A stretch of DNA of 64,000 bases from Monocercomonoides exilis PA203. Its lineage: Eukaryota; Protista; Preaxostyla. The notes under the pieces were generated by a model, which saw nothing but the letters and a program-made list of their open reading frames with translations, was not told where the DNA came from and did no database searches. Every line of letters begins with the position of its first letter. Position 1 is the first letter of the stretch. Location of the stretch: positions 124,001 through 188,000 of the forward strand of contig LSRY02000024.1 of NCBI GenBank assembly GCA_001643675.2, in the 5' to 3' direction. The position numbers and the translations under genes are program-made. Positions 1 to 64,000 of the stretch are shown here, one piece after another.

Positions 1-632
1 ACGACAAAAGCTTGGAAGAAGTGATTGTGAATGATCTGCATTTCGCAAGAGAGGCAGCCAAAGAATTGGAAGATCTGTCAAAGTGTGTGGATTTAAAGAG
101 GAAAGAAGAAAGAGCAAAAGAAGCGAAAGAAGTGATTGTGATCTGGAGATGGATGCTAATAATTTATGAGTTCTTTTTCTCATGCACATTGAGAAATGAA
201 GAACTTGCAAAGCTAACAGCCAGCCTTGTTCGTTTATTTCGAGCAGCAAAGGATAAATACCCAGATATAAGCCGATTGTGCATTTTTTCTTTGAAAGATG
301 CATCAGACAAGAAAAATATGGAAATTGATGTTTTGCAGAAGAAAGGTGTCATAGTTCTGTTTTCAGATGAAATGAAGCAATCAACTTTGGATGATGATAT
401 TTTGTGGAATTGCTTGCATTTCTTTTTGAATATTTCAGAAAGATTGAAAGAAAAGAAGGATGATGAAACGGAAGAGGAGGAAAGAAAAGAAATGAAAAGA
501 AAGATATTTGAAAGGATGGAGGAAGAAGGATATGAAGATATTGTTGAAAGCCTTAATGGAGTGATTTCTTATATAAAAGAAAAATTCACTGAATTATCAA
601 AATATATAAAAGATTATTTTGTGAATTCTTAA
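1..632 (+). CDS. 3' part of a gene from an uncharacterised multicopy helical-protein family (runs off the window start)
   Basis: Open frame to TAA at 632. SLEEVIVNDLHFAREAAKELEDLSKCVD closely matches SLEDVIADDLHFAREATRELEELAERVD in the paralog at 63.0-64.0 kb. Confidence 0.7.
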   Translation, partial: DKSLEEVIVNDLHFAREAAKELEDLSKCVDLKRKEERAKEAKEVIVIWRWMLIIYEFFFSCTLRNEELAKLTASLVRLFRAAKDKYPDISRLCIFSLKDASDKKNMEIDVLQKKGVIVLFSDEMKQSTLDDDILWNCLHFFLNISERLKEKKDDETEEEERKEMKRKIFERMEEEGYEDIVESLNGVISYIKEKFTELSKYIKDYFVNS

Positions 633-756
633 CCATATTCTTTTCAATAAAAACAGAAACTCCAAAATGATATTTATTATTTCTTTTTAATTTATTTACA
701 GTTTGGGGAAAAATTATTTCGATAAATTTGAATATATTTTTTATTTCCTTTATCTA

Positions 757-815
757 AAAAATAAAATAAAATAAAATAAAATTAAATAAAATAAAATAAA
801 ATAAAATAAAATAAA
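757..815. repeat. (TAAAA)n microsatellite
   Basis: About 11 near-perfect TAAAA units read directly. Confidence 0.85.
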
Positions 816-1988
816 TAGAATATATTTTCAATTAGTTCCATGCAGAACCTTCGTTGAATGGATCATTGCACTCCATCTTCTTTTTCAAGATTCATTTTTA
901 TTTCAATGTGCTCAATTGTTCAGTTTTTGCCTCTTGAAGCCTCCGAACTTTTGAGCTTGTTCTCTTTCTGATTATATTTTCAATGAACAAGAGAAGGCGA
1001 AGGAGTAGAATGAAATGGTAATTCTTGAGAAGAATCCAAAAGATATGAAGAAATGAATGTTTGCTGAAGAAGCCAGTTGAAAATATTGATATAACAAAAT
1101 TATGCAGAAATCAAAATGATGGAGGAGAAAAAGCATGAAAAACTTTTTCACAAAAATCTTATCTGAAAAAGTCAACCAAAATGGAATTCTTTCCCCTTTT
1201 ATTCTCCTGATTGTCCATTCTTCCAATCAGTCGCAAAAGCTCTCACAATCTTTTCACTTGTTTTTTTTTCCAGAAAAGAATATCTTCTGATGATTCTCTT
1301 CCTTCCCTCAGTTGTCATTTGCAATTCTTCCTTCTTCATTTGAGAATTTCTTCATTCCACTTTCAAAACACAACATTCAAATGTTTTTCAAAAAAAAAAA
1401 AAAAAAATTTTTTTTTTTTGTTTCCTCCTTTTTTTGTTGTTGCTTCACTTTATTTTGAATGAGTGGATAAATAAAATATGTATTTTTTCACAAAACCTTC
1501 AAATGCCTGCGTTTGTGGTCATTCTGTGTAATGAAAAAATGGAAAAGATGCTATTTTGAAATTTCACAATGGAGTGAATCTCATTTCATCGAACAAGAAC
1601 AAAATAAACAGCAAATTTTTTGAAAAAATGCAAATGCCTAACAAGTTTGCCAACTAATTGTTATCCAAAATGCTTGAGTGGAGTAACACCATTTCCAGCT
1701 TGCACGTTCTATTTTATAAAACCATTTTATCAATTTTGTTGAATAATCCTTCAAAGAATACAGAATCGATTTCTTCTTCTTTTTGTTTTTGACATAAGGT
1801 TATTTTTCGATTGACACTTTTCACAATGTTGGCACATAATTTTTATGAAATGAAAAAAAGTGAAAAACACATCAAAAAAATTCAAAACTCGAATCAATTA
1901 CTTTTCTGACTTTTCTTTTTTACATTTTCACATTCAAAGGAGCAAATTTATCACTTGTTTCATCGTTATCATTCTTTATTTTTCTGAA

Positions 1989-3290
1989 TTAACTTTTCAC
2001 TTTTTTCTCCAACGGTAATTCTTTTTCTACAATGTCCTTTTCATTTTCAACATTTTCTTCAATTCTCATCTTGTACTTTTCTAAATGTTCATCCCATTCA
2101 TCAAGAAGCTTTTCTTTTGTTATTTCTTTTCCGAAGAAGTCGAAACAATGGAAATGAGAAGGAATGAAGCATTGAGAAGACTGAGGAAGCTTCATAAGCA
2201 CTGATCCAGATCCATTGCTGAGGACTCCACTGTTAATGAAGGCTTTTTTGATGACTGATGGGGTGAATGCTGTGTGAAGGGCTTGTGGCAACACATCTGC
2301 AACAGCTGTTCTTTTTGAAGATGAGGAGGTGGATGATGGAGAACTGTAATTGTTTGATAGCTCTGACTTCAATACTGCAAATACGCCTCTGTCCAGCGGC
2401 TGCGATATGTGCGTGGTGTGTGGAACGAAGGTGACGACGTCAATTTCGGCTTCCTTGAACTGTCTCCATATCGCTGGATCTGCCCGCGATGAATGTGAAT
2501 CCAGGAGAAGAAGGCAACGATGAGTTTCTTTGAGAATTCGCTTTCTTCTGTCAATGATAGCTGGCAGCAGGACTGTTAAGGTGTATTTTTTGAATGCTGT
2601 TTTGTCCATCCAGCCGTTTGTGTTTGGCCAAATGTCAAGCGACGGAGTCAACAGTGTTGTCAGTTCTTTCGGAAAATTTGCGCTCGGCCACAGCACGACA
2701 GACGGAAGCGAGAAGCCATCAGCAGCTTCTTCAGCAACGTAAGTGGCATTCGGCATCCTTTCGGCAGTCTTTTTGAATCCAGCTTGCTCTTCTGCAGAAT
2801 GAACAACAACGCCATGTGAAGAAGTGGGAATTCGAAGCGAAGATCCATCGACGTTGAAGATTAATTCCTCTGGATATTTGTTTTCATCGTGTAATGCTTG
2901 TAATTCGGTGTGTCACGCCTTAAGGGCTTTCTGCCAAGATGCTGCAAGTCTGTTGATATCAACTTGCTTTGGAAGCGATGACTTCAGTTCCGAATGGTGC
3001 TTTATGAATGCGTGAACAATCTTCAGAGTTCCTGTTTGTTTCTTCTTTTCTTCATTTTCTCCTTCTTCTTCACTATCGTTAATTATATTTTCCATCAAAA
3101 CACAAATAAATATTCAATTTTAATATCAACCACAAACCAGATTATTCGCTTTTCGTAATGTGAGGCTTGTCCCAGATCGTAATTCAATTGTAACTTCTTC
3201 TAAGAATTGCTTTTCTTTTTCGCAACTTATAATTGGAGTGAACACAACTTTTGCAATCAGCCAACCGTTTTTCATTGCATTTCCAGAATG
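1989..3290 (-). pseudogene. pogo/Fot1-like DDE_1 (DD35D) transposase relic
   Basis: ORFs 3098-2913 and 2756-1989 share one frame separated by a single TGA (2915-2913). Motifs: FNVDGSS (normally NxDET), NGWMD, LLLLDSHSSR and PHTTHISQPLD, with 35 residues between the last two Asp. A probable upstream exon lies at ~3290-3139 with a GT donor. Confidence 0.85.
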
Positions 3291-3530
3291 TTCCAATGAC
3301 CACTTGATGCACTGATATAAGTGTTACAAAATACATCATTCAATATTACGATTTTTTTCATTTCAACAAAATAGAAATAAACAACTGTTCCTGTGAAACG
3401 TGATGAAGATTTTGTCTTCACGTATATCAGTGTTGATTTTTCACAACAGTGGTATTTTTTATTTTTATTTATTTTATTTATTTAACTATTTTTTATTTTT
3501 TATTTTTATTTTTATTTTTTTTTCGAAATA

Positions 3531-3885
3531 CAGATATCGCACAAAATACCGGACAAGATCGATATCTCAATAACCGCAAGAAGAAAAATTCTGATAATTT
3601 TCCTCAAAACATATCTTATCAATATTAACTCAGTTGATATACAAAACTTTCAAAACAGCTTCATTTGTACTCGGAAAATTTTTTTGAAATCAAGGAGAAA
3701 TAGGATTTTGAGTTTCTCCGAGATTTAAATAATAATTTTCTCTGAGCACAAATGAAGCTATTTTGAAAGTCTTGAATGACATGCAAGTTTGTATTGATGA
3801 GATATATATTGAGGAAAATTGTCAGAATTATTCCTCTTGCAGTTATTGTGAAATCGATATTGTCCGGTGTTTTGTGCGATATCTG
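3531..3885. mobile_element. Foldback MITE, an imperfect palindrome with TA target-site duplication (Tc1/pogo type)
   Basis: TA|CAGATATCGCACAAAATACCGGACAA ... TTGTCCGGTGTTTTGTGCGATATCTG|TA. Complementarity continues to the centre near 3708. Confidence 0.85.
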
Positions 3886-4000
3886 TAATAATTGATAAAA
3901 ATTTTTTTATAAAAAAATAATGATTATAATGATGATAATAATGATAATTACCAAATTAAAAAATAATAAAATTTAAATTAAAAAAATAAATGAACAAATG

Positions 4001-4140
4001 CAGATTGTGCACAAAATATAGGACTGAATAGATTTCTCTATGACTACAAAAGATATAATTCTGATATATTTCCTCAAAAAACATATCTTTACAATACTAA
4101 CAAATTTTGTCTGTCAAACTTTCATTTTTGAGTCATTTGA
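4001..4140 (+). repeat. Degenerate partial copy of the 3531-3885 MITE arm
   Basis: CAGATTGTGCACAAAATATAGGAC...AATTCTGATATATTTCCTCAAAAAACATATCTT aligns with the left arm starting at 3531. Confidence 0.65.
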
Positions 4141-5547
4141 ATATTTCTCAAATAAAACAGTCAAAACCGGATATAATCACATCAGTTTTTGCACAACTTT
4201 TTGTGACTATATCCGATTGTGATTATATCTGATGATGCTTTACACAGAAAAAAATGAAAAATTAATTTATAAAAAAAATTAATTTTGGGTCAAATTTTTA
4301 ATTTTTAAAAATTCTTCATATAAACGCATTTTTCACTTGCGAAATGGGCATAGGTCTAAATGCGCTACTTTTGCAAATTGCGTTTTTCAACCCTCAAATT
4401 ATAATGAATTGATAGATAATAATTATTAAAAAACTTTTTATGGACCGATTTTTAAAAAAAATTTTTTCTTGTTGAAAAAAATGATTTTTGAAAAATGACC
4501 CATAAAAACATGAATTTCATTGAAAAAAATTCAAATTTTAAAAAGAAAACGTGATTTTTTGACATCCAATGCGTTTTTATTATAATATAAATTTATTTTA
4601 TATGTAAGTTTTCATCACCGAAATATAGATTGTAAATAAAAAATTTAATTAAATATCTTTGATCTAACCCACAATAAATTTATTTATTATATGAAAAGTA
4701 AAATATGCTTTTTGAGCAGAAATCGAACTCAAAAGTTTGTGATTCGTTCACTTTTATATGTAAATATAAGTATATTATTATATGCGCACTAGTGTTAATT
4801 GAAAACAGCTCCTTTTTTCAAACAGATAATCATATTTTATTTCGCTTGAATGTTTTGAAGCTGCAAAATTTAAATTTCAAATTAGGTTGAAATAGCTCGA
4901 AAAATATTAGCAAAACTTCATGACGAATAAAAATTGATATATATATTTAATTCTTTGAAAAACTGACATATATTAACATTTTTATTACTATTAATTCAGA
5001 ATTCATCTTTTTAAATGCATTGAAACAAGAAATTATTTGGTTTTATAAATTTAAAAAGGTTTCCAAATCATTTTGAATTGAGAATAATTGAGAACTTGTT
5101 TGAAATAAGTCATTTTTTTATTCTTTTCATATTTTCGTTGATAATTACATGTTACAGATTTAAATAGAAAAGTTTTTATTTAAAACAATGAAAAGCGAGT
5201 TTAGGTGTTTTTTTTATTTTTAATTTTGATATTGTTTTTGAAATAATTCTAAAATGTTTTTTTCATATATATAAAAATCATTTCTTTCTCAAAATTGAAA
5301 ATAAAACAAAAATCGAAAATGAATGAAATATTTAAAAACATGCAGCTCTTTCAAAACTATTAAAAACATCAACAACATTGTATTTTGCAACAAAAAAATA
5401 AGTTTATTGCAGTTTTTGCAAAGTGAAGAAGTCTCAATAAATAATGTTAAATGTTTTCTGTTTCAATTCTAATTCTTTCTCCACTTATTGTTATTCCACC
5501 TTCTGGCAATTAATAGATTGTTGTGTCTTTCCTCAAAACAGAACTCT

Positions 5548-6403
5548 TCACAGCATCAACAAGAGATCCACCCATCTGCACATCTCTTCTTCCTCATTCG
5601 TTTTCCAATTGATTTTCTTTTCTCCACCTTCACCTCTTTCTCCATCAAACAAGCATGCCTCAAGCTGCACTTTTCTGCATCCTTTCATCTCCATCGCGCT
5701 TCCTTTCCCATTCATATTCACACATTTCGTAAACGAGCAATTAGCCACTCGTATCTCTTCTTCTGCTTCATTAATCACTGTCACACATCCATACGTCAAC
5801 AGCGAAATATTCTCAAAGCTCATTTCTTTCATCTCAAACTCTGCTTTCCCTCCAACAACAATAGCTGCATCTCCTTCGCACATCACATTCCATATGTTTG
5901 TTTCTCTCATCAACACTTTCGACTCTTCACACAATACAATCAATGGCGCTCTCAGATGCAAACAGCTGAATTCCATTTCCCGCATTTTCAATTCTCCGCT
6001 TTCCACACTCACAATCGTGTTGTCCAACTTCAGCTCAACAGCAGATGAAATAAACTCACAACTTCGCATCTCCATTGAGCCATTTTTCACTTTCAAAAGA
6101 ACTTGTGACTTGCCTCAAACATCTCTCCAAACTCAAATTAGTATCTTTCCACTGCACTCTCATTCACAAACTTCATGATGCTGTCCTCCTCAGACGTTTT
6201 TTCTATTTTCCCCTCAAAATGCACTGTCGCCTTCACCATCCGCATCGACACCATCCTCACATCCCCAATCATACATTCCCTTCCCATTATTCCTTATCCA
6301 TCAATCCACAGCACATTCATCATTGTAGGTTGAATGTATTGCACAGCATTTCCAATGTTCTCACACGGACTGGTCTGTGCTACACACTGCCTGTTGCCAC
6401 CAC

Positions 6404-6480
<77 letters not shown>

Positions 6481-8130
6481 GTGCTGAATTAAAGAATGTG
6501 ATCAGAGGGATCAGATCAACATTAACTTTCCCTTCTCCATTGCTCCCACATATCGAGTTCTCCCCTTCAGCGCCTCCTGGCTGAAGTCCAATCCAAACAG
6601 TCTTTCATTCAACTGTAACTCAATCGAGTCACATCAGATGAACACATCCTTCACCACAAACACATAATTCATCATGAATCGGATGTACTCCAATCTCAGC
6701 CCAAGTGGTGGCATTTCCGTGTTAATGTGCTCCACATTCGGATCAAGTGCATCAATCATCATCCCTCCTCCCTTTCCATTGGCTGTTGAGCACACACTGA
6801 TCCCAAACGAACACCCACTCACTTTCACCTCCGAATCTCCTCTCTTCATCAGAATCTTCATCCCTATGCGTTTTGTGCTTCTCACGCTCACACACTTCGT
6901 CAACACACACACTTCCATCACAAATCCATCAACAATCAGTTCTCCCCCCTCAATGTTTATCACATTATATGATCTTTCCACTGATCAATGCCCCACTTTT
7001 AAATGAAACTGAACAGTTCATCACACTGAGTGTTGATGTTGAATGGATGAATGCACTTCTCCTTGAATTCAAGTGACCTTTCACAACAAATGAAAGTCTC
7101 CTCATTATCAGCGAACTCGAACATCCAACAAGTCATTCTTGTGTGAATGATTTTTCATCATTCACTTCCACATTGCCTCCAATCGCATCCACAAACACAC
7201 AATCAAATCCATTGTTCACTTTTGCTTCTGAATGGAATGCACATCCACTTATCACCAAATCTCCACCTTTGTTGGAAATAATTGTTTTTGCTGAATTGTC
7301 AAATCCAGATGTCAGTTGCAATTGGGTATTCCTCAATTCAAGGTGAATATCATTTTCCATGAAATATTCCAGTTGGCCTCCAACTGCCTTTTCAAAATTC
7401 AATATTGCTTTTGTATCTTCCTCTCCCATCTTCACACCCTTTTTGATCTGATAATTGGACACATTGAAAGAATCTCGAATTGTTGTTGATCCTTCAATTT
7501 GAATTGTTTTCATTCCAGTCCCAATTTCCATGTTTTCCATCCCTTTCCACATTGTTTTGCATGGCTCTTCCTCACTTCCACATCTTGCAACATCAAATCC
7601 ACTCGATGAGATAAATATTTCAATTGAGCTAAATGTAATCAGAAACATGAACAAATCCTTGTCCGTATGAAAGTTATCACTCCCCACAAACAAATTGCAA
7701 TCATTTGTCATTGAGGAATAATCAAACTTGAATGAGTCATTTGTCACAGAAGAATTAAAATCCTTACCCAAAATAAACATATTCTTTCCAATGGCTGCTT
7801 TGTTGTTTGCAAACGAGACGTTTTCTAAAAGAAATGGCTTCTCATTCAAACAATTTTCACAATCCAAATACAGAAATCCTCCTTTTCCATTGCTCGATGA
7901 AAGTGAACACGATGATGCATTTGATGATTTTATCACTAAATCTTTATTCCCTTGCAATGTCACTCTTACAACTCCTCCCTCAAAACTTCCTGTGTTCACA
8001 ACGTTTGAAAAGTTGCTGTTTTCAAAAAAAGCAGAAGCTAATACCAATGGAGATTTGATGAATGATAGCCCTGCAAAACTTCATCTTTTGATTGTGAAAC
8101 TTCAACTGGTTGTTGTTATTCATGAAATTT
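5548..8130 (-). pseudogene. Fragmented, internally deleted pseudogene of the giant surface protein/pseudokinase family
   Basis: ORF pieces 8047-7133, 6981-6634, 6476-6294 and 6096-5548 align with parts of the 13.2-22.2 kb and 51.4-59.3 kb proteins (e.g. RCGSEEEPCKTMWKGM, YNVINIEGGELIVDG). They are separated by frameshifts and stops. Confidence 0.85.
6408..6478. repeat. (CA)~35 microsatellite inside the pseudogene
   Basis: Perfect CA run. Confidence 0.95.
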
Positions 8131-9071
8131 GAACAATATTCTTTGTTAATTTAGCATTAAATGTGTATTATATACATTGAAGATGTTCACTTGATAAGAT
8201 CAAGGATTTAATGATTAGAACATATTGATTTGGGATGTGATGTTGATGCAATTAATGTAAATATCGTTTCTCACTTTTGCTGTGTTTGCATTGAACTTCA
8301 TTTCAACAAATCCAGATTCGAATCTCCTCTTTTTTGCTGACAAATACACTTCTCCTCCATTTCTTGTGAAGTAGTTGTTGCTTCAATAAATATCTTCTTG
8401 CATTTAACATTCTACATTGATTCAGTAAAAAATAATTAAAAAAATAATGAAAATCGTTAAAATATTCTGTAAATACGTTAATTTATATGAAATTCATACT
8501 TTCATAAGTATCAACAAAGCTTTTTTATTCATTGGCACCAAAGCTTAATAATAAAATCCTTGTACTGCATGCAAATAATCTTCCTTAAAATCATAAACAA
8601 AATTCATAAAAATTAAAACCATATATTGATAACAATTCATCGCACACTTTTATAATATTTCTAAACATTTGATTTGTCTTATGTGCGCAAGCGGAGGTTC
8701 AATTCACGACGAAAGAAACTAATTTCTTATTTTTTGGATATTAAAAATTTAATTGTGGGATGGATCAAAATATTTAAATTTTTTAATTTATTTTTTTTTA
8801 AGTTTTATTTCTCAATATTTTATTATTAAAATAGGACAATATAATAATAAATAACATTTCATCTACTTTTTATTTCATAATTATCTTATTTTATTTATTT
8901 TTTGAAAAATTACTCATATTTATGGGTCATTTTTAATAATAGTTTTTTTGCGAGAAACATAAAGTTTTGCGAAAAATCGGTACATACAAAAGTTTTTAAA
9001 TAATTTTTACTTTTTTAACATCAAAAAATTAATGTTTAAAAACAAGAATTGCAAAAGGGACGCAGTTACAC

Positions 9072-10682
9072 CTATGCCTTCAGATTGTAAACTGCTGTTG
9101 TGTTGTCTGATCGAACAAGCAGATTTCTTATTCCTTGATTTCGAATGGAATTTGAGAAATGCGCGATGGCTTGATTTATTGCAAATAACTCTCTGTAGTT
9201 TGAACTTTGGTTTCTAACTGGATATGGAAGAGGTTTGTGAAAGTCCAGCATTTGGTTGTTGACTTTTAGTGTTGCGCCTATGGCAAACCCTGATGCATCT
9301 GTCGTAAGAATTGCTTCTGGTCGAAACACTGGATTCAATTTCCTTGGTTGGTTCACTTTCAGCCTTTCGCTCCACTTCCTGAGGCAAATTGTTATCGATG
9401 CATTCACGTGCATTTTTCCTTGCCATCCAATCAGACTCAAAGCTTTGTTTAGGAGTTTGTACAGTTGTGACAAATTCAGGGAGGCTTCTTGATACACGAA
9501 TCTGGTTGCATTCAGTTTCCCTATCAACGAGGCAAACTTCTTTATCGAAACAATTCTGTTGTTCTGGGAAATCCTCCTCCATTTCTTGCACTCTTTCATC
9601 AGCTCAGTTTTCTTCGATTCCTCTATCTGTACCACAAACTGATTGGTATCCCATTGGAAGCCCAAAAATTTGAACTGCTGACTTGGAACTAAATGGCATT
9701 TTTCTGAATTGACCAATGGTCCCAATTTGTTGAACATCGAAAGAGTTTTCTTCACAATAATATTGAGTTCCTGTGGGTCTTGATGAAGAAGAACGATATC
9801 ATCAAGGAATGCAATGGCTCTCACGTTCCATTCCTCCCTCATGAACTTCAGAACTTTCCTCATCACTTTTGTGCACGTTCGATGCACATCTTTGTGTCCG
9901 AAAGGCATTCCGTGGAAAGCGTAGTATTTTCCTTTGAAAACGAACGAAAGGAATGGCATTAATTCTTCGCTGACTTTTATAAGATAATAAGCTTGGCTCA
10001 AGTCCAATGTGACTGCGTAATCCTTTTCTTGAATAATTTTCTCCACAGTTCTGTGGTCTTCTTGCTTGTAATTAATCGTCTTGATTGCATTGTTGAGTCT
10101 TCGGCAATCCACGATTTACCTCCAGCCACCATCTTTCTTTCTGATTACAAACACTGGATTCAAATGCTTCACATCCTTCTCCTGAATCGGCTTGATGATA
10201 TTTGTTTCGAGTTGCTTCTTGATCATCTCTGAAAAGGCTTGTTGGGCTTCTTGACTCTGGTGCTCCAAAGGGTTGAATACTCCTGTTTTCTTGAGTGATT
10301 CCTTCGCAGCTTTGCTCCTCCAAACAGTGATTTCTCCTTTCCCAATAATTCGTGCTCCTCCAATTTTTTCCCATTCTTCTCGAAATAAACAAGTTCTTCC
10401 TCCAACCATTGCCTCTTGTCGGACTTCTGTGGGCTGCAGAATGCTGTTCGTTTCTTCTATTGGAATTTTCGCTCCCCTGATTGTCTTCTTGAAGCGAAAC
10501 CTGAAGTTTTTGATCGCAGTCGGATTTGGTTTTGTTGTCTTGACAACCGGGGAGCTGCTTGAAAAAATCTGTGGCTTACTGATCTTCTTGTTGGAATAGT
10601 TCTGGATCTTATCGAACTTCTTCTCATTGGCCAACTCGTTGTTTGCAGCTTGAATTGTTGACTCTTTTCTGTTTTTCTCCAT
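9072..10682 (-). pseudogene. DIRS-type pol (reverse transcriptase + RNase H) with an in-frame stop
   Basis: VGGR...W, PVFVIRKKDGGWR*IVDCRRLN (TAA at 10115-10113), LDLSQAYY, MPFG, AFLDD, FLGFQWD, then TTDAS, SSNYRELFAI and RSDNTTAVYNL. Confidence 0.88.
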
Positions 10683-11299
10683 TCTTCCAGAACTTCTGAT
10701 TGCCTTTGAGTAAAAAGACTTGTAGCTGAGCTCTCCTTCATCTGTGCAGCTGCCCTAAAGCCTAATCTTCCTAAAATTCTTACAAATCTTGCTTTTTTCA
10801 GCGCTTTTGAAACTAACAAAATTGCATCTGCAATTGATCCTTTTTCGTCATCTTTTCCTTTTAATTTCGCATGTGTGTAAAGCAGATTTTTAATGGCCGG
10901 ATATAGAAAAGCTAGAGTTCGCTGGCCTGCCTTATCCAATGCGTCGTTCATCCAATTATCTGTTCTCGAAGCTGCAGGAGGGGCCTTTGGCAGTAATGGA
11001 CTTAAATCATCTTCCTTCAGGTCAATAAAAAGATCTTCCAAATATCTTTCTGGAAAATCCATATCATATAAGCTGCAATCCGGATCTCTGAGAAATATTG
11101 TTTTTAAACTATTTTCCAGAAGCAAACTATCCTCGCCATGGCTTTCTTTGGCTTCTGGAGCTCCCGGGATCTGTTGGAAAAATTCAGAACAAGAATAAGA
11201 AATCATACTCGAAAACGTCTCTCCCGGAGGTCCATCTGACATCATTGATGTGGCAGAATTCAACGCGGGTCCAGTGCTGAGTGGAGAGCTAGGGAGCAT
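9079..11299 (-). mobile_element. DIRS-like (tyrosine-recombinase class) retrotransposon, 3'-truncated
   Basis: Gag-like ORF1 overlaps a pol frame with RT and DIRS-type RNase H motifs. No tyrosine recombinase remains. Confidence 0.85.
10457..11299 (-). CDS. Putative gag-like ORF1 of the DIRS-like element
   Basis: 280-aa ATG ORF upstream of the pol frame and overlapping it by 226 bp, as in DIRS elements. No diagnostic motif recognised. Confidence 0.6.
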   Translation of the reverse strand: MLPSSPLSTGPALNSATSMMSDGPPGETFSSMISYSCSEFFQQIPGAPEAKESHGEDSLLLENSLKTIFLRDPDCSLYDMDFPERYLEDLFIDLKEDDLSPLLPKAPPAASRTDNWMNDALDKAGQRTLAFLYPAIKNLLYTHAKLKGKDDEKGSIADAILLVSKALKKARFVRILGRLGFRAAAQMKESSATSLFTQRQSEVLEEWRKTEKSQQFKLQTTSWPMRRSSIRSRTIPTRRSVSHRFFQAAPRLSRQQNQIRLRSKTSGFASRRQSGERKFQ

Positions 11300-13227
11300 T
11301 CTTTTTTTTCAGATTCGCCGTGACTGACCGTTAAGTGATACTCTCAGATCGAAGAGAAGAAAGTGAATGAATGTTTTCTTGTAAATCAAAATGCTCGCGT
11401 TTCGATTCATGTTAGAATTCATTAATATTTCAAAACGATTCATTTTTCAATACATAGAATAATGATCACAATATTTTGAAACACTTCATAAAAATGCTTT
11501 AAAAACGAAATACACAACACAATGTTTAATGTTGACGTGTTTTTGATTTAAACCTTCAAAACATTGTTTTATGATAAAAGCAAGACTTTCAGGCCACAAT
11601 TAAAAAACTTTGGTTTTTCTAAAAAACCCTGCCTTTAATTTAAAATTTCTGGGGAATCTTGAAATAAACTGTTTATTTTGATATAAATTTTTATTTCACA
11701 TTTTATCTTCTGATGCCCTATTTTTTGAGTTAGTGTTGTTGCAGCTATCGAGGAAAATTTGCTGGAGGTGGATAGTGTGAATCCCACTCTGCTCAGAGGT
11801 CTTCTGATATTCTGAAATACATAATTCAGGTACGACTCGAGTCCAGACTGAAGAATGCTCAAGTTAATAATTATTGATCGGCTGAGCCCATAAAATGGAG
11901 CTCTGTTTCTAATAGAAAGAAGAGTTGTATTTTTATTATTTCTCGAAAATAAGGAAGATAAAGCTTTTAAATCAAAAGATAAAGAAAGAAAAATAGATAA
12001 AGAAATATATCATTTCAAACAAAAAGACAAAACGATTCTTTTGTCGTTCCTCACTTTTGAAATAATATGAACATCATAATTAAATCAGAATAACTTTCGG
12101 ATAAACATTATTTTAATAATTATTCAAGAAAATCAATCTGAATAGAAAATCTGAATGAAAATGATAACATCCATTTCTTAATACTCATTTCATAGATTTT
12201 GTCACATTTTCTTACAGATGTGTGCATTCATTGGGCTGAATTGTTCTTGAAGATTATGTTGACCAATTTCCTTTTCATGATAAGAATAAAAAGAAAAGCT
12301 ATTGTGGTTATTCTTCTTATCTCCATCAATTTTCAACACTTATCTGAAGCTTCCAAAACAAGATTCTTTATCCAAGGTGATATTATTTACTGTTTATTTT
12401 TAGAGTTTATTCTTATAACTTCACAAAACATTTTAAAAACAAGAAATATCTCATTTTTATTTTATAGACTTTTCCAGAATGTTATGCAAAGAAAAACTGT
12501 TCAAAATTGATTGGAAAGAATATGGTGGAAGAATGATGATATTTTTGAAATACAAAAAAGAAAAGATGATGATGATGATAAAAAGAAAGATTGAATAAAA
12601 AACTCTTTCAATCAAAGTGAAATAATAGTGATGATGAAAATTGTTAAAAAAATGAATAATAGTGAAACAATGAATGAATTTCTTTAATCATTCATTGTTG
12701 AACATTTCAAGAAAGAAATTTGAAAATTAACTTGATTTGTTAATAAAACACAGAAAATGTCCACTTCCTTCTCATTGAAGAATATTCAACAAACAACAAC
12801 AATAAAAGACGAGAATGGATTTGTTCACACAAGGCTTTTTAACTGAAGAACATTGAACGAAATGAAATGAAAGGAAAGGAAAAAAAAGAATCAAAAGATG
12901 AGATGAAAATGGAAACACAACGAATTTTAAAAATGAAGTGTTATGATAGGAGTTACATCTGTATGGAATAGAAAGTGAATATAAACCTGAATAATATCAA
13001 AAGTGAAATATAAATATATAATTATGATATTCATGCAACCAAAGAGATCGATGGCAGCTATTTTCCAATGCCTCATCGAATATTTTTGAAATATCAATCG
13101 CACAATTTGACCAAATTGCACCAATTGCACCAAGATTCAGCAAGCTTCATTTTTTTGATCGAAAATCGAAGGACGAAATGTTAATTTTTTATTTCGCACA
13201 TTTTGATGAGATATTTTTCTCTCAGTT

Positions 13228-16200
13228 TCATCCTGCTTTTATAATTCTCTTCATCCATTTCTTCACTTTCGCCAAACTCGGTCTGTCATTTGGCTCATCT
13301 CCCCACATCTTCTCCATCAGCTCAACCAATTCTTCCCCTTCGATTCCTTCTGTTAGCGGTCTCACTCCATCCCTCATCATCTCCTGCGCTTCCTCTGTAT
13401 CACACTCGCTCAACGGCTCTTCCCCTGTTGTCATTTCATGCAGAATCAGTCCAAGTGCGAAAACAACAGCTTTTCCAATTCCCTCATCTTCATTTCCCAC
13501 TTCTGGTGCACTCCATCGCTTTGCTTCTTCCTTCTCCTTTTCATCCTCCAATTCCTCTGTCAAAACAAATATTTCATTATTTCCTTCTTCAACAAAGATC
13601 GTATATGGACACAATTGTTTCCCCATCATTTCCACCCTTTCGTCTTCAACTGAAATCAAATGCTCAAACAGCTCTGCCACGGCCAACACCACCTCCTTCC
13701 CATCAACAACATCCATAGCTCTTGTGCCCAGTGTGAAATCCCCCTCAACCGAATGAATCACTGAATGCAACGTTTTCAGGTTCTTTTTCTCTTTTTCTCG
13801 GAATGGCTTCTTTGCCGATATAACTTTCAATGAATGTTGTTGTAACACCCCTGAAACTGAAACATCCTCAGATCTTGGAGGTGGAAACCCAAAAACAGAC
13901 AAATCATTTTCATTCAGGATCTCATCATCATCATTATCATCATTATCGTAATTGCTTGTTGTTGGAGATTCAGATGAGTATTCTTCATCCTCGATCAATA
14001 ACGGAATTTGGCTCGTCATCCCTTCCAGCAAAGTCGATGGCATCTCGATCATCTCAAAACTTTCTCCGCTCTTCTCTCGCTTATTTATCGTTGTTCCTTC
14101 TTTATATCCCATTTTCTCTATTTTCTCAACAACTTCATTCAATTTCTTTCGATGAATCACAACTGACACAACAAATACAAATACAAATATCAAAAACAGT
14201 GCTGCCATTACAACAATAACAATCACACTCCATTCATTGCTTTTTCCTGCTTTGTTGATATTGTCATCTCCTTTTTCAGTGTTACGCCCTCCTTTTTCTA
14301 TTTCACGCTCTCTCTCTTCTATGTCACGCTCTCTCTCTTCTATTTCACGCTCTCTCTCTTCTATTTCACGCTCTCTCTCTTCTATTTCATGCTCTCCTTT
14401 TGATTGCGATTCACTCTTGTTCACCACCACAATTCCATTCGAACAAGATGTTTTTCCTTTTCCAAACACAATGCACACACTCACTTCTGTTTTCTTCTCC
14501 ATCACTTTCAACACTTCAGATGAGATAACCGAATGCACCTCATTCTCCGATATATACCCATCTTCTGCAATGTTGTTTGTGTGAGAAAGCTCAACATCTC
14601 CATCCTTCATGCTTATCTTCACTGACAGATTGCATGGAAGAAGCAGCTTCCCATGAATGATCAGTTCCATTTCTCCTGTTGGCTGTGTTGTGTTCTTCAC
14701 TTCTTCCAAGATAGGGATGAAAAAGGATGATGTTCTTTCACTCGCTATCCCTCCCAATTCGCATCCTTCGTCCAATATCCACAATGATGTGTTTTTCTCA
14801 ATTCCATCTCCCCCTTTCACACTCACAACATCCAACTCCCCATTCCCTTCACAAATCACATTCCTTCGAGCTGATGGATATCCTTCAATAGATGGGTTGT
14901 TGTTCTCAAATTCTCCTTTTTCGATCTTCACACTCCCTCCATTCACCCACAGCCCACCTGCCTTGCTATTTCTGATTGTTGTTTCCCTCATCTCCACATT
15001 GCTCTTCTCAATATCAACCAATGACCCATTCCACTTGCATAATCCCTCTTTTATCTTGTTTCCTTCATTGATTGCCTCTGTTTCTTTTTCTCCATCAAAC
15101 ACACATATCTTAATCCTCACATTCTTGGAATTCCTGATCTGCATCATGCTTCCCTTATCAACCGAATTCCCACATTTCCCAAATGAGCAGTTCAATACAC
15201 TCACCCCTTGTTCAGCTTCTTCCATCTCAATGGCACACCCATTCGTCAGCAGAGTCACATTCTCAACCGTCATCTCTTTCATCTCCACTTTCGCTTTTCC
15301 CCTAACACTCACAACATCTCCCTCACATTCGATATTCGACATTCTTGTTTCAAGCAATGTCACATCCGATTCTTTGTTGAATAAAAGCACAGATCTTGTT
15401 GAATGAATATCTCTTATTATTGTTTCCGATATCCTCAGCTCTCCACTTTCCACGCTCGCAATTGAACTGTTCAACTTCAGTTTATCAGAAGAAGAGATGA
15501 ACTTGCATTCTTGAATTTTTGTTGTTCCGTTCATCACTTTCATGAGACAATTGTGAGAAGCCTCAAATGAATCTTCAAACTGAAATGAGCATCTCTCAAT
15601 TGAGCTTTTATTTATTAATTCCATGATGCAATCCTTCTCTGCTGATTTCTCTATCTTCGATTTCAACCGAACAATCCCCTGCGTCTTTTTCAATGAATTC
15701 ACAACCAGATCCCCGATGGAGCATTCGCCCGAAACAACTCCTTCTCCATCAATCAGAATCGCATTCATTACTCCTTCCTGAATGTGATCAACTCCACAGT
15801 TGATGCTCATGCATGGATAGCTCTGAGCCCCGCATCGTCTGCTATCACTCCCTGTTCCATTCACAAACACTTGAAGCCCATAAAAATAGGTGATTAGCGG
15901 AATCAGATCAACATCAATCTCATTGATTGCATCCCTCCCACAGATGGAGTTGTTTGAGTTCAACGACTCCTGGGTGTAGTTCAAAGCAAACAGCGTTTCG
16001 CTGATCTGGTGCTCAATCGAATGACATCTGACGAACATGTTTTTCCCCACATGTGCCTCATTCATAGCAAACAGAATATTCGCAACTTTAAAATTTAGAG
16101 GCGGGAAGTTAAATACATCAGCATAATTGGTATTCGAGTCTGCTCCATCAATAAACAGTCCTCCTCCTCGCCCTGTTTCAGTCGAGCATTTGCACATCGA

Positions 16201-19200
16201 AAATGAGCTGTCATTCACTTTCAAAGCTGATTCTCCACTCTTCAGCACCACTCTCATTCCTCCTCCTTCTGTGCTCAAATCGCTCCTGCATATGGACATT
16301 GTGCATTCTTCTATCGTGCAATCTATCGCATTCTCAAACGATCCCAATTCAATAACGCTTGCACTGCTTCCTTCGTTCTTGATGGTTTCAAATGAACACC
16401 CAACAAAACTCAAAACCGGTCTGTTCCCATTTGAAAAACCCTTCTTTTCTCCGTTCGTCTGATTTTCCTCTTCTGTCATCGAAATCAGGCTGTTTGCTGT
16501 CAAAGTGGCTGATGAAATGTTCACATTCCGAATCGTCACCTGGCTCGCACTTGGGCTGAATGTTATGAACCCTTTCAATTCGTTGATCTTATTCAACGTG
16601 CAGCTCTGAATTGCTGCGCTCCCTCCGTTCACTTTTATCACGCAATATGCAAAACTTTCAACCGTCCCACTCGATGACCCAAATGAGCAGTCTGTGACTG
16701 ACAATACTGTATTTGTTCCTGACGATTCAATGAATACTGCATGATGAGTGATTATGCTGGGTTTTGTGAATGATAAATTGAAAAATGACAGACTCACACT
16801 CGACGATATCATTGCACCACTGCTGACAGCATTCCCATCTTCATCAGTAATTGTCACGCTTGTCCCTTTCTTTGTTCCTTTTATCACAACTACTGGTGCT
16901 TCTGAATCTGGCAAAGTTGGCAACGAAGACAAGAATGATATCGGATGGCTCAGCGATCCTGAATCCCCAATGCTGATCTGGCATTCGCCTTTTCCAAGTG
17001 GCTCATATCTCAGTGATATCAAGTGGTCAATCGATGAGCATGGTGCTTCAGAAAACCCACAACCACTGAAGTCTCCTCCTTTCTCAACTGAAACAAACCC
17101 TTCCCCACTCCAGTTCCTCCACAAATACACAACCAATGGAATCACATATCCCTCCTCTCCTGTTGTCATCCTCTCCCAGCCACACAACCCATCCAATGAC
17201 TTCTCATCACTTGCACTCAACCCCCATTTCAGTTGTTCGTTCGACATAACCTCGTCCAGCTCATTTCCCGATATGAACACTTTCTTCCCTTTCCAAGCAT
17301 TGCACCTGCTGAATGTCACTCCTTCCATCTTAAATGATCCCATTGTATCTGCCAATCGAACAAACATCCCTCCTCCCATTCCTCTTCCTTTCTGCAAGTT
17401 GTCTTCTGCTGGCACCTGGCATCCCGTGAACGTTACGCTTTTAATCTCCAAACTTCCTCCTTTCTCAGCTGAAATCATCATCCCTCCTCCTTTCATCCCA
17501 CCTCCACCTGTGCATGTTGTTGAAATGTTGCAGTTATCCACAACTGCGCTTTCTCCTTCTTTTATCCCAGCACTGATGCATCCTCCTCCTTCTACGCTCC
17601 CACCTTCCACCGTCACTCCACTCACTCTGCTGTTCTTGATGTCCAATTTCTCTCCATTTGTAATCGTTATTGGAGACTTCCCATTCATCGTCAATGTTTC
17701 TGCATTTTCCATCATCAATCCATCCACAATCAGTTCTCCTCCCTCAATGTTCAGGATGTTGTATCCAATCTTTTCATCAGCTAATGCATCCCTTGAAAAC
17801 GTGACAGAACAGCTTGTTATCGTAATCGTTGATGATGAGGAGTGGATGAATGCAGTCCTCCTTCCATTTATTTCCTTGTTCATCACAAATGCCAAATTCG
17901 TCATTTCAAACGATTTTGTGCACTCAATAAGCCCATTTTGGTTCAATTCCCCTCCATCCTTTACCTCAACTTTCATCTTCTCTCCTGCTTGTATTTCTTT
18001 CCCTGTCAAACTCACATCAAATGAAAGCACTTTCATTTCACTTTTAATTGATGATTCAGAAGAAACCTCAACTTTCTGCATGTTTTCCTGAACTCGACTG
18101 ATCACACAATAGTCAATTGTCAGACACCCAAACTTCTCAAATCCACAAGAACTGTGATCCAATGCCACCTCTCCTTTCCCATCGACAGTCAACTTCGATC
18201 CGATTGAGAACAAATACACAAACAGCGGAATCACTTTCTCATCTTTCCCATCCTCGCTCCCGCAAAACTTCAATTCATCCGATGGAATAGCGCTTTTCTC
18301 AAAAAATTTAAATGAGTTTGCATTCACCTTTGACTCAAGAAAAATCCCAGAATCGCAGCAAACAAACACATCCTTTCCATATTTCGCTTTGTTTGCTGTA
18401 TCTTCCGAAAACTTAACTCCTGATCCAATCGCCAACTTGCTCTTCCAGCTCAGCACCTCCACCATCATTCCTCCGCCTTTCCCTTCAGTATCTTCCTCTT
18501 TGTATGCCTCACACCCATCGATCTCACAACTCCCATTCACAACAACACTTCCTTCTCCTTTCATACTCACACATATCCCTCCTCCTTTTCCTCCTTTTCC
18601 ATCTTTTCTCCGACTCTTGCAGTTCTTAATAATGCATGATTCAATCACAACAATCCCACCAGATCCTCCCCCAAAGTCTTCTCCAACCGCTCCTTCCATC
18701 AATCCCCCATCTCCATTTTTCCTGTCAATCGAGTTAATAATGCAACCTTTGAAATACACAACATTCACCCCGCCTTCAAACTCAACCAATGAGCGTTCTC
18801 CAAATGGCAACGCTTTTTCAATGATAAACTTCACCACATTTAGTTTTCCTGAAATCCCCTTAACAACGCTGTATCCAAAATATGCACCAGAAGGGATCTG
18901 TACTAAATTCGTGATCGAGCAGCTCGTGAGTGTGAGGGATGTGGAGTTCGCTAAAATCAGCGAAGTTACACCTGCAAGCTCGGTTGGCAGTGAAAACGTG
19001 ATATTTTCTATTTTGCATGTGCTCTGCGCGTTGATCAGCCAATCAGAACTTATGGAACTTGGATGAATCACTTTCATATTCGTATTATTTGAGGCACAAG
19101 AGATCAACCATTCATTGACACCTGTTATGGCAATCTCTTCAGCAAGCTCAAATCCAATATCCAGCTCAATCTTCTTGTTTGTATCTGGATATCGCACCTG

Positions 19201-22200
19201 GGCAGCATGGGTGATGGTGGCACAAGGATAATAATCAAACCCGCAAAACCACGAGTCATATCCACCCAGATTGTTCTTCGCCTTCCCCACATGTGCAGCT
19301 TTCGGAAAAGTGTCAAAATACACATTAAGCGGGAATTGCCCCATTTCTTCATTGTTCCGATCATATCCAACCAGCTCATTGTATTTTGAATCGTCACGCT
19401 GGACATCCAGCTTTTCTGTTGTTATTCCCCAGCTCACCGAATCGCTCCCATTCACAAATACATAATTTCCGCCAGAATTTGCTTCGCAGCCTGAAAAGTC
19501 TACAGAAACAATTGAGAAGTCAACCGAGTTATCCGCCAGATGCAACATCATCCCTCCTCCATATTTGCCACTTGTGCATCTGTTGATTGTTGTTGTTCCT
19601 GCCTCATGCTTGCTTGTCGGTGATAATAAATCAACCTTAATCCCTCCACCACTTCCACTCTTGCACTCGCAATTTTCGATTGTCACATTCCGAACCACAA
19701 ATGTCTCTCCAGCCTTCACACTCTTTGCTACAACAACCCCATCTCCTTCTGTCAACTTCACATTCATCACATTCACATTCGCCAACATACTCTCTCCAGA
19801 TGTTGTGGATGACAAAAACAGGAAAGATGAAGAGAATGAAGAAGATAGATCCGGCTCAGAGAACAATGGTTTTGAGACATTCATATCTTTGATCTCCACA
19901 TCAACCATCGACAGCTGCGACAGCGGCACCACAAACACTGACGAAGACATCACATATTCTCCTGTTTTACTCGTGGTGATCACAACATCCTCCAATGAGA
20001 GTGACCCACTCCCACCAGATACCACAACCACACTCGGCGAAGAAGGATTTGCATTTGAGTTGCAATCAACCTTCAACTGACTCATTCCCAAATGACCTGT
20101 TGTCACACTGAACAGCGCTCCTACCGATGAAAGTGCTCCTGTTCCAATCGAACTCTCCATCCTCCCTGTCCCAATGAATGAAATCTTCTTTGTCCCAATC
20201 TCAATGGTTGTTGTCTCGCTTGTGTGATTTCCTCCCATCAGCGTGATTGTCAAACTAATTTGTGTCTCACACATCTCAAGCGCCTTCTTCACTGTCAGAC
20301 AAGAAAATGTTGTATTTGCCCCGCATAGCTCAAAATTGTCATTTCCACTCACTGAGACAAAGATCGTCTTTTCTTTCAGCCAATCCTTCTTTTCAGTGTG
20401 CTGATATGACCAGATGCTTCCCGTGTTATCATATGCATAGCACACTCTCTTTTCATCTGTGTTCGTGGTGAAGCATTCTTTGAATGGATTATTTGAATAT
20501 AAGCAGAGACTGTATCTGTCCTCGTAATGGATGTCATCTCCATACGACGGATTACTGGAACAACTGCAGTCATGAAAGAAAAGGAAAAAACAATACAGTT
20601 TATCACTTGGAAAAACATCTTGCCATGGAGAAAAGAACAATCCTCCTCCATGAGATGCTGCCGAACATGAAATAAATTTAATGCTCCTCATTTTGAAAAG
20701 TGTTGCAGGAACATTTTTGCAAAACATACCTCCACCGCCTGAGCCTGAAATCGAGCATGAAGTGAAACAGCAGTCAAACACACACGCACTCTCCCCTTCT
20801 CCATTTTCTGTTGGAATGCATCCTGTTCCCGAAACCTGAAATTTTTCAAGATAAAGTCCTCCTCCCCAACCATATGCATAACATTTTTGAAATTCACATC
20901 CGCCAATACAAACACACGTTGAAATAGAACTAATGCTCATTCCTCCTCCATATTGATTTTGCGCGGTGCATGAATTGAATGAGTTGTTTTCAATTTTGAT
21001 AGAATAAATTGAATAGCACATGATTCCGCCTCCGCCATAATGAGCATAGCAGTAATTAAATGAACAAAATTTCACTGAAAGCGTTCCTGATGCCTTGTTA
21101 AACATGTTAATCGCCCCTCCGCTCGAAATCCCATCTGAAATTGAATCGCTTGTTCCTGTTGTCCTCGATCCGTTCCACTCGCACCAAGTGAATGAATTCG
21201 CTCCATTCTCTGTTTCATTTTGCCTCCCTGGAGTCAACTTTCCATCTGAAGTTCCTTCGCATTCAACATTCCTTGTCCGACAACATCTGACAAACGAGGT
21301 GTTTGAGGCTGTCAAAGAAACCAAGGGGTTGTTGAGAGAGGGAACAATCCCTCCATCATATGCTTCGCAAACAGAAGTGAATGAGCAGCTGTTCATAAAA
21401 CAATTTGTTTGGGCTGACATAGTGATTGAAGGTGAGCATGCCTCATTTGCTGTTGAAATGTTGAAAAATGTCAAATGAGAGAGGCATACAAGAGGTATGG
21501 AAGGGGATGATAGGAATGGGGCTGATGAGACACAAAAAGAAGAGAAGTGTGATTCGCTCACTGAAATACTTCCTTCTCCTTCATCGCTCCCTCCAAGCAG
21601 CCTCCCAGAATATATATCTCCTCCTCTTTCCCATCCCTTCGACGTGATATTCGATAATATCCCAATGCACCCACAAAGATCAAATGCCCCTGCCTCATCG
21701 TCCTTCCCCATCCCCACAACACACCCCCTCACCACAACCACGCTTCCCCTCCTTCCGTGCACCACACTCCCACACTCACCCCCAGCCAGCCCAATCTCCT
21801 TCAACTCAATGGACGAGTTTGATGCACAAACACATCCCTCAATCTTGCTTTTTATATGATCTTTTAACATTTCTTTAAAAAGGTGCATCCGATAATTACT
21901 TGATATTTCTGGTTCAATCGTCCGATAATATCTTTTGTTTTCCTTCACATCATGTTGCAAATTGCGTTTTTCGGATTTTCTTTCAATTTCCGTGCTTCCA
22001 ATGCAGATGCAAGGCTGGAAAGTGTTCATGTGTTGCAATAAATTATTATAATACACTTTATGCTCAGATGAATTTTTGAGACATCTGTGTATCTGAGGAT
22101 GAACAAATATCTTCTCGCTTCTGCACTCTTCATCACGTTGTTGTTCGATGAAATGTTCGGTTGACTGGGAATTACCGATATAAATGTATGCAAGAACTGC

Positions 22201-22224
22201 AAAAATTACAACCGATAATTGCAT
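13228..22224 (-). CDS. Giant (~3000 aa) type I surface protein: signal peptide, beta-helix/Pmp-like and CG-x-PC repeats, TM helix, degenerate kinase-like tail
   Basis: Uninterrupted ORF with hydrophobic N-terminus MQLSVVIFAVLAYIYIG. Repeated FxxC...GGG motifs; TM segment WSVIVIVVMAALFLIFVFVFVVSVVI. Kinase C-lobe motifs RWSAPEV, VFALGLILHEMTTGEEP and DEPNDRPS. Confidence 0.9.
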   Translation of the reverse strand: MQLSVVIFAVLAYIYIGNSQSTEHFIEQQRDEECRSEKIFVHPQIHRCLKNSSEHKVYYNNLLQHMNTFQPCICIGSTEIERKSEKRNLQHDVKENKRYYRTIEPEISSNYRMHLFKEMLKDHIKSKIEGCVCASNSSIELKEIGLAGGECGSVVHGRRGSVVVVRGCVVGMGKDDEAGAFDLCGCIGILSNITSKGWERGGDIYSGRLLGGSDEGEGSISVSESHFSSFCVSSAPFLSSPSIPLVCLSHLTFFNISTANEACSPSITMSAQTNCFMNSCSFTSVCEAYDGGIVPSLNNPLVSLTASNTSFVRCCRTRNVECEGTSDGKLTPGRQNETENGANSFTWCEWNGSRTTGTSDSISDGISSGGAINMFNKASGTLSVKFCSFNYCYAHYGGGGIMCYSIYSIKIENNSFNSCTAQNQYGGGMSISSISTCVCIGGCEFQKCYAYGWGGGLYLEKFQVSGTGCIPTENGEGESACVFDCCFTSCSISGSGGGGMFCKNVPATLFKMRSIKFISCSAASHGGGLFFSPWQDVFPSDKLYCFFLFFHDCSCSSNPSYGDDIHYEDRYSLCLYSNNPFKECFTTNTDEKRVCYAYDNTGSIWSYQHTEKKDWLKEKTIFVSVSGNDNFELCGANTTFSCLTVKKALEMCETQISLTITLMGGNHTSETTTIEIGTKKISFIGTGRMESSIGTGALSSVGALFSVTTGHLGMSQLKVDCNSNANPSSPSVVVVSGGSGSLSLEDVVITTSKTGEYVMSSSVFVVPLSQLSMVDVEIKDMNVSKPLFSEPDLSSSFSSSFLFLSSTTSGESMLANVNVMNVKLTEGDGVVVAKSVKAGETFVVRNVTIENCECKSGSGGGIKVDLLSPTSKHEAGTTTINRCTSGKYGGGMMLHLADNSVDFSIVSVDFSGCEANSGGNYVFVNGSDSVSWGITTEKLDVQRDDSKYNELVGYDRNNEEMGQFPLNVYFDTFPKAAHVGKAKNNLGGYDSWFCGFDYYPCATITHAAQVRYPDTNKKIELDIGFELAEEIAITGVNEWLISCASNNTNMKVIHPSSISSDWLINAQSTCKIENITFSLPTELAGVTSLILANSTSLTLTSCSITNLVQIPSGAYFGYSVVKGISGKLNVVKFIIEKALPFGERSLVEFEGGVNVVYFKGCIINSIDRKNGDGGLMEGAVGEDFGGGSGGIVVIESCIIKNCKSRRKDGKGGKGGGICVSMKGEGSVVVNGSCEIDGCEAYKEEDTEGKGGGMMVEVLSWKSKLAIGSGVKFSEDTANKAKYGKDVFVCCDSGIFLESKVNANSFKFFEKSAIPSDELKFCGSEDGKDEKVIPLFVYLFSIGSKLTVDGKGEVALDHSSCGFEKFGCLTIDYCVISRVQENMQKVEVSSESSIKSEMKVLSFDVSLTGKEIQAGEKMKVEVKDGGELNQNGLIECTKSFEMTNLAFVMNKEINGRRTAFIHSSSSTITITSCSVTFSRDALADEKIGYNILNIEGGELIVDGLMMENAETLTMNGKSPITITNGEKLDIKNSRVSGVTVEGGSVEGGGCISAGIKEGESAVVDNCNISTTCTGGGGMKGGGMMISAEKGGSLEIKSVTFTGCQVPAEDNLQKGRGMGGGMFVRLADTMGSFKMEGVTFSRCNAWKGKKVFISGNELDEVMSNEQLKWGLSASDEKSLDGLCGWERMTTGEEGYVIPLVVYLWRNWSGEGFVSVEKGGDFSGCGFSEAPCSSIDHLISLRYEPLGKGECQISIGDSGSLSHPISFLSSLPTLPDSEAPVVVIKGTKKGTSVTITDEDGNAVSSGAMISSSVSLSFFNLSFTKPSIITHHAVFIESSGTNTVLSVTDCSFGSSSGTVESFAYCVIKVNGGSAAIQSCTLNKINELKGFITFSPSASQVTIRNVNISSATLTANSLISMTEEENQTNGEKKGFSNGNRPVLSFVGCSFETIKNEGSSASVIELGSFENAIDCTIEECTMSICRSDLSTEGGGMRVVLKSGESALKVNDSSFSMCKCSTETGRGGGLFIDGADSNTNYADVFNFPPLNFKVANILFAMNEAHVGKNMFVRCHSIEHQISETLFALNYTQESLNSNNSICGRDAINEIDVDLIPLITYFYGLQVFVNGTGSDSRRCGAQSYPCMSINCGVDHIQEGVMNAILIDGEGVVSGECSIGDLVVNSLKKTQGIVRLKSKIEKSAEKDCIMELINKSSIERCSFQFEDSFEASHNCLMKVMNGTTKIQECKFISSSDKLKLNSSIASVESGELRISETIIRDIHSTRSVLLFNKESDVTLLETRMSNIECEGDVVSVRGKAKVEMKEMTVENVTLLTNGCAIEMEEAEQGVSVLNCSFGKCGNSVDKGSMMQIRNSKNVRIKICVFDGEKETEAINEGNKIKEGLCKWNGSLVDIEKSNVEMRETTIRNSKAGGLWVNGGSVKIEKGEFENNNPSIEGYPSARRNVICEGNGELDVVSVKGGDGIEKNTSLWILDEGCELGGIASERTSSFFIPILEEVKNTTQPTGEMELIIHGKLLLPCNLSVKISMKDGDVELSHTNNIAEDGYISENEVHSVISSEVLKVMEKKTEVSVCIVFGKGKTSCSNGIVVVNKSESQSKGEHEIEEREREIEEREREIEERERDIEEREREIEKGGRNTEKGDDNINKAGKSNEWSVIVIVVMAALFLIFVFVFVVSVVIHRKKLNEVVEKIEKMGYKEGTTINKREKSGESFEMIEMPSTLLEGMTSQIPLLIEDEEYSSESPTTSNYDNDDNDDDEILNENDLSVFGFPPPRSEDVSVSGVLQQHSLKVISAKKPFREKEKKNLKTLHSVIHSVEGDFTLGTRAMDVVDGKEVVLAVAELFEHLISVEDERVEMMGKQLCPYTIFVEEGNNEIFVLTEELEDEKEKEEAKRWSAPEVGNEDEGIGKAVVFALGLILHEMTTGEEPLSECDTEEAQEMMRDGVRPLTEGIEGEELVELMEKMWGDEPNDRPSLAKVKKWMKRIIKAG
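14298..14396. repeat. 21-bp coding tandem repeat (EREREIE, ~4.7 copies)
   Basis: CTATTTCACGCTCTCTCTCTT units. Confidence 0.9.
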
Positions 22225-22708
22225 CTCTATCACTTAATCGATAAAAAGAAAATGAATAAATTATTTGTATTTATTAAGGGATAATTATTGAATTAATTTT
22301 CTAATTCTTACCAAAATTTTCACATTTGAAGTTATTTAATTCTTATTTAAAAATAGAAAAAGAAAAGATAAGAAAGTATTTCATGATAAACTTTCTGTTA
22401 AAAATTGAAATACCCAATTATTATTTCAAATGCAAATTTGATATAAGTAAAATATTTCATCCTTTTCTTTTTCAAAAAGATTAAACAAATGAGATGATTT
22501 GTTTACCAAAAAATTAATTAATTAACAAATAAAATATTTACAAAAAAGCAATCTTTTGATGAGGGGAAAAAGTTGATTTAAAATAATTCATCGAATTTTG
22601 AAGAATGATTGAAGGAAACAATTCACACGATAAAAATACATTAAAAATAAAAAATAATAAAAATAAAAAATGGAATAGAATTTATTTAGCTAACAAGAAT
22701 TGAAGAAT

Positions 22709-23588
22709 TCACTTTTGAAAATCAGAAGAAGGGGAAGGAGAAGAAGAAGAAGAATTAGAAGAAGAAGAAGAAGGAAACATTTGTGAATAGACCCTTCTCA
22801 TTGATTTATCTTCTTTTTTCTGATTAAAAATTTCTGCTTCAAAATTCATTTCTTCTTCTCTTTCTTCAAAATTCTTTCCTTTTTCATCTTCTTCTTCTCC
22901 TTCTCCCTCTTTTCTTTCTCCTCCTCCTCCTCCTCCTTCTTCTTCTTCTTCTCTTTCATCATCATCATTATCTTCTTCTTTTTCTTCTTTTTCTTCCTCT
23001 TTCTTCTCCTCTTTCTCCTTCTTTTCTTCATTTTCTTTATTCTTTTCATGATTTTCTTCATCTTTTTCGCTAATTTCTTCATTTTCTCCATTTTCTTCTC
23101 CATTTTCTCTATTTTCTCCTTCTTCCTCCTTTTTCTCTTCTTCTTTTTGACTATTTTTTTTCATTGTTGGCACAGGCAATTTAATAGAAACTCCTCTCGC
23201 TTTCACTTTCATCACCATCTTCTCCTTCTCCTTCTTCTTTTTATTCCTTTCTCTTCTTTCTCTCTCTTCTTTCTCCTTCTTCTCTTTCTCTTCTCTTTCT
23301 TTCCTCTCCTTCTCCTTCTCCTTCTCTATTTTTCTCTCTCTTTCTCTCTCTTTCTCCTTCTCCATCTCATTCCTCCTCTTCTTCGCCTCTTCTGCCCTTC
23401 TCTTTCTTTCTTCTGCTTTTTTCTCCCTCTTATCCTTCTCCTCTTTCTCCTTCTCTTTCTGTCTTCTTTCTCTTCTTCTTTCTCTTTCTTCTTCCTCTTC
23501 CTCTTCTTCTTCCTTCGCTAACGAAGAAAAATAGCTTTTTGCATTGCTCATTAATGATTGGGTTTCTATTGAATTTCTTTTCTTTTGA

Positions 23589-23623
<35 letters not shown>

Positions 23624-26380
23624 ATTAAATGGAGAAGAAGAAGAAGAATGACGAGGAGAAAGAGAAAGAGGAGAAAGAGAAGAAGCAAAAAGATGAGAGG
23701 GAGAAAGAGGAAGAGAAGGAGAAAGAGGTGACTGATAAAATTGATAAGTTGATGGAGAAGGAGAAGGAGAAGAAGAAGAAGATGAAGAAGATGAAGAAGA
23801 AGAGTTCGGAGAAATTGGGCTCGGAGAAATAGAATGTGTTGCTGGAAGATTTAATGGGGGAAGATTTAAACGAGGCGAAAGAGAAGGAGAATGACCCGGA
23901 GAAATTTTGGGGGAGTGGACCGGAGAAATTATTGGGGTGTGAGTCGGAGAAATAGACGGAGAAATAGAAGAAGGAGAAAGAGAAGAAGGAGAAGGTGAAG
24001 AAGGAGAAGGAGAAAAAGAAGAAGAAGAAGACGAAAAAAGCGGAGAATTTGGCTGGAAAAGCGGAGACAAGCAGAAACGGGGTGTGGACGGCGAAGGGAA
24101 ATTTCTCAGAGAACGAGGAGAAGCAACCGAAGCACCAAAATTCGAAGCAGTAGAAGAAGAAAAAGAATAAGAAGAAGAAGAAGGGGAAACAGGAACATTC
24201 CAAAGAGAAGAACCTCTTCTCGATGAACGAGCCGTTTTGGGTGATAAAAGCGGGTCATTTGCTGTTTGCACTGCCTCGTCCAATCTGATCAGAACCATAT
24301 CGTCCTCCAGCGGGGCAGAGAGCGGAATTTCGGGGTCGATTTCATCGAGTGGCTTGGTTTCTATTAATTCTCTCTGTTTTCTCTCTTTTTCTTTCTGTTT
24401 TTCGGCTTCTTTCTCTCTTTTTTCTGTCATTTTTGCGATGTTTTCTTTCTCCTTTGCAATTTCTTCATCTCTTGCTTTGACTCGCTGCTGCGTATTGCAC
24501 TGCCTATTTAGTCGCCTTTGTTGTTCTTCAGTGAAAGAGGAGATGGGGCGGAGAGGGGAAAAAGAAAGATAAATTGAAAGAGGAGGATGAGAAGAAGAGG
24601 AAGAAGAAGAGGAAGAAGAGGAGGAGGAAGAGGAAGAAGAGGAGGAGGAAGAAGAAGAGGAAGAAATAACAAAATTATTTTGTTGTTGGTCGAACATTCT
24701 ATTTCTGAGAGAGAGAAGAAGAGCATACAAATTCGAAGGAGTGGGAGGAAAGGGAAGAAAAGATGAATTTTCTGAATATATTTCAAAAGAAGAAGAAGAA
24801 AGAGGAGAAGAAGAAGAAGAAGAAGAAGAATTTAATTGAGAAGAAGGAGAAAGAGGAGAAGAAAAAGAGAGAGAAGAAGGAGAAGAAAATGAAGAATTTA
24901 CAGAAGAATTCCCAAAAATGAGAGAAAAAAGAGAGGAAGAAGAGAAAGGAAGAGACATTTCGACAGAATAAAGAGGAAGAAGAGAAAGAGAAAGAGAAGA
25001 AGAAGACATGAAAGAAGAAGAAGAGGAAGAAGAAAGAGAAGAAGAAGAAGAAGATGATGATGATGATAAAGATGAATGTTTTGGTGTGGAAAGAGGAGAA
25101 ATATTTGAAGAATTCAATGAAGAAGAGGAGGAAGAAGAGGAAGAAGAAGAAGAGGAAGAAGAATTAATAGAAGAAGAAGAAGAGGAAGAGGAAGATGATG
25201 AAGAAGAAGAAGAAGAAGAAGAAATATTATCATTTTCCCTCTGAAGAGGAAGGAAGAATGAAGGAGTGACGATAACTTGGCCATTCAATGGATTTATTTG
25301 GACATTTGGATTGTTTTTGAAGAGAGGAGAAAGGAAAATGGAAGAAGAAGAAGGAGGAGGAGGAGGAGAAGAAGAAGAAGATGATGATGATGATGATGAT
25401 GAATTTAATGGAGAAGATGAAAAATAATTTGAGAAAGAAGAAGTAGTAGTCGTAGAAGAAATATCGTTTTTTCCCTCAGAAAATTGCTTCTCTTTCTTTT
25501 GGCTCAACAACGACGCTCTCATCAGAGCAGATGAATAAATCGATTGAAATTTTCCTTCTTCTTCTCTTTCTTCTTCTTCTTCTTCTCTTCCTTCTCTTTC
25601 TCCTTCTTTTTCTTTTTCTTTCTTCTTCTCCTTTTCCTTTTCTTCTCTTTCTCCTTTTTCTTCTCCTTCTCCTTCTTCTCCTTCATCTTGCCCCCAAATC
25701 ATCGTCATCTCCACAAAATCCTTCATTTTCACATTTTTTTGACTCAAATTTCCTTCTTTTTTCTGTTTGGCCAAGTTTTCTCCTCCTTCTTCCTTTCCCA
25801 TTGACTGAAAACCCGGCTTTTGAGGCATTTCTCCGGAAATTCCCTCTTTCGGTGAAATTTCGCTTTTCCCATCATTCAGAATAAGTGGAAACGGATCGTC
25901 GCCTTTTCCCAAATTTGAGGGGGATATATGAAAATATGTTGGTTTTTGTACAGAAAAATAATATTTTGATTGAAATTCAGAAAGATCATCTGGTTTTTCT
26001 GTTAATGGACTGTTTTTTATTTTTATTTTTTTTTTGAAAAATTAATTATAATTCAAAAAAAATTAAAGTAAAAGTTGTCAAACCTGATGAAAGTGTGTTT
26101 CAATACGGAATCCATCAACTGTTCCTCAGTCTGTTTATACCTTTCGAATTCCTTTAAATTTGATTCATTTGCTTTTGCATTTTCACTTTCTTGTTCTGTA
26201 ATTTTTCTTTCGTTTACCCTTGCTCTTGATCTGTCAAAATAAAAACAATTTTTCAATTATAACAAGCAAAAAAAAATATTCTAAATATAATTCGAGTACA
26301 AAAAATGCAATACATTTGTGCATAACGATGTGCATCCATTTTTGATGTACTGATCTTCTGGGCATTTGATACACATTCAT
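22709..26380 (-). CDS. Low-complexity Ser/Pro-rich and Lys/Glu-rich hypothetical protein, probably multi-exon
   Basis: 1067-aa open frame. Candidate GT-AG introns at 26083-26010 and ~26313-26231; the start is uncertain. Confidence 0.6.
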
Positions 26381-27739
26381 CATGATCATTTTGTTTTGAA
26401 GACGAACGAATAACAGTAAGCAATTGCTTATTCAGATTAATATCTCTTATACGTTTCGTATATAAATTCTAATCAATCAAAAATGACGAAATATTTTTTT
26501 AAAAATGTGAATAAATATTATATTTGAAATATTGTTGTATACGTAATTATGTTCTAAAATTTGTTTGTTTCTTTCATTGCGTTTCATAATCTCCTCAATC
26601 TGAATAAAATTTAATTAAAAATATGGAGTAAAAAATTTTGAAGAATCACACATATTTGATTTTTGCCTCTTCACTTATTTTCTTTTGAGTTTCTTTTTGA
26701 AAGCTGTTCATCTATCAACGAAAAGCTAAATTTTAATTTTTGTATGCAGTAGAAAGTGGAAAGATGATTTCAGACAAATAAAGTACTTTTCAGAGAGAGT
26801 ATTAAAAAAAATACAACTTTAATAAAAAATAATGGGTTTCGAAATGATTCATATGAAATAAAGTTATATGTTTAACTTATCACTTAAAGCAATAACATTT
26901 TAAAATTGATCAATAGCTTTGAGAGAGAAATTTTTGTTTTGCAATTAAAAAATTTGATTTTTTATTTGGAACAGTGTTAAAGAATAACACAATTTTTTTT
27001 TTTTTTTTTTTTTACTTTTTTTTTTTTTTTTTTTTTTTTCATTCATCACAAACCAATAATTAGATAATTCAAACCATATTTCAAGGATAAATCACTTAAA
27101 GCACTTTTTTCAATATGGGTGATTTTTTTGATATCATAAAAAATTACGAAGTTTGATCATTATTATTTTTTATAAAGGGTGGGGTTTATTAGAAAATTTT
27201 TATTAATATTTTAATAAAAATATAGTTTAAAATATAATCATTATTAATTATTTGTTGTTTTTAATTTGTTTCCAATTTATTTTATTACAAATATCATAAA
27301 ATAAAAATAATTTCAAAAAAAAAAACTCGAAAATTCAATAAACATTATAAAACATAAGTTATCTTGTTTGAGAAGCATGATAATGATTGTTTCAATACTC
27401 AATAAATCAATTTCTTAAATGAAGAATGTTAAATAATGTTATTGAAAAGAAATTTCAAAATAGATGTTGAAGATCCAAATAAATATGTTGAAAAAAACAA
27501 TTATCGAAAACACAAAAACAAAAATATGATTGTTATGCAGGATATTTCACAAGAAATTCACAGTTTGCAGTTTATTTCGATTTTAAAACAAATAATGCAC
27601 AAAAGAACTTTTGTTGATTTATTCGTCAAAAGAAGTGACAGATGATAATAAAAAAAACACTATTTAAAAAATTGAACAATACAATTTGTGAATTTTCATT
27701 TTTTGCGCAAAAAAATGCTTCCATTAAACGAAAATCTTC

Positions 27740-30700
27740 ACTTGCACTTTTTTATCTTTCTCTATCTCTGTCTTCCATCCTCTTCCTCGTCTTTTAAATA
27801 CATTTGGATGTCTTCCTCCTCAGATGCTCTGCTGTTGTCACCTTTCTCAACACCTGCATCACCACCCACTGCCACTTCTCCTTCACTCCTCATTAGCATC
27901 TGCTCACTCTTCCCTCTTCTCCTTCCTCGATAGGTCCCTCGCTGTGTTCTCCTCCCTCTTTTCCTCTCCAAAACATCCTTTCCACTTCAGCTCAATGCTC
28001 ATTTGTGCTTGCAAAGTTACCCTTCGCCTCTCCAGGATATCTGTCCATTCCCTCCACCTCACCTGCCCTGCTATTCGTGCTCTCCCCGCTTCCTCCCTCT
28101 TCCTCTCCCACGCCAACCTCTCCACCCTACGTCCTGCCTAGCCTCTGCTGGTTTTTCAATAATAGCATCAGCTTCTTCGTTGAGCATCTCATCACCACTA
28201 TTTATCCACTGAATGATTCAGCGTGTTATTTTCATCTTTCTGTTTTAAATAAGTCAACAAGCTTCTTCAGCATGATGTTCTCCTTCTTCACTACCATTTC
28301 TTTCGACCAGTTCAGAGGCGAACAACCGTGAACATATCGACAGCTACTTGTTCACCTGCAACTGATCAGCCCTTCCCGAATAACACCTTTGCCCACAACA
28401 ACATCATCTGCTATGATGCCTGTGAGCTTAACATTGCCTCGCTTTGACAAAGCGAGTGCGTACTTTCTGTCACTTCCAAGTGGCATCCCAACCACGGATA
28501 AGCTCTTCGAAGTATCACCTTTTTAATCCCTTCCCTGCTGTTTGTTGCTGTGCTTAAGGACACTCATGAAAAAGAAGCAGCAGACTGAATGATTCAGATA
28601 AATAACAATTGATTATTTCTCCGTTTTAGCGTTCTTTTACTGCTCGTTGAAGTCTTCTCTTCTAACTTCTCTCCTTTTCCATATTATCCTTTTTTCTTTT
28701 AAAATCTCTTCAATTTTTTCAAATCCAAATTCCATTCATAATATTCTGTTTTTAATAAATTTATCTTTCTCTTTATCTTCATTCTCTTCATTCACCAAAT
28801 AATTTTCTTTTCATTTTTTGAAGAAGATGATTTCTTCATAAATACTATTCTTTTTTTTTTCCGCTGTTATTCCTTATGAAGATGTAAAAAATGAAGAAAT
28901 ACGATAAGAAGAAGAAGATGATGATGATGACTACGATGATGAATCAGATGGTAGCTGTAACAAAAGCAGAGCAAGGAGGACAGTTGCAGGTGAAGATGAA
29001 AGAATATCCTTTAAAAAAAGAAAGAATTTTGAAAAAATAGACTTCGCGTCGTAGAATTATTAGGAACTGTTCCAGATGGCTGGGAGAAAAGAAAGAGAAG
29101 GAGATGTTCGTTGATAACTCTGAAGTGAAAGAGAATGAGTCGAAGGAAAAGGGAGGGAAACTGAAGATGGAGAATTTTTTTATGTGAATGACGGAGAAGA
29201 GGAAGAAGGAGAAGGAGATTGCGAAAATTGAGAGAGATGAAACTGAGAGGAGGTGATGCTTGTCTGAAGCTGATGTGGAAGAATTGCTGAGAATTAGTCT
29301 TTCTTTATCTGATAGGGAAGTTCTCCTCTTCTTCCGCTTGCTGTTCCTTATGCATTTATCGCATGCCAACAGAAGTTGTATTAGCTTCATCAGCAGCAGG
29401 ATTTGAAGATCCACTCAGGTCCAGTGCATCTGTTGTTATATTCGATGCCAATGAAGTTGACTGAGACTCAGATGTTTGCTGGACAGAAGCAAAAGCGGAA
29501 GGTGTGGCATGTGCGAATGCAGCACCAACAACCTCCAATCGCTGGATGAGAGAGGCAGAAATGAACATCGAAGGAGAAGAAGAAGGTTTCTGGACATGGT
29601 GTGTCTCGAATATGGCTGATATTTTGTGGAGCAAGTCCTTCTTCACCATCAGCCTGTGAGCAGCGGTTGCAACAGCAGTGAGTGCAGTGCGCGTGGCCAG
29701 CAGACAAAGCAGCAGGCGATTGGACTACGCGGCAGAATGTCCGAGGGGCTGCGTGGAGAATGAGATGATGGAAGGTGTTGTGCTGAAGGATAGCATGGAC
29801 CGAGAAATGGAAATAGAAGCGACGAAGGAGGTGAATAAAGAAGGGATGGAGAACACGGAAGATGAAGTGAAAGATACTGAAAGAATCTTTGAAAGCAGAG
29901 TGTAGACGATAGAAGTGAGTGGATGAGAAAGATGGAGATGACACACGTTGACAAGAGGAACCTATGAAAACTTGAGAGAAAAAGTCAGAATCGAATGCTG
30001 CTCCCCTTTCTGTGGATACTCAATGCACAGCGGAACAACCTGAAATGTCAGACTTGTCAGTTCGAGAAGAGTTTTTTTGATGGATGGGACGCATGCTATT
30101 CTCTGCGGAGAAACAAAAATTGCATTTTCGGAGGCAGACAGCAGAAGTTGTTGGTTTTTGAAAAAGACAGACGAAGCAAACAAAAGTGGGTCAAGCAGAA
30201 TATTCGCATTGATTGCATATAACTCTCTTTCCATTGCATTCAAAGAGAAATTATTTTCATCATTCTTTCTATTGATCTTGTTGTGCACATCAGACTCATT
30301 GCTGTAGATTCCTCTCACTTCGCAGAACAGCTCAGCTGTGCCTCTTGCCTCGTCCACTCCTTCCACAGCTGCCCTTCCTTCTCCTCTCCACACATTCATC
30401 TCCTTTCTCATGTTCTCCACCAGTTGTGCATCTCTCACAGTATCTTCTCCTCCCAAGCTGAACATCCTCGTTCCACACAACAGGCTCAGAAACGAGTTCG
30501 CATCATTTGCCAATACTTTCCCTGTTTCACCAGCATGCGAAGAAGGAATGGTTGTTTGCTTTGGAAGCTGAGGTGACCAAAACTGGTTGAAAAGATGGAA
30601 GAGTGCCTTTCCGAGAGAGTGAAGCAAATAAGCGCCTTCATCCTGCCCAATCTGTTCATCAACTTCACAAACAGCTTCTTCGGCCCTGTCTTTTGTTTGT

Positions 30701-33700
30701 TTTTCTCCCCAAACACAGAATTGTTCCCAAGGTCATCCACTCTTCCTCCTCCATCTTCTTTATTTGCATTGGCATGCCTGTCTGGCTAGACAAACTCGCT
30801 AATAAACAAGCCGTGGAAAACCTGTTTCTCGCAGCTGCTCTGAGATGTGCCTGCAATTCTCTGCCGAGTGTTGCTCTGATGGCAGACAAGGCAAGATGCC
30901 TTTTTGACACAGAAACAGCCACCAAGATGTGGCTGCTGTGTCTTCTGGCGGGTGCTGTCTGGCTTCTCTGCTGCCTTCTGAGCCAATTGAGTTCTCGTCT
31001 TCTTCTTTCTCTCCATTTTCCTTTGCAGACTTGGGTGAAGGAAAGGTGAACTGCAGATGGGTTGGACTGAGCTCTCCGCAGACGATGGTTAAGGTGTGTG
31101 AGAAAGTGACATGCGACTTCTTCTGATTGCTCTTTTGGGATGCCGATGAAAGCATCTTTCGCTGCTTGGGAGTGAAGCGCAGGGCAGGGCGTGAAGTTAA
31201 GTCTTCTTTTCTTTCTGTTGTCTTTTATGTTTCATCGGCATTTGATGTTTCAGCAGATCGTGTTATATCCAAACTGTCTTCATCACCGCTAACGTAACAA
31301 TCATCGCTATCGTCGTTGTCATCATCTTCACTGTCTTCTTCTGCTTCTTCAGTGTCTGCTGCACCTGCTCCGTTCACTCACTCTCTCCTCTCTTCATTCC
31401 GCTTCAAATAATACACGTTCTTCCCTTTCCCTCTCGGCCACATCTTTCTTTTTGGCGTCTTTGCCTTGATTTTCTCTTCCTGAACGAGATTTGAAGGCAG
31501 CAGAAGGAAGACTGGCTTGATTAGAGGAATAATACTTCCATGTGTCAGCTTCAGTATGTTCTTCTTCTTCTTCGTAAGTGCCTCCTTCTTCTGCCTCTCT
31601 TTCATCTCAGCTGCATTAAATGTTGCTTCAACTCAGCTGTTTTCTCTCATTTTTGCCGAGTTGCATGTGTTCGAGGTGTCATATTCAAAAACAGATCTGC
31701 TCTTTTCCAGTGTCTGCAGAATGGACCGTGTACTTGTCAAAAATATCTTTGCACTGAGAATCCTGTCTTACTCCATGTCTTCATCTTCTTCCTCCTCCTC
31801 ATCCTCATCAAAAACTTCCTCGTCATATTCATTTCCATCAATGTTTCTGTCACTTCTTCCACTTGTCTCACTCGTGTCAGACACAGAAGAGTCAAATGTG
31901 ATGCTGCCTTCTGCCACTCAAAGAAGCTCCAACTTTTTCGAAGGAAGCTCACTCAGGACAGCTTATGAACACATCATCGGACTTGTCTTTGATCGGAATG
32001 CTTTTCCTTTCACTTTCATTCTCGCTTATCCTCTCCGCTTTTCATCTTTTTGCCTGCAAAACTCCAATTCATCTGATAGAAGCTCATCAAACACAGAAAA
32101 AATTCTTCACTTCTCTTTCTCCTTTCTCCTTTTTTTTTTCATCTTCTTTCACTTTCTCTTTGTTTCCAAGCTTCCTCTAACTCTCCAATGTTGCAAAAGT
32201 TGACTCCAAACGCCTCGCATTCTGTACAGTCACATTTGCACTTGCTCCTCCTTTGCTCTTCTTACCCTGCTGACTTAACCCCATTGCAATCATCATTCGC
32301 TTCCTCCGCATCTTCGGTAGTCTTTCTCTTGAAATAGCTAGCGGTACTTGTTCCATCCCTACACGGAATAGCTTCTTCTTCTAGCTGCTATAATTATTAT
32401 TATTATTAATGTTATTTCCACTTCCTCCCATCTTGTTTGTCAGCCCCAGCTCTTCTGATTTAAATTCTGGTAGAGCTATCCTTGAGCCTGTGTGTGTCTT
32501 CATACGAACTGTCCGCTTGAAGGCAGCAAGCGCTTTTTTTTCTCCACTTCTTTTGAGTGCTCTTCCGAATGCAGTTGATGGGATGCTCAGCAGTGAAACA
32601 GAAGAAGAAGAAAATGATGATGAAGAGGGATTCTTGGCTTGAGCATTTGATATAGGGAAAGAGGCAGTTGGAAAGCCAGCACTTGACGATGCAGAGGTGG
32701 AAGAAGAAGCAGCAGAAGCAGAAGTTGTATTGTTCTGTAGCAAATTTGCAGCTTTGAGCAACTTCGATGTGCGTGTTGTTGTTCTCGCCCTGCGCGAAAG
32801 TTTGATTTGAGGCGAGAATTTATTCGGGGCGTGTGTTGAGGCAGCTGTTCTGACTGATTTTCCAGGCGATTCTGTTTTGTTTGCCACAGAAGAAGTGGAA
32901 GAAGTGGAAGAAGAAGAAGAAGACTGAAGATTGAGTGAATTTGAGCTTCCTTCTTCCTCTTTTGTGTAAGTTTGTTGTTCTTCACTGACTTTGTTTGAAT
33001 CACTCACTGTGTTGTTAACATCTTCATTGTCATTTACATTTTCATTTCCTTCTTTCTTCTTCTCATTCTCTTCTTCCTCTTCTTCTTTCTTCCCTTGCCT
33101 CTCTCGCTGCAAACAATGAATTCTCTTTCCCAATCGTCTTCTTCCCTCTTTTTGGCTTTCCCCTGTGTGGCTTTCGGAAGTCGAGGTCTAACATCTTCGG
33201 TGCATGCACTTGCCTTTTCCCTTCGACGATGTCTGAGGCAGACAGCTGATGGCGAAGGGGAGATGAGGGATGAGGGGGCAGAGGGGAACTGGGGGTGGAG
33301 GAAGGATAGGGTGAAGATGAGGGAGAAGAGGAAGGAGAAGGAGAAGGAGAAGGAGAGGAGGAGGAGGAGGAAGAGGAAGAAGATGGAATGCCCTTTCTTC
33401 TCTTTGAAGGAGAACGGGGAGAAGGCAATTGCTTTGATGGAATGGATGATGAAGTTGTAGGAGGAAAAGAAGTATTTGAAGCAGCAGAAGCAGCAGAAGA
33501 AGAAGTTATTGAAGATGACATCACAGTTGATGCTTCTGATGAAGGAGCAGAAGCATCTGATTTCATTTCTGTTGAATTTGTTGGTGTTATTTTTCCCTTG
33601 TCTCCGTCCTCACCGATCATGTCTTCTTCTCTTTTCACAACATCTCCTTTGCTTATCTCAATCATCTCTTTCTTCATCTGCTTCACTGTTTGAGACAGAA

Positions 33701-36140
33701 CACTCGGCGCTTCATTCAACTGAGCCATTCCCATTCCACTTCCACTTCCACTTCCACCACCACTTCTCTCTCTCTCTCTCTCTCTTTCTCTTTCTCTTTC
33801 TTTCTCTCTCTCTTTCTCCATTTTCACCTCATCATTAGCACTTCTCAGCAAGTTGTTGATGTTCATCTTTTGTGTCTGTGTCTGTGGCTGTGTCTGTGTG
33901 TGAGTGAGAGGGCTAAGTGGAGGATGTGCTTGATGCTTGCTGGAGCGCCTGGAGTGTGAGGGAACAATGGAAAGACGAGAATTCAAAGAAGACTTGCCCA
34001 AAAGACGAGAGGCGGTGGAAGAAAGAGAGGAGAAATGAGAAGAAGAAGAAGTTAAAGAAGAGGAAGATAAACGAGAACGAAAAGAAACAGAAGAAGTTGA
34101 AGAAGAAGCAGAAGAAGATGATGAACCAGGAGGAGGCATCAGCTGAGGGTGAGGAATGTTCCTCTGCTTCATTCCGTAGTAATAATTGGTCGATGGATGT
34201 GAAAGAGGCACAAGTGCTGTTGAATTCTCATGAGAAGAAGAAGATGATGATGAAGAGGAAGAAGAGGAAGCAGAAGAGGAGGAGGAGGAGGAAGAAGAAG
34301 AAGAACGTAAGGATTTCGGAATGACCTGCATATTTCTGAGTGCGCCTTTTGGAGCTGACTTCTCTTTGTCCTTCACTCGCTGCTGTTCAGCCACGTAATT
34401 CGCTCTCTGCTTTTCGAAATCTCTCAGCTCTGCCTCAAACGCAGCTGATATGCCGTCCAATTCACGATGGAGCTCAGGAATGAAGAGAGTGTTGATGTAA
34501 TGGGCAACGAAACGGGGCTGGAGGAAAAGAGGGAGGGAAGAGAAATGGAAAAAGGAGGAGGAGGAAGAAGAGGAAGAAGAAGAAGATGATGATGATGATG
34601 AATGATGTTGGTGATTTATTTGATTGGAATGTTCAGATGAAGTGGAAGATGATGTGACAGACGGAAGAAGAGGAGAAGAAGCAAGAGATGCTGTTGGAAT
34701 TCCAAAAGAAGAGGAAGAAGAGGAAGAGGAAGAAGGAGAGGAAGGAAAAGAGGAAGTTGAAGGAGAAATGGTAGAAGGTACAGAAGGAGTGAACGAAGGA
34801 GTGAAAGAGACAGAACATGAAGATGAGAGCATTGGGAGAGAAGAAGAAATAGAAGCAGAAGCAGAATAAACAGCTGAATGCACAGAGAGAAGCATGTTTC
34901 CTTCTTTCTTCACAGGCGACGAAGGCGGAGTGAAGATTGAGTACAGCTGCTCTTCGTATTCCAACGGCGCTGTGATGTGCTCTTTGCAGAAGCCGGCTCG
35001 TCTGTCAGAGGCAGCAAGAGATCTTGTTCGGATGCTGCTTGAAGAAGGAGAGGAGAGAGAAGAGAGAGGAGAGAGAGAAGAAAAGGAGGAAAGGGATGAA
35101 AGAGAAGGAGAAGAAGAATTAAGAGATAAAAGAGGAACTTGTGCAGACAGTGTTAGTTGAGATGGATGAGATGAGTGGGGAAGATGAGGAAGATATGTTG
35201 AATGGGAAGAGGAAAGAGGAAGAGAAACAGAGGGAGACAGAGAAGGAGATAAAGAAGCAGCATAACTGCCATTCTCACTCATATTCTCATTCACATTGAA
35301 ACTTCCATTGCCATTGTCATTGACACTTCCACTTTCATTCACACTTGCTGTGTCAATTGCATCTGCTGTTGCATTCCCAACAGAAGATTGTCTTTCCTCT
35401 TCCACCTCCATCTGCCCATTACCCTCATTTGATGTCTCATTTGAAGCAGACTCATCAGAAGGTGGAAGCTCAAATCTGACAGTTGGAGTAAAACTGTTCA
35501 TCTGCTGCTGCTGCTGTTGCTGTTGACTCATCTGCTGGTTCATCCTCATTTGCTGCTGCTGTTGTTGAAGTAGCTCTTTCTCCAGTTGCTCATTCTGAAG
35601 AGTGCGAAGATGGCGCAACACACGGCTCGACAGCAGGTGAAGGTTCGAATCCTTCTTGAGGCGCTTGATCTTCTTGGCAGAACTTAACTTCTGGAAGGAG
35701 GTGGAGTTGGACAAGGGAGAAAGAGAAGAAGGTGGAAGAGAAGAAGAAGATGATGATGAAGATGACGACGACGAAGAAGAAGAGGAGGAGGAAGAAGATG
35801 ATGATAAAGAAGAGAAAGGAGAAGGTGAAATGGATGGTGATGGAGCAGATGAAGTGTGTGTTGAAAGAGGCGAGCGAGGAAGATTGGCTGTGCGCAGACG
35901 AGGATGAATACGAGAGTCTGCTGTTTTGTTCTTTGAGAGCTGAAATGAGTCTGGTCTGAGTGTTGGAGACAGCAAAGGAGGAGGAGAAGGAGGAGAAGCT
36001 GAAACTGAGGAAGAAGGAGAAGCAGCAGAAGCAGCAGAAGCAGCAGAAGCAGCAGAAGCAGAAGAAGCAGAAAAAGAGGAGGAAAATAAAGACGAAAATT
36101 ATGATAACGAAGAGGGAGATAAGGAAGATAATTTAGTGGA
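27740..36140 (-). pseudogene. Degraded low-complexity gene(s), including the 970-aa Ser/Gln-rich ORF 35975-33063
   Basis: Coding-like composition throughout. There is a frame switch near 33130 into ORF 33133-32381 and many in-frame stops downstream. No domain recognised. Confidence 0.45.
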
Positions 36141-36280
36141 TGTGTTATTTGGAAAAGCGGCTTATGATTAATATGAGGAAGAAAACGATGAAGAGGAGGA
36201 ATGTGAAATGGAACAATCTTTCGATAAATGGGGAGAAGTTTGAGATGATGATGAAAGCATTGAAGTCGTGCGACTGAACT

Positions 36281-36800
36281 TCATTCAAGCAAAAAAATGA
36301 AGCAATGTTCGCACATTCCTCTGATGTTGAAAACATACCACCGAAAAGGGAATAGGCGAGAATGGGAAGACGAATGAGATGAATGGAAGGACGAGAGGGG
36401 AAAGGAAAAAGATTTTTGAGAAAAAGCATTAGCAGCAGCAGCAGAAGATGATGATGATGAAAAAGAAAAAGAAGAAGAAGAAGATGGTTGAGGAATACTA
36501 CTGGATGCAATGGTGGTGGCAGTTGTGCCATTTCCGATGATTTTTGTGTCAACCGTTCTGAAAGTGAGTATTTGAAGAGGAACAAATGTTGAGGTGAGGA
36601 GAGTGAGGGAGGCGTCTTGGAGGAGGGAAATGAAGCCAGCGAGGGCAAACTCGATGGCGGCACATGGGGTCTTTTGGGGTCTTCCACAGACATCAGCATC
36701 GGTTCCATTGTTGGCAGCAATTTTGTTCTGGGCAATGAGGGGGAGCCAGCCATTGAAAGTTTCATTGTCAGCAGTTACTGCATTCCACACTCTTTTAGTT
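36281..36800 (-). pseudogene. Isolated fragment of the surface-protein family
   Basis: NGTDADVCGRPQKTPCAAIEFAL...TKIIGNGTTATTI resembles the GxDxxxCGxxxxPCxTI module of the two giant proteins. Confidence 0.6.
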
Positions 36801-37325
36801 TGAGTTGTTGAACCACAATTTTCAAATGGTTTTGCTCCTGTTTCTTTTCTCTTTGCTATGATTTCATTCAGAAAATATATTTCCTTCTGATTCTTCTGAA
36901 CTCTATCGTCATGTTCTCTTTCTTCATCTTCATCCAACAAAAATTAAACTTCATTTCAAGTGAACTGTTAATTCTCCAAAAATCTTTTTTAATTAATAAA
37001 GAAATTCATTTCTTCATTATTTAGTTAATTTGCTTTCATCTTTTTTTCTCCATCTTCAATGCACGTTGTGTCACGATAAATAGCTATCAATATACGATAA
37101 ACATGAAAAATAAAATCCAAAAGTCAGATGAATAAATTTATAAATAAATTTTAAAAATCAATGAAGATAAGTTCTGAGTATATTCAAAGAAATAATAAGT
37201 CAAAATAAAGAATCAAAAAAAAGATAGATCGAATTAATAATAATGGAGAAAAAACCAATTAACCATGATGAAATAAAAATTAAAGTCAAAGAAATACTCA
37301 TTAAAATAGAATCACTTACAGACAT

Positions 37326-37956
37326 ATTTCTGAAAGATGAATTATTATTCTTTCATTTTCACTGATATTCCATCTCGGGCTGACAAATTATTTATGAAAA
37401 AAATCGTATTGGTTGCTATTATTGCAGCTTTTTTAATAGAAATAAAATGAGAATATGGTTCAAATACATTAATTGTTTTGCGCTTTTCTCACAAAAATAT
37501 CCACATGAAAATTAATGCATATTTATTTTTTGACACAATAAAATACAAAAAATTATAAATACGTTCCATTTTCCTGAAAATATGTGAAATTAAAAATCTC
37601 GATCACAAAAGTGGTCACTAATTTTTCTTCGGATTTTGCAACAAACAGACATTAAAAGATGTGGGGAAGCTGTCTGCGTGGAAATCTGAGAAAAAATTAG
37701 TGACCACTTTTGTGATCGCCAGTCATTTCAATTTTCAGTTTTATAATAGTTCCGATCGTTCAACGGATCAAATCTGATGAGAACCTTAATAAAAGTGTTT
37801 TTCTAAATGACTGGCGATCACAAAAGTGGTCACTAATTTTTTCTCAGATTTCCACGCAGACAGCTTCCCCACATCTTTTAATGTCTGTTTGTTGCAAAAT
37901 CCGAAGAAAAATTAGTGACCACTTTTGTGATCGAGATTTTTAATTTCACATATTTT
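37326..37956. repeat. Left terminal repeat: 251-bp outer arm plus 380-bp palindromic block (152 + 76 spacer + 152)
   Basis: 37326-37576 is the reverse complement of 43762-44012. 37577-37728 is the reverse complement of 37805-37956. Confidence 0.95.
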
Positions 37957-38715
37957 CAGAAAATATTAGCTTTTTGTTGTCTTATATGATGATTTTGATT
38001 GATTTGTTATGTTTTCGTATTTTAAAGGAAATTATTTATTGTTGATATCTTTATTATTATTTGTCATATGCCAAAATACACTTTTTCGTGAACATATGGA
38101 AAAACAAACAATGTGAAGTGAGAGAAAAACGTTAAAAAATATCAATCGTTCACCAATCAAAATGACATAAAATAATAAAAAGTTCTTCATGATTTCGATC
38201 ATAAATAAAATTGAAAACTGTCAGAAAATTTCGAATCAGATTCATCAACTTTCAATAAAACATAATTCAATCACATAATCATTAAACAATCACCAAATAT
38301 CAACTAAATATCAACAATTTTGAACAATAAAAAATATAAGAAGAAATAGTACAATTTCAACAAATTCGTGGTATCAAAGACAATTCCAAACAAAAAAGAA
38401 TACGTATATAAAAAGTTCAAAAACTAACTTGTCTATTTTCCACCTGTTTTTTATCCACTCACCCCTTTCTGATATTTCTCTCTCTTTGACTCAAAAAGAT
38501 CAAATCCAACAAAGAAAAAAGACAGACACAATGATAAAACAACATTTCACACTCTCAACAACTCTCCCTTCCAAAAACCTCACTCAAAGATCAATGAATT
38601 CCTTCACAACTCTATCTATTAATGAATCTCGATATATACATATATAAGCGGGACAATAACAAAGAAATAAATAGGGACATATCAGGGACAATAACCAAAA
38701 GAAAACAATCGGATT

Positions 38716-38853
38716 CTAACTATTGTGCACCTGGGAGGCTGTTCGTCGTATCCAGGTCCGGATAAAGCAGCCCGAAGGCTGCAATATCAAATACGAACAG
38801 TCATGTCCAGCACCCTTCCGATAGAGTGCCAGCTAAGCATGCACAATAACCAG
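38716..38853 (-). ncRNA. Putative structured RNA element directly 3' of the transposase stop codon
   Basis: GC-rich island. On the minus strand it forms a 14-bp closing stem with 3 G-U pairs, a GCAGCC-UUCG-GGCUGC hairpin, and stems CUGUUCGU/ACGAACAG, GGCACUCU/AGGGUGCU and UAUCC/GGAUA. Confidence 0.6.
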
Positions 38854-38857
38854 TTTC

Positions 38858-41800
38858 TTAAAAGGGGACACCAAAAGAACAATTTTGAGATTCATTAATA
38901 GAAGAAGAATCAAGAAGAAGCTCAAATCTCCTTGAAAGAAGATCTTGAGAAGATTGAGAAAGAAGAGAAGAGTCAGATGATGTGATATCAGAGTGAAATG
39001 ACTTTCTTGATCTTTGGACTTTTTCTTTCATTGTCGAAGATTCGAGGGCAACCAGAGAGCGTTGAGGAAGATATCCAACAGCTGAAGCACAGACAAATGA
39101 GCCCTTGCGCTCAAAATACAAGTAGTCTTTCATGTGGGGAACTGACAGTGATGGCCATGAAATTTGTTGAGATGGAACATATTCTTCAAAATATCTCTCA
39201 TGCACAGAGTCATTGACAGATGTTGACGATGGGGAGTTGTTTGATGATGATGATGAGAAAATGTTTGATTGTAAAGATGAAGAAGCTGATGTCGAAGTGT
39301 TCATATTGTTTTCGAAGAAGTTGATCAAGTCATGAAGTGTGGTGATGTGTTCAGTCGAAAGATTGTTGTCGATTGCATTCACTAACGCACCAAATTCACT
39401 ATCACAGATATTTTTTCCATGGTGCTCAGCGAAGAAGTTGAGTTGAGTATTTTTCTTTTTGAGAAGTTTGGATTGTTTTGAGAGGATGAAGTGAAGAAGG
39501 AAGCGATTTCGGTTGTGTGGACCAGAATCGCAGAAGAACTTAAAAGTGTGAGTGTCTGAGAAGAAGTGTCTTTTGATCACAGATTCCAGACACTCAATAA
39601 TAAATCTGTGATTATTTGAAAGGCAGTCGGAGAAGAAGTTGAAAGTTCTTTTTATTTGTTGATTATTTATTTTTTGAAGAGAGATGATTGTGAATTGAGA
39701 AACTTGTTGATAGTTGAAGAATTCTTGTTGAAGTTGATTTTTTCTGATGGGGAGTTTCCATTTCTCTTTGAAGTCAAAGACGAAGACTGCTTCTCCCTCT
39801 TTCAGATTGTCGACAGTTGATTGATAGTGTTTTCGTTGCATTTCAGCAACAAGTCGGTGTTGACGAAGAAGTTTGAGTGTATGAAGCTCAGCAGAAGAAA
39901 GTCCATTTTTGTTTGGAGATGACTTTAATTTGTTCTCAAGATAGTTCAACTTCTCACACATTCCACAAAGGTCAGTTCGTCTTTTCGCTTTAGAGAAGTT
40001 TGTTGTTAGCTTGTAGAAATGGGAAAGAGAAACTTTAATATTTGTTTCTTCTGAAAACTCTTTCCATAATTTCGTCTTGGGCTTGAAGATTAATCTCTTT
40101 TCATTGGGAGAAAAGATGCCCGTTTTCTTTCTTCTTTCTTTCAGTGCTTCCAATCCATATGAAGATGTGATTGATGAAGAAAGTTGTGAAATGGAAGTTG
40201 TTCGGGGAGGGAGTGTGATGAATGGAGACGATGATGATGATGTTGTTGTTGTTGATGTGTTATTTAAGGTGTTGTTATTGGATGTTTCTGAAGAAGAGGA
40301 GGAACCACCAAATTGAATAGTTGAAAACGTTGGTTTTGTTTTTTCTTTGGTATAGAATGAGAGCGATGGATTGTAACCTTGTGCGTAAAGATCCTTCCAT
40401 GCCTTTGTCCAATTTTCGATGTTCAGTTCTGTCACATCAGCATCGTTGCAAATATTCCATGAGACATCGTTTCCTCTATTTCTTTTGATGACAGCGATAT
40501 AATGGCCATTTCTTTGATCCAACTGTTTATGAAGAATTTGCCCAACAAAATGATAAAAATACACTTCTTTATAGTTCTTTTGGAGATGTTGAAAACTTTC
40601 TGTTGAAAACCCTTTGATAAATGTTCGCTTGTTAACACGATCAGTTTCAATCATAAGCGTTCTTGAAGGAGCAGAGCTAGCAGAATCAGTGCATTCGTGA
40701 CAGAGGGCAAGCACCTCTGGAAATGCAGCCATTTCCTCCCATCGAGCAGTACAGCATTTATCCTTACACACATCGCAAAAGACACTATTCTTTCCTTCCA
40801 AAATTTCTGTTGCAAAAAGTGAAGATAAACCTTTGTGAGGTGATGATGCATTGATGACAATATTGCAACAAGATTCATTAAAATGATTTGAAACTTTTTG
40901 ACATTTTTGACATTTGAAATGTGTAATGAGCACTGGATTGAAGGTGTCCTTTTCAATTATCTTATCATTTTGAAGAAGTTGATGAAGATTTTCAAATGCC
41001 TCTATCACATTCTGTTGTTGCCGACTTCCGTATCTGCAGAATGATTCCCATTTGTTGATCAGTGATGGGGCCCACGAACGCACTAATGTTCCATCTTTTG
41101 CAAGTTGTTGACAAACACTCAAAACACGAGAAGATAAATTGTTTTTTGATGTTGTGTTTGTTATAATTGATTGTTTTTGTGAAGTTATTGAAGAGAAGCA
41201 TTGAAGGAGAGAGGCAAGATAGCAAGTGTTTCCAAGATTTTCCAATCCTTTCTTTGTTTTTGATGAAGCAATTGAAGCGGTTTTGACACTTGAAGAAATT
41301 GATGGAGAAGGAGAACAAGTTGAAGAATAAATATCCATTGTGTTTCTGTTGTTCATGATACGCGAAGAATTTTCATGATTTGAACAAATTCTATTGTCTT
41401 CATGGGTTTTGTGTTGAGATGGAGAAGTGATGCTGTCTTTTACAAATGAAGACAGAAGATCTTGAAATGCATGTGGAGGAATTAGAGTGGGAGAAGAAAT
41501 ATATTCCAGAAATTGCTCGCTCGCTCTCACATTTTCATTTCTATTGGATGAAGAAGAATTGCCAATAATTATCGTATTTTTCGATATGTTTTGTTGCTTT
41601 TTGGATAAAGAGGAAGAGGAAGAGGAAGAGGAGGAGGTAGAGGAGGAGGAAGAGGAGGAAGAGGAAGAGGAAGAGGAAGAGGAAGAGGAAGAGGAAGAGG
41701 AAGAGGAAGAGGAAGAGGAAGAGGAAGAGGAAGAGGAAGAGGAAGAGGAGGAAGAGGAGGAAGAGGAAGAGGAAGAGGAAGAGGAAGAGGAAGAGGAAGA

Positions 41801-43095
41801 GGAAGAGGAGGAGGTAGAGGAGGAGGAAGAGGAGGAAGAGGAAGAGGAAGAGGAAGAGGAAGAGGAAGAGGAAGAGGAAGAGGAAGAGGAAGAGGAAGAG
41901 GAAGAGGAAGAGGAAGAGGAAGAGGAGGAAGAGGAAGAGGAAGAGGAAGAGGAAGAGGAGGAAGAGGAAGAGGAAGAGGAAGAGGAAGAGGAAGAGGAAG
42001 AGGAAGAGGAAGAGGAGGAGGAGGAGGAGGAAGAAGAGGAAGAGGAAGAGGAAGAGGAAGAGGAGGAGGAGGAGGAAGAAGAAGAGGAAGAGGAAGAAGA
42101 AGAAGATGGAGGAGGAGGAGGAGGAGAAGTTGATGATTTTTTTGTTTTGAAGAATTTGTGAATTGGGATGGGCGAAGGAGAAGAATAACGTTTATGACAT
42201 GATTTGTTTGTTTTTCTTTTTGTTATTCCCCTTTCTCTCCTTATTGGAGTGCTGATTGGTGTATCAACAGGTTGAGAAAATGAAGAATTTGTTGATGAAG
42301 AATTATTTTCTGAAACGACATTTGATTTTTTATTTTGTTTTGATGAAAAAGAAGAAGAAGAAGATTGTTTTTTGATTGAAGAAGAATTTTCCGTTATTAT
42401 TTCATCTTCCCAGGCATCTTCGTCAATAAATCTGGCGTAATCTGGCTCAGCTCGCTGCTTTTTCTTTGCAGATTGAAGCGAAGTTGAGGCTTCAGTGGAA
42501 TGGGCTAACATCCAGTTGTTGCCCTTTTCCCAGTCCTGTTCATTTAAACCTATAACAAACAGAGATAATTATTCAAAAAAAATTCAAATAAAAACAAACC
42601 ACTTTTGCAAGACGGAAAGTGAGGTTTTTGAGGCGGAATGATAAATCCTTGGTTCTTTTTGAGCGTTTGCTTCGCGTAAATGTATTTGCCTTCTGTGACA
42701 TCATATCCATAGTCTTGTAAATCTGATAATGATGTGTTTCGAGACAGCGCCTGTAGCATTGTTGTCTGAGTGTGCAATGGAGCGTTTTTGTACACAACAG
42801 ACATGTCTTCGAGCAGCTTTATATGATATTCTGTTAGAAAAAAAAATAATAAACAAAAAAATAAGAAAATGACAAGGATGACAGTTCAGAAAATTTTCAA
42901 TATAAAAATTCAAAAAATCAAAATCAAACCGTTCAATGACTTCAGCAAATTGTTAATAACTGAAGATGATTGCCTGTAAGTGTAAAACAAATAGACAAGC
43001 AATGAATCAACGTCATCTCCACCGATGCGTTCAATTTCATTCCATAAAACTTTGCATTTTGAATTAAGAGTTGATTGAGGTTTCGAAAAAGACAT
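38858..43095 (-). CDS. USP (peptidase C19)-transposase fusion, ~1362 aa; exons 43095-42930, 42830-42600, 42549-38858
   Basis: Both GT-AG introns join the frames without stops (4089 nt). USP: GLENLGNTCYLASLLQ, QQNVIEAF, CxxC pairs, NGHYIA, WNICND. Transposase: TDLCGMC, FDFKEKW, FCDSGPHNRN, NFFAEHHGKNICDSEFG. Confidence 0.9.
41608..42107. repeat. (GAGGAA)n coding repeat, about 165 Ser on the minus strand
   Basis: About 500 bp of GAG/GAA triplets in frame within exon 3. Confidence 0.95.
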
Positions 43096-43381
43096 AATTG
43101 GGATTTTTTTGATTTTTTTATGGGAAAAAGCCACATTTCTTTTTTCTCGTTAAACACTATGTTTCACACAAAAAATAAATATTTGTTCAATTTGATATTT
43201 TCAAAATGATGAATTGATATTGGTAACTGATATCACAATTTTTTGTCTTCAAACAAAAACCAACGCATAAATGTATTTCATTCAAACTGTTGTTAATTAC
43301 ATAGCAATAAAAATCACAAACAAATAGATGTTAGAAAACACTTAAATTATGAATAAATATTACAAAACGATAATCATCATT

Positions 43382-44012
43382 AAAATATGTGAAATTAAAA
43401 ATCTCGATCACAAAAGTGGTCACTAATTTTTCTTCGGATTTTGCAACAAACAGACATTAAAAGATGTGGGGAAGCTGTCTGCGTGGAAATCTGAGAAAAA
43501 ATTAGTGACCACTTTTGTGATCGCCAGTCATTTCAATTTTCAGTTTTATAATAGTTCCGATCGTTCAACGGATCAAATCTGATGAGAACCTTAATAAAAG
43601 TGTTTTTCTAAATGACTGGCGATCACAAAAGTGGTCACTAATTTTTTCTCAGATTTCCACGCAGACAGCTTCCCCACATCTTTTAATGTCTGTTTGTTGC
43701 AAAATCCGAAGAAAAATTAGTGACCACTTTTGTGATCGAGATTTTTAATTTCACATATTTTCAGGAAAATGGAACGTATTTATAATTTTTTGTATTTTAT
43801 TGTGTCAAAAAATAAATATGCATTAATTTTCATGTGGATATTTTTGTGAGAAAAGCGCAAAACAATTAATGTATTTGAACCATATTCTCATTTTATTTCT
43901 ATTAAAAAAGCTGCAATAATAGCAACCAATACGATTTTTTTCATAAATAATTTGTCAGCCCGAGATGGAATATCAGTGAAAATGAAAGAATAATAATTCA
44001 TCTTTCAGAAAT
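43382..44012. repeat. Right terminal repeat: 380-bp palindromic block plus 251-bp outer arm
   Basis: 43382-43761 matches 37577-37956 as a direct repeat, while 43762-44012 is inverted relative to 37326-37576. Confidence 0.95.
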
Positions 44013-44904
44013 GCATCTGAAACTGCATTTTTTTCATCGAATTTTTATATGGAGATTCATTGTGTACAGTGACAGAACAACAATTTTGTTCGCATTTCAA
44101 TATATAGAACATTTGATGATTATAACAGACGTCAAATTTCAAATAGAATTTGAGTTTTCATGCTCTTATTCTTTTTAGTCATTTGAAATTTAACTATTTC
44201 AATCATGCACCAGTTTGAAGCTTCAACATTTCATTCATCCACAACGCTGATGCGATATAATATTCTTCTTTTGCATCACGAGGATTTCACTTTTTCCTGT
44301 TTGCTGAGATTTTCAAATATGACTTATTCCGATTGCACCACAACAATGCATTCTACTCCTGCTGAAAATGTCTTTAAATCCATTTTTTGCTCGTATAATT
44401 CTTCTTCTTCCTCTTCTTTCATATTCGTTTCCTTCGTCTTTATCGTAGTCGTCTTCTCTTCCTTTCAGTCTTCTTTTTCTCCACAAAATTCAGAATGTGT
44501 TCATTTTGTTAATTTGTTTCATCGTCTTTCTCTTCCTCTTTGCCTTCCTATTCTTCGTCTCTCATCTTCATAAACAATCACCTAATATGCTTGCTCTCTC
44601 AGCACAACGATTAAGCAACCTTTTCACATCATTCCGTTCGTCCGCTGTTTTCCGCAATCTTTATCTTCTCCTTCTCTTTCTTCTTCTTTTCGATATAATC
44701 AAAATTACCAACAAACTTCTTAAAGAAAATGATAAAAAGTCTACTTTCACTTCTTCTTCTTCGTCTTCGTCTTCGTCTTCCTATTCTTCTTCTTCTTCTT
44801 CTGTCTTCTTCTTCTTCTTCCTCTTCCAATTTCTGGTTTTTTGATGAAAACAAACCTTCCTCCAATGCCTTCACGAAAAGAAAATGATGGAAAAGGGAAT
44901 AACA

Positions 44905-44960
44905 GAAAGGAAGGAAGGAAGGAAGGAAGGAAGGAAGGAAGAAGAAGAAGAAGAAGAAGA
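44905..44960. repeat. (GAAG)n(GAA)n compound microsatellite
   Basis: Read directly. Confidence 0.85.
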
Positions 44961-47455
44961 GAATGCAAAGCATGTTGCAGCTCCGGAGAATTTCCACAAC
45001 GAACTAACTCGAATGTTTGAGAAGACATCTACTAAGGAGAAAGACAAGCGGAAGATGAATGAAAAGATTCCCAGAGAATGAGCTGACTGTAGAGGCGAAG
45101 CGGGAGATTTAGGAAAAATGGATGATGGCTTTCTTTCAAGCAGAAGAGAGAGAGACAAAGGAGGTGAAGGAATATAAAATGCTTTGATTTCTGGTGGATT
45201 GTTATCTTCATAGGACAGCACGGGCAGAATGGGACCAAGCTTGTTAGCGATGGAAGTTGTAAAAAAAAAGCAGCAAAAGCAGATGAAACATATAGATCTT
45301 CCTCCTGGTCCAGTCACAAAACATATTTAGCTGAAGTTGGTTCAATTTTAGAGAACAAAAAATACGAAATTGACAATATCTGCTAATAACAATTGCTGCT
45401 GAAATAGAAGAAGAAAGATAGGCAAAGGGTCGATAATCCGGGAAGAGAAGGAGAGGAAGGTGCGCTGACAGTGCTTGTGGCGCAAAGGAGGTTTGATGGG
45501 AGTGACGGAGCAGACGCAGAAATGGAGGAGATTAACGTCATCCAATACTCGCAACATGCACAGAATACTTTGTGTGCTTTTCGCGACAGCTTTCTGTGCG
45601 CTCCATCACCGAGGCCTTCGTCTGACCCTCAGTTCGCGATAGATATATTTCGGAGGAAGCAGTAGAAGGAGTGGGCTCCTGAGATTCCTCAGGTTAACAT
45701 CGAATGCTCACTGTTTGTTTCGTGTGTAGTGTAGGATGTGAAAATGAATCTGTTCTATGAACAGAATGAGAACTCGATTTGGAATGGCCGGTCGTCGGTA
45801 ACGGATGAGAAATTTGAGGCGAATGACCCGCTCATCTTATTCACAGGCACCATTGCGAAGATCTCTTGAAAGTGCCGCTTTCTGCGCTGCATGGACAGGC
45901 ACAATGGAAGAGAGTATGGAAGCTTCAGTGGAATCTACCAGTCTGAGTTGGATTTTTTGTTGTCTGATTCGAGCAGGGAAGAAACACAGGCGTAGAAGTT
46001 TATCACATAGCCAAAGAGGATTGCGAATGAAAAGCAGACTCAGTTCACGTCACAGAACAAGGAAACAGTCGAAGAGGCGAAGTTGGACGCGCCCAGTGCA
46101 GCAAGCTTTATGAGACTTGTAAATGAAAATGTCTATCTTTGGGGGAAATAAGCTATTAACATACAAGATTGACTAGATTTTCAAAGAAGAAAGATTTAAG
46201 GAAAGAGATGAGAGCCAAAGGCTGCGGATGTTCTGAGCTCGACGAGAGAAAAAAACAGAATTTCAGACGGATCAATGTTGGTGATGGAGAAGATTGGAAT
46301 AAATGTTTGTGTTTATTTTCTTTTTATTTAACAAAGAAATATTATCAATTTATAATTAATTGCTTATTTTTATTTTTATTTCATATTCTTTTAAAAATTT
46401 TGAACTATTTGCTTTTATTTTTCTCTTTTTCTTGTGAACAGACATTCTTGACAGGGATTTGTTAGTTGATCGCATTGGTCATTTTGTGAGTGTGTGCATT
46501 GACAACCTGCATCGAAATGCCTGTCTGAACTACCTCTGCATTAAAATCATAGAGACGCCAAATCTTTCCACTCTGTTGTGACCTACACAAACAATCTCCA
46601 TAAAACTCTGTGCGAGAAACAATGAAGGCACAATTCCTCATTTTATAAAATTTTCTATATTATTCTATTATTTGTTATTTTTTTACTTTTATTCCATTTC
46701 TTGTTTACAAATTAATTTTATTCAATATTTTATCTCAATTAATTCAATCTAATAATATTCATACATATGAATCATCCCTCATTTAATCACTTTTTTTAAT
46801 CAGTTTCGATCGCGAAGCATGGACTGCGGATCTCTTCCAGGATAGCTTCTCAGAGTTTCTGCTGCCATTGGAAACAGAACAGAAAAAAAAGACTGAACAA
46901 TGTGCCATCTCCACCGCACCATTTGCTTCAACAGATATTTCGGTGACGCCGATGACTGCCTCCTTTCCACACACGCTGGCTTTCTCTTTTCAGAGTCCAC
47001 TTTAGATATCTTCTCTTCATCATCAATACCTTCTTCTTTTTCTTCCTTTTCTTTTGCGTCGTTCATTTCTAAGTCCCCCTCCATTGTCTCGTCCTCTGAT
47101 GATGCTGCTGTTAGCATCAGGTGGGTATTGGAAGTTGCATCATTCTCATCTCTTCCTCCTCATTCTCTTATTCTAATCCTTCTTCTTCTCTCTCTTCCTT
47201 CTCGACCTCCTTCCACTTTCAATGCTTTCTGCAAATTTCTTCTTTTGCTGGATAAGGAGCTCTCCAAAAGAGAAGAAGAAGATGAAGGAGGAGAAATTGA
47301 GAGAGAAAGAAAGTGACAAAGATTAGAAATAGCATGTTTCAACTTTAATAATTTCTTATCGTACTATACACACAAAAACTATTCTGTTGCTTCAACTACA
47401 TCTTCATCTTCACCTTCAGCTTCCTTGTCTTCTTTGTCTTTATCTACGCAACATT

Positions 47456-48100
47456 CTATTGCACCTTCTTCAGAAGACCCATCGCGTTGTGTGTCCTCTT
47501 GTAGGGCATCTTTGATGTCCAACAAAACATTGCTTTGATGCCAAGATGACCATCCACGCATTCATTGTCAGCTACATGCCCGTTGAGAATTATAAACAAA
47601 TCGACATCCCAATCGCCAAATGCTTCTGTTCTGTCATGTCCAACGACTGAGTTGCCTTTCTGAGTGATGTTTCCCATGAAGGCGAACAAGGGCTCTTTCA
47701 CAGAAGCGACAAGGGATTCACACACAAAATACATTTTTCTTCCAACACTCGCCTTGTTGGCTGAAAACACGATATTGGTGATGGAAAAGGAGGATTCTGA
47801 CACTTGCGAATCATCCTTGTACTCGATCATGAGAGCACCGCCTCTTCCTCCAGAACTTGTATCCTCGTTCACAGAACAGGTGGAGAAGATGGTGTTCCTC
47901 ACAGAAAACGAGTTGGCAGGGGCAGATGATGCGAATGAGATGTATTCGCCATTGGTGGGAATCTGTTGGCGTTGTGGAGCTGAGTCGATGTTGGCGATTG
48001 TGCAGTTGGTGAGGGAGAGGGAGAGGGCAGGGGAGTTGGCAATTAATGAAGAAATGAAAGAAGAGAGAAGAAGAAACGAAGGATGAATGGAATGAATTCC
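47456..48100 (-). pseudogene. Fragment of the surface-protein family
   Basis: GGRGGALMIE...IVFSANKASVGRKMYFVC...DVDLF matches the GGG..FxxNxAxxGxxxF module of the giant proteins. The frame is broken. Confidence 0.7.
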
Positions 48101-49749
48101 ATTGTATATAAAGGAGCGATAGAGGGCGTATGTTGAATGAGAATTTCAAAGAAACAATAATGGAAAATATTGGACGAAGAACAAAGAGGATGGAGAGAGA
48201 AGTCAATAAGTGATAAGATCAGGAGAAGAGAGAGAAATAGAAGAATTTGAATCAACTGTTGTTCTTAGCAATATTTACTTTTCCACAATTCCATCCAGTT
48301 ACTGAATCACTGGACTGGAACGGATAATTTGTTATGTTGAAACATTATTAATAATAGATAACGAACAGTTCTCTTTTTTTGAATATCAAAAAAAATAATA
48401 AAAAATAAAAAATAAAAAATTTATACATATTTTTGACTTTTCCAATATCTTTTCATTTTTATTTTCCAATTATTAGTACTGTTTGGAAAATTGAGAAACT
48501 TGACTTTTTCATTTTGAAGTTTTATCTATTCGTTTTTTGAAATTTTAAAAAAACTTGATCTGAAATTTTCCATTTTCTCTCTTAACATAAAAGAGGTGTG
48601 GTTTTTGCATATGATAATAAAACAAATATTTATAACAGAAATAAAAGTTAAATACTTGCAAAAAATCTATTTTTCTCTATGATCAATAAATACCGTTATA
48701 AATTTTATTTTTTCAATTTTTGATCTTTTTTTATGATATCAAAAAAAAACACCCATATGAAGAAAATTTTTTTTTAAACAGTAAAAAGCAATGAAAAAAT
48801 ATCAAAAGTTATTTTGTTTTTTAAATAATATTGAATTAATTTTTGTGATATGAAGCACTTAAATATTAATATTTTTCATTATGAATTGTGTTTGGTGATG
48901 TTTCTGCCACAACAATCAAAAAATTGAAATATGAAATAATTACGTGATAAAAAAAAAAGCAGTTGATTGAACAGTGGAAAAACTTTTTGCGATAAAAAAA
49001 TATAATATTAACAGCTTTATCTATTCAAATCCTGATCATGTCACAACGCATAAATTTATAATATCTATGACACATGTTTGCAGATATGAAAATCCGATTG
49101 ATTTTGAAATCTGAGAAAGTTTAAGATAGTTCTGAGTGATGCAATGTTTTCATGATTTGCGCAAAATAGCTTGAAAGCCTGTATTTTCCCCCATATATTA
49201 TTTTTTTATTTTCACGTTCAAAATTGTGTAGAATCTCATCAGGTATAGCACAACTTTTTGTGTCTATGTTGGACTGAGATTATACGCAATGTTGCATTGC
49301 GCATCAACATAAAAAAAAGTTATTAATTGATTAATTAATATTGTGTGAAGTTTTCAATTTCATAAAAATTCTTCACAACCACACTTGTTTCAATTGCGAA
49401 TTTAATATTTGTAATAAATATTCATAATTAAGACTTATTCAAACAATATTTTTTAAAATCAAAAATTTGCATTTGAAAATCAAATAAGTTATTATTCATA
49501 GAAAAAAAAAACGCTAAATAATGAAAAATTTGATTATATGTGTGATTATTTTTTATATCATAACTTTTTTCGGAATGAAGATTTTTATTTTAAGTTTTAT
49601 TTCTTTGGAAAGGAATTAATCATTTGAATGAAAAAAATCATTAAAAAATGTTTAAAAAACGACAATGTTTGAGATTTTGATCATTACGAATTTATTTTTG
49701 AAAGGATGTCCAACTTTTCAGAGTTCATTTGTCAAAATTCAAAGTGAAG

Positions 49750-50376
49750 GGTGGTCCTTCATATTTTGCACAAAGAATAACAAATGTGAAAATAAAAAAT
49801 GAATGATCAAAAATTTTTTGATATGGGTAATTCTTTTTGAAAAGTCGCAAATGTTTTATTTTCAAATATATCAAAAATTTCACATTTTGCTCAAATATCT
49901 GCTTTCACTCACGAATCTCCTCAAGAATGTGTGAAATAGCATAATCCTTTAATAGATTCCATATTAGTGAAGTTTGATGTTCGCGGACAAAAATTTGAGC
50001 AAAATATGAAAATTTTGATTTCTTTGAAAATAAAACATGGGTGATTATTTTTGAAATCATAAATTTTTTCGGGGGGTTGATATTTGACAGGTTGTTGTCA
50101 TTGAATAGAGGTTCTACATATAAATGATAAATTCCATCAAAACCATTTCAAATACAAATGTTAAAGCTGAAATAATGATGAAATTGTCTTTAAATAGTAT
50201 CTTCACTATTCACAATTCTTTTGTTAATATTCATGTGATATTTTCTAATAGAAATTTTTGAATGAAATAGTATGATTTCAAAAAAAATCACCCACATTTA
50301 TTACTTTTCATAAAGAATAACCCACATAAATTTTAAAACCATATCAAAATTTTATTATAAAATTTCAAGGACCACC
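49750..50376. mobile_element. Degenerate MITE-like element with nested inverted repeats
   Basis: GGTGGTCCTT...AAGGACCACC ends, an inner inverted pair at ~49851-49897/49994-50038, and the motif TGGGTGATTWTTTTGAAATCATA in both orientations. Confidence 0.45.
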
Positions 50377-51482
50377 TTATTAATTATTGTACCGAAATTT
50401 TTGACTATAAAGTTTCGAATGAGAAAATATTCACCCAATTCACATGTCTCGCAAATTAAATCTTAAAATAATATTGAGACCTCATTTTAGACTCAACGCA
50501 ATTAAATTTTGTTGATGATTTTATTCAATGAGCAATATTCACCGTTTCGACTATTCCATCTGCATCTATCGTTCAAAACACGCTGTTGTCAAAAAATCGA
50601 AAACTCAAAAATATCAACAAAAATGAAGATTTTTGATAACTGCAGATCATCCGAATTGGATGTGTACTTTTCTCCAATAAAACACATCACTACAACAGTG
50701 CTTTTCTGTTTAAAACAAAATCCATCCATTGATATTAATATCCTTTTAAAAACCCAAACATCCAATCGAGAAAAGAAAAAAGAAACACAAAACTTGAAAA
50801 TATCACAAACGAAAATAACTGTGAGTCACATATTGGTGATTGTTTTTATTTTTTTATTCAAATGATTAAATTTGTCAAAATACTTATTGACAAAATTTCA
50901 CAGAACAAAGAATATATAATTCTTGATCAAACATATTTCATAAATACAGAAAACTCAAACTTATCTAAAAAACCAACCTTGTTATCATCACTTTTATTCA
51001 ACATGTCAGTGAACATTATTTTTCCTTATCAAATAAAGGAAATGCTTCAGAGAATGATTGTTAACAATTGTTATTTGTGAAAAACCAATTTTTTTCATTG
51101 AGAAAAAAAATGGAATTAAATAAAAAATATTCAAATAACATGATACGTTGTATATTCAGCAGCAACATATGAATAAGTTTGAAATGAAATAACACTTTAT
51201 ATTTTGAATTGGATAAAATGAACAAAATCATTTTTTATCGAATATGATTAATTAAATCTCAAATGAGTGAATATTCATATTTAAACAAACAGCTAATTTG
51301 AATATTTTTATCACTTTTTTGATATCTTTATTTGTCAAAAAAGACAACTTTCTTTTTGTAAGATTACATAATTATTTTTTCTATAAGACCCATTATTTTT
51401 TTTGAATTGTCATAAACAAAAGAATTTAATTTTTCTTAACAAAATAAAATTCGTTTCTTTCAGTTTTTTTGGAAACATACAG

Positions 51483-54400
51483 ATGCTAATTGTTCTCTTC
51501 AATTTGTGCTTATTTTTCGGGGTTTGCGCATCAAATGATTGCTTCAATCGCCATTTTGAGACTTTGACGAATTATGAGACAAATATCCCATTATCAAGCC
51601 CTTCTCTTCATGAACTCAATCAAGAAAATAAGGATACATTGACATATACGCTCAGTTATAAGGAAAGTGAGAAGGAAGAAAAAACATGTCTAACTTCATC
51701 GAATCACCAACAGTTGTTTTATCTTGTCAATTCTTCAGTGGATTTGAATCAAATGAACTTGTTGTCAAATTTAAAAACATGCTCCCTCAGTGGAGATTTG
51801 CTTTCTTTGATAAATATCTCGAGTTGCAGTTTTTTCATTTCATCCTCATCCTTGAGTTCATTCATCACATCTTCGGGCAAAGTCGCAATGTCAAAAATAA
51901 GAATCGTGCTGGATGATTGTTCACAAGCAATCAAACAATCAATTGTTCATATTGCAAAGCACGGTTCATTGACAATAAGCAACTCAATGATGAAAAATGT
52001 CGCATTGGCAGAATTGGATGGAACAGTGTTGTATTCTGGAAAGGCGTCAAATACTGCGTTGGTGAATTGTCATTTTCAGAACATTTCAATTGTTCATCAT
52101 TCAGCAGATATCCATTTCAAAAAACATTCAGCAGAGTGTATTGAGGTTTCTTCTTCAGATTTCATAAACTGCGTTCAGCCTTATTACGGATCAATTGTAG
52201 CCCCATCTTGCATATCTTTCATAGTGAAAAACTCATCTTTCAATTCATGCCAAAATACTATCATTGTCTCAAACGAGTCATTTGATCAGAGACAGTCTTT
52301 CAATGAAGGAAACATTTCATTTATTGATTGTTTCTTCAAATGCTCATCTCCAAAAAATGCTGGTGGAGCTTTGTATTTCTTATCTGAAAATGTCATCTGC
52401 CTTGTTTTTCGATGCCTCTTCAATGAGTGCTCTTGTGGATCAGAAGGCTCAAACTTCAACGGTGGATCAATGTACTCAAGTTCATGTAGAAAAGTTGATG
52501 TTTTTGATTCAAATTGCACAAATTGCAATTCAACATATTGTTGCGGAGGAATCACATCAAATGATGACAAATCAGTTGTTATAAAAAACTGTCTTTTCTT
52601 CAATTGTCGTTCAATTCACTATGCAGCCATTTTAATCCTGTTCACGAATGGTGCATTGATTGATTCAACAATCGTTTCTGAATGCATAGCGAATTCAAAT
52701 CCTGGTTTATGTTTTTGGAACGCAAATGGAAAGGGATTTGTTAATGATTGTTGTTTCAGAAAATGTGTTGCAGATAGAGTTGGAACAATAACGTTAAATA
52801 TGAATTTTGAAGTGACTCCAGGAGGGTCAATGAAATACTGCTTTTTCGATGGAAACAAGGCAAGTGACTCATCAGTTGGAAATGACATTACGCTTGTTGG
52901 TAGTTGGGTTGGAAAAATATCTGATTCAGATGTAATTGAATGCAGTTCAACAAGCGACCATCCACGAGTCGTTGATGGCTCTGTCAATAAAGATTATTGG
53001 CTTCCTGATCCTGTTGCATCTCTCGAAGGTCTTGATCAGTTGTTTGTTTCCTGGCTGAGGGGAGCAGATGAACCTGGCTGTGGATATCGGGCTAGACCAT
53101 TCAAAACCATTGGACATGCATTGATCAAGCGTTCAACACAAAATGTGGTTGTTTTCAGCGGGAATTATGAAGAAAACAGTATTTCAATTGATTCGTTCAA
53201 AATGGAATTCATCGGACACAGATGCGACAACTCGGTTGTTCGCTCCAGAGATGTGATTTCCGGAAAGTCACTCATTTCAGTGGAAAATGGAGAGCTGATC
53301 ATTTCAGCATTCACACTCATCCTCGATTCAGCAACCTCAGCCAGTGGCAGTCTTTTGTCTGTGAATGGAAATGGAGCTGCACGTCTGGATGGATGCGAGA
53401 TTCGAAGCGAATCTGATAGCCAGGCACAGTCATTCAGTCGATCTTTGATTGATGCAAAAGACGGATCAACAACAATCATCAATAATTGCTTGTTCAAGCA
53501 CATCTGCCTGGAGAATATTCCCTTGATTTCAATGGAATCTGTGAACGATATTGCCTTCTCAGGATCAGTGTTTGATGGCATTGTGCGAAAGTCAGGAAAC
53601 GGTTCATTGGTTGAAGTGACTGTAGATGAAGGTGAGAAATTGAGTCTTGTGGATTTCAGGATTCGCGACTGCTCGTGTCTTGATGGAAATGGTGGTGCAT
53701 TGATGGTGAAGATGAATGATGGAAGCGAAGTGGCAATTGGAAATAAAAGCTCAAATGAATTTGGAAGTTGCTTCGAACAATGCAAGGCAAAAAAAGGAGC
53801 ATATGAAAGAGGCGTTGGAGGAGGAATCATGATTGACTGCGCAGCTGGAGGGAAAACTTTTGATTTTGGAAATATCAACTTCACAGGGAACAAAGCTGAA
53901 TATGGAAAGAATGTATTTGTGGTTGCCACAGAGCTTGAAGAGTTGTGCTCTCGCTCAAAGTTTGGCTTTATTCTTGATGAGAATGTGTTGGATGAGCTGA
54001 TGGGATTTGAGGAAAGCGAAATAGGTGCTGCAATTCCTCTTGTTCTGTTTTGGATACCATTTCCTTTGGTCGTGACTGTGAGCGGATCAGCTGGCTCAGA
54101 TCATCTGAGATGTGGATTTTCAGTGTCTCCTTGCAGAACATTGCAATATGCTGTAAGGACTCATTTCAGTTCTTCCATAAGAAAAATCAAATTTGTCCCT
54201 CCTTTCAAGTTTGATCATTCAACTGTTTTTGATGACCGGGGATATGATATTTCTGTTGAAACGAAGGGAACAGTGATTGAGGTTGCTGGGGATTCGTCAT
54301 CGCCTGAGAACGGGTTTATTGAAACAAGAATAGACACAGATATTTCAAATATCTCGTTTTCTCTTCCGTCCTCGTTGCCTCAGAGCAAGCCATTTCTCTG

Positions 54401-57400
54401 CTGCACTTCGCATTCGTTGAGTCTCCACAACTGCTGCATCGTTCCATCAAAAAGTGATGTGGTTGTTGAATACAGCTTTTGCTGTGTTCTCAATGGAACA
54501 ATGTGCCTTGATCAATTCGAAATTGTAGACACATGTTTTGGGAGCTTTTCAGCTATTTGTGTGAGCGGAGAGAATGCAGAAGGAACACTGGATGCAGCGT
54601 TTCTGAGGAATGTCACAAGCAATTCAAATGATGGGCTGATTTCAGCGGAGGAAAGAGGATCCATTTCCATCCAAAACTCAGAGTTTTCATCTTGCACATT
54701 GGACAGTTGCAGTGTCGTGTTCAGCAAAAATGGAAAAAATATGAATATCACAAACACTGATTTTCATTCAATAACACGTCAGAAGCAGAATGGTGCTTGC
54801 CTCTGCATTTCGAGTGATGACGACTCTGCAGCTATGTCTGTCAATGCTTCGAATTGCGAGTTTGTGAATTGTGGTGTTGAGTCAGAATCAAATGGAGGAG
54901 GAGCAATTTTTGTATGCTCAGGGGATCAAAGCTCATTGACATTCGAACAATGCAGTTTCACTTCGTGCCAAGCACCTTGGTCTCAACAAGGCATCTCAAA
55001 GAATGGAAGAGGTGGTGCACTTTTTCTTGATTTGCCTGGAGAGAATCCCTCATTCACAATTGCAGATCCCACATTCTCAGACAACAAAGCAGAACATGGA
55101 AAAAACATGTTTCTGAAGTGCAACGATCTGAATTCCACTGTTACAAACGATAAATTTGCCTTTCAGTATGGACAGATGGCGAGTGATGAAACACTTTTTG
55201 ATGGAAGCGATACGAAGTTTTTGAATACTGATCTTTTCCGATTCCTCATCAAATATGAGAGCGGAACAGTGTTTGTGTCTGAAGATGGAGCTGATGTTTT
55301 GAGATGTGGAAGCAATGAAGATCCTTGCAAATCCTTTTGGAAAGGGATGAAACAAATCAAGTCCGATTCTGATGAAAAGAAAATCATGCTGAAAGGAGAG
55401 TGCTCAATCAGAGACGAATATCATATTTCTGATTTGGAAATTGAATCATCAACAATCACAATCGATGAGCCTGAAATGGGCATTTTGATGTTTGAGAATG
55501 TGTCTCCTGATGAAAAAGTGTTGCTGAACGTTAATCGCAAGGTGACAATTAATCATGTTCGAATGTCCACAAGCTCAGATTTTGTGTGTCTGAATGATGC
55601 TCTCATCGCCTGCCAAAATGGAAACATCACAATGATGAGTTGCCAGTTCCACTCACTTGCTCCACACAAAAATCCCCTTTCTGTTGCATTTATCCAAATT
55701 CTCAAGGGATGTTTGATGATTCAAGATTTGGAAGTGGAGTCGATAAACATTGGACGAAGCATGATCGAAACTTCCAACAAGGCGAATGTTGGAATTATTG
55801 ACATGAAAATCCAATCAGTGAATCTGACTGATGGAAGTCTTGTAGATGTTGTATACATTCCAACAAGTGAAAGAAATGAAGAGAAAAAACAGATTCAAAT
55901 CAACTCTTCCTCTTTTCTTTCAGTGAACGGAAAGAATGATGAGAGCCGTGTTCTGAGTTGCATCGACTCCACAAACACAAATATATTCGTTGTGTACTCA
56001 AACTTTTCTGGATGCCAGTCACCAGAAACACAAAAAGGAGGATGCATTCTCATTGAGCTGTGCGAGGGAGGCTTATTCAACTTGAAAAAATGCCTCGTGG
56101 AAATGTGCGGGTGTTCCACAACAAATGGAAGGGGAGGTGGACTTTATTTGAGAACAGAACTCGCAACAAAGCTCAGCATGCACATCGAGCCATTGAAGTT
56201 CGATTCAAACACAGCCCAGGTGGGGCGAGATATGTTTGTTGAGTGCATCAATCTGAACACACAAATAAATGAAACAATGTTCAAAATGGATTTTGATCCG
56301 AGTGTTTTTGTTCGTCTGAATGCAATCTATGGGATTGACCGAAACGAATTTTCTTCCGAGCCTGTCAATCTTCTCGACTTCATTCTCATATTCCAGTCAG
56401 ATTCGATTGTTGTTAGCTCGGAGCAAACCAAAGGAGGGAATGACACGCAGCAGTGTGGAACTCTTGCCCTTCCTTGCACTACCATTGGATACTCTCTCAT
56501 CCATCTCACCCACAAAGTGGACAGCAGGCTTCTTGTCGACTTGCAGAGTGTGATCGACTGTGAAATCGAACTCTGCGATGTGACGATGACCTCTCGAAAG
56601 AAGACAGCAGCTTCAATTGAAATTGAGGAAATCACAGAATTTGAAAAGAGTTGCATTGTTAATTGTTCTGGCTCAGTTGCTCTGAAGTTGATTTCTTTCC
56701 ACTTCCCAACAGAAATAACAACAGCTCACTCCTCATTCTTGTATTCAGAGCATGCAGCCCTCTCAATTGAAAGTTGTCAATTCTCAGGGATGTCAAACAT
56801 TTACGAGTCACACATTTCATTTGCACTTGTGGAAATAGTTGGTTCAGAGCTGAGTATCCTTGATCTCTTGATTGAAAACATCTCTGTGGCATATCCTTAT
56901 CTGATTCACATTCACTCGTTTTGTGGGGATTTGTCTCTCGACAAGCTGAGAGTGAAATCTGTCAATGTGGAGAAGAATATGGCATTTGTTAAAGGGAAGG
57001 AAGATGACAATATATGTGTGGCTGGAGAATCTTTCGATTTTCTCCTCTCAAAGTTCGAAAATATCAGCATTTCTGGTGAACAATCAACAGTGATTAATGT
57101 TGAAAAATGTGCCAGTTGTGTCAGATGTGCAAATATATCGCTGACTCACAAAAGCGTGGCAAACAAGAAAGGAAGTGCTTTGACAATGAGTTCATGTCAA
57201 AACATTGCTCTGGATTCCTGTTTGTTTGATGGGACAATGGATGTTGGCGACAAAAGGGATGAGCTGAATGCTGGGCAAGATGAAGTCTGCCGATGGAACG
57301 GATCAATGGTGGAACTGAAAGATTCATCAGCAACAGTGAAAGACACCATCATATCGAATGCCTCAAATGGAGGGTTGTCTGTGTGTGGCGGAACCGTTGT

Positions 57401-59318
57401 CATTGAAATGGGGTTGTTCACAAATAACAATCCAAGATTCTCAAAATACCCATCACTCAGAAGAAACATTATCTGTTCAGATTCAGGATCACTGAGCATC
57501 ACAAGTTTGAAAGGAGGAGATGGATGGGAAAGAAATACTTCCCTTTGGATGCTGAATGATGTGTGCGGTTTTGGAGGAATTGTTTCTGAAAGGGGATCAT
57601 CATTCTTCATTCCTGTGCTGGAGAGTGTGAAAAGCGAAGAGAATGGAACAAATACAAATCTCAAATTTGAAGGATCGCTTTTTCTGCCTTGCAATTTGTC
57701 ATTCTCTGTTTCGTTCAAAGAAGGTGACGAGGAATTGATTGAAACATTTAACTTCGAAGAATCAGACTTTGAATCAGAAAATGCAGTTGTTGGAGTGATT
57801 GATACAGAGCTATTAAGAAAAGCTGGCGATGGAACAGAAGTGTCAGTGAAAATTTTGTTTGGAAGAAAAGCTTCGCCATCATTCACTGATTCATTCATCC
57901 TGAAGAATAAAAGTGAGACTGAACCAAAGGGAGATGAAAAACTCGTTGAAGGAGAAAGAGAAGGAAAACCATCATGGGCTCTTATAATCGCTGTTCTATT
58001 TGTTGTTCTATTCTTTATTGTTCTAATTGTTGCTATTGCTTTTATTGTTCGGTGGAGAAAGCAAAAAAGACGGACTGAAGAATTGGAAATAATTGTGGAA
58101 GATACAGTGAAGAAGGATCCAAAGGCGTTTGAGATGGTGACGATGGAGATGTCACCTGAGGCGCAGTGGCGAAGGGCTGAGAGGGAGGCTGAGAAGAAGA
58201 ATGAAGAGAGAATAAAGAAGAGGGTGTATGAGAAAAGCTTGGGACATTCAGAGTCCTCTGAACATCTTCTTTCTGAGAGTGGCTCCACTGAATACATATT
58301 AGGCAGAGATTCAGACAAGATTCCTCAATGGATGCTGGAGAAGGTTGATGAGAAGGAAATTGAAAATGAGGAGACAAAAAAGAGAACACCATCACCATCC
58401 ATCTCATCCACTTCGACGATGGACACTTCAGACACAGATACAACGTTTGTTCGGAGGGAAGATCTGTGCCCAACCACTTCATCCATGTCGAATCTGGTGG
58501 ATGCAATGGCATGCTCATCTCCTCATGAGAAGCTGATTGTGGATTTGAGAGATTCGCTGTTTATGCTGCTTCATGGAAGGAACGAGAAGAAAGAGATGGC
58601 GATTGGGAGTTTGAAGGAGAGAGAGATGACAGCTGCTCAGATCCTATTCTGGGTGGCGAATGGAGCACTTCATTCATTTGATGAAGAAAAAGAATTGCCT
58701 TCGCTGGCCAGTCTGAGTCCTCACATTGTTTTGTTTTCTGAGCACATGGTCATCTGCATTGTGATGCATTCTGATTTCCTTTCATCTGAAGACTCGGATT
58801 CATCCTCAATCTCATCATCAACAGTTGTAACATCTGCCAGTGGTAATGATGAGGACTCCCTTCCATCATCAGCATTTGAGGATGAGGATGATTACAAAAA
58901 GGAATGTCTGAGGTGGAAGGCACCAGAATTGCTGTTGAATAGGAAGATTGGAGCTTCAAAGGAATCTGTTTCATTCTCGATCGGGATGATGTTGTGGGAG
59001 TGCCTGTCCCTTCAAATTCCATTTGGTGAGTATGAGGCAGAGGTGGCAGGACAGAAGATTGTGAACGGAGAAAGACCAAAACTCGGGATAGTTGAGCAAT
59101 CGCATTTGAACTTAGTTGTGAGATCCTGTTGGAGTGACAATTTTTCTGAGAGGATGTCCCTAACTGCTCTGAAAAGGGAGTTCATCCATCGCTTTCCCGA
59201 GGGATGTGTGATGCTAACGATGTCTGATGCCATCGCTCTAGAAGAATCAGGTGAAGATGAAGCCAATGGAAGCGCAATTGAGAGCGGGGATGACGGTGGC
59301 ACACTGTTTTCAAGATAA
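51483..59318 (+). CDS. Giant (~2610 aa) type I surface protein with beta-helix/Pmp-like repeats, TM helix and tyrosine-kinase-like pseudokinase tail
   Basis: Uninterrupted ORF with signal-like start MLIVLFNLCLFFGVCAS. TM segment WALIIAVLFVVLFFIVLIVAIAFIV followed by RWRKQKRR. Kinase motifs LRWKAPELL, SFSIGMMLWECLSLQIPF, GERP and CWSDNFSER. Confidence 0.9.
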   Translation: MLIVLFNLCLFFGVCASNDCFNRHFETLTNYETNIPLSSPSLHELNQENKDTLTYTLSYKESEKEEKTCLTSSNHQQLFYLVNSSVDLNQMNLLSNLKTCSLSGDLLSLINISSCSFFISSSSLSSFITSSGKVAMSKIRIVLDDCSQAIKQSIVHIAKHGSLTISNSMMKNVALAELDGTVLYSGKASNTALVNCHFQNISIVHHSADIHFKKHSAECIEVSSSDFINCVQPYYGSIVAPSCISFIVKNSSFNSCQNTIIVSNESFDQRQSFNEGNISFIDCFFKCSSPKNAGGALYFLSENVICLVFRCLFNECSCGSEGSNFNGGSMYSSSCRKVDVFDSNCTNCNSTYCCGGITSNDDKSVVIKNCLFFNCRSIHYAAILILFTNGALIDSTIVSECIANSNPGLCFWNANGKGFVNDCCFRKCVADRVGTITLNMNFEVTPGGSMKYCFFDGNKASDSSVGNDITLVGSWVGKISDSDVIECSSTSDHPRVVDGSVNKDYWLPDPVASLEGLDQLFVSWLRGADEPGCGYRARPFKTIGHALIKRSTQNVVVFSGNYEENSISIDSFKMEFIGHRCDNSVVRSRDVISGKSLISVENGELIISAFTLILDSATSASGSLLSVNGNGAARLDGCEIRSESDSQAQSFSRSLIDAKDGSTTIINNCLFKHICLENIPLISMESVNDIAFSGSVFDGIVRKSGNGSLVEVTVDEGEKLSLVDFRIRDCSCLDGNGGALMVKMNDGSEVAIGNKSSNEFGSCFEQCKAKKGAYERGVGGGIMIDCAAGGKTFDFGNINFTGNKAEYGKNVFVVATELEELCSRSKFGFILDENVLDELMGFEESEIGAAIPLVLFWIPFPLVVTVSGSAGSDHLRCGFSVSPCRTLQYAVRTHFSSSIRKIKFVPPFKFDHSTVFDDRGYDISVETKGTVIEVAGDSSSPENGFIETRIDTDISNISFSLPSSLPQSKPFLCCTSHSLSLHNCCIVPSKSDVVVEYSFCCVLNGTMCLDQFEIVDTCFGSFSAICVSGENAEGTLDAAFLRNVTSNSNDGLISAEERGSISIQNSEFSSCTLDSCSVVFSKNGKNMNITNTDFHSITRQKQNGACLCISSDDDSAAMSVNASNCEFVNCGVESESNGGGAIFVCSGDQSSLTFEQCSFTSCQAPWSQQGISKNGRGGALFLDLPGENPSFTIADPTFSDNKAEHGKNMFLKCNDLNSTVTNDKFAFQYGQMASDETLFDGSDTKFLNTDLFRFLIKYESGTVFVSEDGADVLRCGSNEDPCKSFWKGMKQIKSDSDEKKIMLKGECSIRDEYHISDLEIESSTITIDEPEMGILMFENVSPDEKVLLNVNRKVTINHVRMSTSSDFVCLNDALIACQNGNITMMSCQFHSLAPHKNPLSVAFIQILKGCLMIQDLEVESINIGRSMIETSNKANVGIIDMKIQSVNLTDGSLVDVVYIPTSERNEEKKQIQINSSSFLSVNGKNDESRVLSCIDSTNTNIFVVYSNFSGCQSPETQKGGCILIELCEGGLFNLKKCLVEMCGCSTTNGRGGGLYLRTELATKLSMHIEPLKFDSNTAQVGRDMFVECINLNTQINETMFKMDFDPSVFVRLNAIYGIDRNEFSSEPVNLLDFILIFQSDSIVVSSEQTKGGNDTQQCGTLALPCTTIGYSLIHLTHKVDSRLLVDLQSVIDCEIELCDVTMTSRKKTAASIEIEEITEFEKSCIVNCSGSVALKLISFHFPTEITTAHSSFLYSEHAALSIESCQFSGMSNIYESHISFALVEIVGSELSILDLLIENISVAYPYLIHIHSFCGDLSLDKLRVKSVNVEKNMAFVKGKEDDNICVAGESFDFLLSKFENISISGEQSTVINVEKCASCVRCANISLTHKSVANKKGSALTMSSCQNIALDSCLFDGTMDVGDKRDELNAGQDEVCRWNGSMVELKDSSATVKDTIISNASNGGLSVCGGTVVIEMGLFTNNNPRFSKYPSLRRNIICSDSGSLSITSLKGGDGWERNTSLWMLNDVCGFGGIVSERGSSFFIPVLESVKSEENGTNTNLKFEGSLFLPCNLSFSVSFKEGDEELIETFNFEESDFESENAVVGVIDTELLRKAGDGTEVSVKILFGRKASPSFTDSFILKNKSETEPKGDEKLVEGEREGKPSWALIIAVLFVVLFFIVLIVAIAFIVRWRKQKRRTEELEIIVEDTVKKDPKAFEMVTMEMSPEAQWRRAEREAEKKNEERIKKRVYEKSLGHSESSEHLLSESGSTEYILGRDSDKIPQWMLEKVDEKEIENEETKKRTPSPSISSTSTMDTSDTDTTFVRREDLCPTTSSMSNLVDAMACSSPHEKLIVDLRDSLFMLLHGRNEKKEMAIGSLKEREMTAAQILFWVANGALHSFDEEKELPSLASLSPHIVLFSEHMVICIVMHSDFLSSEDSDSSSISSSTVVTSASGNDEDSLPSSAFEDEDDYKKECLRWKAPELLLNRKIGASKESVSFSIGMMLWECLSLQIPFGEYEAEVAGQKIVNGERPKLGIVEQSHLNLVVRSCWSDNFSERMSLTALKREFIHRFPEGCVMLTMSDAIALEESGEDEANGSAIESGDDGGTLFSR

Positions 59319-62300
59319 AGATGGATTTTTTGTAGAAAAAAAAAGAAGAATCGAAGAAACCAAGCAGGAATTTTGATTAAAATGAAGGAGAAGGAGAAAA
59401 AGAGCGATTAATCAATGAATATCATTGAATAATTCTTGCTGTCGAGTGAATTAACGCTGTTTTTGAAGATGTCCTATTTATGTTGCTGTTGAAGATGTTC
59501 TTTATTGGAATGTTTCATTTTCAATGTCAATGAGTTTTCGTTAAATTCATCTTTTTTTTCTTTTTGTGGTCTTTTCATCTTTCTGTAGAAGAAAACAATT
59601 CGCACACATTTCAAATAATATCAAAGTGAAAAATCATCATCATGTTCTCTTTCATCTATATTCCTCAAAGAATCTCTTTGATAAAGAAAAACATTTTTCT
59701 TCAAAATTCTTCATTTTTTATCATCAAAGACGCTCAAGAAAAAACAAATCTCTTTCTTCTTCTTCTAATGTTATTCACCTCCTTCAACTTATCTTCAAAA
59801 AGTGCTCTGAGACCATCCTATAAAGAGTTATCTTCTTTTCTTTCTCTATCCCAGATCTATTTTTTTCTTATTTCCTCTTTTTTTCCATAATTTTCTCAAA
59901 TTCCATCTTTCAGCACAACTTTCAATTGCTTTTGTATTTCATTCTTGCCAATTGCTCACAAAATCTCAAAATCTTAATTTTCTTTCTTCTTCCTTCTTTT
60001 CACTCATTTTTGTTTGTTTCCTTCAGCTTGAGTTTTTCTCTCTTTTGTCTTTGCTCAATGTTTTCTCTCATATCCATTAGAATAGATCGGCCAAAACCGC
60101 AGCATCAGTTAACTCAACGAAGAAGAAGATCAAAGATGGAATGACATGTTGAATGAAGTTTCTATCTTTGTTGTTCCATAATTTTAGGCAAAAATGTGTA
60201 ATTGTCAATTCTTCTGTTTGTACATCAGACTTCATGGAACATTCCGTGAATGGATGATTTTTCTTTATTGAAAGGATTTCGGTAACTGTATTTCTGATGA
60301 GAATAATATTCCATCAAACCCGTTTGAGATTTGTTGAAAAAATAACAGAGCATTTTTCCTTTTGAATTTTAGAATGATTGCAAATCTGAAGAAGAAGAAT
60401 TCTTATTCCTCATGTTCGCAAAACACTCAAATTCTAATGCCTATTTTCTTCAATTATCGAAATGTGTTTGATGTTGTCAATTCATCTGAACCAGAAAGCT
60501 TCCCATTTCTTCTTTTTTGATTTTCTAAAAATTAAAAACATTCATGAATGTTTCGAATTTCAATTAAAAAATTAAAGCAAAACCTTTCAAATATTAAAAC
60601 CATTTCCATTTCTTCTTTTTCACCAATTAAATGTTGGAACCACTGAATGACCTCTGTTCATCGAAATAACCTCCCAATTCTTCAAAAAATGCATGAAAAG
60701 GACAAACAAAAATATTCTTTCCCTTTGATAGAAATTTTTTTATTTATTCTTCGTCTTCCACTTCGCTGTCTCATATGAAACATTCGTTCTGAATTTTTCA
60801 TCAGATTCTGTTGAATGAGATACTTTCACTGACATTGACTGATGCTATTGACTCAGGAAAGCTGTTCAGGCTTTGAATAAACAGGAGAAAAATAACTCAA
60901 AATGAAAATGAAACATAAAGAAAGTGAAGAAAAAACCAAACTCAAAATATTTGTTTCCATTTAAATTGTTTTTTCCAAGTGGAGGCAGAATAAAGAACAA
61001 TATCATTGGAAAGTTTCCAGTGAATGAAGGCACCTTTTTGTTGTTCTCATGCAATAATTTTTGATTTAATGCTCATTTTGAATAATGTCATCTTGAAATT
61101 CCTCCAGCCATTTTCAAATGCTTCAAACATGAGAATGAGCGAATAATTAAAGTCATTCTTATTTAGGAAGCATGAAACATCATCCTTTTCAATTTTGATT
61201 TTTCTTCTTCAAAAGCGCCTTCGTTGTTTCAGTTGATTCTTTTCTTGAAAAAATTATATACAATTTAACGAAATTGATGACATTTCACCTCAAAAAAATA
61301 AAGGGTTGTTTCTCTCATCATTTTGTCAATTATCAAATTTTATTTTGAAATTGGAATTAATTGAGACAAAGGATAGAGATCATTTTTTTTTTTTTTGAAT
61401 TCGAATATGATGCTTTGAAAGAATTAGTTGAAAGAGAAAAAATCATTTGTATAAATCAAATCGAGAACAAATATGAGCAAAGAAAGAAAAAAGGAAAAAG
61501 GAAGTTTTGAGGAGCAAAATCAGTCAATTGTGTTGAACAGTTGATTGAGGAGGGGGAGAGGTACAAATTTATGCTTTAGAGAATATAATATCCATGAAGA
61601 AATTAAAAAGAAAGAAGAAGATGAAAAAACCAAGAGATATGTTTCATCGTTTCAATCAAGTTGCATAAGATCCTTTTTGGAAAAGGAGAGAATTCATTTG
61701 CAGGAGGAACAAGAGAAAATATGGGAAAATGAAAATGGCTTCACTTCATCACAAATAAATGGAGATTGCAATTCAGTGATGATTTTGTGGTTTGAGTGAT
61801 TTTTCAAAAAAGAAGTCATCAAACTTGTTTGTGTGAAAGGAACTGGTTTCCAAAACAATGAAAAAGAATTGTGAACAATTTCTTAGTAATTATTCCTGTC
61901 TTTGCAGAAGCTTGTTCGTGGCTTTGTTTGGTTGAATAGATTTTTCGAAAAGAAAAATTAGAATATCAATCAGAACATCAGTTCTATTTTTTTAACCTTT
62001 TTCTTTCATCTTTTAAAAGTCATTAAAATAAAAAATTCTTTTTCTTTTGATTCATCAATTGTTTTTTTTTTTTTTTTTTTCTTAGTTATTATCTGACAAA
62101 CGAAGAGTGATGAATATTCTTCAATCAAATATTTCTCCTCTTCGTTTTGTTAGAAGAACTGCGGTCTGATTTATAATTTCCTCTTTCTTTTGTGTCTCAT
62201 CCTTTTCTATTTCCATTTCTCTTCCTTTGCAACTCATCATTCTAACTGTTCATGTTCCATCATCTTGATTGCAACAATAAAGAAAAATGGAAATTCATTC

Positions 62301-63021
62301 CTTCCACAAAAAATGAAAATCGTTTGTCATTATCGATCTGAAAACTAACTGGATTTTGTCTTATTTTGTTGAATGAGTCATTTGTTTATTATTGTTGTTC
62401 CTCTCTTATTTTCATTTTTGAATTGAAAATTCCAATCTTTCTTAATTTTGTCCATTGTTCAATAATTGTTTGGAAGAACATTTTGATTCAAAAATATGTG
62501 TTTCAGAAATAAATGTGTCTCTTTCTGATATTATTTGCAATAATTTTTTTTTTATTTCTATCATTTTCCTTTTATGATTCAAAAAATTTCGTTCTCAAAA
62601 GTCAATAGAAAAGCACTTGTATTATTTTCCTTTCGGTGTTGATATTCTTGTTTTCACAGAATGATCAAGACGGAAACAATCCAGATCAAGTATTTCATAA
62701 TCGCTTTTATTGACTGATCAATAGATTTTGTTCCTGCAAACTGAAAGCTCAAATGAATCAATTGAATCATGAAACTGAGGCTTGTCAAAGCGATTTTCTT
62801 TTGTATGTTGCATTATGTTTTTCTTTGCAAATTTTTTTAGTATTTGTCATTAATCATCCCCGATGATTCCACAAAACAAAAAGCAGGATCTGTCGATGTT
62901 CAAAACACCATATCAATGATTCAGAAGAATCCTCTTGTGAAAATAGATTTTGGTTTGTTCATATCGTTTTGACTTCGTGGAAATTCTCTGTGCTTTATTA
63001 TTTTATTGAATTTGATTCAAA

Positions 63022-64000
63022 GAGATATTTTCGGAGTTGGAACAGTGCAATGGAGATGAACAGAAACTGAAAATACTCAAAATGAAAGGAATAATGGAGA
63101 AAATGAACAAAGAAGAACTGAAATCCATTATGACAACAGAACTGTTCGACAGATTGGACAAACTGATTGAAGAAAAGAAAATGACGCTGGCAAATACAAT
63201 TTTTTTGTTGAAGTGCATGGGATATTGTAATGCATTGAAGTGTTCATTCAACTTGTGTTATGAAAGGTCTTTGTTGCACAAAAGATTTGAAAAGATGATT
63301 ATTGATGAAGCTAAAAAGAAAAAAGGAAAGAAAGAAAAACTCTTAATTGACCTTGATGAATGCTATTCAACGCTTTGCAATGGCTTTTCTTTTGAATTCC
63401 TTTCAATATGTGTTCCTTGTATTCTGAAAGTTGTACTGAATAAAGTTGAAAGAAAAGAGTCTCGGGATGAAGTTGAAATGGCTTTTCTTTCATTGAGCAA
63501 CATTGAATATGAAGTGTGGGCTCTTCTATTTCTTTTTTGATATTATCTCTTTTTTTTTCTTTTCTTTTAGATTAAGAAAATTGGAAAAAATCAGTATTTG
63601 AAGGAGATGATAGAAATCATCAATTGTTATCAACAGAATCACAATTTGACACGACTTGCATATCAATCTGCTTGGAAGTTTTTGATTTTCCGACTTTGGA
63701 GTGAAAGAAGCTTGGAAGATGTTATTGCGGATGATCTGCATTTTGCAAGAGAAGCAACAAGAGAGTTGGAGGAGCTGGCTGAAAGAGTTGATTGGAGCAA
63801 AAGGGAAGAGAGAGAAAGAGAATGGAAAAACATTTTGTGTATCAATAGGTAGCTAATAACTATGCAAATATTCTGTACGGATAGCGATTATTCAGGAACA
63901 GATATTGAAAGAATTGTCGCTGGTATTATTAATTTATGCAGAGTTACGAAGAATGCCGAGAAAGAAATTGCAAGAAAATGCATAAAGTTTATTGAAAGCA
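63022..64000 (+). pseudogene. Paralog of the 1-632 family gene with a premature stop; intron 63514-63570
   Basis: The GT-AG intron joins ORFs 63037.. and 63598.. in frame. TAG at 63850 aligns with Trp (IWRWMLI vs INR*LIT) and homology continues past it. Confidence 0.7.

Follow-up and report, generated by a model that had tools for sequence, protein, structure and literature searches.

The window analysed here, a 64,000-nucleotide stretch of Monocercomonoides exilis PA203 contig LSRY02000024.1, carries a reverse-strand transposase gene that also encodes a ubiquitin-specific protease (USP), raising the questions of which mobile unit owns this gene, where that unit ends and what a deubiquitinase does inside a transposase. 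The unit is probably a ~21-kb cargo-carrying Sola2 cut-and-paste transposon, with a predicted single transposase polypeptide in which a compact USP separates the N-terminal region of the transposase from the DDD core (Table 1).

Table 1. Features of the element and its surroundings, in window positions
Feature	Position	Strand
Target-site duplication ATAT, left	27113..27116	.
Left terminal inverted repeat, ~27 bp, start GGGTG	27117..27143	+
Cargo, left: low-complexity host-like gene pieces	27144..37325	.
Inner inverted repeat, 3' arm	37326..37959	.
Old inverted copy (~62%) of the gene's last 430 nt	38213..38635	.
Strongly folding conserved non-coding element, directly past the stop codon	38705..38856	-
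Exon 3, stop-free: acidic/Ser-rich linker, USP, linker, DDD core, C-terminal domain	38858..42549	-
Sola2 transposase core, CxxC-H motif and catalytic Asp triad	39300..40144	-
USP/C19 deubiquitinase domain, Cys-His-Asn/Asp intact	40337..41250	-
Poly-serine tract, ~170 Ser, length variable between copies	41600..42130	-
Exon 2, with a match in the N-terminal part of Sola2 transposases that have no USP	42600..42830	-
Exon 1, start ATG at 43095	42930..43095	-
Inner inverted repeat, 5' arm	43382..44012	.
Cargo, right	44013..48726	.
Right terminal inverted repeat, ending CACCC	48727..48754	-
Target-site duplication ATAT, right	48755..48758	.
Separate MITE, 255 bp, same GGGTG ends	50039..50293	.

A Sola2 transposase with an internal deubiquitinase domain

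The exons are separated by two GT-AG introns, 42929-42831 (99 nt) and 42599-42550 (50 nt), both with counterparts in three other copies, and the spliced coding sequence amounts by arithmetic to a predicted protein of 1362 aa, which was searched exon by exon; an exact look-up of the unspliced reading frame returned no gene record. As a sequence-only reading of the locus had proposed, the protease and the DDD core share one stop-free frame, that of exon 3, and the motifs lie where that reading had put them, including (i) the Cys box at 41248, (ii) two CxxC pairs, (iii) TDLCxxC at 39976, and (iv) the Asp codons at 39775-39773, 39529-39527 and 39403-39401. Directly past the stop codon, the conserved non-coding element folds strongly on both strands (z about -3.6 to -3.8); its comparison with Rfam gave sub-threshold hairpin matches only, and a purpose-built model of it matched just its six copies.

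The three Asp are invariant across 90 relatives, and the core, for which Pfam holds no matching model, aligns with P0114 (PPL_04538), a protein containing the Sola2_PPa-1 motifs, at 31% identity over 254 aa (E 5e-23). The proposed Sola-type DDD transposase is thus borne out, specifically as Sola2, a class taken from homology to published Sola2 elements and accompanied by a quick tree built without Repbase Sola1, Sola3 and Zator references. The modelled core (pLDDT 91) adopts the expected RNase H-like fold, with integrases, Mos1 and Metnase as its best matches (Z 10.3-11.4) and Hermes and IstA also ranking high, and evolves with a dN/dS of 0.05-0.15.

The protease domain exceeds the Pfam UCH cut-off of 23.9 bits, scoring 55.4 and 60.7 bits, with catalytic codons at 41224 (Cys), 40504 (His) and 40447/40444 (Asn/Asp). 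The Cys box, the His box, the Asn/Asp pair and the zinc ribbon of the finger are all present in the window and in copies L001, L002 and L004, while L005 has an altered His box. The structural model, built from a shallow alignment (pLDDT 66, pTM 0.71), finds USPs at all of its top 50 matches (TM 0.51-0.63), including USP1, USP35 and USP30 at E~1e-13, which agrees with the UCH/C19 domain anticipated from the sequence. The searches found no donor, the best outside matches reaching 22-26% identity; by language-model features the nearest clusters are compact USPs of Nucleocytoviricota (0.95-0.96), which resemble the domain in their minimal size of ~300 aa but include no close sequence relative of it.

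A profile of 65 relatives matches both exon 2 (E 2.5e-5) and the segment after the USP, so that ~800 aa stand in place of ~45. The USP is, as judged from these matches, an internal insertion between the N-terminal exons of the transposase and its core, not a terminal fusion. The exon 2 match is detected by the profile only, pairwise BLAST of this exon against PPa-1 giving none. The Sola2 core, the USP fold and its catalytic residues, the position of the insertion and the selection on both domains are read from sequence.

Element ends, inner repeats and cargo

The probable termini are the GGGTG terminal inverted repeats (TIRs) at 27117 and 48754, an imperfect pair of ~27 bp that delimits a 21.6-kb element with its cargo. 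Two complete elements were recovered; the one in the window (27117-48754) is 21,638 bp long and the other 20,850 bp, and both are flanked by ATAT on the two sides. The end motif gave four matches against 0.07 expected, and one GGGTG end occurs in five flanks, all unrelated to one another; the right-end sequence recurs at L001:1022, L005:17103, L006:356 and L009:21403 amid unrelated flanks, and the left subterminal 500 bp show 67% similarity to the corresponding end of L009. Since ATAT is its own reverse complement, it may be part of the repeat in both full copies; the ACAT that flanks the MITE on both sides, non-palindromic, together with AAAT and ATTT, each at single ends, argue for ATAT as a true duplication. 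Sola2 elements generate 4-bp AT-rich (AWWT) target-site duplications (PMC3627910), a pattern that ACAT matches in length and, strictly, not in sequence.

The GGGTG ends co-occur with the gene in five of the six lineage-1 loci, and this co-occurrence, with the Sola2-type duplications, suggests that the USP-Sola2 transposase may recognise them. The ends of Sola2 elements follow a 5'-GRG rule. The transposase would bind the GGGTG ends and thereby mobilise the complete element, as well as MITEs, with AT-rich 4-mers as targets. In the second lineage, a search for a short TIR pair gave none.

The sequence-only reading had placed the ends at the long repeats beside the gene, and it is improbable, although four copies do carry near-perfect long inverted repeats there, that the mobile unit is a 6.7-kb element bounded by these ~630-bp repeats and nested in Pack-type GGGTG elements moved by another transposase. 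Sola TIRs may reach 1.1 kb (PMC10741241), and L004 lacks a 5' GGGTG end within 10 kb of its gene, as such nesting would allow. On the other hand, (i) there is no target duplication at 37326/44012, (ii) the repeats are unrelated among the window, L001, L002 and L006, whose genes are 80-88% identical, (iii) the homology between the window and L005 continues past the repeat edge, (iv) in five loci the same end subtype lies 5.7-9.1 kb from the gene, and (v) the arms vary in concert, 8/8 differences between the window and L004 being common to both arms within a locus, with the flanks shared between the two. Differing between copies and homogenised within each copy, the 630-bp repeats are therefore not element ends, and were rejected as termini.

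In the ~21-kb Sola2 transposon, the inner repeats appear instead as internal structures. The 3' arm comprises an outer part of ~245 bp and a palindrome (155-bp arms, 76-nt loop 37729-37804), and the palindrome loop of the 5' arm has a direct, not inverted, orientation relative to it. By comparison of the copies, the transposase cassette is inverted between them; recombination or gene conversion between the inner repeats would flip the cassette and keep the arms identical, leaving these repeats no role as transposase ends. Their near-identity was discarded as proof of youth: long inverted repeats, though near-identical, are not necessarily the sign of a young insertion. The GGGTG ends with 4-bp duplications, the independent insertion sites, the cassette inversion and the arm homogenisation are likewise conclusions drawn from the DNA itself.

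The left cargo shares blocks with L008 (28.9-32.7 kb, 84%) and L004 (32.4-36.8 kb, 93-96%) and includes a beta-helix-gene-like piece near 36.3-36.9 kb. In the right cargo there are blocks that L010 carries on the opposite side of its gene, and a fragment at 47585-48037 resembles the host beta-helix genes of the window. Here, 72 open frames inside the element gave no Pfam hit. Maverick/Polinton elements are marked by a protein-primed polymerase, a retroviral-like integrase and a 5-6-bp duplication; such an element, or a hairpin-ended replicon, was rejected given the 4-bp duplication, these 72 frames and the internal position of the flip-flop palindromes. Pack-MULE-type elements, gene-capturing TIR elements with MULE ends and a 9-bp duplication, are comparable as TIR elements full of shuffled host-like gene pieces, but the present element has Sola2 ends, a 4-bp duplication and a retained autonomous gene. 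At ~21 kb it exceeds the Sola sizes found in the literature, and such elements copy and shuffle host gene pieces. Unclassified repeats make up 35% of the M. exilis assembly (PMC8767320), and cargo-laden Sola2 elements are one candidate source of this share.

Copies, selection and the status of the protease

Five further M. exilis loci share the USP-Sola2 layout, as does a distant second lineage (43% core and 25% USP identity), so that the further copies expected at unrelated loci were found, at independent insertion sites. Outside M. exilis, no USP was detected in the sister locus L045, in 34 metagenome loci or in the ~145 remaining transposase relatives among the best 150 of 654 hits, many of these sequences being short contigs. 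One relative, in a separate clade, has an OTU-like domain in the same transposase region, which points to repeated selection for deubiquitinase activity. Stop codons in four of the six lineage-1 copies, the lack of a nearby end in L004 and a dS of 0.1-1.4 between copies are reasons for caution about current activity of the family.

The USP is, to judge from its dN/dS of 0.20-0.41, with every interval below 1, under purifying selection. There is only a small likelihood that it is a captured passenger, spliced out or functionally idle, with the working transposase being made without it. The NCBI model of one copy, MONOS_11334, treats 1083 nt as intron, and with them the Cys-box half of the USP. 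The USP also evolves at three to four times the rate of the core and sits in elements that capture host DNA freely. Besides the dN/dS well below 1, the catalytic residues are kept in two lineages at 25% identity, and the 1083-nt intron has a GC donor in the window and L002, has lost its acceptor in L005 and lacks the GTTTG donor and the pyrimidine tract of the gene's real introns; with splice signals not kept across copies, the annotated form was rejected as the likely true one.

It is very improbable that the copies belong to a host gene family that was domesticated and multiplied by segmental duplications, or that they reflect mis-assembled repeats, as long common flanking blocks, purifying selection and a few window letters unsupported by contigs might suggest. 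Such readings are largely refuted by the sharp ends with duplications: the blocks that copies have in common break off at the GGGTG end, and the flanks beyond are unrelated. In addition, most copies are broken, at least six contigs and both lineages carry the fusion, and in all four runs the contig depth summed over the core greatly exceeds that over the flank. No contig spans the whole gene, and no RNA run was found to contain this stretch.

Precedents and possible role

The earlier suggestion that no C19 USP was known on such a transposase holds for Sola2 as far as a literature search reached, which gave no Sola2-USP report, but not for transposases generally. T. vaginalis XP_001314237.1 is reported to have transposase_11 and Peptidase C19 domains (cited in Bao et al. 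2010, PMC2836005) and, also in a metamonad, unites a C19 domain with a DDE-type transposase on one polypeptide; it is set apart by its transposase family, pfam01609 and not Sola2, and as a single protein mention. The dictyostelid Sola2 elements DFa-2 and PPa-1/4/5 carry a separate Fanzor gene and span 10-15 kb with passenger DNA (Bao and Jurka 2013, PMC3627910). They share with the present element the transposase motif order, a related core (31% identity for PPa-1), TIRs that are short and imperfect, AT-rich duplications of 4 bp (ATAT, AAAT, ATTT) and a large size with passenger DNA. The present element differs from them by its inserted USP in contrast to their Fanzor gene, by its length of ~21 kb, by cargo that resembles host genes and by a transposase cassette that can invert. 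Ubiquitin and SUMO proteases on transposons are a long-standing observation: Ginger1 and Mutator transposases carry OTU or Ulp1, and Helitrons OTU or VTD deubiquitinases, proposed to block degradation or tune repair (PMC2836005, PMC9741609). These too are mobile elements encoding their own ubiquitin or SUMO isopeptidase, but of other protease classes and superfamilies, with a C-terminal protease in Ginger1 and an internal one here.

The USP insertion in Sola2 is a fresh case of mobile DNA with its own putative tool against the host ubiquitin system. The tethered USP would be active and strip ubiquitin near the transposase. If so, the foremost candidate substrate, at somewhat under an even chance, would be the transposase itself, which would evade proteasomal turnover; chromatin or repair factors where the element excises or inserts are a tentative choice, and another ubiquitin-like modifier, or self-processing, an unlikely one. 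A broader proposition is doubtful: that the Sola2 transposases of gut metamonads acquired a deubiquitinase at one internal site more than once, namely a USP in two Monocercomonoides lineages and, in a separate clade, an OTU-like domain. There it would actively oppose host control by ubiquitin, and the 21-kb elements concerned would shuffle genes, invert their transposase cassette and encode a conserved regulatory RNA past the stop codon. Because this transposase occurs both with the USP and in USP-free form, and the domain is compact and selected, the family offers a clean test of the role of transposon-borne proteases.

A USP within a Sola2 transposase

Judged across the copies compared, this giant cargo-bearing element has a real and selected insertion of a ubiquitin-specific protease (USP) in its Sola2 transposase, a fresh variation on a known theme. 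A single stop-free frame holds both the USP and the DDD transposase core (see table) and is connected by two short introns to two upstream exons, with counterparts in three other copies and in the annotated gene model MONOS_11334; the predicted spliced product comprises 1362 aa (arithmetic from exon lengths). The sequence-only reading had proposed one spliced ORF with the USP Cys, His and Asn-Asp motifs and CxxC pairs, to be checked by HMM and structure prediction, and its USP is confirmed by this frame, by a Pfam UCH match above cut-off and by a predicted USP model whose top 50 structural matches are exclusively USPs (pLDDT 66, moderate confidence). The annotated intron that would remove the Cys box is probably a gene-finder artefact: its signals are weak, two copies have GC at the donor site and another has lost the acceptor. 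The closest proteins are M. exilis gene models, with 88-95% identity across the core, and 67-78% of the words sampled for comparison occur in four DNA runs from a single sample. Three letters of the window (36997, 38404 and 39613) are supported by none of the contigs compared and may be consensus errors or private variants; with the letter at 39613, a core residue that is Asp in other copies reads as Asn.

Features of the window and probable element ends at comparison loci (L-prefixed); residues are counted from the ATG at 42511 (ORF numbering)
Feature	Position	Strand	Remarks
Stop-free frame	42568 to 38858	-	USP and transposase core
Poly-Ser tract	stop-free frame, ahead of USP	-	
USP domain	aa 422-699	-	Pfam UCH 55 bits, cut-off 23.9
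USP catalytic residues, zinc pairs	Cys430, His670, Asn689/Asp690	-	two CxxC pairs
Transposase motifs	TDLCxxC, then Asp913, Asp995, Asp1037	-	
Inner repeats	37326-37959, 43382-44012		identical over 403 bp; palindrome in each, 155-bp arms
GGGTG end	48754		flank ATAT
Partner end	27117		ATAT precedes; span to 48754, 21,638 bp
GGGTG end	L001:1022		flank ATAT
GGGTG end	L005:17103		flank AAAT
GGGTG end	L006:356		flank ATTT
GGGTG end	L009:21403		flank ATAT
L009 element	L009:554-21403		20,850 bp; both ends present, ATAT on each side
Very large beta-helix, membrane-spanning, kinase-like genes	13228-22233; 51402-59318	-; +	expanded M. exilis family; fragment carried in element
DIRS-like retroelement, by appearance	9072-11299	-	reverse transcriptase/RNase H and gag-like frames
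pogo/DDE_1-like transposase fragment	1989-2756	-	

A search with the core finds 654 relatives with E values of 0.001 or lower; in 90 that were aligned, all three Asp residues as well as the HGK motif are invariant. The core model (pLDDT 91) displays an RNase H-like fold, best matched by integrases, Mos1, Hermes and IstA. The RNase H-like DDD fold expected earlier is borne out by this model, and the family is assigned to Sola2 because the core is 31% identical (E 5e-23) to PPL_04538 of Heterostelium (P0114), which has the motifs published for the Sola2_PPa-1 transposase. Streblomastix strix and Blattamonas nauphoetae encode related Sola2-like transposases (P0015, which is partial, and P0067) with no detectable USP.

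By profile comparison, the USP is an insertion within the transposase, not a terminal fusion. A profile of the region upstream of the core, built from 65 relatives that are not of M. exilis, aligns with exon 2 (its positions 53-111, E 2.5e-5) and resumes just ahead of the CxxC (from about 155); linkers and USP, about 800 residues, therefore stand in place of about 45. Both copies of a second, distant lineage (L003 and one in L004) show the same split match, and in the nearest outside relative (L045) just a short linker separates the N-terminal motif from the core, with the USP absent.

Copies, selection and flanking elements of the gene

A search for further copies with this architecture, suggested earlier, is answered by five other loci with the same gene (80-94% nucleotide identity) and by the second lineage, where the parts come in the same order and the core is 43% and the USP 25% identical. 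The copies in the window and L001 are intact, those in L002, L004, L005 and L006 contain stops or a frameshift, and both second-lineage copies are broken. A quick tree groups both lineages with L045 in a single clade (SH-aLRT 98), without settling the branching order inside it. Pairwise dN/dS, from non-independent pairs, is 0.20-0.41 for the USP, with every bootstrap interval under 1; core values are 0.05-0.15. No contig in four DNA runs spans the whole gene. That the fusion turns up on six contigs and in both lineages speaks against a mis-assembly. Contig depth across the core, many-fold above the flank in the four runs, suggests a family of tens of copies, the ratio itself not being a copy number.

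The stop codon is followed by a GC-rich, strongly folding element (38705-38856, putatively minus strand), ~97% conserved in first-lineage copies; in the second lineage a different conserved folding element, of ~95 nt, takes this position (L003 ~10130-10225; L004 ~6200-6295), both types terminate in a similar CAGCCTCCCAGG motif, and neither has an Rfam match. Window positions 38213-38635 hold an old inverted copy (62%) of the final 430 nt of the gene; it is found in every first-lineage copy and together with the transcript could form double-stranded RNA. Nested damage includes a mariner-like sequence replacing the far end of L008 (23700-23952), and a Tc1-type gene and the second-lineage copy adjoining L004's own (1-319 and 2300-6365).

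Element ends, inner repeats and cargo

Blocks shared between loci end abruptly at a sequence in which GGGTG precedes a run of T and then a GA(T/A)ATCAT core, with unrelated DNA beyond; the window has four occurrences of this end motif, where 0.07 would be expected. Two occurrences are the ends of a 255-bp MITE (50039-50293), and the ACAT directly repeated around it shows, as read from the sequence, that GGGTG ends produce a true 4-bp duplication. The element probably ends at the other two, resembling Sola2 elements in its short TIRs and AT-rich 4-bp duplications (PMC3627910), and from co-occurrence we infer that the USP-Sola2 transposase acts on GGGTG ends. L004 has no near GGGTG end, the second-lineage copy occupying the site, and in L010 a second end of this type, at 1975, is eroded. 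The MITE adjoins a ~220-bp palindromic repeat (49821-50037), a homologue of which also adjoins the L009 element end; a target preference for this repeat is possible.

The long repeats taken as element ends in the sequence-only reading were rejected as termini: (i) their edges in the window have no target duplication, (ii) the window's repeats are unrelated to the ones in L001 (180 bp, 69%), L002 (1.4 kb) and L006 (1.4 kb), and (iii) in L005, where one arm is related, homology continues beyond the window's repeat edge. The 76-nt palindrome loops lie in direct orientation to each other, and a further imperfect hairpin (~119 bp) is nested within each 155-bp arm of the palindromes (37574-37959 and 43382-43761). 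Window and L004 have flanks 97-99% identical, with one loop flipped between them; all 8 arm differences are present in both arms of a locus, none being arm-specific, which indicates that arms were homogenised in place, and arm identity therefore gives no insertion date.

Relative to the same end, the gene points away in the window, L006 and L008, whereas L009 and L010 have it pointing towards that end. Blocks 3' of the gene in L005 are found upstream of it, in inverted orientation, in the window and L006; the cassette has thus been inverted between copies, most simply through recombination between the inner repeats. Host-like pieces, one resembling the beta-helix genes elsewhere in the window, form a mosaic that makes up the remainder of the element, and its cargo frames have no Pfam matches.

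Proposed mechanism and precedent

The sequence itself shows which parts the element has, that they are conserved and that insertion with a 4-bp duplication has happened repeatedly. The whole GGGTG-bounded unit and its non-autonomous relatives would move by cut-and-paste, as expected from established DDE chemistry, and the USP, tethered by long serine-rich linkers, may by analogy deubiquitinate the transposase, or else chromatin and repair proteins close by. Proteasome protection has been proposed for Helitron deubiquitinases (PMC9741609), and PMC2836005 proposes effects on repair; the literature yielded no test of either in any Sola element.

Established precedents are the Ulp1 and OTU proteases of Ginger1 and Mutator elements, together with the OTU and VTD proteases of Helitrons (PMC2836005, PMC9741609). 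The earlier statement that no C19 USP was known on such a transposase holds for Sola, no report being found in the literature searched, but not for transposases at large, since PMC2836005 names a Trichomonas protein with transposase_11 and Peptidase C19 domains. No USP was found in relatives from other organisms, comprising ~145 transposase relatives (best 150 of 654), 34 metagenome loci and L045, many on short contigs. A Sola2-like relative of another clade (P0014, locus L007, Logan SRR25904989) carries, by motif, an OTU-like domain upstream of the core; Pfam does not detect it and its nearest Atlas clusters are OTU (0.93), a lead to a possible independent deubiquitinase capture. The nearest Atlas clusters of the USP itself are compact giant-virus USPs, a likeness taken as a lead only.
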